In this document: piece after piece, positions 1 through 61,437 of the stretch | Layout: each line of letters begins with the position of its first letter | How positions within the stretch are numbered: position 1 is the stretch's first letter | Translations under genes and position numbers: made by a program | Notes under the pieces: generated by a model | Databases searched by the model: none | What the model saw: the letters and a program-made list of their open reading frames with translations, nothing else | Told to the model about the DNA's origin: nothing | NCBI GenBank assembly: GCA_035433545.1 | Contig: DAORVC010000004.1 | Location: forward strand, 1 to 61,437 | Direction of reading: 5' to 3' | DNA length: 61,437 nucleotides | From: Actinotalea sp. | GTDB taxonomy: Bacteria; Actinomycetota; Actinomycetes; Actinomycetales; Cellulomonadaceae

Positions 1-851
1 TCGACGACCGGGGCGACCTCGACAACCGGCTCGGCCTCGACAACCGGCTCGGCAACGACGACCGGGGCCGCGACGGTCTCGGCACCGGCAAGGAGCTCGC
101 GCTCCCACTCGGCCAGCGGCTCGGACGCCGCGGTGTCCTCGGTCGCGGCGGCCTTGCCGGAGTGGCGGGCGATGAGGCCCTCGGCGACGGCGTCGGCGAT
201 CACGCGGGTGAGCAGGGAGACGGCACGGATAGCGTCGTCGTTGCCCGGGATCTGGTAGTCGACCATGTCGGGATCGCAGTTGGTGTCGAGGATCGCGACG
301 ACCGGGATGCCCAGCTTGCGCGCCTCGTCGACGGCGAGGTGCTCCTTGTTGGTGTCGACGATCCACACCGCGGACGGCACACGGGCCATGTCCCGGATGC
401 CACCGAGGGTCTTGGCGAGCTTGTCGCGCTCGCGGCGCATGATGAGCAGCTCCTTCTTCGTGAAGCCGCTGGACGCGACGTCGTCGAAGTCGATCTCCTC
501 GAGCTCCTTGAGGCGCTGCAGGCGCTTGTTGACGGTGGTGAAGTTGGTGAGCATGCCACCGAGCCAGCGCTGGTTGACGTAGGGCATGCCGACACGGGCG
601 GCCTGCTCGGCGACGGGCTCCTGCGCCTGCTTCTTCGTGCCGACGAAGAGGATGGTCCCGCCGTGGGCGACCGTCTGCTTGACGAAGTCGTACGCGCGGT
701 CGATGTACCCGAGCGACTGCTGCAGGTCGACGATGTAGATGCCGTTGCGCTCGGTGAAGATGAACCGCTTCATCTTGGGGTTCCAGCGGCGGGTCTGGTG
801 CCCGAAGTGGACACCGCTCTCGAGCAGCTGGCGCATGGTCACGACGGCCAT
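1..851 (-). CDS. rpsB: 30S ribosomal protein S2 (3' end runs off the window)
   Basis: Reverse strand from ATG at 851 reads [31 protein letters not shown]..., the S2 signature. GGAAGGA RBS upstream. C-terminal tail contains imperfect 18-bp repeats (AEPVVE) at 1-72. Confidence 0.97.
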
Positions 852-1089
852 GGCACGTCCTTCCGGCGCAGCCCGCGGGGCTGCGCATCAGCAGGCGGGC
901 CGAGGTGGCCCGCATCCGGTTGTCGGCACCGGTCGGGATGACCGGACGCCCCTGGCGCCACGCCGTGCCGACGCCGGGGCCGAGGCCCCGGACCGCTGCC
1001 GGCACGCGCTCCCGCCCCGGATCGCTCCGGTGCTGGCGGGAAGATGGCGCGCGATGTCACCCGGCGGACCGGGCGCGACGGCCATGCTA
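852..1089 (-). promoter_or_regulatory. rpsB promoter (-10 TAGCAT at 1089-1084) and long structured 5' leader, probable S2 autoregulatory (t44-like) element
   Basis: ~230-nt GC-rich leader with several hairpins and a GGCGCCAGGG segment. rpsB leaders are known S2-binding RNAs. Not verified by covariance model. Confidence 0.5.
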
Positions 1090-1216
1090 CCGGATGCGGG
1101 CCCTCGGCCGCCGTCCCGGCGGGGCGCCCGTCCACACGCCCCGCCGGGCGCCGCGTCGTCCACCGGCCCGCGGCACCCCGGTCGGACCTGCTGCGGGGGT
1201 CGGGCACCGTGGGGAC

Positions 1217-1840
1217 GTGCCCGCCGACCACCCCTCCCCCGCACCGCCGGAGCCGACCCGCAGGGCGCACGCGATCGTCGCCGCGACCGGTGCACTGCTC
1301 GCCCTCACGGTGCTCATCGGCGCCCCCGTCGGATCAGCCGAGGTGCGGGCCCCGGCCCATCCGGGCGCCAGCACGGAAGTCTCCCCGGCACACCCGGCCG
1401 CCGACACCGCGGACACCGCGGACACCGCAGCCGCCCACGCCGCGCCCGTGGCCGACGCCCGTGTCGTCTCGGCCTTTCGTCCACCGGCGCGGCGCTGGTC
1501 TGCCGGGCACCGCGGCGTCGACCTCGCGGCGGCGCCCGGCGACCCGGTCCTCGCCCCCGCGCCCGGCGTGGTGACGTTCCAGGGCGTCGTCGTCGATCGC
1601 TCCGTGGTGGTGCTCACGCACCCCGACGGGCTGCGCACGAGCCTGGAGCCCGTGGTCGGCTCGCTGCCCCTCGGCTCCACCGTGGTGCGGGGGGACGTGG
1701 TCGGCGCCGTGGAGGACCGCCCCGGCCACTGCCCCGGGCGGTGCGTGCACTGGGGTGTGCGCCGGGGGCGGGACTACCTCGACCCGCTCAGCCTGCTCGC
1801 GGGCGCCGGGCCGGTGGTGCTGCTGCCGGTCCCGCCGTGA
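1217..1840 (+). CDS. M23 family metallopeptidase, secreted
   Basis: HRGVD (HxxxD) and CVHWG motifs, YLDPL C-terminus, N-terminal hydrophobic stretch. Conserved position divergent from rpsB. Start chosen at GTG 1217 (CACCGT 6 nt upstream). Confidence 0.85.
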   Translation: MPADHPSPAPPEPTRRAHAIVAATGALLALTVLIGAPVGSAEVRAPAHPGASTEVSPAHPAADTADTADTAAAHAAPVADARVVSAFRPPARRWSAGHRGVDLAAAPGDPVLAPAPGVVTFQGVVVDRSVVVLTHPDGLRTSLEPVVGSLPLGSTVVRGDVVGAVEDRPGHCPGRCVHWGVRRGRDYLDPLSLLAGAGPVVLLPVPP

Positions 1841-1890
1841 GCCGGCCGACCGCCGCAGGCTGCCGTCCACGACCGTGATCACGACCGCGA

Positions 1891-2748
1891 TCAGACGCGT
1901 TCGCTCTCCTGCAGGAAGGTCCGCAGGCGCAGCATCGCCGCCGTGTGCATCTGGGAGATCCGGGACTCGGTCACCCCGAGCACCCGGCCGATCTCGGCCA
2001 GGGTCATGTTCTCGTAGTAGTACAGGACCAGGACGATCTTCTCGCGCTCGCCCAGCCGTTCGATCGCCCGCGACAGCAGCACCTTGGTCTCGGCGGCCTC
2101 GACGTTGCCCGCGGGATCGGTCGCGTCGGGGTCCTCGAGCGTGTCCAGGAGCGACAGGGAGTCGCCACGCTCCGAGCCGGCGCCGAGCATCTCGTCGAGC
2201 GCGGCCACGTTGACCGTCGACAGCTGGGTGAAGATGGCGCGCAGGTCGTCCACCCCGATCTCGAGACGGGCCGCGACCTCCTGCTCGGTGGGCGCGCGGC
2301 GCAGCTCGCCCTCGAGCTCGGCGAACGCACGGTCGACCGCTCGGGCCTTGGTGCGGACCGAGCGCGGGATCCAGTCGATCGCGCGCAGCTCGTCGATGAT
2401 CGCGCCGCGGATCCGCGAGCTCGCGTAGGTCTCGAACTTCACCGCGCGGTCGAGCTCGTACTTCTCGATCGCGTCGATGAGGCCGAACATGCCGTAGGAC
2501 ACGAGGTCCGCCTGCTCGACGGTCGAGGGAAGGCCGGCACCCACCCGCCCCGCGACCATGGTCACCAGGGGGGCGAAGTGCAGGATGAGCTTCTCGCGGG
2601 CACCGCGGTCCGCCGTCAGCTTGAAGGTGCGCCACAGCGTGTCGACGGCCCGCGCCTCCTCGGTCAGCGGTTCCGGCTGCGGGGTCGGCCGGTCGACGAC
2701 CGCCGGTGCGGGGGCGTCGTCGTTCTCGGTGCGGGCCGGGGTCGGCAT
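1891..2748 (-). CDS. whiG: RNA polymerase sigma factor, WhiG/FliA (sigma-28) family
   Basis: [39 protein letters not shown], region 4 [20 protein letters not shown]. Same neighbourhood as Streptomyces whiG. Confidence 0.88.
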
Positions 2749-2758
2749 CGGCTGCCTC

Positions 2759-3655
2759 TCAGGCTCGAGGGTGGGCTTGGAGGTAGGACACGCGCAGGCG
2801 ATCGGCGCTGACGTGCGTGTAGCGCTGCGTCGTGGCGAGGCTGGCATGGCCGAGGATCTCCTGCACGCTGCGCAGGTCGGAGCCGCCCTGGAGCAGGTGG
2901 GTCGCCGCGGTGTGGCGCAGGGCGTGCGGGGCGATGTCGTCGACCCCGGCCAGCTGGGCCGCGCGGTGCACGGCGGTGCGTACCTGGCGCTGGTCGATGC
3001 GCTGACCGCGCCGCCCGAGGAAGGCGGCGGGGCCGGACGTCGACGTGGCGAGCGCCGGCCGGCCCTGCGCGAGCCAGGCGGCCATCGCACGGGCGGCCGG
3101 GACGCCGTACGGCACGATGCGCTCCTTGGCGCCCTTGCCGAACAACCGCACCAGGCGGTCGGTGCCCTGGAGGTCGTCGACGTCGAGCGCCACCAGCTCC
3201 CCGACGCGCGCGCCCGTGGCGTAGAGGAGCTCGAGGACGGCCCAGTCGCGCAGCGCGACGGGGTCCCCGTCCGCAGCCGTCCGGCGCGCCACCTCCAGCA
3301 GGTCGGCCGCGGGGCGGACACCGAGCGCACTGGGCAAGGGCGATCCCGGCTGGGCTGTGACGAGACGGACCGCGGGGTCGCGGGCGATGCGGCCGTCCTG
3401 GACGGCCCAGGCGTAGAACGCTCGCACGGCGGCGCCGCGGCGGGCGATCGTCGCGCGCGTCAGGTGCGTGGTCACCATGGCGGCGAGCCAACCCCGCAGC
3501 AGCGGCAGGTCGACGTCGTCCCACGCGACGCCGTGGCGACGCGCGTAGGCCAGGACGTGCCTGACGTCGCCGCTGTAGGCGCGCACGGTGTGCTCGGACA
3601 GCCCGCGCGCGGCGCGCAGGTGCACACCGAAGGCCGCCACCACCTCATCGGTCAT
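2759..3655 (-). CDS. xerC: Tyrosine recombinase XerC
   Basis: [35 protein letters not shown] catalytic motifs. Conserved dprA-xerC context. Confidence 0.92.
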
Positions 3656-3738
3656 GGCCACCCTGTCCGCAGTCGCAGGTCGCACATGACCTACCGTGGC
3701 CCGTCCGAGCGCTGGTCACAACCCGGACCCGGCAGGTT

Positions 3739-4992
3739 TCACCCGCCGCGCGGGCGCTCGGGCGCCTGCGGTGTCTCAGATCTCGGATCGTGTGCGTCGT
3801 GCGCTCCTCGGGTCGACCGTCGCCACCGGCCATCGTCCTGGACCGCGTACCCGGCGAGCTCGAGCCTACCGAGGCAGGAGCGAAGATCACCGAGCGACAG
3901 GCCAGAAGCGCGGGTCAAGGCCTCGGGCCGGACGCCGGAGCGCAGGGGCAGCGCGTCGAGCACCCGCCGGACCTCGGGTGACATGCCGTCGCCGGGGACG
4001 TCGGCGACCATCGGCTCCGGTGCCGGGCCGCCGCCCGCGAGCTCGAGGACCTCCGGGGCGTCCGTGACGCACACGGCGGCCCCCTCGCGGAGCAGCCGGT
4101 GGCACCCCGCCGACGCAGCGGACGTCACGGGCCCCGGCACGGCGCCCACGGGTCGCAGCAGCCCGGCCGCGTGCCCGGCGGTGCTCAGCGCCCCGGACCG
4201 CCACGCCGCCTCCACGACGACCGTCGCCCGTGTCAGGGCTGCGATGAGCCGGTTGCGCTGGAGGAACCGGGTGCGGCTCGGCACCGACCCCACGGGGACC
4301 TCGCTGACCAGCGCGCCGGTCTGAGCCGCGGCGGCCAGCAGCCGGACGTTGCCTGCCGGGTAGGGCCGGTCCAGGCCACCGGCGAGCACCGCGACGGTGC
4401 GGCCCCCGGCGGCGATCGTCGCCCGGTGCGCGGCGGCGTCGATCCCGTAGGCCCCACCGGACACGACCGTCCAGCCAGCGTCCGCCACCCCGCCCGCGAC
4501 CTCCGCCGCGACGCGCTCGCCGTAGGGCGTGCACGCCCTCGCCCCGATGAGGGCGACCGAGCGCTCCAGCAGGGGCTCCAGCGGCGCGACGCCCAGCTGC
4601 CACAGGCACGCCGGAGCCGCAGGGCCGAGGTCGTCGAGCCGCGCTGGCCAGCAGGGCTCCTCGGGCACGAGCACGCGCCCGCCCAGCCGGACGACGGCGT
4701 CGATGTCGCGCCGCGGGTCGAGACCCTCCCGCCGTGCAGCCCAACCGCCCAGCGCGCGGTCCAGCCGCGCGAGGGCCGGGGCGCTCAGGCCAGCGTGCGG
4801 TCCGCCACCGGCGGCACCGCGCAGCCAGGCCGCGCGGACCCAGTCGAGCGCCTCGACGGGTCCGAGCGCCTGCACGAGCGCCCCCGCGACCAGGTCGCCC
4901 GGCTCGACGAGCCGGCTCCACGCCGCCCTGGCGTGCACCACGGCGCTGTCGGGCCCGTACGGCACCGAGCCGCCGGCAGCGGGCGCGCTCAT
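3739..4992 (-). CDS. dprA: DNA-processing protein DprA
   Basis: VALIGARACTPYG, VVSGGAYGIDAAAH, RFLQRNRLIAAL, VEAAWRSGAL. ATGA overlap with upstream gene. Confidence 0.95.
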   Translation of the reverse strand: MSAPAAGGSVPYGPDSAVVHARAAWSRLVEPGDLVAGALVQALGPVEALDWVRAAWLRGAAGGGPHAGLSAPALARLDRALGGWAARREGLDPRRDIDAVVRLGGRVLVPEEPCWPARLDDLGPAAPACLWQLGVAPLEPLLERSVALIGARACTPYGERVAAEVAGGVADAGWTVVSGGAYGIDAAAHRATIAAGGRTVAVLAGGLDRPYPAGNVRLLAAAAQTGALVSEVPVGSVPSRTRFLQRNRLIAALTRATVVVEAAWRSGALSTAGHAAGLLRPVGAVPGPVTSAASAGCHRLLREGAAVCVTDAPEVLELAGGGPAPEPMVADVPGDGMSPEVRRVLDALPLRSGVRPEALTRASGLSLGDLRSCLGRLELAGYAVQDDGRWRRSTRGAHDAHDPRSETPQAPERPRGG

Positions 4993-6521
4993 CCGCCCAC
5001 CTGCCCCCGGGTGCGCAGCAGCAGGGCCTGCCCCACCTGCTCTGGCCCCGGCACCGCGAGGCCGGCGAGGTCGGCCAGCGTCCAGGCGACGCGGAGCACG
5101 CGGTCGACGCCGCGCAGGCTCAGCAGCCCGGTGTCCAGCGCGCGGTCGAGGTCGCGGTGCACCGCCGGCCCGCCGTGCGCGCGCAGCCACGTCCCTGGCA
5201 CCTCGGCGTTGGTCCGCCACTCCGTCCCGCGCAGCCGCTCCGTCGCCGCAGCCCGCGCCGCGGCGACGCGTGCGCCCACGACGGCAGTGCTCTCCGGGCT
5301 CACGGACGCCGTCCGCTCGGCTCGGGTGACCGGCAGCACCTCGAGCTGCATGTCCACGCGGTCGAGGAGCGGTCCCGACAGGCGCGAGAAGTACCGTCGC
5401 CGCGCCAGCGAGGTGCACGAGCAGTCCAGCCCCTTGCCGACCGACCGGCCGCACGGGCACGGATTCGCGGCGAGCACCAGCTGGAAGCGAGCCGGGTAGC
5501 GCGCCGTGCCGCCGGAACGGTGGATGACCAGCTCACCGTGCTCGAGCGGCTGCCGCAGGGTCTGCAGCACGCGCGGCGAGAACTCCGGGGCCTCGTCCAT
5601 GAAGAGCACCCCCCGGTGGGCCCGCGACGCGGCACCGGGGCGGGGCAGACCCGATCCCCCGCCGACCACCGCGGCCGGGGTGGCGGTGTGGTGCGGGTCC
5701 TCGAAGGGCGGTCGCCGCAGCAGGCCGCCCGCCGGGTGGAAGGTCCCGGCCACCGAGTGGATGGCCGTGACCTCGACCGCCTCGCGCTCGTCGAGGTCCG
5801 GCAGCAGCCCCGGGAGCCGCGCAGCGAGCATGGTCTTGCCCGCCCCGGGTGGCCCGACCATGAGCAGGTGGTGGCCGCCGGCCGCCGCGACCTCCAGCGC
5901 CCAGCGCGCGGGTGCCTGGCCCAGCACGTCCGCCAGGTCGGCGCCACCGGGGCGCGGGGCGACATCCGGCTCGAGCAGCATCGGCCGGTCGTCTGCCGGC
6001 ACCTCCACCTCGGCGCCGTACCCGTGCGCCACCTCGGCGAGGCTGCCGGCTGCCACCACCTGCGCGCCCGGAACGAGCGCTGCCTCCGCGGCGTTGCCGA
6101 GCGGGACGACCACGCGACGATGGCCAGCGGCCACCGCTGCCGCGACCGCCGGGAGGATGCCGCGCACGGGCCGCAACCGGCCGTCGAGGCCGAGCTCGCC
6201 GAGGTGGACCGTGCCCGCCACGGCGTCGGCGGTGCACGCCCCGGCACCGGCCAGGGTCGCCACGGCGATCGCCAGGTCGAACCCCGAGCCCGCCTTGGGC
6301 AGCGAGGCGGGCGAGAGGTTGACGGTGATCCGGCGCTGCGGCCAGGCGAGCCCGCTGGAGTGCACGGCAGCCCGCACGCGGTCGCGCGCCTCGGCCAGCG
6401 AGGCGTCCGGCAGCCCGACGAGGGCGAACCCCGGGACGGAGGCGGCCAGGTGCGCCTCGACCTCGACGACGTGACCCGTGAGCCCCACGATGGAGACGCC
6501 GAGCGTGCGTCCCAGCCCCAT
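4989..6521 (-). CDS. comM: YifB/ComM family Mg-chelatase-like AAA+ ATPase
   Basis: ITVNLSPASLPKAGSGFDL, Walker A GPPGAGKT, LAANPCPCG, SGPLLDRVD. Confidence 0.92.
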   Translation of the reverse strand: MGLGRTLGVSIVGLTGHVVEVEAHLAASVPGFALVGLPDASLAEARDRVRAAVHSSGLAWPQRRITVNLSPASLPKAGSGFDLAIAVATLAGAGACTADAVAGTVHLGELGLDGRLRPVRGILPAVAAAVAAGHRRVVVPLGNAAEAALVPGAQVVAAGSLAEVAHGYGAEVEVPADDRPMLLEPDVAPRPGGADLADVLGQAPARWALEVAAAGGHHLLMVGPPGAGKTMLAARLPGLLPDLDEREAVEVTAIHSVAGTFHPAGGLLRRPPFEDPHHTATPAAVVGGGSGLPRPGAASRAHRGVLFMDEAPEFSPRVLQTLRQPLEHGELVIHRSGGTARYPARFQLVLAANPCPCGRSVGKGLDCSCTSLARRRYFSRLSGPLLDRVDMQLEVLPVTRAERTASVSPESTAVVGARVAAARAAATERLRGTEWRTNAEVPGTWLRAHGGPAVHRDLDRALDTGLLSLRGVDRVLRVAWTLADLAGLAVPGPEQVGQALLLRTRGQVGG

Positions 6522-6877
6522 CAGGACACCCCTCGCAGGTGCTCAACGGTGGCCGGGCCGCTGCGCGCCGTGCGCACCGCGATGACGTCGATCCGCACGC
6601 TGCGCGGGTGGACGTCGTGCGTCGCGAGCCACTGCCCCGCGAGCCGGCGGAGCCGGGCGAGCTTCACCGGGGTGACGGCCTCGGCCGGGTGACCGAACCC
6701 GTCGCCGGAGCGCGTCTTGACCTCCACGACGACCAGCTCGGTGCCCGCCAGCGCGACGATGTCGAGCTCCCCGCCCGTACCGCGCCAGTTGCGGTCGAGC
6801 ACCTGCCACCCGGCGCGCACCAGGTGCGCGGCAGCGACGTTCTCGCCGTACCGTCCGACGGCATCCTTGGCCCGCAT
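6521..6877 (-). CDS. yraN: YraN family putative endonuclease (UPF0102)
   Basis: GRYGE, RNWR, GELDIVA, VEVKTR, RIDV motifs. GGAGG RBS. Confidence 0.92.
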   Translation of the reverse strand: MRAKDAVGRYGENVAAAHLVRAGWQVLDRNWRGTGGELDIVALAGTELVVVEVKTRSGDGFGHPAEAVTPVKLARLRRLAGQWLATHDVHPRSVRIDVIAVRTARSGPATVEHLRGVS

Positions 6878-7008
6878 GCGACCACCTCCGCACCCACCGT
6901 GGGGCACGTGCGACGGTCACCGCCGGGAGGGTCCCGTCGCCTGGGGACGAACCTCGCGGACGGGGTACCTGTGGAGCACCCGTGCGCGGCCGTGCCGGAC
7001 CGTGCGCC

Positions 7009-7332
7009 TCAGCGGCGGAACGCGCCGCCGTCGGGCAGGTCGAGGTCGGTCTTGACGAGCTCCTCGACGTTGACGTCCTTGAACGTCACGACACGCACGG
7101 CCCGGACGAAGCGGGCCGACCGGTAGACGTCCCACACCCACGCGTCGGTGAGCGAGACCTCGAAGTACACCTCGCCGGCGGCCGAGCGAACCTGCAGGTC
7201 GACCTGGTTCGCCAGGTAGAACCTGCGCTCGGTCTCCACGACGTAGGCGAACAGGCCCACGACGTCGCGGTACTCGCGGTAGAGCGCGAGCTCCATCTCG
7301 GTCTCGTAGTTCTCGAGGTCCTCGGCGCTCAC
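7009..7332 (-). CDS. DUF2469 family protein
   Basis: [24 protein letters not shown] ... [14 protein letters not shown], highly conserved actinobacterial protein between rnhB and yraN. Confidence 0.92.
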
Positions 7333-8171
7333 GCGTCCATCATGGACCATGCGCGCGGGTCGTCCGTGCCGAGCAGGTCGACGGCGGACGCCGACGGGAC
7401 GGTCCCGCCTGCCTGCGGGCCCCTGTCCGGCAGACGCCAGCTACGGCGGTGGTGCTGCGTCGTGCCCAGGTCACGCAGCGCGGCCAGGTGCTCGGGCGCC
7501 CCGTAGCCCTTGTTCTCGTCCCACCGGTAGGCCGGGTGCGTCGGCGCGAGATCGACCATGAGCGCGTCGCGCTCGCACTTGGCCAGGACGCTCGCCGCGG
7601 CCACCGAGGAGCACGTCCGGTCCGCCTTGACCCGGGTCACCACGCGCGGCGCGCCGAGGGATGCCCACGCGACCAGCCCGCCGGCCCCCGCCGGTTCGCT
7701 GCCGTCGTCGCGTCCGTCGGGTCCGCCGAGGCCGCGAAGGCCGTCGAGCAGGTCCGCCGCAGGGCAGCTGAGCCAGTCGTGCGAGCCGTCCAGCAGCACG
7801 ACGTCGACGCGCAGGTCCAGCGACGCCAGCGCCCGGCACCCGGCGAGGCGCAGCGCGGCGACGATCCCGACGTCGTCGATCTCCGCAGGGCTCGCGTGCC
7901 CGACCGCGCGCGCCCTGCCCCAGCGCCCGAGGGGGCCGAGCAGCGCCGTGCGGGCCGCGGGGCGCAGCAGCTTGGAGTCCGCGACCCCCGGCGGGCAGGC
8001 TCGGGTGCCGAGGTCCACCGCGACCACCCCCACGCTCACCGGTCCGGCCAGCGCACCACGACCGACCTCGTCCATCCCCGCGACGACACCGGCGCCGGCG
8101 CGCAGCAGCGAGCGCTCGTGCCGCAGGTCGGGCCGCCCGCTGCGCCCGGCGGCCCGGGGCGCCGTGCTCAC
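7329..8171 (-). CDS. rnhB: Ribonuclease HII
   Basis: [37 protein letters not shown]. Confidence 0.95.
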
Positions 8172-8944
8172 GGCGTCGCCGGCTCGCCCACGCCGGCGAA
8201 CGTCGCCCCGGGGTTGCGCAGCAGGCCGATCCGGTCGAGCGGCCAGAGCGTGACGAAGGCCGTCCCGACGACGTCGGCCAGCGGCACGCTGCCGCCCCCG
8301 GGACCGCCCTGCTGGTAGCGCGAGTCCTGCGAGCTCTGCCGGTTGTCACCCATGACCCACAGGGCGCCGGCGGGGACCACGACGGAGAACTCCATCTCGC
8401 TGGGGATCGACCCGGCGGCGATGTACGGCTCGTCGATCGGCACGCCGTTGACGATGAGCCGGCCCTGCTCGTCGCAGCACTCCACGGTGTCCCCCGCCAC
8501 ACCGATGACGCGCTTGATGAGGTGCTCGCCGGAGTCCTGCGGCAGCAGGCCGATGTAGGTCAGCACCGAGGTGATCCGTCGGCTGAGCGCCGTGCTGGTG
8601 TCGGGACCGGGGTCCGGCAGCCAGCCCCCCGGGTCCTTGAACACCACGACGTCCCCGCGGTGCACCTCGAACGGCCCCGGGACGAGCTTGGAGACGAGCA
8701 CCCGGTCACCGACGAGCAGCGTGTTCTGCATCGACCCGCTGGGGATGAAGAAGGCCTGGGCGAGGAACGTCTTGATGACCAGGGAGAGCACCACCGCGCT
8801 GACGACGATGATCGCGGCCTCGCGGACGAGCACGAGGAACCCCGCCCGCTGCGGTTCCGTCCGGGGGCGGTGCCCGGGGCCGAACGGCTCGTCGGCGCCG
8901 TCGTCGCGACGGTGCTGGGGCACGGCGGGATCGCGGTCTGTCAC
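8168..8944 (-). CDS. lepB: Signal peptidase I
   Basis: TM segment, IPSGSM (catalytic Ser), LIKRVIG (catalytic Lys), [11 protein letters not shown]. Confidence 0.95.
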
Positions 8945-8976
8945 GCGCACACTCTGCCATGCCCACCCGTGGCGGG

Positions 8977-9034
8977 CCGCAGACGCCGACGGGCGGCCAC
9001 CCTTGTGGGGGTGGCCGCCCGTCGGCGTCTGCGG
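8977..9034 (-). terminator. Long inverted repeat (26-bp perfect stem, 6-nt loop) directly after rplS
   Basis: CCGCAGACGCCGACGGGCGGCCACCC (8977-9002) pairs with its complement (9009-9034), 4 nt past the rplS stop. Confidence 0.75.
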
Positions 9035-9038
9035 AGGG

Positions 9039-9398
9039 TTACCGGCCGGCCGGCGTGTCCCGCTTCTCCTTGATCTTCGCCTTCTTGCCGCGCAGCTTGC
9101 GCAGGTAGTACAGCTTGGCCCGGCGGACGTCACCACGGGTGACGACCTCGATGGACTCGAGCGACGGGGAGTGCACCGGGAAGGTGCGCTCGACGCCGAC
9201 GCCGAAGCTGACCTTGCGGACGGTGAAGGTCTCGCGCACGCCGCCGCCGGAGCGGCGGATGACGACGCCCTGGAACGCCTGGATGCGCGAGCGCGTGCCC
9301 TCGACGACCTTGACGTTGACCTTGAGCGTGTCCCCCGGGCGGAAGTCGGGGATGTCGGACCGCAGCGAGGCTGCGTCGACCGAGTCGAGGATGTGCAT
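9039..9398 (-). CDS. rplS: 50S ribosomal protein L19
   Basis: [37 protein letters not shown]. Confidence 0.97.
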
Positions 9399-9541
9399 CG
9401 GATCTCCTTCGCGCTGCCGCCAGGTCAGTCGCGTCACGGGGCCGCCGCAACGGCGGCCCGACGGTTCAGGTGGTGGGTGCGAACCTCGCTGCCGTGACCG
9501 TCTCCCCTGGGGCAGAGACGCGGCGGACGCACACCAACGGG

Positions 9542-10393
9542 TCAGTCTGCCACAGGCTCCGGGGTCGAAGCCACGCCGGGCGTGCCGTCCGGCCTCACGA
9601 CTGGCCGGTCGTCTGGCCGGTCGTCTGGCCGGGTCGTGCGCTCCGCGAGCGCGTCCAGGACGGCCCGGTCGTGGCGGTCGAGACCCGCCGGGTCGAGCGC
9701 GTCGACGAGGTCGGGGCGCCGTTGGGCCGTGCGCTCCAGGGACCGGTCGCGGCGCCAGCGGGCGATCCGCGCGTGGTGGCCCGAGAGCAGCACGTCGGGT
9801 ACCGCCAGCCCGCGCCACGCCGGCGGGCGCGTGTAGACGGGGTACTCCAGCAGGCCCGCCGCACCGTGCGACTCCTCGACGAGGGACTCGGGGTTGCCCA
9901 CCACCCCCGGCAGCAGCCGGGCGACGGCCTCGACGACCACGAGCGCCGCGACCTCGCCGCCGTTGAGCACGTAGTCGCCCAGGGAGACCTCGGTGACCCG
10001 CACACCGCGGGACCGGTAGTGCTCCGCGACGCGCGCGTCGATCCCCTCGTACCGCCCGCACGCGACGACGAGGTGCTCGGCCCCGGCCAGGCGCTCGGCC
10101 GTGCGCTGGGTGAACGGTTCGCCGGACGGCGTCGGCACCAGCAGCTCTGGCACGAGGTCGGGGTTCGCGGCGAGCAGCGCGTCGAGCGCCTCGCCCCAGA
10201 CGTCGGGCTTCATCACCATGCCGGCCCCGCCGCCCAGCGGCGTGTCGTCGACCGTGCGGTGCCGGTCGGTCGCCCAGTCGCGCAGGTCGTGCACCCGCAG
10301 CTCGAGCAGACCCGCGGCCCGCGCCCTGCCGACGAGCGAGAGCTCCAGCGGCGCGAGGTACTCCGGGAAGATCGTGACGACGTCGATCCGCAC
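9542..10393 (-). CDS. trmD: tRNA (guanine-37-N1)-methyltransferase TrmD
   Basis: [40 protein letters not shown]. 12-bp repeat (RPDD) in tail at ~9601-9632. Confidence 0.96.
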
Positions 10394-10394
10394 G

Positions 10395-10979
10395 TCAGGC
10401 CTCGTCCGACCCCACGTCGGCGGTCGGGCCGGCGGCGCCGCCGTCGTCGTCGTCGGCCTCGTCGTCGTCGACCGGGCCGTCGGCCGCGAGCAGCCCGTGC
10501 GGCGCGTCGAGCACCACGCGCCCCCCGGGGACGTCGACCACCGGGACGATGGCGCGGACGAAGGGCACCAGCGTGCGCTGCCCCCCGGTCTCCCGGACCA
10601 CCAGCGCGTCCTGGGCCGGCAGGTGCTCCAGACCGATCACCTCGCCCACGACGGTGCCGTCGAGCCGCTCGACCCGCAGGCCGGCGAGCTCGTACGGGTA
10701 CCAGGCGTCCTCCTCGGTGGAGTCCTGCGCCGGCACGACGAGCTGCACGCCGCGCAGGGCCTCGGCGCCCGTGCGGTCGGCGACCTGCTCGAAGCCGACG
10801 AACCAGTGGTCGCCCTGGCTCCGCACGCGGGCGACGGTCAGCGGGCCGACGGCGGGCGGGTCGGTGGCGAGCACCGCGCCGACCGTGAAGCGCTGCTCCG
10901 GCACGTCGGTCCGCACGTCCAGGACGACGTCGCCCCGCAGCCCGTGGGCGCGGCCGATCGTCGCGACGGCCAGGTCCAT
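10395..10979 (-). CDS. rimM: Ribosome maturation factor RimM
   Basis: [24 protein letters not shown]. Conserved rpsP-khpA-rimM-trmD-rplS order. Confidence 0.94.
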
Positions 10980-11012
10980 GGGGTTCCTCCGCGGGTCGGG
11001 TGGGGCAAGACT

Positions 11013-11047
11013 CAGGCCCGGCCCCCAGGGTACGGGGGCCGGGCCTG
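11013..11047 (-). terminator. 14-bp stem-loop after rpsP-khpA
   Basis: CAGGCCCGGCCCCC / GGGGGCCGGGCCTG inverted repeat with 7-nt loop, followed by AGTCTT on the minus strand. Confidence 0.65.
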
Positions 11048-11061
11048 CTGGTCGTGCGGGC

Positions 11062-11298
11062 TCAGCGCCGGTCGACGTCCACGACGTCGACCCGGACCGA
11101 GCCGTCGCCGAGCGCGCCGACGACGGTGCGCAGCGCGCGCGCCGTGCGGCCGCTGCGGCCGATGACGCGCCCGAGGTCCTCGGGGTGCACCCTGACCTCC
11201 AGCACCTCGCCGCGCCGCAGGGCCCGACCGGTGACCTGGACGTCGTCCGGGTGGTCCACGATGCCGCGGACCAGGTGCTCGAGCGCGTCGGCGAGCAT
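11062..11298 (-). CDS. khpA: KH-domain RNA-binding protein KhpA
   Basis: VHPEDLGRVIGRSGRTARALR. Position after rpsP. Confidence 0.93.
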   Translation of the reverse strand: MLADALEHLVRGIVDHPDDVQVTGRALRRGEVLEVRVHPEDLGRVIGRSGRTARALRTVVGALGDGSVRVDVVDVDRR

Positions 11299-11747
11299 CA
11301 GGCCTCCGGAGCCGTCTCGGCGGTCTCGGCGGGTGCCTCGACCGGCGCGGCGGCGGCGACAGCTGCCTTCGCCTTCGCGTCGGCGTGCTTGGCCTTGGCC
11401 TTCTCGGCGGCGTCGGCAGCGGCGGCCACGGCGGCGGCGGCGTCGACGACGGCACCGGCCTTGGTCCGCAGCGTGCCCTCGGTGCCGGGCAGGCCCTTGA
11501 AGGTCTGCCAGTCACCGGTGATCTTGAGCAGCACGAGGACCTGCTCGGACGGCTGCGCGCCGACGCCGAGCCAGTACTGCGCACGCTCGCGGGAGATCTC
11601 GATGAACGAGGGCTCCTCGGTGGGGTGGTACTTGCCGATCTCCTCGATCACGCGACCGTCGCGCTTGGTGCGCGAGTCGGCGACGACGATGCGGTAGTAC
11701 GGCGCATGGGTGGTACCGATGCGCTTCAGACGGATCTTGACGGCCAC
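11298..11747 (-). CDS. rpsP: 30S ribosomal protein S16
   Basis: [50 protein letters not shown]. Extended -10 TGGCACAAT near 11877-11885. Confidence 0.96.
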
Positions 11748-11918
11748 AGTGGTGGTCTCTCCTGGTTCTGCCGGGGTGGTCCCCCGCGCGCACACCCGTG
11801 GGGCAGGTGGTCGAGAGGGGCCGAGGACGCGGTCGTGGACGGCTAGAGGGTCCGCCACGCCGGGTACAGCGGGTTATTGTGCCAGACCCGGCGGGCCCGG
11901 TGGTACCGCGGTGCCGCG

Positions 11919-13514
11919 TCAGCGCCCGAGGAGCTTCTCGATGCCGGGCGGCAGCTGGAGGGTGGCCGGGTCCGCGGCCGGCGGCGCCGCGGGTGCGCCC
12001 AGGCCGAAGGCTGAGCCGGGGGCCGACGGCACCCCGGCGGGACGCCCGCCGTCGCGCTCCTGCTGGGCCCGCTTGGCCGGGTTGCCCGACCTTCCCTTGA
12101 CCTTGCGCTGCGGCGGCGTCTTGCCGCGAGACTTCTTGCCGCCCATGCCCGGCAGGTTGCCCATCCCCGGCAGGCCCATGCCCCCGCCGCGCGCCATCTG
12201 CTTCATCATCTTCTGCGCCGCGGTGAACCGCTCGAGCAGCTGGTTGACGTCGCTCGGGCTGGTGCCGGAGCCGCGCGCGATGCGGGCGCGCCGCGAGCCG
12301 TTGATGATCTTGGGCGCCCGGCGCTCGGCCGGCGTCATCGACCGGACGATGGCCTCGATCCGGTCGACCTCGCGCTCGTCGAAGCCCTCGATCGCCTCCC
12401 GCATCTGCCCCATGCCCGGCAGCATCCCGAGCATCTTCTTCATCGAGCCCATCTGGCGAAGGCCCTGCATCTGGACCAGGAAGTCCTCGAGCGTGAAGTC
12501 CTCGCCCCCGGCGAGCTTGCCCGCCATGGCCTCGGCCTGCTCCGCGTCGAACGCCTTCTCCGCCTGCTCGATGAGCGACATGACGTCGCCCATGTCGAGG
12601 ATGCGCGAGGCCATCCGGTCCGGGTGGAAGACCTCGAAGTCGGTGAGCTTCTCGCCGGTCGAGGCGAAGAGGATCGGCCGGCCCGTGACGCTCGCCACGG
12701 ACAACGCTGCACCGCCGCGCGCGTCACCGTCGAGCTTGGACAGCACCACGCCGGTGAAGCCGACGCCGTCGGCGAAGGCCTGCGCGGTGAGCACGGCGTC
12801 CTGGCCGATCATCGCGTCGACGACGAAGAGGATCTCGTCCGGCTGGACGGCGTCGCGGATGTCCGCGGCCTGCTGCATCATCTCGGCGTCCACGCCGAGG
12901 CGGCCGGCGGTGTCGACGATGAGCACGTCGTGCTGGCGCGTGCGCGCGGTCGCCAGGCCGTCGCGGGCCACCGCCACGGGGTCCCCCGCGGCGACGTCGG
13001 CGCCCTCGTAGCCCTCGCGGGCGCCCGGGTGCGGGGCGTAGACCGGCACGCCCGCGCGCTCCCCGACCACCTGGAGCTGGGTGACGGCGTTGGGGCGCTG
13101 CAGGTCCGCCGCGACGAGCAGGGGCGTGTGCCCCTTCTCGCGCAGGTGCAGCGCCAGCTTGCCGGCCAGGGTCGTCTTGCCCGCGCCCTGCAGCCCGGCC
13201 AGCAGGATGACGGTGGGCGGGTTCTTGGCCAGAGCCAGGGGCCGCTGCACGCCGCCGAGCACCGCGACGAGCTCGTCGTTGACGATCTTGACGATCTGCT
13301 GGGCGGGGTTGAGGGCGCCCGAGACCTCGGCCGAGAGCGCACGCTCGCGCACGGCGCCGGTGAAGGCGCGGACCACCTGGACGGCGACGTCGGCGTCGAG
13401 CAGGGCACGCCGGATCTCGCGCACCGTGGCGTCGATGTCGGCCTCGGAGAGCCTGCCCTTGGTGCGCAGGTTCCGGAAGGTGGAGGTCAGACGGTCGGAC
13501 AGCGTGGCGAACAC
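11919..13514 (-). CDS. ffh: Signal recognition particle protein Ffh
   Basis: GLQGAGKTT, DTAGR, SKLDGDARGG, Met-rich M domain SRRARIARGSG. Confidence 0.97.
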   Translation of the reverse strand: MFATLSDRLTSTFRNLRTKGRLSEADIDATVREIRRALLDADVAVQVVRAFTGAVRERALSAEVSGALNPAQQIVKIVNDELVAVLGGVQRPLALAKNPPTVILLAGLQGAGKTTLAGKLALHLREKGHTPLLVAADLQRPNAVTQLQVVGERAGVPVYAPHPGAREGYEGADVAAGDPVAVARDGLATARTRQHDVLIVDTAGRLGVDAEMMQQAADIRDAVQPDEILFVVDAMIGQDAVLTAQAFADGVGFTGVVLSKLDGDARGGAALSVASVTGRPILFASTGEKLTDFEVFHPDRMASRILDMGDVMSLIEQAEKAFDAEQAEAMAGKLAGGEDFTLEDFLVQMQGLRQMGSMKKMLGMLPGMGQMREAIEGFDEREVDRIEAIVRSMTPAERRAPKIINGSRRARIARGSGTSPSDVNQLLERFTAAQKMMKQMARGGGMGLPGMGNLPGMGGKKSRGKTPPQRKVKGRSGNPAKRAQQERDGGRPAGVPSAPGSAFGLGAPAAPPAADPATLQLPPGIEKLLGR

Positions 13515-13571
13515 AGAACCTCACCGGTCACGGGACGGTCGAGCGGGAGCCCTCAGGGTACCCGCAGCGCC

Positions 13572-15356
13572 TCACCCGGAGGTCAGGCGCTCGCGCGTGC
13601 GCTCCGTGAGGTCGTCGAGCAGGCGGGCGCGCCATGGCGTCCACGTCGTCGGGCCCGCCGCCGAGGCGTCCGCCTCGGACAGGGCCCGCAGCACGTCGAG
13701 CAGGTCGACGCGACCGCCGAGCGCCTCGACCAGCGCGTCGACCGTCGCCGGGTCGTCCGGGTCGGACTGCGTCGCGAGGTTCGCCAGCGTGAGGTGGTGG
13801 CGGACCAGGAGCGTGACGTCGGCGATCTCGGCCTGCTCGAAGCCCATCCGGCCGAGGATCCCCGGGACGAGCTCTGCACCCTCCACGCTGTGGTCCGCCA
13901 CCCCGGCGCGCTTGCCGATGTCGTGCAGCAGTGCCGCGAGGAGCAGCACGTGCGAGCCGGCACCCTTGCGCCCGCGACCCGCCCGCGCGACCGTCTCGAC
14001 GAGGTGGCGGTCGACCGTGTGCCGGTGGATGGGCGACCGCTGCGGCCGGTTGCGCACCGCGGACCACTCGGGGATCCACCGGGTCACCACGCCCGCGAGG
14101 TCGAGCGTCTCCCAGACCGGCACCTGGGCAGCGCCCGTGCCGAGCAGCGCGAGCAGGTGCGCTCGCGCCACGGCCGGCCACGGCTCGGGCAGGGCCGGCG
14201 TCCGCGCCAGGCTCTCGACGGTGACGGGGGACAGCGGCAGCCCGGTGCGGGCAGCCGTCGCCGCGGCACGCAGGCTGAGCATGGGGTCGTCCTGCGGCCG
14301 CACGCCCGCGGCGAGCACCAGCTCGCCGTCGTGCTCCACGAGGCCCTCGCCCACCGAGCGCAGCCGGGGCGCGATGCGGCGCCCCCGGACGAGCACCGGC
14401 CGTCGCAGGGACGGGCGGTCCAGGGCCTGGCGCGCGTGCCGCACGGTGGTGTCGAGCGCGTGCGAGACCACCCGGCCGGACTCGGCGAGCCCGGCGAGCA
14501 GGTCGTCGGCGTCGCCGATGCCCAGCAGCGCCGCGACCTCGTCCTGGTCGGCGCGCAGCAGGCGGTTGGTGGGTCGCCGGGTCGCGACGTGCAGCGCGTC
14601 GCGCACGTCGAGCAGGTGGGCGTAGGCGTCGTCGACCGCGCCGTGGGGGCGGTCGGTGAGCCACGTGGCCGCGAGCGCGAAGACCACGACGGCGTCGCGG
14701 ATCCCACCGCGCGCCTCCTTGAGGTCGGGCTCGACGAGGTAGGCGAGCTCGCCGGAGCGCTCAGCGCGGGTCTTCGTCGTCGCGAGCAGCTCCGGCAGGC
14801 GGCGCCGTGCTGCCGAGCGCCAGTCCGTCAGCAGCGCGGTGCGCGCACGGTGGATGACGGTGCGGTCGCCGGCGACGGCGCGCAGGTCGAGCAGCCCGAC
14901 GGCGGCCGGCAGGTCGGCGGAGGCGACCTGCCGGCACTGGGCCAGCGAACGGACCGAGTGGTCCAGGTCGAGTCCGGCGTCCCAGATGGGGTACCAGAGC
15001 CGCTCGGCGAGCGCCGCGACCTCGGCGGCCGGGTGCGAGCGGCCGTCGTGCACCAGCAGGAGGTCGAGGTCGCTGTTGGGGCTCGCGTCGGAGCGCCCCA
15101 GGCTGCCCACGGCGCCGAGCGCCAGCCCCTCGGCCGCACCGAGGGGTGCCACGGCCTCGTCCCACAGGTGGGCGAGCCGGCTGGTCACGAGCTGGGCGAC
15201 GGCGGCCCGGCGCACGTGGCCGTCTGCCCCGGGTCCGGTCATCCGTGCCGCCAGGTCGAGCCGGTCCGCCCGCAGGCCCCGCACCCCGGTGGAGGGGAGC
15301 GGGGCCTGCAGGGACGGGGCCCCGACCGCGGCGTCGTGCGGTCGGTCGTGCATCAT
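13572..15356 (-). CDS. glnD: PII uridylyl/adenylyltransferase GlnD (short form)
   Basis: AVGSLGR...SDLDL nucleotidyltransferase motif, [28 protein letters not shown] (HD). amtB-glnK-glnD operon. Confidence 0.92.
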
Positions 15357-15369
15357 CGGTTCCCGGCGC

Positions 15370-17024
<1,655 letters not shown>

Positions 17025-17084
17025 AGAAATCGCCTCTCCCTCGCCAGCCGGGCGGCTGGTCCGGGACAACCATCTTCGAGCGGT

Positions 17085-17153
17085 GTTTCCGCGTCGGACG
17101 GCTGGCGTTACGGCGCGATGACAGAACGCCGCGGGATGTGAACGCTCTGTTTC
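17085..17153 (-). promoter_or_regulatory. Putative GlnR boxes upstream of amtB
   Basis: Minus-strand pentamers: GAAAC-n6-TTCAC (17153-17138) and GTCAT-n6-GTAAC-n17-GAAAC (17122-17085). Matches the gTnAc-n6-GaAAc style. amtB is a canonical GlnR target. Confidence 0.65.
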
Positions 17154-17154
17154 G

Positions 17155-18372
17155 TCAGCCCTGCAGCAGGCCGTCGACGAACGCCTCGGGCTCGAAGGGT
17201 GCCAGGTCGTCCGGCCCCTCCCCCAGGCCGACGAGCTTGACCGGCACCCCGAGCTCACGCTGGACGGCCACGACGATGCCGCCCTTGGCCGTGCCGTCGA
17301 GCTTCGTCAGGACGATCCCGGTGACGCCGGCGACCTCGGCGAAGACCCGGGCCTGGGTCAGGCCGTTCTGCCCCGTGGTGGCGTCGAGCACGAGGAGCAC
17401 CTCGCTGATCGGCGAGGAGCGTGTGATGACGCGCGTGATCTTGCCCAGCTCGTCCATGAGGCCGGCCTTGTTCTGCAGCCGTCCGGCCGTGTCCACGAGG
17501 ACGACGTCGACGCCGTCGGCCCGCCCCCGGCGCACGGCGTCGAACGCCACGGCCGCGGGGTCCCCGCCGTCGCGGTCCGAGCGCACCGTCGCGACACCCA
17601 CGCGCGCGCCCCACGTCTGCAGCTGGTCGGCTGCGGCGGCGCGGAACGTGTCGGCCGCGCCAAGGAGCACGGTGCGGCCCTCCGCGACGAGCACGCGCGC
17701 GAGCTTGCCGACCGTCGTCGTCTTGCCCGTCCCGTTGACGCCCACGACGAGCACGACGGCGGGGTGCACGCCCGGCCGCCCGTCCTCGTCGGTCACCATC
17801 ACGGGCTCGGTGTGCAGCGTGCGGTCCATCGACGGGTCGACGAGGGCGAGGAGCTGCTCGCGCAGCAGGGCGCGCACCGCGACGGGCTCGCGCACGCCGA
17901 GCACGCGCACGCGCTCCCGCAGCGCGTCGACGAGCTCCGCCGAGGGGCCGGCGCCGACGTCCGCGAGGAGCAGCGTCTCCTCGATCTCGTCCCAGTCGTC
18001 CGCCGTGAGCGTGTCGCGGGACAGCACGGCGAGCAGCGTCGCGCCCAGGGCACCGGAGCGGGCCAGCCGCTCGCGCAGCCGGACCAGGCGCCCGACGGCC
18101 GGCGTGGGCACGTCCAGGGCGGGTGGGGCGGGCGCGGTGGCGGGCCCGTTCTCGACGGCGGCGGTCGCGCCGGCGGTCCCGGCCCCAGCGGCCGACGGCG
18201 CGCCGCCGGAGCCGGGCGACAGGTCCGTGGGCGCCGCGCCGGTGCCGCCGGCGGCCGGGCGCTCGACGGCGGCGGCGCCACCGCGGCGGCGCGAGCGCAC
18301 GAGCAGGGTCGTCGCGGTGCCCAGGACGGCCAGGACCGGCAGGGCGATGAGGAGATCGGTGAGGTCGTTCAC
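17155..18372 (-). CDS. ftsY: SRP receptor FtsY
   Basis: GVNGTGKTTT, DTFRAAA, DTAGRLQ, TKLDGTAKGG. N-terminal TM. Confidence 0.97.
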   Translation of the reverse strand: MNDLTDLLIALPVLAVLGTATTLLVRSRRRGGAAAVERPAAGGTGAAPTDLSPGSGGAPSAAGAGTAGATAAVENGPATAPAPPALDVPTPAVGRLVRLRERLARSGALGATLLAVLSRDTLTADDWDEIEETLLLADVGAGPSAELVDALRERVRVLGVREPVAVRALLREQLLALVDPSMDRTLHTEPVMVTDEDGRPGVHPAVVLVVGVNGTGKTTTVGKLARVLVAEGRTVLLGAADTFRAAAADQLQTWGARVGVATVRSDRDGGDPAAVAFDAVRRGRADGVDVVLVDTAGRLQNKAGLMDELGKITRVITRSSPISEVLLVLDATTGQNGLTQARVFAEVAGVTGIVLTKLDGTAKGGIVVAVQRELGVPVKLVGLGEGPDDLAPFEPEAFVDGLLQG

Positions 18373-18414
18373 GCCAGCAGTGTGCCAGGCGTCGGGGGCG
18401 CAGCGCCCTGCGGG

Positions 18415-18747
18415 TCAGCGGCGGACGAGCCCCGTGACGCCGCGCGCCGCCGCCTGGGTGACCCGGGCGACGGGATCGGTGAGGTCGTCTGCGCGGACGT
18501 AGCCGTCCTCCTGCGCCCCCCCGAGCAGGAAGATCTCCTCGACGTGGGACGTCTCCACGTCGGCCGCCTCGACGAGGTCGCGACGCGCCCCGGCGAACAG
18601 GCCGAGCCGCGTGGAGTCGCCACGGCGCAGGCCGGAGCGCAGGTCCGAGAGCAGCCCCCGGGAGGATCCGCCGTCACGCGCCACGGCCGCCAGGACGACG
18701 ATGGCGGCGAGCAGGGCGACGACGACGGGGACGACAACGGGAGACAT
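18415..18747 (-). CDS. Small hypothetical protein with N-terminal membrane anchor
   Basis: 110 aa, hydrophobic N-terminus (VVVPVVVALLAAIVVLAAV), GC3-rich codons, GATACT 6 nt before the ATG. Confidence 0.6.
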   Translation of the reverse strand: MSPVVVPVVVALLAAIVVLAAVARDGGSSRGLLSDLRSGLRRGDSTRLGLFAGARRDLVEAADVETSHVEEIFLLGGAQEDGYVRADDLTDPVARVTQAAARGVTGLVRR

Positions 18748-18852
18748 GCCCCCAGTATCGGCGCCCCCCGCGCGCCACCGCGCCGGTCGCCGCTGGGGCC
18801 CCGCGGGATCGGCACAGGATCTCCACACGGCTGTGACCCGGGTCACGGCACG

Positions 18853-21800
18853 TCAGGCCGAGGCGTCCTCGTGCATCCGCTGGCTGATGACGGTGGTGAC
18901 GCCGTCGCCGCGCATCGTCACGCCGTACAGCGCGTCGGCGATCTCCATGGTGCGCTTCTGGTGCGTGACGACGATGAGCTGGGAGTCGTCGCGCAGCTCG
19001 CGGAAGATCTCCAGCAGCCGTCCGAGGTTGAGGTCGTCGAGCGCGGCCTCGACCTCGTCCATGACGTAGAACGGGCTCGGCCGGGCCTTGAAGATCGCCA
19101 CGAGCAGGGCCACGGCGGTCAGCGAGCGCTCGCCGCCCGACAGCAGCGACAGCCGCTTGACCTTCTTGCCGGCAGGGCGCGCCTCGACCTCGATGCCGGT
19201 GGTGAGCATGTCCCCGGGCTCGGTCAGGACGAGGCGGCCCTCGCCGCCGGGGAACAACCGGGCGAAGACGCGCTCGAACTGCACGGCCGTGTCGTGGTAC
19301 GCCTCGGCGAAGACCTGCTCGACGCGCTCGTCGATCTCGCGGACGATCTGCAGCAGGTCGGAGCGCGAGCTCTTGAGGTCGGCCAGCTGCGTGGTGAGGA
19401 ACGTGTGCCGCTCCTCGAGCGCGGCGAACTCCTCCAGGGCCAGCGGGTTGACCCGGCCGAGCAGCGCGAGCGCCCGCTCGGCCGCGCGCAGCCGCTTCTC
19501 CTGGTCGGCCCGCACGTAGGGCACGGACGTGGGCGTCTCGTCCGCCGACCCCGCGTCGGACGGCGCGGTGAGCACCGGCACGGGCTGGTGCGGGCCGAAC
19601 TCGTCGAGCAGCACCTGCGGGTCCAGCCCCAGCTCCTCGACCGCGCGCGTCTGCAGCTGCTCGACGCGCAGCGCCTGCTGGGCGCGCGCGAGCTCGTCCT
19701 TGTGGGCCACGTCGGTGAGCTCCGCGAGCTCGCGCGCCCACCGGTCGACCTCGGTGCGCACCACGACGAGCTGGGCCTCGCGCTCGGTGCGGTCCCGCTC
19801 GACGGTGTCCCTGACGTCGCCGGCCGCGCGCAGCGACTCCTCGAGCACACCGAGCGCCCACCCGGCACCGGTGGCGACCGCCTGCGCCCGCGCGGCCTGC
19901 TCGGCGCGCTGACGGGCGCGCTCCGCCGCCCGCTGACGCGCCTCGCGCTCGGCGGTGGCGGCACGCTCGAGCGACTGGGCCCGGCCCGCCACCGCCCGGG
20001 CGCGCTCCTCGGAGGTCCGCAGGGTGAGCCGTGCCTCGGTCTCGCGCGCGCGGGCAGCCGCGGCCGCGGTGGCCGCGGTGTCGCGCGCAGCCCCGGCGGC
20101 CTCGATCTGGTCGTCGGACTCGGCCGGGTCCGCCTCGGCGTGGGCCAGCCGCTCGGCGAGGTCGGCGAGCTCGACCTGGTCGGCGGCGAGACGCTGGCCG
20201 GCGGCGTCCAGCGCCGCCTGCGCACGCTCGGCCTCGGCCCGGGCTGCGCGCGCGGCCGAGCCCAGGTGACCCAGCTGCTCCGCGACGGCCGCCAGCGCGG
20301 CGTCGGACTCGTGCAGGCGCTCCAGCGTGGCCTCGTGGCGGGCGGTCGCCGCGCGCTCGGTCTCGCCGGCGGCGGCCAGCGCGAACCTTGTCCGCTCGGT
20401 CGCCGCGGCGGCGTCGGCGACGCGCGCCCTGGCGTCGTCGAGCGCGGCCTGCAGCTCCAACGTGCTCGGCGCGCTGGCCGAGCCACCCGAGGCGCGGGCG
20501 GCCCCGAGCAGGTCCCCGCCCCGGGTCACGGCGGTGAGCCGCGGGTGGGCGGCGACGACGGCGCGCGCCTGGGCGAGGTCGTCGACGACGACGACGTCGG
20601 CCAGCAGGGCGTGCACGGCGTCCGCGACGGCCGGGGCGACGTGCACGAGGGTGACCGCCGCCACAGCGCCGTCCGGCACCGCGCCGGGAGCCGGCGGCGG
20701 CTCGGTGCCGCCGATGAGCAGCGTGGCACGCCCGGCGTCGTCGGTGCGCAGCCGGCGCAGCGCGTCCACCGCGGCACCGAGCGACTCCACCGCGACGGCG
20801 TCGGCCACCGCGCCGAGCGCAGCGGCGATGGCGTCCTCGTACCCGGGCTCGACCCCGACGAGCGCGGCGACGGAGCCCAGCGTGCCCGGCAGGTCGTCCG
20901 CTGCGAGCAGCGCGCCGGCGCCGTCCTTGCGGACCAGGCTCATCTCGAGCGCCTCGACGCGGGCCGTCCACGACGCGCGGTCGCGCTCGGCCGTCTGCTC
21001 GGCGGCACGCAGCGCCACGAGAGCGGCGGCGGCGTCCTCGAGCGCGGCCGTGGCGGCCTCGTGCTCGGCGTCGAGGTCCTCCTCGCCCTCCTCGGCCCCG
21101 ACCACCTGGGACTCGAGCGCCGCGAACTCGACCGTGGCCCGCTGCCCGCGCCGCTCGGCCTCGGCGACGGTCTCGCGCAGCCGGCCGATCTCGGCCTCGG
21201 TCGCCTCGAGCCGGCTGCGGCGCGCCGCGACCTGCCCGGCCAGCCGGGCCAGCCCCTCGCGCCGGTCGGCGACGGCACGGTGCAGGGCTGCCAGGTGCCG
21301 CTCGGCGGTGTGCGCCTGCTCCTCGAGGCCGGCACGGTGGACGGTCGCGGCCTCGACGGCCACCCGGGCGAGCTCCACCTCGGCGCCGAGCTCCGCCTCC
21401 GCGGCGCGCGCCCGCTGGGCCTGGGCGTCGAGGTCGTCCGGGTCCCGGCCGGACCAGTCCTCGCCGCCAGCCGAGCCGAGCAGGCGCATGCGCTCCGCCG
21501 CGAGGGTCGCCACACCGCGCAGCCGCTCCCGCACGGAGGACAACCGGTACCAGACCTCGGAGGCCGCTGACTGCTCGGGGGCTGCCGCGGCGGCCTGCGC
21601 CTCGAGCGCGGCAAGGCGCGTCCGGGCGGCGCCGAGCGCGGACTCGACCTCGGCGCGCCGCTCGCGCAGCGCGGTCTCGTCGGCGATCTCCTGCTCGAGG
21701 GTCGCGGTCAGCTGGGCCAGGTCGTCCGCGAGCAGCCGGGCACGGGCGTCGCGCAGGTCGGCCTGGACGGTCTGCGCCTTGCGCGCCACCTCGGCCTGCC

Positions 21801-22419
21801 GGCCGAGCGGGCCGAGCTGGCGGCGGATCTCGGCGGTGAGATCGGCCAGGCGGGTGAGGTTGGCCTGCATCGCGTCGAGCTTGCGCAGCGCCTTCTCCTT
21901 GCGCCGGCGGTGCTTGAGCACGCCGGCCGCCTCCTCGATGAACCCGCGGCGGTCCTCGGGGGTGGCCCGCAGCACGGCGTCGAGCTGCCCCTGGCCCACG
22001 ATGACGTGCATCTCACGGCCCATGCCGGTGTCCGAGAGCAGCTCCTGGATGTCCAGCAGCCGGCAGGTGGAACCGTTGATGGCGTACTCGGAGCCGCCGC
22101 TGCGGAACAGCGTCCGCGAGATCGTCACCTCGGAGTACTCGATCGGCAGCAGGCCGTCGGTGTTGTCGATGGTCAGGGCGACCTCGGCGCGGCCCAGCGG
22201 GGGCCGGCCAGCCGTCCCGGCGAAGATGACGTCCTCCATCGTGCCGCCGCGCAGCGACTTGGCACCCTGCTCGCCCATCACCCAGGCCAGGGCGTCGACG
22301 ACGTTGGACTTGCCGGAGCCGTTGGGCCCCACGACGCACGTGATGCCCGGCTCGAAGCTCAGCGTCGTCGCCGAGGCGAACGACTTGAACCCGCGCAGGG
22401 TGAGCGTCTTGAGGTGCAC
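18853..22419 (-). CDS. smc: Chromosome segregation protein SMC
   Basis: GPNGSGKSN Walker A, coiled coils and hinge, LSGGE signature, MDEVEAALD. Confidence 0.97.
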   Translation of the reverse strand: MHLKTLTLRGFKSFASATTLSFEPGITCVVGPNGSGKSNVVDALAWVMGEQGAKSLRGGTMEDVIFAGTAGRPPLGRAEVALTIDNTDGLLPIEYSEVTISRTLFRSGGSEYAINGSTCRLLDIQELLSDTGMGREMHVIVGQGQLDAVLRATPEDRRGFIEEAAGVLKHRRRKEKALRKLDAMQANLTRLADLTAEIRRQLGPLGRQAEVARKAQTVQADLRDARARLLADDLAQLTATLEQEIADETALRERRAEVESALGAARTRLAALEAQAAAAAPEQSAASEVWYRLSSVRERLRGVATLAAERMRLLGSAGGEDWSGRDPDDLDAQAQRARAAEAELGAEVELARVAVEAATVHRAGLEEQAHTAERHLAALHRAVADRREGLARLAGQVAARRSRLEATEAEIGRLRETVAEAERRGQRATVEFAALESQVVGAEEGEEDLDAEHEAATAALEDAAAALVALRAAEQTAERDRASWTARVEALEMSLVRKDGAGALLAADDLPGTLGSVAALVGVEPGYEDAIAAALGAVADAVAVESLGAAVDALRRLRTDDAGRATLLIGGTEPPPAPGAVPDGAVAAVTLVHVAPAVADAVHALLADVVVVDDLAQARAVVAAHPRLTAVTRGGDLLGAARASGGSASAPSTLELQAALDDARARVADAAAATERTRFALAAAGETERAATARHEATLERLHESDAALAAVAEQLGHLGSAARAARAEAERAQAALDAAGQRLAADQVELADLAERLAHAEADPAESDDQIEAAGAARDTAATAAAAARARETEARLTLRTSEERARAVAGRAQSLERAATAEREARQRAAERARQRAEQAARAQAVATGAGWALGVLEESLRAAGDVRDTVERDRTEREAQLVVVRTEVDRWARELAELTDVAHKDELARAQQALRVEQLQTRAVEELGLDPQVLLDEFGPHQPVPVLTAPSDAGSADETPTSVPYVRADQEKRLRAAERALALLGRVNPLALEEFAALEERHTFLTTQLADLKSSRSDLLQIVREIDERVEQVFAEAYHDTAVQFERVFARLFPGGEGRLVLTEPGDMLTTGIEVEARPAGKKVKRLSLLSGGERSLTAVALLVAIFKARPSPFYVMDEVEAALDDLNLGRLLEIFRELRDDSQLIVVTHQKRTMEIADALYGVTMRGDGVTTVISQRMHEDASA

Positions 22420-22517
22420 GGAGCGAGCCTAGGGCCGACGTCGGCCGGTGGCGGCGGCCGTGCCCGCGCGCGTCGCGGCGGCCGTGCCTGCGCGCAGGGC
22501 GACGCCCGGTGCTGCGC

Positions 22518-22949
22518 TCACAGCGCCGGGAACCACAGGCCGATCTCGCGCGCTGCGGACCGCGGCGAGTCGGAGCCGTGCACGAGGTTCTCGGTGACCG
22601 GCGTGTCCCACGCCCTGGCCAGGTCGCCGCGGAGGGTCCCGGGCGCCGCCGTCGTCGGGTCCGTGGTGCCGGCAAGCGACCGGAAGCCCTCGATGACGCG
22701 CTCGCCCTCGACCACGGCCGCGAGCACCGGGCCGGAACCCATGAACTCCACGAGGGGACCGAAGAACGGCTTGCCCGCGTGCTCGTCGTAGTGCGCCTCG
22801 AGCAGCGCCTCGCCGGGCGTGCGCAGCTCGACGGCGACGAGCGTGTACCCCTTCGCCTCGATCCGGCGGAGCACCTCCCCGACCAGGCCCCGGCGGACGC
22901 CGTCGGGCTTGACGAGGACGAGGGTGCGCTCGACGGTGGGCTGCGACAT
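22518..22949 (-). CDS. ndk: Nucleoside-diphosphate kinase
   Basis: [28 protein letters not shown] (phospho-His). Confidence 0.97.
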
Positions 22950-22972
22950 GGCCGCGAGCCTAGCGGCTGGAC

Positions 22973-23407
22973 TCAGGTGGTCGCCCCGGGCGCGGCGGCC
23001 GCGGCGACGGCCCGTGCCGCCCGCTCCCGGTCGATCCGACCACCGAGGCGCAGCGACGCGACCCAGAGCGCGACGAAGACCACCCCGACGACGACCATGA
23101 CCGGCGCGGCGGCCGGCGGCAGCGCCAGACCGCCGAGCAGCACCGGCACCTGGAGCACCGAGCCGACCACCAGCCCGCCGGGACGCCCCTGGACGCCCGC
23201 CGCCAGGATCAACGAGAGCGCCAGCGCCCCACCCAGGCCCCACACCACGCCGGGCGGCGCGGCGCGCAGGCCGTACGCGACGAGCGTCGCGAAGAGGACG
23301 ACGAAGGCCTCGAGCACGAGCATCGTCGCGGTGAACTGGCGGCGGGCCGAGCGCACGCGCCCACCGCCGGCGGGGGCGGGTGCCGCAGGGCGCGTCGGGG
23401 TGCTCAC
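22973..23407 (-). CDS. DUF4233 family membrane protein
   Basis: Four hydrophobic segments, [19 protein letters not shown]. Typical folC-DUF4233-ndk context. Confidence 0.82.
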
Positions 23408-23416
23408 CGGGGCAGG

Positions 23417-25838
<2,422 letters not shown>

Positions 25839-25845
<7 letters not shown>

Positions 25846-25888
25846 GGCGTGCAAGTTTACATCACGTGCAGTTGTGCACCGGATGCAG
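25839..25888. promoter_or_regulatory. Three tandem TGCA-N5-TGCA operators overlapping the tetR start and its -10 (TAAACT)
   Basis: Units start at 25841, 25858 (TACA variant) and 25875, an exact 17-bp period. -10 TAAACT at 25859-25854 on the minus strand. Confidence 0.7.
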
Positions 25889-25892
25889 GTCG

Positions 25893-26600
25893 TCAGGCCT
25901 CGCCGAAACCGCCCTCGACGACGCCCACGACGGTCTCGACCGCGGCGCGCGCACCCGGACCGCTCGCCGTCACCGTCAGCGCGTGGCCGCCCCGGGCGCT
26001 CAGCGACATGAGGGCGAGGATGCTGCCGCCGTCCACCCCGTCGACCAGCACCGGCACACCCGTGTCGACCACGGCCCGCGCCAGGAGCGCGGCGGGCCGG
26101 GCGTGCAGCCCCAGCGGGTTGCGCAGCGTCGTCGTCGCCGTCACGACGGGCCCCGCGACGACGGGCTGCGGCGCGGCCTGCGTCGCCGGGGACCCCGCCG
26201 CAGCTCCCCCCGCCGCGACGGCTGCCGCCTCGACACCGTCGAGGTCACCGCCCTGCTGGGCGCGCACCGATGCCGCGACGGCACCCTCGACGATCGGGGC
26301 CGCCGGCACGCGGACCAGTGCCGCGTCCGCCTCGTCGAGCATCTCCAGCACGAGGTCCGTGGTGAGCAGCGCGGACCCGAGGTCGGTGAGGACCACCACC
26401 CCGCCGCCGTCCCGGTCGCAGGCCGCCAGTGCCTCCTCGACCGCCGTCATGACACGGTCGACGCTCGTCCCGATGCCCTCCGGCGTCCCGCCGGCCGGGA
26501 GGAGCGTGACGTCGGGTGCCATCTGGCGCGCGATGTCCGCGGTGCCCGACGCGACGTCGGCCGAGTGGGACACCAGGACGAGGGCGACCCGCGCGCTCAC
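25893..26600 (-). CDS. dhaM: Dihydroxyacetone kinase phosphoryl-donor subunit DhaM (EIIA-Man-like plus HPr domains)
   Basis: LVSHS, GGTPEGIGTS, TDLGSA, APIVEGA, then HPr-like NPLGLHARPA and DGGSILALMSL. Confidence 0.9.
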   Translation of the reverse strand: MSARVALVLVSHSADVASGTADIARQMAPDVTLLPAGGTPEGIGTSVDRVMTAVEEALAACDRDGGGVVVLTDLGSALLTTDLVLEMLDEADAALVRVPAAPIVEGAVAASVRAQQGGDLDGVEAAAVAAGGAAAGSPATQAAPQPVVAGPVVTATTTLRNPLGLHARPAALLARAVVDTGVPVLVDGVDGGSILALMSLSARGGHALTVTASGPGARAAVETVVGVVEGGFGEA

Positions 26601-27253
26601 GCCGGCAGACCGAGCGACGCGTCAGCAGCGGTGTCGGCCGCGGCACGCACGATGAGCGCAGACGACGCCGCGCCCGGGTCCCGGTGACCCGCGCTCCGCT
26701 CGCCGAGGTAGGACGCGCGCCCCTTGGTCGCCACCATGGGATCGGTCGCGACGGCCCCGGCCTCGGCCGCCACGGCGGCGGCCTCGAGCACGTCGGCCGG
26801 GTCGGCACCCGCCGACGCCGCCGCCTGGGCAGCGACCGCGGCCGGCGTCCACGCGTCGACCATCGTCTTCTCCCCCGTGGTCGCCTTGCCGCGCGCCACG
26901 ATGCCCTCGAGGCCGGCCTCGAGCAGGGCGACGACGGCACCGGGGTCGAGCTCCGCGGTCCCGGTCACCTTCGCCGCGCGCAGGTACGCCGTGCCGTAGA
27001 GCGGGCCGGCCGCGCCACCCACCGTGGACATCAGCGTGGTGGCGACGAGCTTGAGGACGTCACCCACGGTCGGCGGGTCCTCCTCGAGAGCGTCGAGCTT
27101 GACGACGACGGCGGTGAACCCGCGATACATGTTCTCGCCGTGGTCCCCGTCACCGATCTGCCGGTCGAGCTCGATGAGCTCGGAGCGGTGCTCGGTGACG
27201 ACCGTCGCCGTCCGCCGGACCCACCGCAGTGCCCACGCCACGTCCAGTGCCAT
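26597..27253 (-). CDS. dhaL: Dihydroxyacetone kinase ADP-binding subunit DhaL
   Basis: LDRQIGDGDHGEN, GGAAGPLYG, GEKTMVDA, KGRASYLGERS, DPGA. Confidence 0.95.
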   Translation of the reverse strand: MALDVAWALRWVRRTATVVTEHRSELIELDRQIGDGDHGENMYRGFTAVVVKLDALEEDPPTVGDVLKLVATTLMSTVGGAAGPLYGTAYLRAAKVTGTAELDPGAVVALLEAGLEGIVARGKATTGEKTMVDAWTPAAVAAQAAASAGADPADVLEAAAVAAEAGAVATDPMVATKGRASYLGERSAGHRDPGAASSALIVRAAADTAADASLGLPA

Positions 27254-27390
27254 GCTGCTCCTTCGTCGGGGGAACGGGCCGCGCCCCGATGGGCACGTCA
27301 CCCTGGCTGCAGCCTGCCACGCCCCCTGGGCGGGCGTGGCAGGCTCCCGCTACCCGGTCGGCGCTCAGCGCGCCACCGGGTCCGCGCGGC

Positions 27391-28386
<996 letters not shown>

Positions 28387-28473
28387 GCTGGACTCCCCTT
28401 CGCCTGCCGACCTGCGCCACGTCGTTGCGGCGCACCGGTCGGTCACCTCGTTGTGGCCCCGCCCCCGGTCGCC

Positions 28474-28502
28474 AGCATTGGTCGGCGGCGGCGGGCGGTC
28501 AA
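28474..28502 (-). promoter_or_regulatory. Possible sigma-70-type promoter for dhaKLM
   Basis: TTGACC (28502-28497), 17-nt spacer, AATGCT (28479-28474). Confidence 0.4.
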
Positions 28503-28548
28503 GGGGAAGTCGTTCATGGAGGCTGCACGTATGTGCAGACCCTCCGCG

Positions 28549-29895
28549 TCAGTGCCGACCGAAGAGCGTCCTGGCCTCCGCCGCCATCGTCACCGAGCCG
28601 GTGACGAGCACCCCGGCGCCCGTCGGCGAACCCTCGGCCGCCCCCTCCGACAGCTCGACGGCCAGGGCGATCGCCTCGTCGAGCCGCTCGACGGCATGCA
28701 CGCGGTCCTCGCCGAAGACCTCGGTGGCGATGAGCGCGAGGTCGTCGACGTCGTGCGCGCGCGGGGACGTCGAGCGGGTGACCACCACCTCGTCGAGCAG
28801 CGGCTCGAGGCCGGCGAGGATCTGCTCGGCGTCCTTGTCCTCGAGGATCCCCACCACGCCGACGAGCCGCTCGAAGCTGAACGCGTCGCGGACGCCCGCC
28901 ACGAGGGCCTCGACGCCGTGGGGGTTGTGCGCGGCGTCGACGAGCACCGTCGGGGAGGACCGCACCATCTCGAGCCGGCCCGGGGAGTGCATGTCGGCGA
29001 AGGCCGCCTCGACGAGCTCACCGGACAGCGCGCCGCCATCGCGCAGCACGGCCTCTGCCGCCGCGAGCGCCAGCAGGGAGTTGCTCGCCTGGTGCGCACC
29101 GTGCAGCGGCAGGAACACCTCGGTGTACAGCCCGCCGGTGGTGGACAGGTCGAGCAGCTGGCCGCCGACGGCCACCCGCCGCCCGGCGACCTGCAGGTCC
29201 ACCCCCTCGCGCAGCACCCGCACGCCGTGCTCGGCAGCGGCAGCCAGCACGACGCCGTCGACCTCCTCGCGCTGCGCCGCCATGACGAGCGTGGCGCCGT
29301 CGGTGAGGATGCCGGCCTTCTCCCCCGCGATGTCGACGAGGTCGTGGCCGAGCCAGCGCTCATGGTCGTAGGAGATCGGTGTGATGACCGCGACCTCGGC
29401 GTCGACGACGTTCGTCGCGTCCCACGTGCCGCCGAGCCCGACCTCGATGACCGCGACGTCGACCGGGGCGTCGGCGAAGGCGGCGAAGGCCATCACCGTG
29501 AGCACCTCGAAGAAGCTGAGCCGCGGCCCGCCCGCCGCGAGCGAGCGCGTGTCCACCATGTGCACGTAGGGCGCGACGTCCTGCCAGAGCTCGACGAAGC
29601 GCTCGGCGCTGACGGGCTCGCCGTCGATCGCGATGCGCTCGGTGACGCTCGTCAGGTGCGGGCTGGTGAAGCGGCCCGTGCGCAGCCCGTGCTCGCGCAG
29701 CAGCCGCTCGATCATCCGCGACGTGGACGTCTTGCCGTTGGTGCCCGTGACGTGCACCACGCGGTAGGCACGCTCGGGATGCCCGAGCAGGTCGCACACC
29801 TCGCGGACCCGGTCGAGCGTGGGCTCGAAGTCGTGCTCCGGGGAGCGGTCGAGGATCCCCTGGTAGACCTCGCGCAGCACCTCGTCGCCGCTCAC
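28549..29895 (-). CDS. folC: Bifunctional folylpolyglutamate synthase/dihydrofolate synthase
   Basis: [40 protein letters not shown]. Confidence 0.96.
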
Positions 29896-32800
29896 GGGGT
29901 CGCCTCGCCGCCGGCATCGGGCACAGCGCCGCCGGCATCGGGCACCGCGAGCCGGACGTCCACGCCCGCGACGCCGCCGTCGGGCACCGTGCCCTCGACC
30001 ACCGCGAGCTCGACCGCGAGGGTCTCGCGCGCGACCATCTCGGCATGCGCCGTCAGGGCGTCGACCCGCTCCGCCGGGACCGTGAGGACCAGCGCGATAC
30101 GGTCGGCGACCTGCAGCCCGGCGGCCTTGCGGGCGTCCTGCACGGCCCGCACGACGTCCCGCGCGAAGCCCTCGGCACGCAGCGCGTCGTCCAGCGCGGT
30201 GTCGAGCAGCACCACCTCGCCGCCGCGCAGCACGGCGGCGACCTGATCGGTCGGGGCGCCCTCCGCCACGACGGTGGCGAGCTCGTACTCGTGCTCCACC
30301 AGCTCCACCGGTCCGGCGGCGGTCTGCACCACGACGACCCCGTCGGTCACGTGCCAGTCGCCGGCCTTGGCCGCCCGGAGGACGTCCTGCACCCCACGGC
30401 CCAGGCGCGGACCGGCTGCCCGCGCGTTGACCGACAGCCGGTGCGCGACGCCGAGGTCGGCCAGGCTCACCTGCACCAGGTCCACGAGCGTCACGTGCTG
30501 GACGTTGAGCTCGCTGCGGAGCAGCTCGACGTAGGGCTCGATCGCCGCCGGGTCGGCCAGGGCGACGGCGAGCTCACGCAGCGGCTGCCGCACGCGCAGG
30601 CCGTGCGCCTTGCGCAGGCCGAGGGCGGCCGAGACGATCTCGCGCACCTCGTCCATCGCGCCGACGAGGGCCGGGTCGGCCGCCAGCACCCGCTCGACGA
30701 CGAGGCCGTCTGCCGCGGCGGTCGCCGGCCAGTCCGTCAGGTGCACGCTGCGTCCGCCCGTCAGCCCGCGCCAGATCTCCTCGCTGAGCAGCGGGGCGAG
30801 CGGGGCCATGACACGCGTCAGCACCTCCAGCGCGGTGGCCAGGGTGTCGAACGCGTCGCGGTCCTCCGACCAGAAGCGCTCACGCTGGGTCCGCACGTAC
30901 CAGTTGGTCAGCACGTCGAGGTGCTCACGCACCGACTCGCAGGCCCCCGGGACGTCGTAGGCGTCGAGCTGGCCGGTCACGGTCGCCACGAGGTCGTGCG
31001 TGCGGGCCAGCAGGTAGCGGTCCATCGGCGCCAGCCCGGCCACGCGGCCCGCCGTCAGCTGCTGCGCGACGTAGCCCGCGCCCCCGTCGGCCGCCCCCGC
31101 GTACAGCGTGAAGAAGTTCCACGTGCTCCACAGCGGCAGGAGCACCTGGCGCACCTCGGCGCGGATGCCCTCCTCGGTCACCACGAGGTTGCCCCCGCGC
31201 AGGATGGGGCTCGCCATGAGGAACCAGCGCATCGCGTCCGAGCCGTCGCGCTCGAAGACCTCGTTGACGTCCGGGTAGTTGCGCAGCGACTTGCTCATCT
31301 TGCGGCCGTCGGAGCCCAGGACGATGCCGTGCGAGACGCACGTGCGGAAGGCCGGGCGGTCGAACAGCGCCGTCGCGAGCACGTGCAGCGTGTAGAACCA
31401 GCCGCGCGTCTGGCCGATGTACTCGGTGATGAAGTCGCCCGGGTAGTGGTCCTCGAACCAGTCGCCGTTCTCGAACGGGTAGTGCACCTGGGCGTAGGGC
31501 ATCGAGCCCGAGTCGAACCACACGTCCAGGACGTCCGGGATGCGGCGCATGGTGGCGCGGCCCGTCGGGTCGTCAGGGTTGGGGCGCGTCAGCTCGTCGA
31601 TGAAGGGGCGGTGCAGGTCGGGCTCGCCCGACTCGTTGAGCGGGAGGCGGCCGAAGTCGGCCTCGAGCTGGGCCAGCGAGCCGTAGACGTCGACGCGCGG
31701 GTACGACGGGTCGTCCGACTCCCAGACGGGGATGGGCGTGCCCCAGTAGCGGTTGCGGGAGATCGACCAGTCCCGCGCACCGGACAGCCACTTGCCGAAC
31801 TGGCCGTCCTTGATGTGGTCCGGCACCCAGGTGATGTCGTCGTTGAGCTCGACCATCCGGTCGCGGAACGCGCTGACCTTGACGAACCAGCTGGACACCG
31901 CCTTGTAGATGAGCGGGTTGCGGCACCGCCAGCAGTGCGGGTACGAGTGCTCGTACGTCTCGTGCCGCACGACGACGGCGCGCTGGGCCGGTGCGACCCC
32001 GGCCAGCGGCCCGGTGCCGGCCTTGAGGTCAGCGATGACCAGCGGGTTGGCGTCGAACACCAGCCGGCCCGCGTAGTCGGCGACCTCGGCCGTGAACCGG
32101 CCCTTGGCGTCCACCGGCACCACCGGGACGATCCCCGCGGCGTCGCACACGGCCATGTCGTCCTCGCCGAAGGCCGGCGCGAGGTGCACGATCCCCGTGC
32201 CGTCCTCCGTCGAGACGAAGTCGGCCGTGAGCACGCGATGGGCGTTGTCGCGGCCCTCGAAGTAGCCGAACGGCGGCGTGTAGCGCAGGCCGGCCAGCGC
32301 GCTGCCTGGCACGCGCGCGACCACCCGCGGGTCCTCGCCGAGCTCGCGGGCGTAGGCACCGAGCCGCGACGCGGCGAGCAGCACGTGCTCGCCCGCGAGC
32401 GCGCCGTCGGCCGGGACCACCGTGACGTACTCGATCCCGGGGCCCACCGCGAGGGCGAGGTTGGACGGCAGCGTCCAGGGCGTCGTCGTCCACAGCAGGG
32501 CGAGGTCGCCGGTCTCCAGGCGCACGCCGACCGTCAGCGCGGGGTCCTGGCGCGAGGCGTAGACGTCGTCGTCCATCCGCAGCTCGTGGTTGGACAGCGG
32601 CGTCTCGTCGCGCCAGCAGTACGGCAGGACGCGGTAGCCCTCGTAGGCCAGGCCCTTGTCGTAGAGCTGCGCGAAGGCCCAGACGACGGACTCCATGTAG
32701 CTGACGTCGAGCGTCTTGTAGTCGTTCTCGAAGTCCACCCAGCGCGCCTGGCGGGTGACGTACTCCTGCCACTCGCCGGTGTACTTCAGCACCGAGCTGC

Positions 32801-33194
32801 GGCAGGCCTCGTTGAACGCCGCGATGCCCATCTCGTCGATCTGCGACTTGTCGGTGATCCCGAGGATCCGCTCGGCCTCGAGCTCGGCCGGCAGGCCGTG
32901 GGTGTCCCACCCGAACCGGCGCTCGACCCGGCGGCCGCGCTGCGTCTGGTAGCGCCCGACGATGTCCTTGGCGTAGCCGGTCAGCAGGTGCCCGTAGTGC
33001 GGCAGGCCGTTGGCGAAGGGCGGGCCGTCGTAGAAGACGAACTCGTTGGCCCCTTGGTCCCCGGCCGCTCGCTGGTCGACGGAGGCCTGGAAGGTGCCGT
33101 CCGCGGCCCAGTGGGCCAGGACCTCGCGCTCGATCGCCGGCAGGTCGGGCGATGCGGGGACGGCGGAGTCCGGACGGTGCAGGGGGTAGGCCAC
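29892..33194 (-). CDS. ileS: Isoleucine--tRNA ligase (type 2)
   Basis: [15 protein letters not shown] (HIGH), [11 protein letters not shown] editing domain, KMSKS. Ile T-box upstream. Confidence 0.96.
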
Positions 33195-33428
33195 GAGTGG
33201 TCTCCTTCGGCGCCACGGGGCGCGCACGGCAGGCGGGCCACGAGGACGACGGACCCGGACCGGCCGGGGACCACCGCGGTACCACCTCGCTTGCCGACGC
33301 CCCGCACGCGGGTCACCGACCACTCTCGACGGCTGTGACGGGCCTGCCCCGTCCGGTTCTACTGAGGCCGCGGTGGCGCGGCCCGTTCTTCCGGAGGCTC
33401 GCCGGTGATGGCCGGGTCGACGCCTGTG
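33195..33428 (-). ncRNA. Translational (class II) T-box riboswitch, Ile specifier
   Basis: Ultrashort stem I GUCGACCCGGCC-AUC-ACCGGCGAGCC (AUC at 33409-33407), stem II with AGUAGAA S-turn, T-box AAGCGAGGUGGUACCGCG (33292-33275), AAGGAG RBS. -10 TAGGAT at 33440-33435. Confidence 0.92.
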
Positions 33429-33437
33429 CGGGCGATC

Positions 33438-33938
33438 CTACGCGGTGACCGGCGGGAGCGCAGACCAGGGGAACGTGATCCACCGGGCGGTGCGCCGCCA
33501 GACGAAGTCGGGGTCGACCACCGAGTGCGGCTTGGCGTACAGCACCGCGGTGCGCACCTCGAGGCAGTGCGGGGTCATGAGGCGCTGCACGAGGGCGAGG
33601 GTCTCGCCCGTGTCCGCGACGTCGTCGACGAGCAGGGCGCTGAGCCCGTGCAGCGCGGCGGTGTCCAGCAGCGGGGGCAGCACCACCGGGTCCGGGAGTC
33701 GCTCGTCGACACCCGTGTAGAACTCGACGTTGAGCGTGCCGACGGCCTTGGTGCCCAGCGCGTAGGCGATCGCGCCGCCCGGTGGCAACCCGCCCCGCGC
33801 GACGGCCACGACGACGTCGGGCACGAAGCCCGACGCCACCACGGCGGTGGCGAGCTCGCGCACGGCCGAGCCGAAGCGCTCCCACGTCAGGTCCTCGCGG
33901 TCGGTGGGCAGCTCCTGGCCGGGGGCGGTCTCGCTCAT
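33438..33938 (-). CDS. Type I phosphoribosyltransferase (purine PRTase-like)
   Basis: VARGG, LLVDDVADTGET PRPP-binding loop, WITFPW. Leaderless layout (TAGGCT-N6-ATG). Confidence 0.9.
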   Translation of the reverse strand: MSETAPGQELPTDREDLTWERFGSAVRELATAVVASGFVPDVVVAVARGGLPPGGAIAYALGTKAVGTLNVEFYTGVDERLPDPVVLPPLLDTAALHGLSALLVDDVADTGETLALVQRLMTPHCLEVRTAVLYAKPHSVVDPDFVWRRTARWITFPWSALPPVTA

Positions 33939-34229
33939 GGTCGCAGCCTAGGCGCGGGCCGGGCACGGGTCGGTGGCCGCGCGGGGTCGGGGACCGGCCG
34001 GGGCCGGGGCGCCGCACGCTGCGGCCGTGGTGCCGGCGAGACCGTGGCGCCGGCGAGTCCTGGGTGCTCGTGAGGCCTGGGTGCTGGCGCCGCCACCGTC
34101 GCGGTCGTCGTAGCGGCGCCTGGTACCCGTGGTGCTGGTGGGGCGCCGCGGCCCGGACTCACGCACCACCCGCACCATCGGCCGCCATGACGACCGGGTG
34201 TGCGCTGTCCGCGCGCGGCGAGCCCGGGG

Positions 34230-34260
34230 TTGACCTTGACGTAACGTGAAGTTCTACCGT
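34230..34260 (+). promoter_or_regulatory. MerR-type promoter with 19-bp spacer and dyad operator
   Basis: TTGACC (34230-34235), 19 nt, TACCGT (34255-34260). Imperfect dyad CTTGACGT-A-ACGTGAAG in the spacer. Confidence 0.85.
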
Positions 34261-34284
34261 GGTGCAGGTCCGAGAGGAGGACGC

Positions 34285-35043
34285 GTGGAGGTCTCGATCC
34301 AGGAGGTCGCCCGGCTGGCCGGCACGACGAGCCGCACCCTGCGCCACTACGACGCGATCGGGCTGCTGCCGCCGAGCAGGGTGGCCGGCAACGGCTACCG
34401 CTGGTACGACGACGACTCGCTGGTCCGGCTGCAGCGCATCCTGCTGCTCCGGGACCTGGGCCTGCCCCTGCCGCAGATCGGGCGGGTGCTGGACCGGCAG
34501 GGCGACGAGGCCGGCGCGCTGCGGGACCACCTCACCTGGCTGCGTACCGAGCAGCACCGGCTGGCGCGGCAGATCGCGTCGGTCGAGCGGACGATCACGG
34601 CACGCACCGAAGGAGGACGGCTCATGGCCGAGGACATGCTGGACGGGTTCGACCACACGCGGCACCGCGAGGAGGTCGAGCAACGCTGGGGCGCGGAGGC
34701 CTACGCGTCGGGCGACCGCTGGTGGCGCGGGATGTCCCCGCCCGAGCAGGCGGGGTGGAAGCAGCGGGCCGACGACCTGGGCGCGGACTGGCGGGCGGCC
34801 GCCGCCGCGGGCCTCTCGCCCCAGGACCCGGGTGCGCAGGCCCTGGCCCGACGCCACGCGGACTGGCTCGCGGCGATCCCCGGCACCCCCGGGTTCGGCA
34901 CGGGCGCCCCCGCCAGGGCCTACCTGCTGGGCCTCGGCGAGATGTACGTCGCCGACGAGCGGTTCGCAGCGAGCTACGGGGGGACGCAGGGTGCGACGTT
35001 CGTGCGCGACGCCCTGACCGTGTACGCCGAGCGGAACCTCTAG
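34285..35043 (+). CDS. MerR family regulator with TipAS-like C-terminal domain
   Basis: SIQEVARLAGTTSRTLRHYDAIGLL, GYRWY HTH. C-terminal EVEQRWG and LGEMYVADERF. AGGAGG RBS. Confidence 0.9.
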   Translation: MEVSIQEVARLAGTTSRTLRHYDAIGLLPPSRVAGNGYRWYDDDSLVRLQRILLLRDLGLPLPQIGRVLDRQGDEAGALRDHLTWLRTEQHRLARQIASVERTITARTEGGRLMAEDMLDGFDHTRHREEVEQRWGAEAYASGDRWWRGMSPPEQAGWKQRADDLGADWRAAAAAGLSPQDPGAQALARRHADWLAAIPGTPGFGTGAPARAYLLGLGEMYVADERFAASYGGTQGATFVRDALTVYAERNL

Positions 35044-35287
35044 GGCCAGCTCGGGCGGCGGGGTCGGCACCGTGGTGCCGTCGCGCCGGCGGTGGTCAGC
35101 CGGATGTCCCTGCCCGCCGCCAGGGCGTCCAGAGCCGTGGGGTCCGCCATGCGCCGGGACCCTCGCCGCGGCGCCTCGGTGCCGAGCGACGGAGCCCGAG
35201 GTCGCGGCGCGGCGCAGCCTCACGATCCGCACGGCGCGGCCGATGGGTGCCACGAGCGGGCCAGCGGGGCCGGGAACGGAGGTGCGG

Positions 35288-36931
35288 GTGTCCGTGCTGG
35301 ACGAGCGCATCGTGGACGGCGGACGCGGGGACGGGTACGGCGAGCAGATCGAGGAGCTCGAGTTCCTCCTCGAGGCCGACCCGACCCTCGGCGCCCGCCG
35401 CGCGGCGGCCCACGTGCGGGCGGCCCGCGCCGAGCGCGACGACGACGCCGAGATGCGGCTGTCGTACTACCTCGCGCTGGCGCACCACGTGCAGGGGCAC
35501 GACGTCGCGGCGCTCGCGGCGGCCGCTCGGACCGAGCAGCTCGCCCTGGGCCGCGGTGACCTCGCGTGGCAGTCCCGCGCGCTCGCCTGCCGGGGCATGG
35601 TGCACCACGAGATCGGTGACGTCGAGGACGCGGTGGACCTGCTGCGCCGGGCCGTCGACCTGCGCCGCGAGGCGCACGACGACGCGGGGACGGCCGAGGT
35701 GCTGACGAGCCTCGGCCGGGTCTACATCGGCATGTCGCAGTTCGCCCCCGAGGCGGCCTCGACCCTCGCGGAGGCGCGGCGGCTGTGGCTCACGGCCGGC
35801 GAGCCCGACGGCGCCTCGACCGCCCTGACCCACCTCGCCACGAACTACGTCGTCATGAGCCAGCGGATCGCGCGCACCAACAGCCGGGGCGCCCTCGCGG
35901 CGGCGCGCAAGGCGCTCGAGGTGGCACAGCAGGCCGTCGACGAGGCCGACGCCGCCGGCCTCAGCCGCACGGCGATCGACGCCCGGCTCGCCGTCGTCGG
36001 CGCGCACCTCGTCAGCGGGGACCTCGAGGCTGCCGGGGTCACCCTGCGCGCCACCACGACGATGCAGACCCGCTTCCCCGCCCCGCGCCAACAGCTCGCC
36101 CTGCACCGCGTCCGGGCCGCGTGGCTGGCGCAGACCGGGCGGTGCGCCGACGCGATCGACGAGGTCGACGCCGGGCTGCGGATGTGTGACGTCCTCGACC
36201 GCCCCGCGGACCGGGTCGAGCTGCTGCGCACGCGCGTGGACGCCCTGGAGCGCTCGGGCGACGTCGTCGGTGCGCTGGGCACGCTGCACGAGCTGCACGA
36301 CCTCACCGTCGAGCTGGGCGAGGCCGTCGCGGCGCGGCGGGCGGTGCTGCTCAGCTCACGGCTCGAGGTCGAGCGGGCCGAGCGGGTCGCGGAGGCCGAG
36401 CGCCGCCGGTCGAGCGCGCTGGAGGCCCGCAACGAGCGCCTCGCGTACGAGGCGAGCCACGACGTGCTCACCGGGCTGGCCAACCGGCGCGCGCTCGACG
36501 ACGACCTCGTCGCCCGCGCGGAGGGCGGTGCGCGCCCGTTCACGCTCGCCCTGGTGGACGTCGACCACTTCAAGCGGGTCAACGACGAGTGCTCGCACCA
36601 GACCGGTGACGAGGTGCTCGCGCGGCTCGGCGCGGTGCTGGCCGCGTCGGTGCGGCCCGGCGACCTCGCGGCCCGCTACGGCGGGGAGGAGTTCGCCCTC
36701 GTGCTCGACGGCGCCGACCGGGAGGTCGCGCGCGGCGTGTGCGACCGGGTCCGGTCGGTCGTCGCGGCGCTCGACTGGCCGCACGACGTCCCCGGCGGGC
36801 GCGTGACGGTGAGCATCGGCGCCGCCGCGCGCACGGCGACGACGACCGTCGACGAGGTGCTTGCGCGCGCGGACGCGGCGCTCTACCTGGCGGAGGCGGA
36901 CGGCCGTAACCGGGTGCAGCTCGCCGACTGA
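35288..36931 (+). CDS. Diguanylate cyclase with helical (TPR-like) N-terminus
   Basis: HDVLTGLANRR, DVDHFKRVND, RPGD I-site, RYGGEEF active site. Start approximate (GTG 35282 or 35288). Confidence 0.9.
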   Translation: MSVLDERIVDGGRGDGYGEQIEELEFLLEADPTLGARRAAAHVRAARAERDDDAEMRLSYYLALAHHVQGHDVAALAAAARTEQLALGRGDLAWQSRALACRGMVHHEIGDVEDAVDLLRRAVDLRREAHDDAGTAEVLTSLGRVYIGMSQFAPEAASTLAEARRLWLTAGEPDGASTALTHLATNYVVMSQRIARTNSRGALAAARKALEVAQQAVDEADAAGLSRTAIDARLAVVGAHLVSGDLEAAGVTLRATTTMQTRFPAPRQQLALHRVRAAWLAQTGRCADAIDEVDAGLRMCDVLDRPADRVELLRTRVDALERSGDVVGALGTLHELHDLTVELGEAVAARRAVLLSSRLEVERAERVAEAERRRSSALEARNERLAYEASHDVLTGLANRRALDDDLVARAEGGARPFTLALVDVDHFKRVNDECSHQTGDEVLARLGAVLAASVRPGDLAARYGGEEFALVLDGADREVARGVCDRVRSVVAALDWPHDVPGGRVTVSIGAAARTATTTVDEVLARADAALYLAEADGRNRVQLAD

Positions 36932-36992
36932 CGCGACGGCGCCGGCCGCCCGCAGCACGACGGCCCGCGGACGGCCGGTCACCGCCCCGGCG

Positions 36993-38090
36993 TCACTCCT
37001 CGAAGGCCCCGACGTCGCAGCCCGCACCGATCGGCCGGACCACCCGCCGCTGGTCGAGGGAGACCCCGGCCGCGCACAGCACCGTGCGGCCGTCTGCGCC
37101 GCGCGCCCCGACGGGGATGGCGTCGAGGGCCGGGCTGTCTGCGCGCAGCGCCATGGTCTGCGTGGGGCCACCGTTCCAGGCCAGCGCCTCGAGGGCGACG
37201 TCGAGGATCCCCTCCGGGGCGTCGATCTGATCGCCCACGGTGGGCACGATCTCGCAGTACCACCCGTCCGTCGTCCCCATGACGACGTACCCGTTGGACA
37301 CCGCGGGGCCGGCGCAGTCGGATCCGGAGGCTCCGGCCTGGTTGCCCCCCAGCACGCTCGCCTCGAGGACGACGGCGGCCGAGGAGTCGATGTCCAGGCC
37401 ACCACCGATCCACTGCGCGGTGTTGCGCCCGACGGTGGAGTAGCTCAACCGGAGCGTCCCGGCCCCGACCGCGATCCCGCCGCCGTCGCCGTTCGACGTG
37501 TTGCCGGAGACCGTCGAGGTCGCGACGGTCGCCCGGCCGGTCGTGAAGAGGCCGCCGCCGCGCTCGGCCGTGTTCTCCGTGATGGTGCTGCGCTGCACCG
37601 CGAGCGTCCCCGTGCTGCTCACGCCACCGCCGTCGGTGCCGGTGTTGCCGCGCACCGTCGAGGAGAAGAGGGTCAGCGTGCCGCCGTTGAGCACCCCCGG
37701 GCCGGTGTCCCCTGACGGGTGGGTGACCAGCAGGCGCGTCATCGTGAGCCGTGCCCCGGCGGGCACGGCGACCGTCGGCTGACCCGCCCGCCCGACGAGC
37801 GTCGTCACGGGCACCGCCGCGGTCCACCGCCCGACGAGGCTGATGTCGGCCGCGACGACGATCGACCCGCGGCACACACCCTGCACCTCGATGACGTCGC
37901 CGGCGCGCGCCGCGGCCACGGCGCGGGCGAGCGCAGCCCCCGTGTCGGGGCCGTAGGTCACGCCCAGCGTGGTGTTGGTCGCGACGCACCCCCGGCCGCC
38001 GGCCGCCGCCGGACCGGCCGACAGCGCACCGACCGCGATCACCGCGAGGACGAGTGCCAAGACTCTGCGGGTACGCAGCACACCGGACAT
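36993..38090 (-). CDS. Secreted right-handed beta-helix protein with choice-of-anchor Q-like C-terminal domain
   Basis: Signal peptide, repeated STxxxNT/GGG motifs, C-terminal NGGPTQTMAL..SPALD..DQR..CDVGAFE. Confidence 0.75.
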   Translation of the reverse strand: MSGVLRTRRVLALVLAVIAVGALSAGPAAAGGRGCVATNTTLGVTYGPDTGAALARAVAAARAGDVIEVQGVCRGSIVVAADISLVGRWTAAVPVTTLVGRAGQPTVAVPAGARLTMTRLLVTHPSGDTGPGVLNGGTLTLFSSTVRGNTGTDGGGVSSTGTLAVQRSTITENTAERGGGLFTTGRATVATSTVSGNTSNGDGGGIAVGAGTLRLSYSTVGRNTAQWIGGGLDIDSSAAVVLEASVLGGNQAGASGSDCAGPAVSNGYVVMGTTDGWYCEIVPTVGDQIDAPEGILDVALEALAWNGGPTQTMALRADSPALDAIPVGARGADGRTVLCAAGVSLDQRRVVRPIGAGCDVGAFEE

Positions 38091-38199
38091 CGCAGCCACC
38101 TCCGTGGGGGCCCCGGCCGCCGGGGCCGATGACTCCAGCGCACTCCGGGGGCGGGCGCTCGTCCAGGGGACAAGGTCCCGACCGGAGGGACCGGCGCGC

Positions 38200-38949
38200 T
38201 CAGCCGCGCGCGGTCTGGGTGTTCGAGACCTGCGCGCGGGGCCGCACGACGATCGTGTCGAGGTTGACGTGGTGCGGCCGGGTGAGCGCGAAGGCGATGA
38301 CGTCGGCGACGTCGTCCGCCTCGAGCGGCTGGTAGCCCTCGTACACCTTCGCGGCCCGCTCGGCGTCGCCGCCGAACCGCACGAGCGCGAACTCCTGCGT
38401 CGCCACCGCGCCGGGCTCGACGTCGATGACGCGCACCGGCTGGCCGATGAGCTCCAGCCGCAGGGTGGTGGCGAGCATCCGCTCGGCGTGCTTGGCCGCG
38501 GTGTAGCCGCCGCCGCCCTCGTAGGGACCGATCGCCGCGGTGGAGGTCACGACGACGACGTCGCCGCGGCCCGACGCCACGATGAGTGGCAGCAGCGCCT
38601 GGGTGACCCGCAGCGTGCCCAGCACGTTGATCTCGTACATCCAGCGCCAGTCCTCGACGTCGGCCGTGGCGACCGGGTCCAGCCCGAGCGCCCCGCCGGC
38701 CACGTTGACGAGCGAGGTCAGCCCGCCGGTGGCGTCGCAGTGCTCGGCGAGCCGGGCGACGTCGTCCGCGCTCGTCAGATCGGCCGGGAACGGCTCGGCG
38801 CCGGTCTCGGCCGCGAGCCCGGCCAGCCGGTCCGCCCGCCGGGCGACGGCGACCACGTCCCAGCCCTCGGCGCACAGCCGGCGCACGGTGGCGGCGCCGA
38901 TCCCGGAGGACGCCCCGGTGACGACGGCGCGGGGTCGGTGCGTGCTCAT
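38200..38949 (-). CDS. SDR oxidoreductase, YdfG-like (candidate malonate-semialdehyde reductase)
   Basis: TGASSGIG, VARR (NADP preference), YEGGGGYTAAK, RPHHVN. ATGA overlap with the aminotransferase gene. Confidence 0.85.
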   Translation of the reverse strand: MSTHRPRAVVTGASSGIGAATVRRLCAEGWDVVAVARRADRLAGLAAETGAEPFPADLTSADDVARLAEHCDATGGLTSLVNVAGGALGLDPVATADVEDWRWMYEINVLGTLRVTQALLPLIVASGRGDVVVVTSTAAIGPYEGGGGYTAAKHAERMLATTLRLELIGQPVRVIDVEPGAVATQEFALVRFGGDAERAAKVYEGYQPLEADDVADVIAFALTRPHHVNLDTIVVRPRAQVSNTQTARG

Positions 38950-40280
38950 GGGGTCAGCTCCTCGTCGATGACGGTCAGTGCCTCGTCGTAGATCGCGAGC
39001 GCGCGGCGCACCTCGTCGTCGGTCACGACGCACGGCGGCACCACGTGCAGGCGGTTGTCCGCCAGGAAGGGCAGCAGCCCCCGTGCCATGAGCTCGGCCT
39101 TGAGCCGGCCCATGACCGCAGGTCCCACCGGCGTGCGGAGCTCGCGGTCGGACACCAGGTCGAGCGCCCAGAAGACGCCGAGGCCGCGCACGTCGCCGAC
39201 GATGCCGTGCCGTGCGGCGAGGTCTGCCAGCCCGGGGCCGAGGACCTCCACACCGATCCGGGCGGCGTTCGTCACGACCCCCTCGCGCTCCATCGCGTCG
39301 AGCGCCGCCACGATCGACGCCATCGCGAGCGGGTGGCCGGAGTACGTCAGGCCGCCGGGGAACACGCGGTCGTCGAAGGTGCGCGCCACGGCGTCCGAGA
39401 GGATCACCCCGCCGACCGGCACGTACCCCGAGTTGACGCCCTTGGCGAAGGTGATGAGGTCGGGGCGCACGCCGGTGTGGTCGAGCGCGAACCACGCTCC
39501 GGTGCGCCCGAAGCCCGCCATCACCTCGTCGAGGATCAGCAGGATGCCGTGGGCGTCTGCGAGCGCGCGGACCCCCTCGAGGTACCCCGGCGGCGGCACG
39601 AGCACCCCGCCCGTGCCCACGACCGTCTCGAGCAGGATCGCGGCGATCGAGGCGGGGCCCTCGGCCTCGACGACCCGGCGCAGGTGCGTCAGCGCTCGCT
39701 CCGACTCCTGCTCGGGCGTCGTGGCCCAGAACTCGGAGCGGTACAGGAACGGGCCGAAGAAGTGCACGTGGCCCCGTGCGTACTCGTTGGGCACGCGCCG
39801 CCAGTCCCCCGTCGCGACGATCGCCGCCCCGGTGTTGCCGTGGTACGAGCGGTACGCGGAGAGCACCTTGTCCCGGCCCGTGTGCAGGCGCGCCATCCGG
39901 ATGGCGTTCTCGTTGGCGTCGGCCCCGCCGTTGGTGAAGAAGACCTTGGACATGCCAGCCGGCGCGTGCGCGACGATCGCGGCGGCCGCGCGGCCGCGTG
40001 CGAGGTTGGCGTGGCCCGGCGCGACCGTCGCCAGCAGGGCCGCCTGCTCGGCGATCGCGGCGACGACGGCGGGATGGCCGTGCCCGATGTTGACGTTGAC
40101 CAGCTGGCTGGAGAAGTCGAGGTAGCGCCGGCCCTCGTGGTCCCAGACCTCGCTGCCCAGCCCGCCGGCGATGGCGAACGGGGCGAGCGCGCCCTGGGCG
40201 GACCACGAGTGGAAGACGTGCGCCCGGTCGAGGGCCAGGGTCAGGTCACCGGCTGCGGCGCCGGTCAGGGGATCGGTCAT
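38946..40280 (-). CDS. Class III PLP aminotransferase (candidate beta-alanine transaminase)
   Basis: YLDFSSQL, SYHG, DEVMAGFGRTG, FAKG (PLP Lys), GLTYSGHP. Confidence 0.9.
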   Translation of the reverse strand: MTDPLTGAAAGDLTLALDRAHVFHSWSAQGALAPFAIAGGLGSEVWDHEGRRYLDFSSQLVNVNIGHGHPAVVAAIAEQAALLATVAPGHANLARGRAAAAIVAHAPAGMSKVFFTNGGADANENAIRMARLHTGRDKVLSAYRSYHGNTGAAIVATGDWRRVPNEYARGHVHFFGPFLYRSEFWATTPEQESERALTHLRRVVEAEGPASIAAILLETVVGTGGVLVPPPGYLEGVRALADAHGILLILDEVMAGFGRTGAWFALDHTGVRPDLITFAKGVNSGYVPVGGVILSDAVARTFDDRVFPGGLTYSGHPLAMASIVAALDAMEREGVVTNAARIGVEVLGPGLADLAARHGIVGDVRGLGVFWALDLVSDRELRTPVGPAVMGRLKAELMARGLLPFLADNRLHVVPPCVVTDDEVRRALAIYDEALTVIDEELTP

Positions 40281-40317
40281 GGGCTCACCATTCCAGAACG
40301 GGCGGGGTGCGGGCAGG

Positions 40318-40358
40318 GGTGACCGGTCGGGGCGGGTGCGCCGCCCCGACCGGTCACC
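40318..40358 (-). terminator. 18-bp perfect stem-loop after the substrate-binding-protein gene
   Basis: GGTGACCGGTCGGGGCGG / CCGCCCCGACCGGTCACC with 5-nt loop, 9 nt after the SBP stop. Confidence 0.65.
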
Positions 40359-40367
40359 GCGGGTCGG

Positions 40368-41525
40368 TCAGCTGCCACCCGGGTTGAGCGTGACCTCGAT
40401 GGGCTCGAACCCCGCGCCGACGACGTCCAGCCCCTCTTCGGCGAGCTCTGCGAGCGCGCGCTCGACGTACGCGTTGGTGTAGGCCGTCTCCGGTGGGGCC
40501 GCCGTGATGATGGTGGCACCCGTCTCGTTGGACGTGGCCATCGCCATCTCGACGGTCGCGGCCCAGGCCTCGGGGTCGACCATGCCGATCCCGCCCGACG
40601 TGCTGGGCCAGATGAGCTTGTTGACCTCGTTGGTCATCCACAGCTGGTGGCTGGCCCCCAGGGTGGAGCCGGCCGCGGTCACCGCGTCGGCCGCGGCCTG
40701 GGCGTCGTCGCGCGCGAACATCCAGCCGCGGATCGAGGCCTTGAGGAACGCGACCGTCGTCTCGACGTACGCCTCGTCGTCGGCGAGGCGGGTGGCATCG
40801 GCCCAGATCGCGTCCTGGAGCATCGCCGTGCCGACCTCGTTCCAGTCGATGACCGTGAAGTCCTCCGGCTGGTAGAGCTCGCCCGTCTCGGGGTCCTCGG
40901 ACTCCAGCAGCTGGGCGTACTCGTTGTACGTCATCGCCTGCGCGGCGTCGATGTCCCCGGCCAGGAAGGCGTTCATGTCGAACGCCTGCTGGACGATCTC
41001 GAAGTCCGTGACGCCGGCCTGGTTGAGCCCGGCGAAGAGCTCCCACTCGTTGCCGTAGCCCCAGCTGCCGATCTGCTTGCCTGCGAGGTCCTCGACCGTC
41101 TCGATCCCCGCGTCGGCGAAGGCCACCTGGAGCGTGGCGGACCGCTCGAAGATCTGCGCCACGTTGGTGATCTCGGCACCCTGCTCGATGGAGCCGAGCA
41201 CCTTGGGCACCCACGCGATGGCGAAGTCCACCTCGCCGTTGGCCAGGGCGTCCTGCGGGACGATGTCCCCGCCGCTCGGGAGGATCTCGACCGCGAGCCC
41301 CTCCTCCTCGTAGTACCCCTCGGCGACCGCCGCGTAGTAGCCGGCGAACTGCGCCTGGGTGAGCCACTGGAGCTGCAGCGTCACCGGCGTCAGCTCGGTC
41401 CCGTCAGCGGTCTCCTCGGTCTGCGTGCCCTCCTCGCCAGCTGCGCTGGAGCAGCCCGCGAGCGCGAGCGCCGCGGCCACCCCGATGACCAGCGCCTGGG
41501 CGCCGGTGCGTGTGGTGATCCTCAT
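40368..41525 (-). CDS. ABC transporter substrate-binding lipoprotein, NMT1/THI5-like (probable pyrimidine binding)
   Basis: Lipobox LAGC, LQLQWLTQAQFAGYY, AMTYNE. GGAAGG RBS. Confidence 0.88.
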   Translation of the reverse strand: MRITTRTGAQALVIGVAAALALAGCSSAAGEEGTQTEETADGTELTPVTLQLQWLTQAQFAGYYAAVAEGYYEEEGLAVEILPSGGDIVPQDALANGEVDFAIAWVPKVLGSIEQGAEITNVAQIFERSATLQVAFADAGIETVEDLAGKQIGSWGYGNEWELFAGLNQAGVTDFEIVQQAFDMNAFLAGDIDAAQAMTYNEYAQLLESEDPETGELYQPEDFTVIDWNEVGTAMLQDAIWADATRLADDEAYVETTVAFLKASIRGWMFARDDAQAAADAVTAAGSTLGASHQLWMTNEVNKLIWPSTSGGIGMVDPEAWAATVEMAMATSNETGATIITAAPPETAYTNAYVERALAELAEEGLDVVGAGFEPIEVTLNPGGS

Positions 41526-41633
41526 GTCATCCCCTTCCGTGCCGGTGGGTCGTGCGGTGGGTCGTGCTGGTGAACGACCGACCTGGCGTCGTCGGCAGGC
41601 GGACATCGGGGGCGCCGCGGGGCGCGGGCGGGC

Positions 41634-42404
41634 TCAGGTCGCGCCCGACCGCCGCCGCACGAGGTGCTCGACGGCAAGCGTCGCGCCGAAGAAGACGAGC
41701 CCCACGAGGACGCCGCCGAGCACGAACGCCCAGGCCCGTGCGTAGTTGCTGCCGGCTGCTGCCGTCGTGATGAAGGACCCGATCCCCGAGCGCGGGCCGC
41801 CGAAGTACTCCGCGACGATGGCGGAGATGACGGCGAGCGACGACGCCATCCGCAGGCCCGTGAAGACGAAGGGCAGCGCCGCGGGGATCGTCACCGTGCG
41901 CGTCGCCTGACGCGGCGTCGCGGCGTACGCGCGCATGAGGTCGCGGTGGACCGGACGCACCTGGCGCAGCCCCCGGAGCGTGTTGACGTACACCGGCACG
42001 AGCACGGCGATCGCCGCGACGATCTGCCGGGCGACCTCCGAGGCGGCGCCGAACATCGTGTAGAGCACGGGGGCGAGCGCGACGATCGGCACGACGGCGA
42101 GGCCCGCGACCAGCGGCGCCATGAGGTCGTCCGCGAGCCTCGTCTGGCCGGCCACCACAGCCGCGCCGATCCCCACGGCCGAGCCGAGCAGCAGGCCCAC
42201 GAGGGCGTTGCTCCCGGTGACGAGGACCGCCTGGCTGATCGTCGGCCACATCGCGACCAGCTCGCCGCCGATCGCCGCCGGGCTGGGCAGGAGGAACGGC
42301 GGCACGTTCGCGACCACGACGAACGTCTGCCACGCCGCGACCAGCCCCACCAGCAGCAGGGCCGGCGCGAGGACCCTCTGCGCCACGGACGCCGTGCCCG
42401 TCAT
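41634..42404 (-). CDS. ABC transporter permease (SsuC/TauC-like)
   Basis: LLPSP, VPIVALAP, IPAALPFVFTGLR, AIVAEYFGG. Confidence 0.9.
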   Translation of the reverse strand: MTGTASVAQRVLAPALLLVGLVAAWQTFVVVANVPPFLLPSPAAIGGELVAMWPTISQAVLVTGSNALVGLLLGSAVGIGAAVVAGQTRLADDLMAPLVAGLAVVPIVALAPVLYTMFGAASEVARQIVAAIAVLVPVYVNTLRGLRQVRPVHRDLMRAYAATPRQATRTVTIPAALPFVFTGLRMASSLAVISAIVAEYFGGPRSGIGSFITTAAAGSNYARAWAFVLGGVLVGLVFFGATLAVEHLVRRRSGAT

Positions 42405-43207
42405 CGCGTCTCCACCCCACGCGAGGGCACGTCCGCCCGGCCGTGCAGGGCCTCGCGGACCTGCGTGATCGCGGCGAAGTAGCCGGCGTCCTCGCGCAGC
42501 CCGTCCGCCCGCTCCGAGCCGCGCCCCAGTCCGACCTCGACGACCTCGGTGATCCGGCCCGGCCGTGCCGACATGACGACCACCCGGTCGGAGAGGAACA
42601 CGGCCTCGGGGATGGAGTGCGTCACGAAGACGACGGCCGCCCTGGTCTCGGCGCAGATCCGGACGAGCTCGTTCTGCAGCCGCTCGCGGGTCATCTCGTC
42701 GAGCGCGCCGAACGGCTCGTCCATGAGCAGCAGGCTCGGCTCCTCGGCGATCGCGCGGGCGATCGCGACCCGCTGCTGCATGCCACCGGACAGCTGGTCG
42801 GGGTACGAGCCGGCGACGTCGCCGAGCCCGACCAGCTCGAGCAGGTGCTCCGCTCGCTCGCGCCGCTCCAGCTTGCCCGTGCCGTGCAGGGCGAGCGGCA
42901 GCTCGACGTTGGCCCGCACCGTGCGCCACGGCAGCAGCCCCGCCTGCTGGAACGCGATCCCGTAGTCGTGGGCGAGGCGGGCCTGCTCCGCGCTGCGCCC
43001 GAACACCGCGACCTGGCCCGTGGTGGGCTGGTCGAGGTCCGCCACGACGCGCAGCAGGGTGCTCTTGCCGCAGCCAGACGGGCCGATGAGCGAGACGAAC
43101 TCGCCCGCGGCGACCTGCAGGCTGACGTCGTCCAGCGCCGTCACCGCCGCCGGCCCCCGGCCGAACACCCGGCTGACCCCGACGACGCCCACGGCCACGG
43201 CGCTCAT
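42401..43207 (-). CDS. ABC transporter ATP-binding protein (SsuB/TauB-like)
   Basis: [29 protein letters not shown]. Confidence 0.93.
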
Positions 43208-44076
43208 GCGACGGCCTCCGCGCGGCGGTAGCGACCGAGCGGCACACCGAGCAGGCCCACGAGCCCGGCGACCACGAGGCCGAGCAGCACCGCCCCGAAG
43301 AGGGGCGCCCAGGGCTTGGCCGGGTCGCTGCTCGCGAAGCTGGCGAACTCCAGGATCATCCGGCCCACTCCTCCCGGGAGGCCCGTCGACACCTCCGCGA
43401 CGACGGTGCCCACCACGACGTTGGCCGCTGCGAGCCGCAGTGCCGGCAGCAGGTAGGGCACGCTCGCCGGCAGCCGCAGCCGCACGAGGGTGGTCCACCA
43501 GCCCGCGCCATAGGCGACCATGAGGTCGCGGTGGATCGCATCGGGCGACTGCAGCCCGCGCAGGGTGCCGACGGCGACCGGGAAGAACGCCAGGTAGGAC
43601 GCGATGACCACGACGGACATCCAGCCCTGCCACTCGAACGAGCCGAGCTCGAGCGTGCTCCCCCACCCCCGCACGAGCGGCGCGAGCGCGATGAGCGGGA
43701 CCGTCTGGCTCAGCACCACCAGGGGCAGCACGGCCTGCTCGACGATGCGGAACCGCGCCATCGCGACCGCGTACGCGAGCCCGACCGCGACGCCCAGCAC
43801 CCAGCTGAGCAGGGCGATCCCGAGGCTGAACGCCCCGGCCTGGAGCACCGCGACGGCCAGCACCGGGGCGCCCGGCGCCGCGGTGAGCGGGTCGCCGAGC
43901 CGGGCCACCATCTCCCAGACGTGCGGCATGGCGAGGTCGGTGGTCCGGGGCGCCAGGCGCAGCTCGCCGAGGCTCCAGCCCTCCTCCGGCCCGAGCAGCT
44001 TGTAGAGCTCCCAGGCGGCGGCGACCCCCGCCAGCGCGGCCAGGCCCAGCAGGGTGCCCCGCAGCCGCGCGCTCAT
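43204..44076 (-). CDS. ABC transporter permease
   Basis: SQTVPLIALAP, FFPVAV, LPASVPYL, VVAE. ATGA overlaps at both ends. Confidence 0.9.
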   Translation of the reverse strand: MSARLRGTLLGLAALAGVAAAWELYKLLGPEEGWSLGELRLAPRTTDLAMPHVWEMVARLGDPLTAAPGAPVLAVAVLQAGAFSLGIALLSWVLGVAVGLAYAVAMARFRIVEQAVLPLVVLSQTVPLIALAPLVRGWGSTLELGSFEWQGWMSVVVIASYLAFFPVAVGTLRGLQSPDAIHRDLMVAYGAGWWTTLVRLRLPASVPYLLPALRLAAANVVVGTVVAEVSTGLPGGVGRMILEFASFASSDPAKPWAPLFGAVLLGLVVAGLVGLLGVPLGRYRRAEAVA

Positions 44077-45104
44077 GCCGTCGCCACGACGTGGTCGCGG
44101 AGCGCGGGGATGACCCGCTCGCCGTACATCCGCAGGGTCTCCTCCTTGTTGTCGTGCTGGAGGTACCCGGCGAACTGGGTGACGCCGAGGTCGCGCAGGG
44201 CGGCCAGCTTCTCGACGTGCTCGCGCGGGCTGCCGAGCAGGCAGAACCGCTCGACGATCTCGTCTGGCACGAAGGCGGCGTGGCTGTTGCCCGCCCTGCC
44301 GTGCTCGTTGTAGTCGTAGCCCTGGCGCCCGGCGACGTAGTCGGTCAGCGCCTGCGGCACGTCCGAGCCGGAGCCGTACTTGGTGACGATGTCGGCGACG
44401 TGGTTGCCCACCATGCCGCCGAACCAGCGGCACTGCTCGCGCATGTGGGCACGCTCGGCCGGCGCGTCGCCGTTGCCGACGTACATCGGGGCCGCGACGC
44501 AGAACTTGATCGACATCGGGTCGCGGCCGGCGGCCTCGGCAGCGTCCCGGACCGCCTTGATCATCCAGGCGGCGATGTCTAGGTCCGCGAGCTGGAGGAT
44601 GAACCCGTCACCCACCTCCCCCGTCAGGCGCAGGGCCAGGGGGCCGTAGGCCGCGACCCACACGTCCATGACCGAGCCATGGCTCCACGGGAACCGGACG
44701 GTCGTGCCGTTGACGTCCACCGCCCGGCTGTTCGCCAGCTCACGGATGACGTGCACGGACTCGCGCAGCGTGGCCAGGTTGCTCGGCCTGCCGCCCAGCG
44801 TGCGCACCGCGGAGTCCCCCCTGCCGATCCCGCAGATGGTCCGGTTGCCGTACATCTCGTTGAGCGTGGCGAACAGCGAGGCGATGACCGTCCAGTCCCG
44901 CGTGGCGGGGTTGGTGACCATCGGCCCGACGACGACGCGCCGGGTCGCCGCGAGGATCGCGGAGTAGATGACGAAGGGCTCCTGCCAGAGCAGGTGCGAG
45001 TCGAACGTCCACACGTGGCTGAACCCGTGGGTCTCCGCCTGACGCGCGAGCTCGACCGTCCGCGAGGCGGGCGGGTTGGTCTGCAGGACGACGCCGAAGT
45101 CCAT
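44073..45104 (-). CDS. Mer-like LLM-class putative F420-dependent oxidoreductase (TIGR03842-like)
   Basis: MDFGVVLQ, WTFDSHLLWQEP, GPMVTNP, GIGRGDS, AAYGP. Motifs resemble methylene-H4MPT reductase-type LLMs. Confidence 0.85.
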   Translation of the reverse strand: MDFGVVLQTNPPASRTVELARQAETHGFSHVWTFDSHLLWQEPFVIYSAILAATRRVVVGPMVTNPATRDWTVIASLFATLNEMYGNRTICGIGRGDSAVRTLGGRPSNLATLRESVHVIRELANSRAVDVNGTTVRFPWSHGSVMDVWVAAYGPLALRLTGEVGDGFILQLADLDIAAWMIKAVRDAAEAAGRDPMSIKFCVAAPMYVGNGDAPAERAHMREQCRWFGGMVGNHVADIVTKYGSGSDVPQALTDYVAGRQGYDYNEHGRAGNSHAAFVPDEIVERFCLLGSPREHVEKLAALRDLGVTQFAGYLQHDNKEETLRMYGERVIPALRDHVVATA

Positions 45105-45153
45105 CGTGGCTCCCATCGGTCCGGTGGGGGCGGGGGTACCGCCCACCAGGGGG

Positions 45154-46572
45154 TCAGGCCGGGTACTGGCTCTCGCCGCGGTGCAGGTACTGCCCGTGCC
45201 CGGCGCGACCGTGGAAGGCCCCGTCGTCGATCACCACGGAACCGCGGGAGAGCACGGTGTCGACGTGACCGTCGACCTCGAACCCCTCCCACGACGAGTG
45301 GTCGATCGCCATGTGGTGGGTCTTGTCGAACCCGATGGACGTGTGGCCCGCCGGGTCGTAGACGACGATGTCGGCATCGGCGCCGGGGGCGATGACGCCC
45401 TTGCGCCCGGCGAGGCCGAACATCCGCGCCGGCGTGGTCGAGCACAGCTCGACCCAGCGTTCGAGGGTGATCCTGCCCGTGACGACGCCCTGGTACACGA
45501 GGTCCATCCGGTGCTCGACGGTGCCCATCCCGTTGGGGATCTTGCGGAAGTCGCCCAGCCCCAGCTCCTTCTGGCCGACCTGGCAGAACGGGCAGTGGTC
45601 GGTCGCGACCATCTGCAGGTCGTTGGTCCGCAGGGCCCGCCAGATGTGGTCCTGATGCTCGTCCGCCGTGGACCGCAGCGGCGGCGAGCACACGTACTTG
45701 GCGCCCTCGAACCCGGGCGCGCCCAGGTGCTCCTCGAGGCCCAGGTACATGTACTGCGGGCACGTCTCGGCGAAGACGCGCTGGCCGCGGTCGCGCGCCG
45801 CGGCGATCTGGTCGACCGCCTGCTTGGCCGAGACGTGCACGATGTACAGCGGTGAGCCGGCGACGTCGGCGAGCATGATCGCCCGGTGCGTGGCCTCCTC
45901 CTCCATCTGCCACACGCGCGCGACCCCGTGGTAGTACGGGTCCGTCTTGCCGGCCGCGACCAGCTGCTCGGCCAGGACGTCGATCGCCGGTCCGTTCTCC
46001 GCGTGCATCATCGGCAGCAGACCGTGCCCGGCCGCCACCTGGAACGCGCGGAGCAGCTCGCCGTCGCCGGAGTAGAACACCCCGGGGTAGGCCATGAACA
46101 TCTTGAAGCTCGTCACGCCCTGGCTCGGCAGCCAGGTCAGAGCCTTGAGCGAGTCCTCGTCGACGCCGCCGACGATCTGGTGGAAGCCGTAGTCGACCGC
46201 GCAGGTGCCGGCCGCCTTGGCGTGCCAGGCCTCCAGCCCGTCCTGGATCCGCGTCCCGGCGGTCTGCACGGCGAAGTCGATGATCGCCGTGGTGCCGCCC
46301 CAGGCCGCGGCCCTTGTCCCGGTCTCGAAGGTGTCCGACGCGTGCGTGCCGCCGAACGGCAGCTCCATGTGCGTGTGCGCGTCGATCCCGCCAGGGATGA
46401 CGTACTTCCCGGTCGCGTCGATGACGCGGTCGACGTTCGCCGCGACGTCGAAGCCGAGGAGCGACGAGCCCGGGGCGAGGACGGCGACGATCGTCTCGCC
46501 GTCGACGAGCACGTCCGCCGCCCCGCGTCCGGTCGCGTTGACGACGGTGCCGCCGCTGATGAGGGTCTTCAC
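45154..46572 (-). CDS. hydA: Dihydropyrimidinase
   Basis: PGGIDAHTH, GTTAIIDF, SFKMFMAY (carbamylated Lys), HAENG, YIVHVS, ETCPQY, TDHCPF. Confidence 0.93.
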   Translation of the reverse strand: MKTLISGGTVVNATGRGAADVLVDGETIVAVLAPGSSLLGFDVAANVDRVIDATGKYVIPGGIDAHTHMELPFGGTHASDTFETGTRAAAWGGTTAIIDFAVQTAGTRIQDGLEAWHAKAAGTCAVDYGFHQIVGGVDEDSLKALTWLPSQGVTSFKMFMAYPGVFYSGDGELLRAFQVAAGHGLLPMMHAENGPAIDVLAEQLVAAGKTDPYYHGVARVWQMEEEATHRAIMLADVAGSPLYIVHVSAKQAVDQIAAARDRGQRVFAETCPQYMYLGLEEHLGAPGFEGAKYVCSPPLRSTADEHQDHIWRALRTNDLQMVATDHCPFCQVGQKELGLGDFRKIPNGMGTVEHRMDLVYQGVVTGRITLERWVELCSTTPARMFGLAGRKGVIAPGADADIVVYDPAGHTSIGFDKTHHMAIDHSSWEGFEVDGHVDTVLSRGSVVIDDGAFHGRAGHGQYLHRGESQYPA

Positions 46573-46597
46573 GGGTGTCCTTCGGGGGTGCGGGCGG

Positions 46598-47446
46598 TCA
46601 CGGGGCGACGATGGGGCCGTAGGCCTCCGGGCGGCGGTCGCGGAAGAACTGCCATCGCTCGCGGACCTCGCGGATCGCGCCCAGGTCGACGTCGCGCAGG
46701 ATGTAGCCCGCCTCGGTCGAGCTCGCCACCTCCCCCACGACGTTGCCGTCCGGACCGACGACGTACGAGGAGCCGTAGAACGCGACCGCATCGTCGCCGT
46801 ACTCGTTGGTCTCGGCGCCCACCCGGTTGTTCGCCGCGACGAAGTACCCGTTGGCGATGGCCGCGGCGGGCTGCTCGATCTCCCAGAGCCGGTTGGAGAT
46901 GCCCGGCGCCGTCGCGTTGGGGTTGAAGACGATCTCCGCGCCGGCCAGGCCGAGGACGCGCCACCCCTCGGGGAAGTGCCGGTCGTAGCAGATGTTGACG
47001 CCGATGGTGCCGACGGCCGTCTCGAAGACCGGGTAGCCGAGGTTGCCCGGGCGGAAGTAGAACTTCTCCCAGAACTTCGGCAGGTGCGGGATGTGGTGCT
47101 TGCGGTACTTGCCGAGGTAGGAGCCGTCGGCGTCGACGACCGCAGCGGTGTTGTAGAGCACCCCCGGCTGGTCCTCCTCGTAGACCGGCAGCACCATGAC
47201 CATGCCCAGCTCCTTGGCGAGCGCGGCGAACCGGTCGACCGTCGGCCCGGGCACCGACTCGGCGTAGGCGTAGTAGGCGGGGTCCTGGGTGATCCCGAAG
47301 TACGGCCCGTAGAAGAGCTCCTGGAACGCGATGACCTGGGCACCCTCGGCCGCCGCCGCGCGCGCGTACCCCTCGTGGCGGACGATCATCGACTCCTTGT
47401 CGCCCGTCCACGGGGTCTGGGTCAGGGCCACGCGAACGACGCTCAT
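46598..47446 (-). CDS. Nitrilase-superfamily beta-ureidopropionase (N-carbamoyl-beta-alanine amidohydrolase)
   Basis: QELF, YRKHHIP, FWEKFYF, ICYDRHFPE (Glu-Lys-Cys triad), ANNRVG, FYGSS. Confidence 0.88.
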   Translation of the reverse strand: MSVVRVALTQTPWTGDKESMIVRHEGYARAAAAEGAQVIAFQELFYGPYFGITQDPAYYAYAESVPGPTVDRFAALAKELGMVMVLPVYEEDQPGVLYNTAAVVDADGSYLGKYRKHHIPHLPKFWEKFYFRPGNLGYPVFETAVGTIGVNICYDRHFPEGWRVLGLAGAEIVFNPNATAPGISNRLWEIEQPAAAIANGYFVAANNRVGAETNEYGDDAVAFYGSSYVVGPDGNVVGEVASSTEAGYILRDVDLGAIREVRERWQFFRDRRPEAYGPIVAP

Positions 47447-47539
47447 GGATTCCTCCGGCTCGGGGTGCGTCGCGGGGGGCCAGGGCCGCGGTGAGCGGCC
47501 GGGGCCGCCTCGCCATGTTTGTTATCCTGACGCCTAAAC

Positions 47540-47587
47540 ATTTCTCCGGGGTTTCCCTGGGGCCGGCCGCCGTTTCCCGGGCGTAAA
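47540..47587 (-). promoter_or_regulatory. Putative GlnR boxes upstream of the pyrimidine operon
   Basis: Minus strand: TTTAC-n6-GAAAC (47587-47572) and GAAAC-n6-GAAAT (47555-47540) in a locally AT-rich patch. Confidence 0.65.
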
Positions 47588-47673
47588 CACTGGGACACGG
47601 ACCGTGACCTCGACGGCGTCCGCACCTGCGCGCCGGGGCCCGGAGCGCGTCGCCGGTGACGAGGAGGTGGGCC

Positions 47674-49017
47674 GTGCCGCAGGTGCTCCGCGTCGTGGCC
47701 GACGCGGTCGAGGACCGCAGCCCCCGTGGCATCGCCGCGGCGATCTCCCGCCTGGTGCTCGACGGCGCCCTGCCCGCCGGCACCCGTCTGCCCACCGTCC
47801 GCGAGCTGGGTGCCGCGCTGGGGGTGAGCCCCGCCACCGTGAGCCACGCGTTCCGCGCCCTGGCCGGGGTGGGGCTCGTCGCGTCGCGCGGCCGGGCCGG
47901 GACCCGCGTGCTGGGCACGGGCACGACGTGGCTGCCGCCGCGCTACCGCGACCTCGCCGGCCCGCACGGCGGCTTCCGCCTCGACCTCTCCACCGGCACC
48001 CCCGACCCGCTGCTGCTGCCCGACCTCGCACCCGTGCTCGCCGGGCTCGGCTCGCGCGCCCTGACCACGAGCTACCTCGACACCCCCGTGCTGCCGGGTC
48101 TCGAGCAGCACCTGCGCTCGTCGTGGCCCTACCCGGTCGAGGCGGTGACCGTCGTCGACGGCGCGTTCGATGCGATGGCACGCTCGCTCGAGCTGCTCGT
48201 GCGGTTCGGCGACCGCGTGGTCGTCGAGAACCCGTGCTTCCCGCCCCTGCTCGACCTGCTCGACCAGCTCGGCGCCGAGCGCGTCCCGGTGCCGACGGAC
48301 GAGGCAGGTCTGGTGCCTGCGGGCTTCGCGGCGGCCCTGGCCACCGCACCGGCGGCCGTGGTGCTCCAGCCCCGCGCGCACAACCCGACCGGGGTCTCGC
48401 TGACGCCCGGCCGTGCCGCCGAGCTCGCCGGCGCGCTGCGCGGTCACCGGGATGCCGAGCGCACCGTCGTCGTCGAGGACGACCACTCCGGCGCGGTCTC
48501 GACCGCCGCCGACGTGAGCCTCGGCACCCACGTGCCCGAGCGTGTGCTCCATGTGCGCTCGTTCTCGAAGTCGCACGGGCCGGACCTGCGGATCGCCGCG
48601 CTCGGGGGCCCGGCGGCGCTCGTCGACCGGATCGTCGCGCGGCGCATGCTCGGGCCGGGCTGGACCAGCCGGATGCTCCAGCAGGTGCTGCTCGAGCTGC
48701 TCACCGGGAACGACGGGATCCTGGCCGTGACCGAGGCACGCCGGGCCTACCACGCGCGGCAGCGCGAGATGGTCAGGGCACTGCACGCCCACGGCGCGGC
48801 GGCGTCACCCGGTGACGGCGTGAACCTGTGGTTGCCGGTCGCCTCCGAGAGCGAGGCGATCGTCCACCTCGCCGCGGCCGGGGTGAGGGTCGCACCCGGG
48901 AGGCCGTTCGGCTCCGGGCCCGCCGACGGTCCGGAGCACGTGCGGGTGACGGTCGGGCTGGTGCGCGGCGACGTCGACGCCCTGGGTCGTCTGCTCGCCG
49001 CTGCCGCGGCCGCCTGA
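47674..49017 (+). CDS. MocR/GabR family regulator (GntR HTH plus PLP aminotransferase-like domain)
   Basis: LPTVRELGAALGVSPATV HTH, HNPTG, EDD, SFSKS (PLP Lys). AGGAGG RBS before GTG 47674. Confidence 0.9.
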   Translation: MPQVLRVVADAVEDRSPRGIAAAISRLVLDGALPAGTRLPTVRELGAALGVSPATVSHAFRALAGVGLVASRGRAGTRVLGTGTTWLPPRYRDLAGPHGGFRLDLSTGTPDPLLLPDLAPVLAGLGSRALTTSYLDTPVLPGLEQHLRSSWPYPVEAVTVVDGAFDAMARSLELLVRFGDRVVVENPCFPPLLDLLDQLGAERVPVPTDEAGLVPAGFAAALATAPAAVVLQPRAHNPTGVSLTPGRAAELAGALRGHRDAERTVVVEDDHSGAVSTAADVSLGTHVPERVLHVRSFSKSHGPDLRIAALGGPAALVDRIVARRMLGPGWTSRMLQQVLLELLTGNDGILAVTEARRAYHARQREMVRALHAHGAAASPGDGVNLWLPVASESEAIVHLAAAGVRVAPGRPFGSGPADGPEHVRVTVGLVRGDVDALGRLLAAAAAA

Positions 49018-49045
49018 GGCCGTCACCACGGGCCCGGGCCGGGCT

Positions 49046-49164
49046 TAGGCTGGGCTGCGAGGACCCCGGGCACGCGCTGGCCCGGTCGCTCGGCCCGGAT
49101 CTGGGCCGTGGTCCCCGGTCGACAGCTGGCGACCACACCTCCCCCGTGATCCCAGGAGACCTCC
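49046..49164 (+). promoter_or_regulatory. Promoter (-10 TAGGCT at 49046-49051) and structured ~107-nt leader of the deazaflavin-uptake operon
   Basis: Three consecutive hairpins and a pyrimidine tract complementary to the AGGAG RBS. Function inferred. Confidence 0.45.
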
Positions 49165-50193
49165 GTGCGCACTCGCCCCCTCGTCCGTCCCGGCCCTGCC
49201 CTGGTGGCCGCCGCCGCGGGGTGCGCGCTCCTCGCCGGGTGCGCCTCGGCGACCGGCACCTCGACGTCGGCCGCCCCGAGCCGCCCCCCGGCCGGCGACA
49301 CCGCGGCCACCGAGGCCTACCCGCTGACGCTCGACAACTGCGGCGTCGAGGTCACCCTCACCGGGGCCCCCGAGCGCATCGTGGCGATCAAGTCCAGTGC
49401 CATCGAGATGCTGCTCGCGCTGGGCGTCGGCGACCGCATCGTCGGCACCGGCTTCCCCGACGGCCCGCCGCCGGCCGAGCTCGCGGACGCCGCCGCAGAG
49501 CTCCCCCAGCTCTCGGACAAGGTCCCGGCCGCCGAGGTGGTGCTCGCGGCAGAGCCCGACCTCGTCGTGGCGGGCTGGGAGTCCAACCTCACCGCCGAGG
49601 GCGCCGGGGACCGCGCCACCTTCGCCGACCTCGGCGTGGCCACCTACGTCGCGCCGTCGGCGTGCAAGGACCCGGCCTACCAGCCCGACCGGCTGACGTT
49701 CGAGGAGGTCTTCGCCGAGATCACGCAGATGGGCGACGTGCTGGGGGTGCCGGACGCCGCTGCCGACCTCGTCGAGGCCCAGCGGGCCGACCTCGCCGCG
49801 CTGGAGCCGGACGGGCGGGGCCTCACCGCGCTGTGGTACTCCTCGGGCGACGACATCCCCTACGTCGGGGCCGGCATCGGCGCACCGCAGATGATCCTCG
49901 ACGCCGTGGGCGTGACGAACATCGCCGCCGGTCTCGCCGACACCTGGAGCCCGTTCAGCTGGGAGCAGGTGGCGCAGGACGACCCGGACCTCATCGTCCT
50001 GGTCGACGCCGCCTGGAACAGCGCGGAGCAGAAGCGCGAGCGGCTGGCGGCGAACCCCGCGACGGCCCACCTCACCGCTGTGCTCGAGGGGCGCTACCTC
50101 GTGGTGCCGTTCGCGGCGACGGAGGCGGGCGTGCGCAACGTCGAGGCGGCCGTCGACCTCGCCGGGCAGGTCGCGGCGCTCGACCTCGGATGA
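49165..50193 (+). CDS. Putative F420-0/FO ABC transporter substrate-binding lipoprotein (TIGR03868-like)
   Basis: Lipobox LAGC, YPLTLDNCG, GWESN, YVAPSAC, PYVGAGIGAP, PFAATEAGVR. Fe-siderophore/B12-type SBP in an operon with cofD. Confidence 0.8.
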   Translation: MRTRPLVRPGPALVAAAAGCALLAGCASATGTSTSAAPSRPPAGDTAATEAYPLTLDNCGVEVTLTGAPERIVAIKSSAIEMLLALGVGDRIVGTGFPDGPPPAELADAAAELPQLSDKVPAAEVVLAAEPDLVVAGWESNLTAEGAGDRATFADLGVATYVAPSACKDPAYQPDRLTFEEVFAEITQMGDVLGVPDAAADLVEAQRADLAALEPDGRGLTALWYSSGDDIPYVGAGIGAPQMILDAVGVTNIAAGLADTWSPFSWEQVAQDDPDLIVLVDAAWNSAEQKRERLAANPATAHLTAVLEGRYLVVPFAATEAGVRNVEAAVDLAGQVAALDLG

Positions 50194-51314
50194 CCGGCAG
50201 CCAGCCGACCGGGACACCCGACGCCGGTACGCCAGGTCGAGGCCCCCTCCGCACCGGCCGCCTCCGCACCGGCCCCCTCCGCACCGGGCCCGCCGTCGTC
50301 GGCGCCGCGGTGCTGCTGCTCGCCTCCGTGACGGCCGCGGTGACGGTCGGTCCGGCCGGGATCGCACCGGCGGACGTCTGGGGCTCGATCGGCCACCACC
50401 TCGCCGCGCTGCTCGCGCCCGGTGGGGCCGGGGCCGAGCCGCCCCTCGGCCCGCTGCTCGACGGCGTCGTGTGGGACCTGCGCCTGCCGCGCGTGCTCAC
50501 GGCCGGGGCCGTCGGCGCGGGGCTCGCGGTCGCCGGCACGGTCATGCAGTCGCTGACGCGCAACCCGCTCGCGGACCCGTACCTGCTCGGGCTCTCCTCT
50601 GGCGCGTCGCTCGGCGCGGTCGCCGTGCTCGTGCTGGGCGCCGGCGTGCTGCTGCCGGTCGCGGCGTTCGCCGGGGCGCTGGCGGCGCTCGCTGCCGCGC
50701 TGGGGCTCGCCGGGTCGCTCGGCACACTGACGCCCGCGCGCACCGTGCTCGCGGGGCTGGCGGTGGCCCAGCTCGCCGCAGCGGGGACCTCCTTCATCAT
50801 CTTCTGGTCGGCGACCGGGGACTCCTACCGCGAGATCCTCGCGTGGCTCATGGGCTCGCTCGCCGGGGCGGACTGGCCGGCCGTCGCCATCGCCGGCGGC
50901 GCGGTGCTCGTGCTCGGCGTCGGGCTGACCGCCAGCGCGCGCACGCTCGACGCGTTCACCTTCGGGGACACCGCTGCCGCGGCGCTGGGCGTGGACGTGG
51001 CGCGCACGCGATGGCTGCTGCTCACGGTGGTCGCGCTGCTCACCGGCGCGCTGGTCGCGGTGAGCGGGTCGATCGGGTTCGTCGGGCTCATCGTGCCGCA
51101 CGCCGTGCGCCTCGTGGCGGGCGGCGCCCACCGCCGGCTGCTGCCGCTCGTCGCGCTCGTCGGCGCGACGTTCCTCGTCTGGGCGGACACCGCGGCGCGC
51201 ACGCTCTTCGAGCCGCGCGAGCTGCCCGTCGGCATCGTCACGGCGTTCCTCGGTGCGCCCGTCTTCGCGGCGATCCTCTGGCGGCGGCGCAGCGCGAGCG
51301 AGGACCTCGCATGA
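50190..51314 (+). CDS. Putative F420-0/FO ABC transporter permease (FecCD family)
   Basis: LRLPRV, RNPLADPYLLGLSSGA, SGSIGFVGLIVPH, ELPVG. Confidence 0.85.
   Translation: MTGSQPTGTPDAGTPGRGPLRTGRLRTGPLRTGPAVVGAAVLLLASVTAAVTVGPAGIAPADVWGSIGHHLAALLAPGGAGAEPPLGPLLDGVVWDLRLPRVLTAGAVGAGLAVAGTVMQSLTRNPLADPYLLGLSSGASLGAVAVLVLGAGVLLPVAAFAGALAALAAALGLAGSLGTLTPARTVLAGLAVAQLAAAGTSFIIFWSATGDSYREILAWLMGSLAGADWPAVAIAGGAVLVLGVGLTASARTLDAFTFGDTAAAALGVDVARTRWLLLTVVALLTGALVAVSGSIGFVGLIVPHAVRLVAGGAHRRLLPLVALVGATFLVWADTAARTLFEPRELPVGIVTAFLGAPVFAAILWRRRSASEDLA
50241..50285 (+). repeat. 15-bp tandem repeat x3 (GPLRT/GRLRT/GPLRT)
   Basis: GGCCCCCTCCGCACC, GGCCGCCTCCGCACC, GGCCCCCTCCGCACC, in frame in the permease N-terminus. 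Confidence 0.85.
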
Positions 51315-51333
51315 GCCCGGACGGCGGTCGACC

Positions 51334-52176
51334 GTGACCCTGGACCTCGACCACCTGACGTGGTCCGTCGACGGCCAACGCATCCTCGACGCCGTGGACG
51401 TCGCGGCGCCCGCCGGTGCGCTCACGGGGCTGCTGGGTCCCAACGGCGCGGGCAAGTCCACCCTGCTGCGGCTGGTCAGCGGGGTGCTCGCACCCGGCGC
51501 CGGCCGCGTGACCCTGGGCGGGCAGGACCTGCTGGCGCTCCCCCGGCGGGCGCGGGCCCGCCGCGTCGCCCTCGTCGAGCAGGAGTCGACCGTGCCGGCG
51601 TCCGTGACGGTGCGCGAGGCCGTGCTGCTGGGTCGCACCCCGCACGCCTCACACTGGGGCGGGCTCACCGCGCGCGACCACGCGGTGGCCGACGCCGCCC
51701 TGGCCGAGGTCGATGCCACCGCACTGGCGCACCGGCTGCTCGTCACCCTGTCGGGCGGCGAGCGTCAGCGCGTGCACCTGGCCCGCGCGCTGGCCCAGGA
51801 GCCGGCGCTCCTGCTGCTCGACGAGCCGACCAACCACCTGGACGTGCACGCCCAGCTCGACACCCTCGCCGTCGTGCGCCGGCTGACCGCGCGCGGGGTG
51901 ACGGTGCTCGCGGCGCTGCACGACCTCAACCTCGCCGCGACGGCGTGCGACCACCTCGTGCTGCTCGACGCCGGGCGCGTGGTCGCGGCAGGGTCGGTGC
52001 ACGACGTGCTGCGGCCGGAGGTGCTCGAACCCGTCTACCGGGTGCGGTGCACCGTGCTGCTCCACCCGCGGACGGGGCGCCCCGTGCTGACCTTCGATCC
52101 CGCGGACGGGCCGCCACCCGGCGGCACCGCCGACGTCACCCCTGACGTCCCCGACACCCGGAGGCCCCCACCATGA
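51334..52176 (+). CDS. Putative F420-0/FO ABC transporter ATP-binding protein
   Basis: GPNGAGKST, LSGGERQR, DEPTNHLD, LHDLNLA. ATGA overlap with cofD. Confidence 0.88.
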   Translation: MTLDLDHLTWSVDGQRILDAVDVAAPAGALTGLLGPNGAGKSTLLRLVSGVLAPGAGRVTLGGQDLLALPRRARARRVALVEQESTVPASVTVREAVLLGRTPHASHWGGLTARDHAVADAALAEVDATALAHRLLVTLSGGERQRVHLARALAQEPALLLLDEPTNHLDVHAQLDTLAVVRRLTARGVTVLAALHDLNLAATACDHLVLLDAGRVVAAGSVHDVLRPEVLEPVYRVRCTVLLHPRTGRPVLTFDPADGPPPGGTADVTPDVPDTRRPPP

Positions 52177-53165
52177 CCCAGCGCATCGTCCTGCTCGCCG
52201 GCGGCGTCGGCGGGGCGCAGTTCACCCTCGGACTGCGCGAGCACCTCGCCGCGACCGGGGTCGACGCCGAGGTCACCGTCGTGGTCAACACCGGCGACGA
52301 CCTGTGGCTCGACGGCCTGCGGGTCTGCCCCGACCTGGACACGGTGATGTACACGCTCGGCGGGGTGATCGGCGAGCAGGGCTGGGGCCGCGCGGGCGAG
52401 AGCACCCGGGTCGCCGCGGAGCTGCACGCCTACGGGCTCGGCTGGGACTGGTTCACGCTCGGCGACCTCGACCTGGGGACGCACGTGGCGCGCACCGAGC
52501 TGCTGCGCCAGGGGCGCACGCTCACCCAGGTCACCGCGCGGCTGTGCGAGCGCTGGGCACCCGGCGTGCGCCTGCTGCCGATGTCCGACCAGCCCGTCGA
52601 GACGCACGTGGAGGTCGAGCTCGACGGGCGGGTGCGACTCCTCCACTTCGAGGAGTGGTGGGTGCGGCTGCGGGCGGCCGTCCCGGCGCGACGGTTCGTC
52701 CAGGTGGGCCTCGGGGACGCCGCGCCCGCGCCCGAGGTGCTGGCAGCGCTCGCGCACGCCGACGTCGTGCTGCTGCCGCCCTCCAACCCCGTCGTCTCGA
52801 TCGGGACGATCCTGGGCCTGGCGCCGCTCCGCGACGCCCTGCTGGCGACACCGGCCCCCGTCGTCGGGGTGTCCCCGATCATCGGCGGGGCGCCCGTGCG
52901 CGGGATGGCCGACGCGTGCCTCGCGGCGATCGGCGTGCCGACGACGGCGGAGGCCGTCGCCCTGCACTACGGCGCGCGGTCCGCCGGCGGGCTGCTCGAC
53001 GGCTGGCTGGTCGACACCGCCGACGCGGACGCGCTGCCCGGGCTGACCGCGGCGGGGATCGCGGCGCGTGCGCTGCCCCTGCTCATGACCGACGAGGCGT
53101 CGACGTCTGCCATCGTCGCGGCGGCGCTCGACCTCGCGTCCGCGCGGGCCCGTGCGGCTCAGTAG
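52173..53165 (+). CDS. cofD: 2-phospho-L-lactate/PEP transferase (F420 biosynthesis), CofD/FbiA
   Basis: LAGGVGGA, VNTGDD, CPDLDTVMYTL, WFTLGDLD, HFEEWWV, PSNPVVSI, GMAD. Confidence 0.94.
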   Translation: MTQRIVLLAGGVGGAQFTLGLREHLAATGVDAEVTVVVNTGDDLWLDGLRVCPDLDTVMYTLGGVIGEQGWGRAGESTRVAAELHAYGLGWDWFTLGDLDLGTHVARTELLRQGRTLTQVTARLCERWAPGVRLLPMSDQPVETHVEVELDGRVRLLHFEEWWVRLRAAVPARRFVQVGLGDAAPAPEVLAALAHADVVLLPPSNPVVSIGTILGLAPLRDALLATPAPVVGVSPIIGGAPVRGMADACLAAIGVPTTAEAVALHYGARSAGGLLDGWLVDTADADALPGLTAAGIAARALPLLMTDEASTSAIVAAALDLASARARAAQ

Positions 53166-53198
53166 GGTCGTCACCGACCCCGAGGCAGGAGGACCACC

Positions 53199-54005
53199 GT
53201 GCTGGCGCTGACGACCGCCCTGCGCTCCGTCACGGGCGCGTACCGGCGCGGCAACCAGGACGCGGTGGGCTGCTCCGACGACTACGCGTTCGTCGCAGAC
53301 GGCGTGGGCGGCAACGCGGGCGGCGACGTCGCGTCGTGGACGGTGACGCACCGTGCGATGTCGAGCCTCGCCACGCTGCGCCGACCCCTGGGCGAGGCCC
53401 GGCTGCGCGCCGTGCTGGCCGACGCCAACGCGGAGCTCGGGCTGCGGGTGGGCCGGGAGCCGGCGCTGACGGGGATGGCGACCACCTTCACGGGCCTGTT
53501 CTGCGGCACCCGCTCGGTCCGGGTGGCCCACATCGGCGACTCGCGCGCGCACCTGCTCCGCGGCGGGCGGCTGCGCCGCGTCACCGACGACCACTCGCTG
53601 GTCCAGATGCTCGTCGACTCCGGCCACCTCACCGCCGAGCAGGCCGCCCACCACCCGCAGCGCAACATCATCACGCGCTCGCTGTCCGGCCGGCCGGTGG
53701 ACGCCGGCGGCATCGAGGTGCGCACCGTGCGCGCGGCCCCGGGCGACCGGTGGCTGCTGGCGAGCGACGGCCTGACGGACTACGTGCCCCACCGCGACGT
53801 CGCGGAGCTGGTCGCGCGCGGCGGGCCGGAGGAGGCAGCAGACGCGCTCGTCTCCCGTGCGCTCGAGCTCGACGCACGCGACAACGTCAGCGTCCTGGTG
53901 TGCGACGTGGTCGAGGTGGGCGGTGGGCCCAGGCCACGGCCGTACCGCTGCGGCGGGTCCGCGGCCGCACCGGAGCTCGGCACGGTCATCGACCTGTCGC
54001 GCTGA
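53199..54005 (+). CDS. PP2C-family Ser/Thr phosphatase
   Basis: RRGNQD, VADGVGG, HIGDSR, DHSLV, RNIITRSL, SDGL, DNVS. Confidence 0.92.
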   Translation: MLALTTALRSVTGAYRRGNQDAVGCSDDYAFVADGVGGNAGGDVASWTVTHRAMSSLATLRRPLGEARLRAVLADANAELGLRVGREPALTGMATTFTGLFCGTRSVRVAHIGDSRAHLLRGGRLRRVTDDHSLVQMLVDSGHLTAEQAAHHPQRNIITRSLSGRPVDAGGIEVRTVRAAPGDRWLLASDGLTDYVPHRDVAELVARGGPEEAADALVSRALELDARDNVSVLVCDVVEVGGGPRPRPYRCGGSAAAPELGTVIDLSR

Positions 54006-54072
54006 GTCGCGCGCGGCCCCGACCCGCCGGGTTCGGCCGGGTTCGACGACGTCCGGCGCGACTCGGCAGCGG

Positions 54073-54732
54073 TCAGCGCCGGTCGAGGCGGCAGTAGACC
54101 GGCTCGCGGCGCAGCAGCGCTGCCGTCGCCCGGCCCACGCCGAGCCGCGCCGCCGCCCGCAGGTCGGCGGCCGTGTCGACGTCGCGCCGCAGCCCGGGCG
54201 GCACGTCGGGCAGTGCCGTGTGCCCGGCCGCCACGTGCGCGGCGAACGAGCCGGGGCCGAAGCGCGGCACCATCTCCCCCGTCAGCGCGGTGAGCAGCGT
54301 GGTGCCCGTGCCGTCTGCGTCGGGCACCACGGCGCGCGCGTGCCCAGCTGCCAGGACGAGGGCTGCGTCGAGGTCCGGGCCGACGAGGGCAGGCAGGTCG
54401 CCCAGCAGGAGGGCGATCGGCCCTGGTGCGGCGTCGGCGCGCGCCGCGGTGAGCGCCGCCGCGACGCCGGCGGCGAGCGCGGCGTTGAGGCCGCCCCCGG
54501 GATCGGCGAGCAGGCGCACGCCCGGGCGGGCCCCGAGCGCTTCGGCGACGCGCGGCTCACCCGTCACCACCACGACGAGGTCGACCTCGCGCGCCGCGAG
54601 GGCCGCGTGCACCGTGTCGAGCGCGAGCGCGAGCGCGAGGTCGGCGCGCGCGGGATCCGTGGCGGCCAGGTCGAGCCGCGTCTTGGCGTCCGCGAGCCGC
54701 TTGACGGGCACGACGACGGTCCAGCCGGTCAC
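54073..54732 (-). CDS. cofC: 2-phospho-L-lactate/PEP guanylyltransferase CofC/FbiD
   Basis: [46 protein letters not shown]. Confidence 0.93.
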
Positions 54733-55586
54733 CGGGTTCCCGCCGGCTCGCCGGCCGGGGCCGGGCCGGGCGCACCCGTCGTCGGCGCCATCGGTGCCAC
54801 CACCTCGTGCGCCGCGGCCCGGCCTGCGGCGAAACCCTCACGCCACGCCTCGGCCGCCCCGACCCGGAACAGGTCGTCAGCGGCCGCGCGCACCGCTGCG
54901 CGCGCACCGGTGCCGTCGTCGGCCGTGACGTGGTGGCCCAGGCCGCGCACCACGGCCACCGGTCGCCCCGCCGTCTTGCCCCGCACCAGCTCGCTCGCTG
55001 CGGCCACCTGGTCGGCGACGGCCGTGATCGTCGCGCTCATCGCGCGGCCGTGCGCGTCGAGCCCGCCGCGCAGGTCCGCCAGCACCGTGACCCCGGCGGC
55101 CCCGATGGCGATGTCCGTCAGCCCCTCGCGCCACGCGCGGCCCGCCGTGTCGGAGACCACCACGCCGAGCCGCAGCCCGAAGCGCGCGGCGAGCGCAGCC
55201 CGCAGCCCGCGCGCCGAGGCGTCGGGGTCCACCGGCAGCAGCAGCACCGTGCCCGCGGGGGTGTTGCTCGCGTCCACCCCGGCCGCGGCCATGACCAGGC
55301 CGAGCCGGTTCTCGACGATGCGCAGGGTGCCGCCCGGGTGCTCCCGGGTGGCGACCACGCGCACGGTCTCGTCGGTGATGGCCTGCTCGCGGTCGTCAGC
55401 TGCGACCACGCGACCCTCGGCCTTGGACACCACCTTGCTCGTCACGACCACGACGTCGCCGTCGGCCAGCGTCCCCGCGAGGGCGTCGCCGACCAGCCGC
55501 GCGAGGTCGTCACCGGGGCGGACCTCGCCGATCCCGTCGGGTGCCCAGACCTCGAGCCGGTCGGCCGGGGCCGCGCTCGCGCTCAC
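54729..55586 (-). CDS. cofE: Coenzyme F420-0:L-glutamate ligase CofE (ligase domain only)
   Basis: [60 protein letters not shown] overlaps at both ends. Confidence 0.92.
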
Positions 55587-56593
55587 CGGTGGAGCTTCGG
55601 CAGCACCTCGCGGCCGAACACCTCGAGCCACTGCGCCTGGTTGCGACCGACGTTGTGCAGGTAGACCCGGTCGAAGCCCAGGTCGACGTAGCGCTGCAGC
55701 TCGGCGCGGTGCACGTCCGGGTCGGCCGAGACGACCATCCGGCCCGCGAAGTCCTCCGGCCGCACCAGCTTGGCCATCTGCTCGAAGTCGAACGGGGAGC
55801 GGATGTCGCCCTTGGGGAACTTCATCCCGCCGTTGGGCCACTGCTCCATGGCGTTGGCCATCGCCTCCTCGTCGGTCTCTGCCCACGACAGGTGCACCTG
55901 GAGCAGCCGCGGCATCGTCGAGGGGTCCTTGCCCGCCTCGCGTGCGCCCTCGTCGAACTTGGCGAAGAGCCCGGCGATCTTCTCCAGGGGCGCGCCCACG
56001 GTGATGAGGCCGTCCGTGAGGCGACCGGCCCGCTTGGCCGTGACGGGACCGGCCGTGGCGACGTAGATCTCCGGCGGCACCTGCGGCATGGTCCACAGCC
56101 GGGTGGACTCGAGCTTGTAGAACGGCCCCGAGTGCTTGACGTCCTTGCCGGCGAGCGAGGCCGTGAAGAGCTTGGTGATGACGTCGATCGCCTCGAACAT
56201 GCGGTTGATCCGCTCGGGCGCCTCGGGCCAGTACGTGCCGAGGATGTGCTCGTTGAGCGCCTCGCCGGAGCCCAGGCCCAGCCAGTGCCGGCCCGGGTAC
56301 ATCGCGGCCAGCGTCGCCGAGGCCTGCGCGACCATCGCCGGGTGCCAGCGGAAGGTCGGCGCCGTGACCCCGGGGCCGATGTCACCGGACGTGCGCTCGC
56401 CGAGCGCCGCGAGGACGTTCCAGACGAACGCAGCCTCGCCCTGTGCGGGCACCCACGGCTGGAAGTGGTCGGCCGCCATGACACCGGAGAAGCCGTTCCG
56501 CTCTGCCAGCACCGCCAGCTCGAGGATCTCCAGCGGGGCGAACTGCTCCAGCGCCGCCGCGTACCCGACCGTCAGCCCTGCCACCACGACCAC
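55583..56593 (-). CDS. F420-dependent LLM oxidoreductase of the G6PDH (FGD)-like family (TIGR03557-like)
   Basis: [30 protein letters not shown]. Translationally coupled to cofE-cofC. Confidence 0.88.
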
Positions 56594-56664
56594 CTCTTCC
56601 GCCGCCCCGACGGGCGACCTCGTCCGACCCTAACCGGCGCCGTGTGACGACCGCGTGTCGCGGC

Positions 56665-59220
56665 CTACTCGTAGGAGACGGCCGCGAGCACGTCCAGCCG
56701 CGCGGCGCGCACCGCCGGCCACACGGCCGCGAGCACCCCGACGACGACGGCGAGCGCGACGAGCACGCCGAGCTGGTCCCACGGGACCTCCAGCGTGCTG
56801 AGCCCCTCGTCCTGGAACACCGTCGGCAGGGTCGCCGCGAGGCCGGCGCCGATCGCGACACCCAGCACGGTGCCGAACACCGCGGTGAGCACCGACTCGA
56901 TGGTCACCACGGTGGCGAGCTGGAGCCGGCCCAGCCCGACCGCGCGCAGCAGGCCGATCTCGCGTGTGCGCTCGGCGATCGACAGGGCGAGGGTGTTGAC
57001 GATGCCCAGCACCGCGATGACGATCGACAGGCCCAGCAGCGCGTAGAGGATGACGAGCACCTGGCCGACCTGGTCGGACAGCGCGTCGGCGAACTCCTCG
57101 TTGTCCATCACCGAGACGACGATGAAGGGGCTCGCGGCGTCCGTGAGGTCGGACCGCAGGGCGGCGAGGTCCGCGCCGTCGCGGGCCACGACGAAGACCG
57201 TGTCGATGGTGGTCTGCGCCGGGGCGACCACCTGCTCGAAGACGTCCTGCGGCAGCACCACCGGCACGCCGACGGCGCGGGAGTCGATGACCGCCCCGAT
57301 GGTGACCTGCTCGTCACCGGCACCGGAGCGCAGGGTCAGCCGGTCCCCGACCGCCCAGCCCTCCTCGTCCGCCGTCGTGCGCTGCACGGCGACGTCGCCG
57401 TCGGCGAGGGAGCCGAGGTCGCCGTCGGTGACCGTGACGTCGAGCGCCGCGTCGAAGACGCCCGGGTCCACGCCGATGACCGCCGTGGTGGCGCCGTCGA
57501 CCGTGAGCACCCCGACCCGCAGCGCGTCGGCGCGGGCCACGTCCGGCAGGTCGGCGACCTGCGTGACGAGCTCCGCCGGCACGTCGCGCGTCGCGGACTG
57601 CAGCAGGTAGTCGGCGGTCGACTCGTTCTCGACGATCGAGCGCGTGGAGGCCTGGGTGGACGCCGCCAGGACGGACGCCGCACCGACCAGCGCCATGCCG
57701 ATCATCAGCGCGCTGGCCGTGCTCGCGGTGCGCCGCGGGTTGCGTGTGACGTTGCCGCGGGCCAGGCCGCCCAGCGGCCTCAGTGCGGCGACGGCCGGTG
57801 CGGCGAGCACGCGCAGCGCGCCGGGGACGACGGTGGGCGCGAGCAGCAGGACGCCGAGGACGACGCCCGCCGCCCCGGCGCCGAGCACGGGGCCCGGGCC
57901 GTCGACCCAGCCGGCGGTGGCGGCGACGACGGCCGCGACGCCGCCGACGGTCAGCACGCCGCCGAGCAGCGCGCGCAGCGCCGAGCCCCGGTCGTGGACC
58001 ACCACCTCGTCGCGCATGGCCTCGACGGGGGGCGTCAGCGCAGCCCGCCGCGCCGGGATCGCCGCAGCGACGAGGCTCACCGTCGTGCCGATCGCCACCG
58101 AGACCGCGACGGTGAACCCGTCGAGCGGGATGGTGCCGGACAGCTCCATGCCCATGGCGGCCAGCACCCCGCGCAGGATCGCGACGAGACCCACCCCCGC
58201 ACCCACGCCGAGCGCCGAGCCGAGCACGCCGACCACGGCGGCCTGGACGAGGATCGAGACGAGCACCTGGAGCGGGGAGGCACCGATCGCGCGGAGCATG
58301 GCGAACTCACGCTGACGCTGGCGGACGGTCATCTGGAAGGTGTTGGCGATGATGAACGCACCGACGAAGAGCGAGATCGCCGCGAAGACGAGCAGGAACG
58401 TCGAGATGAAGCCGAGCACCTGGTCGATCTGCTCCTGGGCCTCGTCGCGCAGCGTGGTGCCGGTCTCGGCCTCGACGTCGGCGCCGCCCACCGCGGCCTC
58501 GAGCCGGTCGACGAGCTCGGCCTCCGAGACGCCGTCTGCCGCGTAGACCGCGATCGAGGCGACCTCGCCGTCTGGGGCGAAGATCTCGGTGGCCGTGTCG
58601 ACGTCGAGGAAGATGATCGTCGCCCCGGCGGTCGGGGCACCGAAGGAGACCTCGCCGACGACGTCGACCTGGGTCACGGCGCCGCCCAGCACCACGGTCG
58701 TGGTGTCGCCCAGCGCGAGCCCCGAGCGCTCCAGCGTGCCGCTGACCAGCGCGATCTCGTCCGGTCCGCCCGGGGCACGGCCGTCGACCACCTCGGCGCC
58801 GGGGTCGCGCGGGTCGAGCCCGATGGCGAAGCTCGGCGCACCGCCGCCGCCCGCGACGACCGCCGTGCCGTCCGCCCCGACGAGCACCACGGGGCCGGAG
58901 ATGTCGGGGATCGCGGCGGTCACGCCGTCGACGTCGGACGCCTCGTCGGCGAGGCTCAGCGGGACCAGCGCCCGCGTGGAGGTGCCGACGGTCGCCGCGC
59001 CACCGCCGCCGGCCAGGGCGTCCTCGACGGGCTCGGCCGGGCCGCGCAGGTAGGCGTCGCCCACCAGCGAGGACGCGACGATGTCGCTGAAGGTGCTCGA
59101 GAGCATCGTGCGCAGCGCGAAGGTGCCGGCCACGAAGGCGACGCCGAGCAGCACGGCCACGACGGACATGACGAACCGCCCGAGGTGGCTGCGGATGCCC
59201 CGCAGGGCGACCCGGGTCAT
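56665..59220 (-). CDS. FtsX-like ABC transporter permease (duplicated FtsX domains)
   Basis: IANTFQMTVRQRQREFAMLRAIGA, NPRRT, NTLALSIAERTREIGLLRAVG. Confidence 0.92.
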   Translation of the reverse strand: MTRVALRGIRSHLGRFVMSVVAVLLGVAFVAGTFALRTMLSSTFSDIVASSLVGDAYLRGPAEPVEDALAGGGGAATVGTSTRALVPLSLADEASDVDGVTAAIPDISGPVVLVGADGTAVVAGGGGAPSFAIGLDPRDPGAEVVDGRAPGGPDEIALVSGTLERSGLALGDTTTVVLGGAVTQVDVVGEVSFGAPTAGATIIFLDVDTATEIFAPDGEVASIAVYAADGVSEAELVDRLEAAVGGADVEAETGTTLRDEAQEQIDQVLGFISTFLLVFAAISLFVGAFIIANTFQMTVRQRQREFAMLRAIGASPLQVLVSILVQAAVVGVLGSALGVGAGVGLVAILRGVLAAMGMELSGTIPLDGFTVAVSVAIGTTVSLVAAAIPARRAALTPPVEAMRDEVVVHDRGSALRALLGGVLTVGGVAAVVAATAGWVDGPGPVLGAGAAGVVLGVLLLAPTVVPGALRVLAAPAVAALRPLGGLARGNVTRNPRRTASTASALMIGMALVGAASVLAASTQASTRSIVENESTADYLLQSATRDVPAELVTQVADLPDVARADALRVGVLTVDGATTAVIGVDPGVFDAALDVTVTDGDLGSLADGDVAVQRTTADEEGWAVGDRLTLRSGAGDEQVTIGAVIDSRAVGVPVVLPQDVFEQVVAPAQTTIDTVFVVARDGADLAALRSDLTDAASPFIVVSVMDNEEFADALSDQVGQVLVILYALLGLSIVIAVLGIVNTLALSIAERTREIGLLRAVGLGRLQLATVVTIESVLTAVFGTVLGVAIGAGLAATLPTVFQDEGLSTLEVPWDQLGVLVALAVVVGVLAAVWPAVRAARLDVLAAVSYE

Positions 59221-60170
59221 CGGTGGTCCGCGGCCTGGTCGGCCGGGCCGGGCTGGGCGGCGTCCCGCGCCGCGCGGCGCGAAGCCCGGGTCTCCTCGCC
59301 GGCGCTCGCGGCGAGCGCGGCGCGCTCGGCCCGCGCCACGCGCGCGGCCTGCTCGAGCACGGCGGGGTGGTCGGCGACCGACGCGTGCGCGCCGGTGGGC
59401 GTGGGCTCGCGCCGGCCGACGCCGAGGCCGCGCAGGGCGTCGAGGACGGACTCGGCCGTGGGGTGCTCCAGCTCGCCGACGAGGCGGCCGTCCGCGAGGA
59501 AGAGGACCCGGTGGGCGTAGGAGGCCGCGGTCGGGTCGTGGGTCACCATGACGACGGCCTGGCCGAGCTCGTCGACCGAGCGGCGCAGGAAGGCGAGGAC
59601 CTCGCCGGACGAGCGCGAGTCGAGGTTCCCGGTCGGCTCGTCCGCGAAGACCACGGACGGGCGCGAGACGAGGGCGCGGGCGCACGCGACGCGCTGCTGC
59701 TGGCCGCCGGAGAGCTCGCTCGGGCGGTGGTCGAGCCGGTCGCGCAGCCCGACGGCGTCCACGACGGTGTCGAACCACGCGCGGTCCACGGGCGTGCGCG
59801 CGATGTCCGCAGGCAGGGTGATGTTCTCCTCTGCGGTCAGGGTGGGGATGAGGTTGAAGGCCTGGAAGACGAAGCCGAGGCGCGTGCGGCGCAGCCGCGT
59901 GAGCTGGCGCTGGTTCATCCGCCCGACGTCGTCGCCGTCGACGTGGACCGCGCCGCTCGTCGGCGTGTCCAGGCCGGCCATGCAGTGCATGAGGGTGGAC
60001 TTGCCCGAGCCGGACGGACCCATGATCGCGGTGAGCTCGCCGCGGGCGATGTCGACGCTGACGCCGTCGAGCGCGCGCACGGCCGCCTCGCCGGTGCCGT
60101 AGACCTTGACCAGGTCCCGCGTCGAGGCGATCTGCCCCGCGGCGACCGGGTCCGGGCTGAGAGCGCGCAT
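59217..60170 (-). CDS. ABC transporter ATP-binding protein (LolD/MacB-like)
   Basis: GPSGSGKST, FQAFNL, LSGGQQQR, ADEPTGNLD, VTHD. Confidence 0.93.
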   Translation of the reverse strand: MRALSPDPVAAGQIASTRDLVKVYGTGEAAVRALDGVSVDIARGELTAIMGPSGSGKSTLMHCMAGLDTPTSGAVHVDGDDVGRMNQRQLTRLRRTRLGFVFQAFNLIPTLTAEENITLPADIARTPVDRAWFDTVVDAVGLRDRLDHRPSELSGGQQQRVACARALVSRPSVVFADEPTGNLDSRSSGEVLAFLRRSVDELGQAVVMVTHDPTAASYAHRVLFLADGRLVGELEHPTAESVLDALRGLGVGRREPTPTGAHASVADHPAVLEQAARVARAERAALAASAGEETRASRRAARDAAQPGPADQAADHR

Positions 60171-60320
60171 GGAGATGTCCTTCACGTCGTGGTGGGTGCA
60201 CCCATCATCGCCGCTGGAGGTGGGGCCACGGATCAGGGAACACCCCCCAGCATCCCCTGACTTCCCGGGCGGGGGCGCGGGGCGCGCGGGTGGGTGGGGT
60301 GGGCGGGGGCGGACGGCGGG

Positions 60321-60812
60321 TCAGCTGCCGTCGGCCTCCGCCTGCTCCCAGCACAGGATTGCGGGAAGCCGGCCGTCGCGGAGGAGGTCGAGCACGGCGC
60401 GCTCGTGCGGGACGACGGGCTCCGGCAGGCGGTCCAGTCCGAACCACTGCATGTCGCCCGCCCGGTCAGGCTCGCGGATGGTCGGATCGCCCTCCCATAC
60501 CTCTGTCGCGAAGAAGAAGTCGCACCGCTGCTCCACCGCCGGACCGTCGATCTGGAACCGGTGCAGGGTGGCGAGCGGCACCAGATCAGGCGGTTCGATC
60601 CGGACTCCGCTCTCCTCCCGAGCCTCACGGACCGCCGCGCCGTGCGCCGACTCCCCAGTTTCGACATGCCCGGCGAGCAACGCCCAGTGCCCATCCAGAT
60701 AGCCCGTGCCGCGCCGCAGCTGGAGCAGGACGGTGTTCCCCTTCCGGAGCAGCACGTACGAGGCCGCAACGAGGTGGACCGCGCCACTGCGCCGCTTCGA
60801 CTTCGGAGCCAT
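60321..60812 (-). CDS. NUDIX hydrolase
   Basis: Nudix box GHVETGESAHGAAVREAREESG. GGAGGG RBS. Confidence 0.9.
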   Translation of the reverse strand: MAPKSKRRSGAVHLVAASYVLLRKGNTVLLQLRRGTGYLDGHWALLAGHVETGESAHGAAVREAREESGVRIEPPDLVPLATLHRFQIDGPAVEQRCDFFFATEVWEGDPTIREPDRAGDMQWFGLDRLPEPVVPHERAVLDLLRDGRLPAILCWEQAEADGS

Positions 60813-60915
60813 CGCAACATCCCTCCGCTCGCTGGTGCTACCGCCCGGTCGGGACGGATCGGGATCGAGGCGATGTGAGCCTCGCCCCCTCGACAAGGGG
60901 CGCCCGGACGACGCG

Positions 60916-60944
60916 TGTCGGTGGTCGATCGTACACTCGTTCGA
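60916..60944 (+). promoter_or_regulatory. DNA-damage promoter: RecA-NDp (PafBC-type) motif overlapped by a LexA-type SOS box
   Basis: TGTCGGTG (60916-60923), 8 nt, TACACT (60932-60937). TCGTAC-ACTC-GTTCGA (60929-60944) has one mismatch to TCGAAC-N4-GTTCGA. Confidence 0.75.
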
Positions 60945-60959
60945 AGAGGAGATGGGGTG

Positions 60960-61437
60960 ATGCGAGTGGCCGAGCAGGGGTGGCAGGCGACGGTCGAGCG
61001 GCTGCGGGCGGAGGTCGATGCCGTGCTCGCGCTGGACGTCGCCGCCCTCGAGGCCGCCGACGCCGGCGCGCTGCGTCGGTCGCTGCGCCGGGCGACCGAC
61101 CAGCTCCAGGCCGTCGCCGCGCGGCTGCTCGCGCGCGTGGAGGACGACGGCCGCTGGTCCGCCGGCGGCACGCGGACCTTCGGCGAGTGGGTCGCGCGGC
61201 GCGAGCTGACGTCCGTCGGCGCGGCCCGTCGCGAGGCGGAGCTGGGTCGCGCGCTCGGCACCGACCTCCCGGCGACGGCCCGAGCCGTCGCGGCCGGTGA
61301 GCTCACCCTCGAGCATGCCCAGGTGCTCGCCCGGCTCGCCCCGACGTCGCAGGCCCGGCGTGCCGCGCTCGCCGGGACCGGGCCCGCCGCCGGCACGGTC
61401 GCGGACGAGCAGGGACTGGTCCGCACCGCAACCGGGA
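60960..61437 (+). CDS. DUF222 domain protein (13E12-repeat family, usually with C-terminal HNH), runs off the window
   Basis: MRVAEQGW...GRWSAGGTRTFGEWVARR...LPATARAVAAGELTLEHAQVL resembles DUF222 N-termini. GAGGAG RBS. HNH part not visible. Confidence 0.75.
   Translation, partial: MRVAEQGWQATVERLRAEVDAVLALDVAALEAADAGALRRSLRRATDQLQAVAARLLARVEDDGRWSAGGTRTFGEWVARRELTSVGAARREAELGRALGTDLPATARAVAAGELTLEHAQVLARLAPTSQARRAALAGTGPAAGTVADEQGLVRTATG

Follow-up and report, generated by a model that had tools for sequence, protein, structure and literature searches.

A luciferase-like protein predicted to reduce uracil and thymine with F420H2 in a pyrimidine-breakdown operon of Actinotalea sp.

The window, that is, the whole stretch of 61,437 nucleotides from Actinotalea sp. 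that was analyzed, contains a nine-gene operon at positions 38200-47446 (Table 1). ORF and profile HMM checks recovered every gene named in the initial annotation, at its place and on the minus strand. The genes had also been described as mostly overlapping; overlaps of -4 bp occur at four of the eight junctions, whereas the other four are gaps of about 25, 49, 108, and 87 bp. A promoter and terminator scan returned 0 promoters and 2 terminator-like sites against 1.0 expected, and no match was found in the viral contigs compared. Its dihydropyrimidinase scores over the TIGR02033 cut-off, so the operon holds the PydB of a reductive Pyd cluster.

The remaining enzymes can be named with varying precision. 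The gene previously called a beta-ureidopropionase does encode a nitrilase-family hydrolase, but its PDB matches include beta-ureidopropionases (E 1e-55 to 1e-51) and N-carbamoylputrescine amidohydrolases (1e-54), and since both kinds score alike, the exact name cannot be read from the protein alone; genomic context makes PydC the likely identity. For the class III aminotransferase, beta-alanine is the likely substrate and taurine a candidate rival, the nearest structure being a taurine:2-oxoglutarate aminotransferase (6jix, E 3e-105). The best model for the SDR is YdfG, at 174 bits against a cut-off of 411. Homologs of the NMT1/THI5 binding protein adjoin preTA and hydA in Stappiaceae. The divergent MocR/GabR-family regulator likely controls the operon, and a MocR-family regulator is gained or lost jointly with the pyrimidine block among congeners.

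Table 1. Features of the pyrimidine operon and the neighboring F420 locus in the window.
Feature	Position	Strand	Evidence
SDR, YdfG-like; likely malonic semialdehyde reductase (PydE role)	38200-38949	-	PF00106; NF007829 below cut-off
Class III aminotransferase, likely beta-alanine transaminase (PydD-like)	38946-40280	-	NF004718, 741 bits
NMT1/THI5-like binding protein, likely pyrimidine ligand	40368-41525	-	PF09084
ABC permease 2	41634-42404	-	PF00528
ABC ATPase (NitT/TauT type)	42401-43207	-	PF00005
ABC permease 1	43204-44076	-	PF00528; 4 bp overlap with LLM stop
TIGR03842 luciferase-like hydride transferase (LLM), 343 aa; predicted F420H2-dependent uracil/thymine 5,6-reductase (step 1)	44073-45104	-	TIGR03842, 585 bits; fold model
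Dihydropyrimidinase (HydA/PydB, step 2)	45154-46572	-	TIGR02033, 526 bits, cut-off 393; GTG start
Nitrilase-family hydrolase, likely beta-ureidopropionase (PydC, step 3)	46598-47446	-	PF00795, 224 bits
MocR/GabR-family regulator, divergent	47656-49017	+	PF00392 and PF00155
Putative F420-0/FO ABC importer (binding protein, permease, ATPase)	49165-52176	+	TIGR03868, TIGR03869 over cut-off
cofD	52173-53165	+	TIGR01819 over cut-off
cofC	54073-54732	-	TIGR01916/TIGR03552 (cofE and cofC, 54073-55583) over cut-off
cofE	54729-55583	-	TIGR01916/TIGR03552 (cofE and cofC, 54073-55583) over cut-off
Fgd-family LLM, likely F420H2 source here	55583-56593	-	TIGR03557, 286 bits, cut-off 210

The usual first enzyme of the pathway is missing from this set. 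As the initial annotation had stated, neither preT nor preA lies in the operon, where the search covered PreA/PydA-type step-1 enzymes, and no PydA-type enzyme was found there or in the 88%-complete genome. Nor did preTA turn up elsewhere in that assembly: the sole match to E. coli PreA was a quinone-type PyrD (18.6 bits), and three PreT-like matches were glutamate-synthase small-subunit-type proteins.

The LLM belongs clearly to TIGR03842 (F420_CPS_4043), scoring 585.5 bits against a cut-off of 295.45 over the full model (1-329 of 329), with the next-best family at 120 bits. PF00296 is its sole Pfam match; neither PF01180 nor an Fe-S domain is matched. The protein may work like dihydropyrimidine dehydrogenase, yet it is no member of that family, whose DHOD FMN and [4Fe-4S] domains it does not carry. 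Its predicted structure (pLDDT 91.2) is a (beta/alpha)8 barrel nearest to F420 enzymes, which make up all of the top 15 matches in the fold search (Z 28.9-35.8). The proposed kinship with Mer and other F420 hydride transferases is borne out by both sequence and fold, with Mer matched at E 2.5e-33, about 28% identity, and Z 35.8 (rmsd 2.6 over 313 residues). In Mer, a non-prolyl cis-peptide, Gly61-Val62, lies under the deazaflavin ring, an LLHT trait; the counterpart of Val62, V63, is invariant in 26 of 26 TIGR03842 members, and the residue at position 62 varies among M, C, F, and L. Mer Asp96, which touches the pyrimidine ring of the pterin, and the carboxamide at position 178 correspond to D97 and Q171, both likewise invariant in 26/26 members (PMC11094777). 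A Mer function was nevertheless rejected for the LLM: Glu6, catalytic in Mer (PMC11094777), is replaced by Val, the protein scores 120 and 114 bits against Mer cut-offs of 276 and 349, and no C1-carrier context surrounds the gene.

F420 supply genes are present at 49.1-56.6 kb, as had been noted, although their value as support for the role of the LLM is weak, because the same F420 genes persist in congeners without the pyrimidine block, where they directly abut the aminotransferase and SDR (the SDR is kept in block-less congeners, the aminotransferase in one of them). The F420 genes beside the operon thus either predate it or outlast it. Their interpretation as a dedicated supply for the LLM was discarded, given also that the genome has 10 LLM genes. 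One importer component falls just short of its model (TIGR03873, 369.6 bits against 372.4). A search of the 88%-complete genome for an FO synthase (cofH/fbiC) came up empty, so the organism would need to import FO or F420-0; no Fno scored over cut-off in the genome. It is gene neighborhoods in Pseudomonadota, rather than this locus, that offer strong evidence for F420.

Across Actinomycetota, we sampled 301 genomes, 63 with and 238 without the LLM. The proposed co-occurrence with dihydropyrimidinase was upheld: hydA is present in all 63 LLM genomes and lies within 10 kb of the LLM in 54. Similarly, cofD is present in 61 of the 63 compared with 123 of the 238 LLM-less genomes; the two exceptions are 96-97% complete. 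Among 20 fetched loci, the step-3 enzyme beside the LLM was of the nitrilase type in 12 and of the Zn-carbamoylase type in 6, with neither seen in 2, and the company of two unrelated step-3 enzymes would support a pyrimidine role. Thirty-one genomes have hydA and no LLM. These were dismissed as counter-examples, because 12 of the 19 loci fetched from them were classed, from HMM matches or cluster membership, as purine/uric-acid clusters, and the others consist of genes that stand alone or at contig ends. When metagenomes were scanned with a distant LLM member, two loci emerged, one of which has hydA and nitrilases adjoining the LLM. Since PreA exceeds its cut-off in only 1 of the 301 genomes, mutual exclusivity within the phylum is uninformative, and it was instead assessed in Alphaproteobacteria.

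There, the predicted exclusivity with preTA proved near-complementary in two families, though not strict. Among 111 Stappiaceae genomes, the LLM is found in 21, PreA in 88, both in 1, and neither in 3, which also lack hydA; the 106 genomes with hydA divide into 86 with PreA only, 19 with LLM only, 1 with both, and none with neither. These genomes are kin, and a quick tree indicates that the pattern reflects at least two acquisitions rather than 21 events. In five LLM-bearing Roseibium genomes, the syntenic preTA site has no preTA match; in one, its flanks lie 1.0 kb apart compared with 3.7 kb in a PreA genome. An in-place swap was rejected, because the LLM cassette is located away from the old preTA site. 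The flanks of 18 LLM loci and 10 preTA loci in Roseibium share nothing save an NMT1 gene in one. In the second family (161 genomes), PreA is lacking in five of six LLM genomes versus 22 of 155 others. Against strict exclusivity, PreA also occurs in 16 of 50 selected proteobacterial LLM genomes, 14 of which have at least two hydA genes, consistent with a second copy of the pathway; Leisingera and Limimaricola are among the carriers of both systems. In two Shimia genomes, however, the only hydA adjoins preA, and the 10 kb around the LLM-F420 cassette contain no Pyd enzyme.

At 80 proteobacterial LLM loci, cofG, cofH, cofD, and cofE adjoin the LLM in 75, an Fno or Fgd-family gene is present in 78, and PreT/PreA lies within the flanks of none. 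A Pyd enzyme lies within the flanks in only 34 of these loci, and none is found within 14 kb of a plasmid-borne cassette in Paracoccus alcaliphilus. The cassette of Leisingera, Pseudovibrio, and Paracoccus denitrificans is flanked by pydC-hydA on one side and a RutR-like TetR gene on the other, such that the P. denitrificans F420 genes lie, together with the LLM, inside the pyrimidine-breakdown cluster.

We take the Mer-annotated msmeg_3554 of M. smegmatis to be a TIGR03842 protein, which is consistent with its length and place. It sits between a hydantoinase and a hydrolase, is 2.5-fold up under nitrogen depletion, and falls in a glnR mutant (log2 -5.2), according to a 2015 study and its supplements, whose authors regard the set of pyrimidine-breakdown genes as incompletely identified (PMC4617892).

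These observations lead us to propose, with a probability of roughly 0.85, that the LLM serves as an F420H2-dependent uracil/thymine reductase, one that has no relation to PreTA and likely replaces dihydropyrimidine dehydrogenase. Its cofactor, substrate, and direction are what we infer from gene content, family, fold, and distribution; step 1 is its likely place because its distribution across related bacteria is nearly confined to genomes without the usual enzyme. The predicted reaction and pathway position are those of PydA, PreT/PreA, and the ferredoxin-dependent PydAc, with PydB, PydC, PydD, and PydE as partners, but those enzymes are described as FMN/[4Fe-4S] proteins that belong to the dihydroorotate-dehydrogenase family and draw electrons from NAD(P)H or ferredoxin (PMC7332683), whereas the LLM is a luciferase-like barrel. 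Reduction of the uracil C5=C6 bond has been tied by knockout and NMR to NpsU/SSGG-03002, a putative F420/FMN enzyme of napsamycin and mureidomycin biosynthesis; this 443-aa protein acts in antibiotic tailoring, has weak PPOX-class matches and no LLM match in the supplement, and its in vitro assay failed (PMC10714638). A putative F420-dependent yanthine reductase from Chloroflexota uric-acid clusters would likewise be a luciferase-family enzyme replacing a PydA-like ring reductase, although it belongs to a purine pathway (PMC12507026). The related YgfK reaction was observed only in coupled form. The purine-cluster candidates L059 and L060 are 29-31% identical to the LLM, show no TIGR03842 match in their top five families, and form a separate branch in a quick tree.

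One alternative, which we consider unlikely, is that the LLM is an F420H2 ring reductase for a narrower or different heterocycle (thymine alone, a pyrimidine that is damaged or 5-substituted, or a ring derived from a purine) that overlaps PreTA only partly. Hydantoinases have a broad substrate range, which would fit such a role. The 16 genomes in which the LLM coexists with PreA, the separate Mer-like LLM (29-31% identical, not TIGR03842) in purine clusters at 2 of the 19 LLM-less hydA loci, and the F420 LLM proposed for yanthine (PMC12507026) point the same way. However, each of the 106 hydA-bearing Stappiaceae carries at least one of PreA and the LLM, the two coincide in a single genome, preTA is gone from its site in LLM carriers, and the neighbors of TIGR03842 genes are Pyd genes rather than xanthine dehydrogenase or SsnA.

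It is still less probable that the LLM serves a later step or merely recycles cofactor, for example, in malonic semialdehyde reduction, with breakdown starting from dihydropyrimidines or relying on an unrecognized step-1 enzyme. Some LLM cassettes are unlinked from hydA, and the step-1 search covered PreA/PydA-type enzymes only; yet the complementarity of the LLM with PreA speaks against this role, as does a malonate-semialdehyde dehydrogenase beside the LLM in at least 7 of the 20 fetched loci, where the semialdehyde step is already covered. Least credible of all is a RutA-like FMNH2/O2 monooxygenase performing oxidative uracil ring opening. RutA shares the superfamily and luciferase-like barrel fold with the LLM and binds uracil according to a PDB title, and a RutR-like regulator adjoins many LLM loci, but the RutA model TIGR03612 is not among the 25 NCBIfam families matched at E up to 0.001, RutA ranks only 39th by fold (Z 24.7), and the LLM keeps company with F420 synthesis, Fno/Fgd, and dihydropyrimidinase, which requires a reduced ring.

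Under the preferred reading of a uracil/thymine reductase, the ABC system would import a pyrimidine base, and the LLM would pass a hydride from F420H2 directly to C5=C6, yielding the 5,6-dihydro base without recourse to a bound flavin or an Fe-S chain. HydA would then open the dihydro ring, pulling the LLM reaction forward, and the nitrilase-family enzyme would release NH3, CO2, and beta-alanine (or 3-aminoisobutyrate). The aminotransferase would take the second nitrogen, and the SDR would reduce the semialdehyde. The source of F420H2 would be the Fgd-family enzyme in this organism and either Fno or Fgd in Pseudomonadota.

More broadly, it seems probable, if less so than the assignment itself, that TIGR03842 constitutes a dihydropyrimidine dehydrogenase class without kinship to PydA/PreTA, single-domain, flavin-free, iron-free, and F420H2-driven, which performs step 1 in aerobic Actinomycetota with the pathway; many marine and soil Pseudomonadota, P. 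denitrificans included, would have acquired a whole F420-synthesis cassette mainly for it, some then losing preTA. A literature search, whose scope did not extend to the 2019 work on an extended Pyd pathway or the 2005 structure of Mer with F420, found no such assignment for a TIGR03842 LLM; among the literature searched, the idea of an F420 ring reductase is in print only for the purine-pathway LLM. If correct, our proposal would give a function to the widespread TIGR03842 family and close the gap at the start of pyrimidine breakdown in streptomycetes and other Actinomycetota, and it would represent a clear non-homologous replacement with a change of cofactor. A small enzyme able to reduce an aromatic pyrimidine ring without Fe-S clusters would also be of use in biocatalysis. 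Finally, the broader reading would answer, for these bacteria, the published open question of why Proteobacteria make F420; the placement of the P. denitrificans cluster predicts that F420 increases on uracil.

Reductive pyrimidine breakdown in the source genome appears to begin with an unusual enzyme. The minus-strand operon at 38200-47446 is real: profile searches of the window recovered all nine genes where the initial annotation had placed them, with 4-bp overlaps at four of the eight junctions, and the HMM family check upheld the assignment of the luciferase-like protein (LLM) to TIGR03842 (table). Its nearest named relatives are found in Actinotalea (up to 93%) and Cellulomonas. We estimate a probability of roughly 85% that the LLM is an F420H2-dependent uracil/thymine reductase. 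Its putative role as a non-homologous replacement for PreT/PreA (preTA), the usual step-1 dihydropyrimidine dehydrogenase, is well supported. A preTA pair elsewhere in the genome, which is 88% complete, was sought and none was found; the sole PF01180 gene encodes a quinone-type PyrD. Three PreT-like genes were rejected as PreT, being glutamate-synthase small-subunit types.

Features of the window and of fetched loci
Feature	Position	Strand	Remark
Nitrilase-family hydrolase		minus	operon member
Dihydropyrimidinase (hydA)		minus	TIGR02033 above cut-off
LLM	44073-45104	minus	TIGR03842, 585 bits vs cut-off 295
ABC core of three genes + NMT1/THI5 binding protein		minus	operon members
Class III aminotransferase		minus	operon member
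YdfG-like SDR		minus	operon member
MocR-family regulator	47656-49017		divergent from operon
Secreted-looking protein, choice-of-anchor Q domain	36993-38099		immediately downstream of SDR
F420-0 importer, cofC, cofD, cofE, Fgd-family gene	49165-56593
PP2C-type phosphatase gene	53199-54005		splits cof genes
Different Mer-like LLM	L059:10621-11646; L060:13469-14536		beside xanthine dehydrogenase and hydantoinase
Membrane transhydrogenase genes	L088:5245-8271		within LLM-F420-Pyd cluster
Plasmid cassette and following genes	L087:17851-25839		Paracoccus alcaliphilus
Distant TIGR03842 member and flanking genes	L204:4532-11844		metagenome locus

Four families were run over 301 Actinomycetota genomes, 300 evenly drawn plus the source genome. 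TIGR03842 occurred in 63, hydA (E <= 1e-90) in 94, cofD in 184, and PreA above its cut-off in one. When genome lists were matched by hand, the expected co-occurrence was borne out: hydA was present in all 63 LLM genomes, at most 10 kb away in 54, and cofD in 61. Among 20 LLM loci picked for family spread from the 62 besides the window's own, the step-3 enzyme beside the LLM was of nitrilase type in 12, of Zn-carbamoylase type in six (four checked by HMM, two by clustering) and not seen in two; the transporter was an NMT1-type ABC system in nine and NCS1 in six. This variation indicates that the LLM stays constant with the pathway while other parts are exchanged for unrelated ones. Malonate-semialdehyde dehydrogenase adjoined the LLM in at least seven of the 20.

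The hydA loci of 19 of the 31 hydA-bearing, LLM-less phylum genomes were also fetched, and 12 were purine or uric-acid clusters. Neither PreA-type nor TIGR03842 genes were seen in the fetched stretches of nine such clusters (L047-L053, L056 and L057; PucD, SsnA, YgeW, YgeY, YgeX). Two of the 12 carry a different Mer-like LLM, which fits the proposed F420 yanthine reductase hitherto printed for Chloroflexota. The phylum tallies take in genomes flagged unpublished (G088 of 63; G018 and G120 of 12), and the conclusions are independent of them.

Outside the phylum, a GTDB scan yielded 381 related stretches, of which the best 80 were retained and are therefore kin of the query. Among these best 80 loci, cofG, cofH, cofD and cofE lay within 10 kb of the LLM in 75, and an Fno or Fgd-family gene was present in 78. 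A pyrimidine-breakdown (Pyd) enzyme at >=45% identity occurred in 34, a lower bound because the cassette occupies about 6 kb of flank and many contigs stop just upstream; a Pyd enzyme or TetR occurred in 51, and PreT/PreA in none of the flanks searched. A plasmid search returned 13 records (Leisingera, Paracoccus, Streptomyces). The LLM of Leisingera caerulea is the last gene of a cofG-cofH-cofD-cofC-cofE-npdG run, with a RutR-like TetR gene after it; this cassette is transcribed away from genes for a transhydrogenase, an aminotransferase, a Zn-hydrolase, HydA and NCS1. Membrane transhydrogenase genes lie within the cluster at L088 and nine of the best 80 loci; a cluster-borne transhydrogenase would supply NADPH to Fno.

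Several loci deserve separate mention. On the Paracoccus alcaliphilus plasmid, the cassette precedes an ABC system, adenosylcobinamide amidohydrolase and formate dehydrogenase with selA, and hydA was not found within 14 kb. A contig titled Nocardioides marinus (L092) carries a cassette whose LLM is 98% identical to that of Leisingera; this assembly is likely contaminated or mislabelled. Around the distant member at L204 lie a Zn-carbamoylase gene, hydA and three genes of the nitrilase family, and a second metagenome locus, L205, bears a tandem LLM pair.

The initial annotation proposed testing whether LLM and PreA are mutually exclusive; exclusivity proved nearly complete in Stappiaceae and was not strict in a wider choice of Proteobacteria. 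Among 111 Stappiaceae genomes (one LLM-bearing centre and 110 evenly drawn), 21 had the LLM, 88 PreA, one both, and three neither; these three also lacked hydA. The 21 include G418, whose LLM and hydA are each split in two and for that reason fell short of the cut-offs. The 106 hydA-bearing genomes comprised 86 with PreA only, 19 with LLM only, one with both and none with neither. In five LLM-bearing Roseibium genomes, the flanks of the preTA site match those of a PreA genome and preTA does not; in G331, they lie 1.0 kb apart versus 3.7 kb in the PreA-bearing genome, and the Roseibium cassette is sited elsewhere. Cassettes are Fgd-type in Roseibium and Fno-type in Pseudovibrio and branch apart in a modestly supported quick tree, suggesting at least two acquisitions. 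In the P. denitrificans family (n=161), PreA was absent from five of six LLM genomes, one of the five being the chosen centre, versus 22 of 155 others. Fisher values are overstated because kin genomes are not independent. Conversely, among 50 genomes selected from the best 80 loci after dropping near-duplicates and short contigs, 48 had hydA and 16 kept PreA. At least two hydA genes occur in 14 of these 16; two Shimia genomes have a single hydA, next to preA, and the LLM-F420 cassette stands alone. Such coexistence could reflect post-transfer redundancy or a different substrate range.

Neighbouring F420 genes had been taken as further support for the LLM reading, an argument that is weak at this locus. 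Five of 12 congeners carry the block between the binding protein and MocR, both included, in colinear form, and it was not found in seven, three of them 94-99% complete; in congener G610, the aminotransferase and SDR directly adjoin the F420-0 importer. Thus, the neighbouring F420 genes are not operon-specific; the aminotransferase and SDR may act independently of the pyrimidine block, on beta-alanine or on taurine. A search for an FO synthase found none in the source genome or in the five congeners 99-100% complete (G609, G610, G612, G613 and G618), so F420 here would depend on an imported precursor, suggesting that the genus scavenges deazaflavins. The phosphatase gene among the cof genes was not found in five congener stretches compared.

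The predicted LLM structure is a Mer-like barrel (pLDDT 91.2; 38 sequences). In a fold search with this model, F420 enzymes filled the top 15 VIA rows, led by the methylene-H4MPT reductase Mer (Z 35.8, rmsd 2.6, 313 aligned); RutA ranked 39 (Z 24.7). According to PMC11094777, Mer uses catalytic Glu6, and Asp96 contacts the pterin's pyrimidine ring. The Glu6 position is Val in the LLM, whereas D97 and Q171 correspond to Asp96 and position 178 (Gln178 in that text, Asn in the aligned Mer chain). All 26 members compared share D35, H37, W40, V63, D97, Q171, W227, F228, N234, H235, Y263-D264-Y265 and H268. We infer that uracil would occupy the pocket that takes the pterin's pyrimidine ring in Mer.

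The literature searched, mostly outside subscription journals, contained no paper that gives TIGR03842, or an F420 enzyme of any kind, a role in uracil catabolism, nor the name TIGR03842. The nearest printed cases are a putative luciferase-family F420 yanthine reductase (PMC12507026), SSGG-03002/NpsU, which has PPOX-class matches and is required for a uracil reduction (PMC10714638), and PydAc (PMC7332683). In further papers, msmeg_3553-3555 are under nitrogen and GlnR control (PMC4617892, PMC13718301), proteobacterial F420 is posed as an open question (PMC8498797), and PMC12516864 and PMC11578590 offer annotations only. The pathway is already known; its first enzyme and cofactor would, if the prediction is true, be new.

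Follow-up and report, generated by a model that had tools for sequence, protein, structure and literature searches.

Gene content of the locus

The window, that is, the whole analyzed stretch of 61,437 nucleotides from Actinotalea sp. (contig DAORVC010000004.1), contains two operons converging at 54005/54073, between the ends of the PP2C and cofC genes (Table 1). The plus-strand operon encodes a three-component ABC importer comprising a lipoprotein binding protein (SBP), a permease and an ATPase, followed by cofD. The importer proteins are assigned to TIGR03868, TIGR03869 and TIGR03873, which we take to be hypothetical equivalogs for a putative F420-0 ABC transporter cassette. The SBP and the permease exceed the curated cut-offs, the ATPase is 2.8 bits under its own, with the next-best family at 254 bits, and the cassette lies near cofE in an F420-using actinobacterium. 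Sequence and HMM match point to the GTG at 51334 as the likeliest ATPase start.

The end of the SBP gene overlaps the permease start by ATGA, and the ATPase stop codon and the cofD start share bases in the same way, while the permease and ATPase genes do not overlap directly, being separated by a gap of about 19 nt. The LLM, cofE and cofC genes are chained by GTGA overlaps. All genes named by an earlier sequence-only reading of this DNA (the importer genes, cofD, LLM, cofE and cofC) are indeed present, and so are the ATPase–cofD overlap, the convergence and the lack of an FO synthase in the window; it had, however, omitted the PP2C gene between cofD and cofC. This gene was not found in any of 80 loci, nor in a separate set of 20, and hence we consider it a local insertion outside the conserved module.

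Table 1. Features of the importer–cof locus.
Feature	Position	Strand	Basis
TAnnnT box (-10-like), importer operon	49046–49051	+	sequence
Conserved three-way-junction leader RNA	49061–49114	+	covariation; upstream of SBP
Downstream hairpin, possible alternative fold	49108–49136	+	constrained folding
Lipoprotein SBP	49165–50193	+	TIGR03868, 456 bits (cut-off 392)
FecCD-type permease	50190–51314	+	TIGR03869, 495 bits (cut-off 437)
ABC ATPase, TIGR03873-like	51334–52176	+	369.6 bits (cut-off 372.4)
CofD/FbiA	52173–53165	+	TIGR01819, 336 bits (cut-off 257)
PP2C-type phosphatase	53199–54005	+	between cofD and cofC
CofC/FbiD	54073–54732	-	TIGR03552, 139 bits (cut-off 105)
CofE glutamyl ligase, single domain	54729–55586	-	TIGR01916, 226 bits (cut-off 181)
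Fgd-like LLM	55583–56593	-	TIGR03557, 286 bits (cut-off 210)

Leader RNA upstream of the importer operon

The importer operon is preceded by a conserved folded RNA outside the known families. It consists of the stems P1 (49061–49065 paired with 49110–49114), P2 (49066–49085) and P3 (about 49091–49108), and the loops of both P2 and P3 finish in U ahead of a paired G. In the alignment 92% of cells are paired, two-sided changes are seen in 10 of 12 pairs, and the covariation score was reached by none of 500 shuffles. P1 was out of register in the first RNA model (22.8% paired); it was omitted from R2 and tested separately, a P1 pair reading C-G in 29, U-A in 7 and U-G in 2 of 42. The leader is not unusually stable compared to shuffles (z of 0.3, 0.07, -0.6 and 0.2), hence the case for it rests on covariation and position.

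Two counts place the leader ahead of the importer in 66 of 85 and 76 of 80 loci, and it occurs in none of 14 sister-clade loci; held-out matches also fall upstream of the SBP gene. A TAnnnT box is located 20–3 nt before the motif in 61 of 63 loci, compared to 1 of 126 control windows placed farther upstream; a strict sigma-70 scan yielded no full promoter. Rfam 15 gave no matches at E ≤ 1 across 47300–57000, and the leader has no Rfam match to the cobalamin or FMN riboswitches. A search of 80 whole genomes, with 65 candidates scored per genome, revealed no convincing copy at sites other than the importer locus, at a low sensitivity (3 of 6 carriers recovered), and four weak matches (E of 0.03–0.04) were observed among 74 non-carriers.

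Extension of the downstream hairpin by pairing of 49108–49113 with 49131–49136 would exclude P1, and constrained folding of the two alternatives yielded -49.5 and -46.9 kcal/mol. The ribosome-binding site (49154–49159) is mostly paired in either fold, its access differs little, and no terminator was found for the leader. Three metatranscriptome assemblies contained short scattered pieces only, with no bearing on expression. The leader is a candidate deazaflavin-sensing regulatory RNA.

Functional residues of the encoded proteins

The SBP belongs to class III and has the FecB/BtuF fold, whose other members bind haem, siderophores and B12. It matches PDB 4MLZ from Jonesia denitrificans (E = 2e-91, TM = 0.97). 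Single-sequence structure prediction was poor (pLDDT 38); the alignment-based model was good (96), but points to no ligand. The SBPs from genomes with cofC and cofD and from genomes with cofE only have about 65 near-invariant columns in common, among them K76, S77, D99, W138, E139, S140, F316 and E320, positions at which the EitA-like sister clade differs.

CofD retains the Asp residues matching D45 and D57 of FbiA, whose roles are described in PMC8498797. In the alignment of CofC to 6BWG, the equivalents of K17, D116, T148, S166, D188 and D190 are retained, with residue roles taken from PMC8764529, and the position of FbiD G163 is occupied by Gly, as in the PEP/2-PL type and not the 3-PG type. 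The Ser/Thr of the 3PG-F420 pathway, at the position of S162 in Mycetohabitans CofC (PMC8764529), is absent, with Gly in its place. As their catalytic residues are kept, both enzymes could convert any FO that enters the cytoplasm.

CofE has no FbiB reductase domain, and no dehydro-F420 reductase (the FbiB C-terminus or FbiE) was found in the 88%-complete genome, the best match (19.6 bits) and the only nitroreductase of the host being RutE-like. The gap extends to FO-synthase owners of the order, none of 80 having this reductase over the cut-off. A neighbour present only in genomes with cofC and cofD was ruled out as the missing reductase, being an HhH-GPD protein. The closest PDB match of the LLM is 9HAV (E = 2e-128), which we take to be Fgd of Thermomicrobium roseum, since PMC12750041 describes 54 monomers and the match has 54 chains. 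Overall, 6 of the 10 LLMs of the host genome pass F420-type family cut-offs.

Distribution of the importer and F420 genes

The sequence-only reading had proposed a whole-genome search for FO synthase. In the host assembly (88% complete, 131 contigs) we found no matches to cofH or cofG, and all seven radical-SAM matches belong to other families. Within the genus, cofH is absent from all 24 genomes, a single-contig one included, and cofG from all five high-quality ones, whereas the importer is present in 19 of 24 and cofD in 14 of 24. The cofC–cofD pair is missing in 7 of the 19 carriers, and two genomes of the genus have a cof cluster without a detected importer.

In the order we considered 301 genomes drawn evenly by family, related genomes not being independent samples. 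The importer is present in 68 of them, all 68 having cofE and only one an FO synthase. Carriers have either both cofC and cofD (n = 36; n = 35 without FO synthase) or neither, with cofE alone (n = 32). Among the genomes lacking the importer, FO synthase is present in 82, while cofC, cofD and cofE are kept without it in 23 and cofE alone in 34. The Fisher test on these counts (p = 5e-18) was set aside, since kin are not independent. In a set of named carriers, FbiC is encoded in 5 of 50 (Myceligenerans pegani and four Promicromonospora), hence the importer also occurs outside auxotrophs. Two cultured carriers, Actinotalea subterranea and Agromyces ramosus, are cofG-negative. A phylum-wide draw of 150 genomes yielded no further carrier over the cut-off.

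In the 67 order loci, cofE and an Fgd-like LLM occur within the 17 kb analyzed per locus in 55 and 52 cases, respectively, and cofD is linked to it in 20 of the 35 genomes possessing cofD. In eight carriers without FO synthase the linked genes are replaced by a divergent cofD–cofC cassette, which argues for selection in favour of FO conversion; a nitroreductase, with no homologue in the host genome, often adjoins this cassette, and no fbiC lies beside it. Thus, the deazaflavin auxotrophy and salvage suggested by the sequence-only reading are borne out by the absence of cofH from the genus and the gene content of the carriers, and salvage by the host is well supported.

Cargo of the importer

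The same reading held that coupling to cofD and the presence of cofC imply FO as the imported substrate. This does not follow, as carriers with cofE only cannot use FO; lacking cofC and cofD, these 32 of 68 carriers need F420-0 or F420-n. Moreover, the two genome types are intermixed in the SBP tree (6 changes in 68 rows, 9 in 88), and FO is reported to diffuse. Judging from gene content, the cargo is likely to include finished F420 as well as FO, and not FO alone.

One alternative is that the importer takes only the charged species, F420-0 and F420-n, with FO coming by diffusion or F420 breakdown and CofC and CofD acting independently of the pump, so that cofD in the importer operon would reflect co-regulation. 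We consider this rather unlikely. It would agree with the carriers having cofE alone, with the 23 genomes having cofC, cofD and cofE without the importer, with the phosphate tail being what blocks diffusion (PMC8498797), and with the conversion of added FO by yeast without an added importer, though at 50–200 uM. In three loci the leader is also flanked by cofD upstream and the SBP gene downstream. On the other hand, 14 of 67 order loci, spread over several families, have cofD immediately after the ATPase gene, and in the host the two overlap. A still less probable alternative, in line with the sequence-only reading, is an importer specialized for FO in genomes with cofC and cofD, Ser at the Ala282 position marking the F420-0 binders. 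In 41 of 48 cofD-positive carriers the residue is Ala, and 33 of 39 cofD-negative ones have Ser (87 of 88 rows read); this position is flanked by the near-invariant D281 and W284, and of 6 independent pairs 2.7 change in the same direction and 0.1 in the opposite one. However, this is not significant with kinship counted (sign test, p = 0.25), the column is the best of 491 tests, Ser occurs in only 4 of 8 cofD-negative genomes among 20 added ones, and there is no separate FO clade on the SBP tree. The correlation could reflect a shift in SBP specificity.

It is improbable that the importer carries another cargo (siderophore, haem, corrinoid or riboflavin), the cof linkage being mere synteny and an FO synthase unrecognized or unassembled. 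The fold and the sister clade are those of iron, haem and B12 binders, and the genome is 88% complete, but cofE accompanies the importer in all carriers and is linked to it across several families, the importer and FO synthase nearly exclude each other, and cofH is missing genus-wide. The host also encodes riboflavin synthase, and the leader matches neither the cobalamin nor the FMN riboswitch in Rfam. Least plausible is that cofC and cofD are remnants being lost after the loss of fbiC, only the importer and cofE being relevant: the pair is frequently missing from carriers, in the order as in the genus, and no reductase was found, but the frames are intact, the catalytic residues are kept, and a divergent replacement cassette exists.

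Proposed role of the module

The explanation we prefer, at about an even chance, is a deazaflavin salvage module whose pump, predicted to bind the deazaflavin head, would take F420-0 or F420-n and probably FO, the neighbouring enzymes finishing and recharging the cofactor; the host likely scavenges F420 like a vitamin. Transcription would begin just past the -10 box, and the leader, folded as a three-way junction, may exert control. The importer would then take up deazaflavins shed by F420 producers, as gene distribution suggests. Carriers with cofC and cofD, like the host, could use FO or F420-0/F420-n, while the other carriers would rely on F420-0 or F420-n. FO could arrive via the pump or by diffusion, CofC and CofD presumably attaching to it, as their families suggest, a PEP- or 2-PL-derived tail. 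In the PEP route dehydro-F420-0 would have to be reduced by an enzyme other than those recognized here. CofE would add glutamates, and the Fgd-like LLM would, by family, supply reduced F420 to at least five further F420-type LLMs. FO is reported to cross membranes and F420-0 not (PMC8498797, PMC12282290), producers release FO, and added FO is converted in yeast by CofC and CofD (both PMC12282290, PMC11104420, PMC10949242).

A literature search turned up neither an importer for F420 or FO nor a riboswitch for deazaflavins. It is conceivable, if doubtful, that the leader represents the first deazaflavin riboswitch and the cassette the first importer for FO/F420, F420 being cross-fed across much of the order and one residue tuning the preference for FO or F420-0 as cofC and cofD were lost and regained. 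If the salvage reading holds, about one fifth of the sampled order genomes (67 of 301) run F420 enzymes on scavenged cofactor, and partial cof pathways would be read differently. The cargo question is accessible, as FO and F420 are fluorescent, the family is represented by the apo structure 4MLZ, and carriers are available in culture. Hosts for F420 biocatalysis, now fed FO at 50–200 uM, would also benefit from an importer.

Comparison with known systems

The rationale for the putative F420-0 transporter cassette is said to come from Selengut and Haft (2010) and the TIGRFAM text; most founding genomes reportedly keep only cofE, and the guess at the ligand, though not the HMM, was based on this. 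The host cassette is of the same three-gene clade, whose members include 4MLZ from Jonesia and the PHSC20C1 locus (L278), and is similarly linked to cofE and an Fgd-type gene. In contrast to the founding type, the host couples cofD to the ATPase and, like about half of the carriers, retains cofC, and a conserved RNA leader precedes the genes; the ligand of the family is predicted only. From the canonical F420 pathway (FbiC, FbiD/CofC, FbiA/CofD, and FbiB or CofE with FbiE) the host has CofC, CofD, CofE and an Fgd-like enzyme, whereas no FO synthase and no recognizable dehydro-F420 reductase were found in its 88%-complete genome.

Vitamin-salvage operons are found behind riboswitches, such as BtuFCD with the cobalamin riboswitch and riboflavin importers with the FMN riboswitch. 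The host locus resembles them in that a structured 5' leader precedes the importer and finishing genes of an auxotroph, whereas its leader belongs to no Rfam family and ligand sensing is a candidate role only. According to the available portions of the sources, in which a bacterial recipient or an importer is not described, FO passes from Mycetohabitans to Rhizopus (PMC11104420), is present in the medium of Streptomyces venezuelae (PMC12282290), and was put forward as a shared "vitamin" (PMC11104420, PMC12282290).

Gene layout of the module

The window spans an entire contig of an assembly that is 2.79 Mb in size and 88% complete. The sequence-only reading had the gene positions right, with the importer and cofD on the + strand and LLM-cofE-cofC on the - strand; its named genes stand, but it overlooked the PP2C phosphatase gene lying between them. 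No such gene occupies this place in 80 + 20 related loci, the present locus being the only one that has it among those fetched. The short frame at the permease-ATPase junction may relay translational coupling or be due to chance. The nearest named substrate-binding proteins (SBPs) come from Actinotalea and Cellulomonas (70-78% identity), which makes an Actinotalea-like organism probable. The order importer > [cofD] ... [cofC] < cofE < Fgd recurs in several families. The operon adjoining the importer is likely an F420 consumer beside the F420 supply. A MocR regulator is divergent to this operon; MocR precedes the SBP gene in 17 of 67 loci of the order.

Features of the module and its surroundings
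Feature	Position	Strand	Remarks
Pyrimidine-degradation-type operon	43204-49017		nitrilase family, dihydropyrimidinase (TIGR02033), F420-type LLM (TIGR03842), ABC genes
SBP		+	TIGR03868, 456 bits
Permease		+	TIGR03869, 495 bits
8-codon frame	51311-51337		overlaps permease stop (ATGA) and likely ATPase start (GTGA)
ATPase		+	TIGR03873, 369.6 bits, cut-off 372.4
cofD		+	336 bits; start overlaps ATPase stop
PP2C phosphatase	53199-54005		between cofD and cofC; follows cofD at 33 nt and has a ribosome-binding site of its own
LLM (TIGR03557), cofE, cofC		-	adjacent frames overlap
NUDIX-like ORF	ends 60321	-
ORF cut by contig end	60915-61437		presumably resembles a DUF222/HNH-type protein

FO synthase and distribution across the order

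The lack of an FO synthase, noted earlier for the window, extends to the whole 88%-complete genome, where the cofH and cofG models gave no match; its seven radical-SAM matches are of the MoaA, MiaB, HemW, PflA, LipA, NrdG and RlmN types. As the assembly is incomplete, relatives were also checked: cofH was absent from all 24 same-genus genomes, one of these a single contig, and cofG from all five of high quality. The organism appears to use F420, since six of the ten LLMs of the genome pass F420-type cut-offs. The PDB entry closest to the module LLM is 9HAV, taken to be T. roseum Fgd because its 54 chains match PMC12750041.

Five models were applied to 301 genomes of the order in one draw, made up of the present genome and 300 others with a completeness of 95% or more. 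Genomes with the importer (carriers) numbered 68, 66 over the cut-off and two, at 353 and 376 bits, nesting within the SBP clade; two intermediate SBPs (~293 bits) were kept apart, and six weak cofD matches and one weak cofC match were left uncounted. FO synthase was counted in 48 genomes over the cofH cut-off and 35 at 190-300 bits, one of which, when examined, had a full FbiC. Among the carriers, 35 have cofC, cofD and cofE but no FO synthase, 32 have cofE only, one owns FO synthase, and none lacks cofE. The non-carriers include 82 genomes with the full pathway, 23 with cofC, cofD and cofE but no FO synthase, and 34 with cofE only. No recurring importer was seen beside the cof genes of non-carriers without FO synthase (L169-L185), so for the latter 23 and 34 genomes there must be either another way of uptake or another role of cofE. 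FbiC is present in 5 of 50 named carriers (50 of the 80 named loci were searched), which counts against strict exclusion. In six examined genomes with both importer and FO synthase (L290-L294, L186), fbiC stands alone, apart from other cof genes. A draw of 150 genomes across the phylum yielded no further carrier over the cut-off.

Cargo of the importer

The pump could carry several deazaflavins, charged species only, or specifically FO. Taking the three readings jointly, it is very probable that some deazaflavin is salvaged through the module; the FO-specific claim of the sequence-only reading is the weaker form. As catalytic residues are kept in CofC and CofD (residue roles from PMC8764529 and PMC8498797), FO is predicted to be usable in this organism. 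The further step, that cofC and cofD imply FO cargo, is not supported in view of three observations: nearly half of the carriers are unable to use FO, carriers with cofC and cofD interleave with the cofE-only ones on the SBP tree, and 57 genomes keep the late genes without this pump. Moreover, FO is reported to diffuse out of cells, a charged tail stopping diffusion (PMC8498797, PMC12282290), and yeast given FO makes F420 (PMC10949242). On these grounds, the pump would be needed most for charged species, FO being a plausible cargo that is not implied. A lead lies at SBP position 282, where 41 of 48 cofD-positive carriers have Ala and 33 of 39 cofD-negative ones have Ser, but this association, the best of 491 tested, gave p = 0.25 once corrected for kinship.

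Divergent cassette and missing reductase

In eight carriers without FO synthase, the place of linked cofC and cofD is taken by a cofD-cofC cassette that diverges deeply, on a long branch with support 100; it occurs in Isoptericola, Promicromonospora, Cellulosimicrobium and their relatives. In the cassettes at L149-L156 (e.g. L151:5276-7430) CofD is 41-45% identical to the CofD of the window. Because the tree is unrooted, we only infer that the cassette was gained; such a replacement would fit selection for FO conversion.

CofC with Gly at the 3-PG-determining position, together with the similarity of CofD to FbiA (E 1e-100), suggests the PEP route with a dehydro-F420-0 intermediate. No dehydro-F420 reductase was found in the 88%-complete genome, and none scored over the cut-off in 80 genomes of the order, FO-synthase owners among them, hence the gap is order-wide. 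A stand-alone nitroreductase gene, convergent to the divergent cassette and beside it in six of the eight loci, is a candidate FbiE-like dehydro-F420 reductase.

Leader RNA

Nineteen regions upstream of the SBP gene, selected on a short sequence motif and then aligned with no regard to structure, show two hairpins that are 96.5% and 97.4% paired, with two-sided changes in 8 of 12 pairs. The first model gave 30 held-out matches of at least 20 bits; 29 are on the sense strand at most 600 nt from the SBP start, and the remaining one is the mirror of the same element. In a 42-row alignment, which leans towards structure because the first model selected its rows, 92% of cells pair, none of 500 shuffles reaches the score, and slid controls drop to 25-49%; the closing stem P1 covaries at one position (C-G 29, U-A 7, U-G 2 of 42).

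The second model places the element in position at 66 of the 85 importer loci; of these 66, 41 had served as training rows and 25 had been held out. Both genome types have it (25/35 with cofC, cofD and cofE; 24/32 with cofE only). It is missing from 19 of the 85 loci, including all six of one family, and from all 14 sister-clade loci; the 12 off-position matches do not exceed 25.5 bits. In the overlapping set of named loci the element is present in 76 of 80, including PHSC20C1. Of 63 loci, 61 have a -10-like box upstream of the element.

The leader had no match in Rfam and no terminator was found in it, and an alternative fold breaking P1 altered ribosome-site access little. The leader is possibly a riboswitch, an RNA bound by a protein being as possible.

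Comparison with known systems

Searches of the open literature showed no paper on the importer's ligand, FO auxotrophy in the order, or a deazaflavin riboswitch; how much of this is new may also depend on RNA-motif catalogues and on the genome tables in Ney 2017 and PMC8498797. To the earlier account, the analysis adds the division of auxotrophs into two types, the cassette that replaces linked cofC and cofD, the lack of a reductase, and the leader RNA. The module itself is real and conserved, and by sequence is assigned to a named family of putative function.
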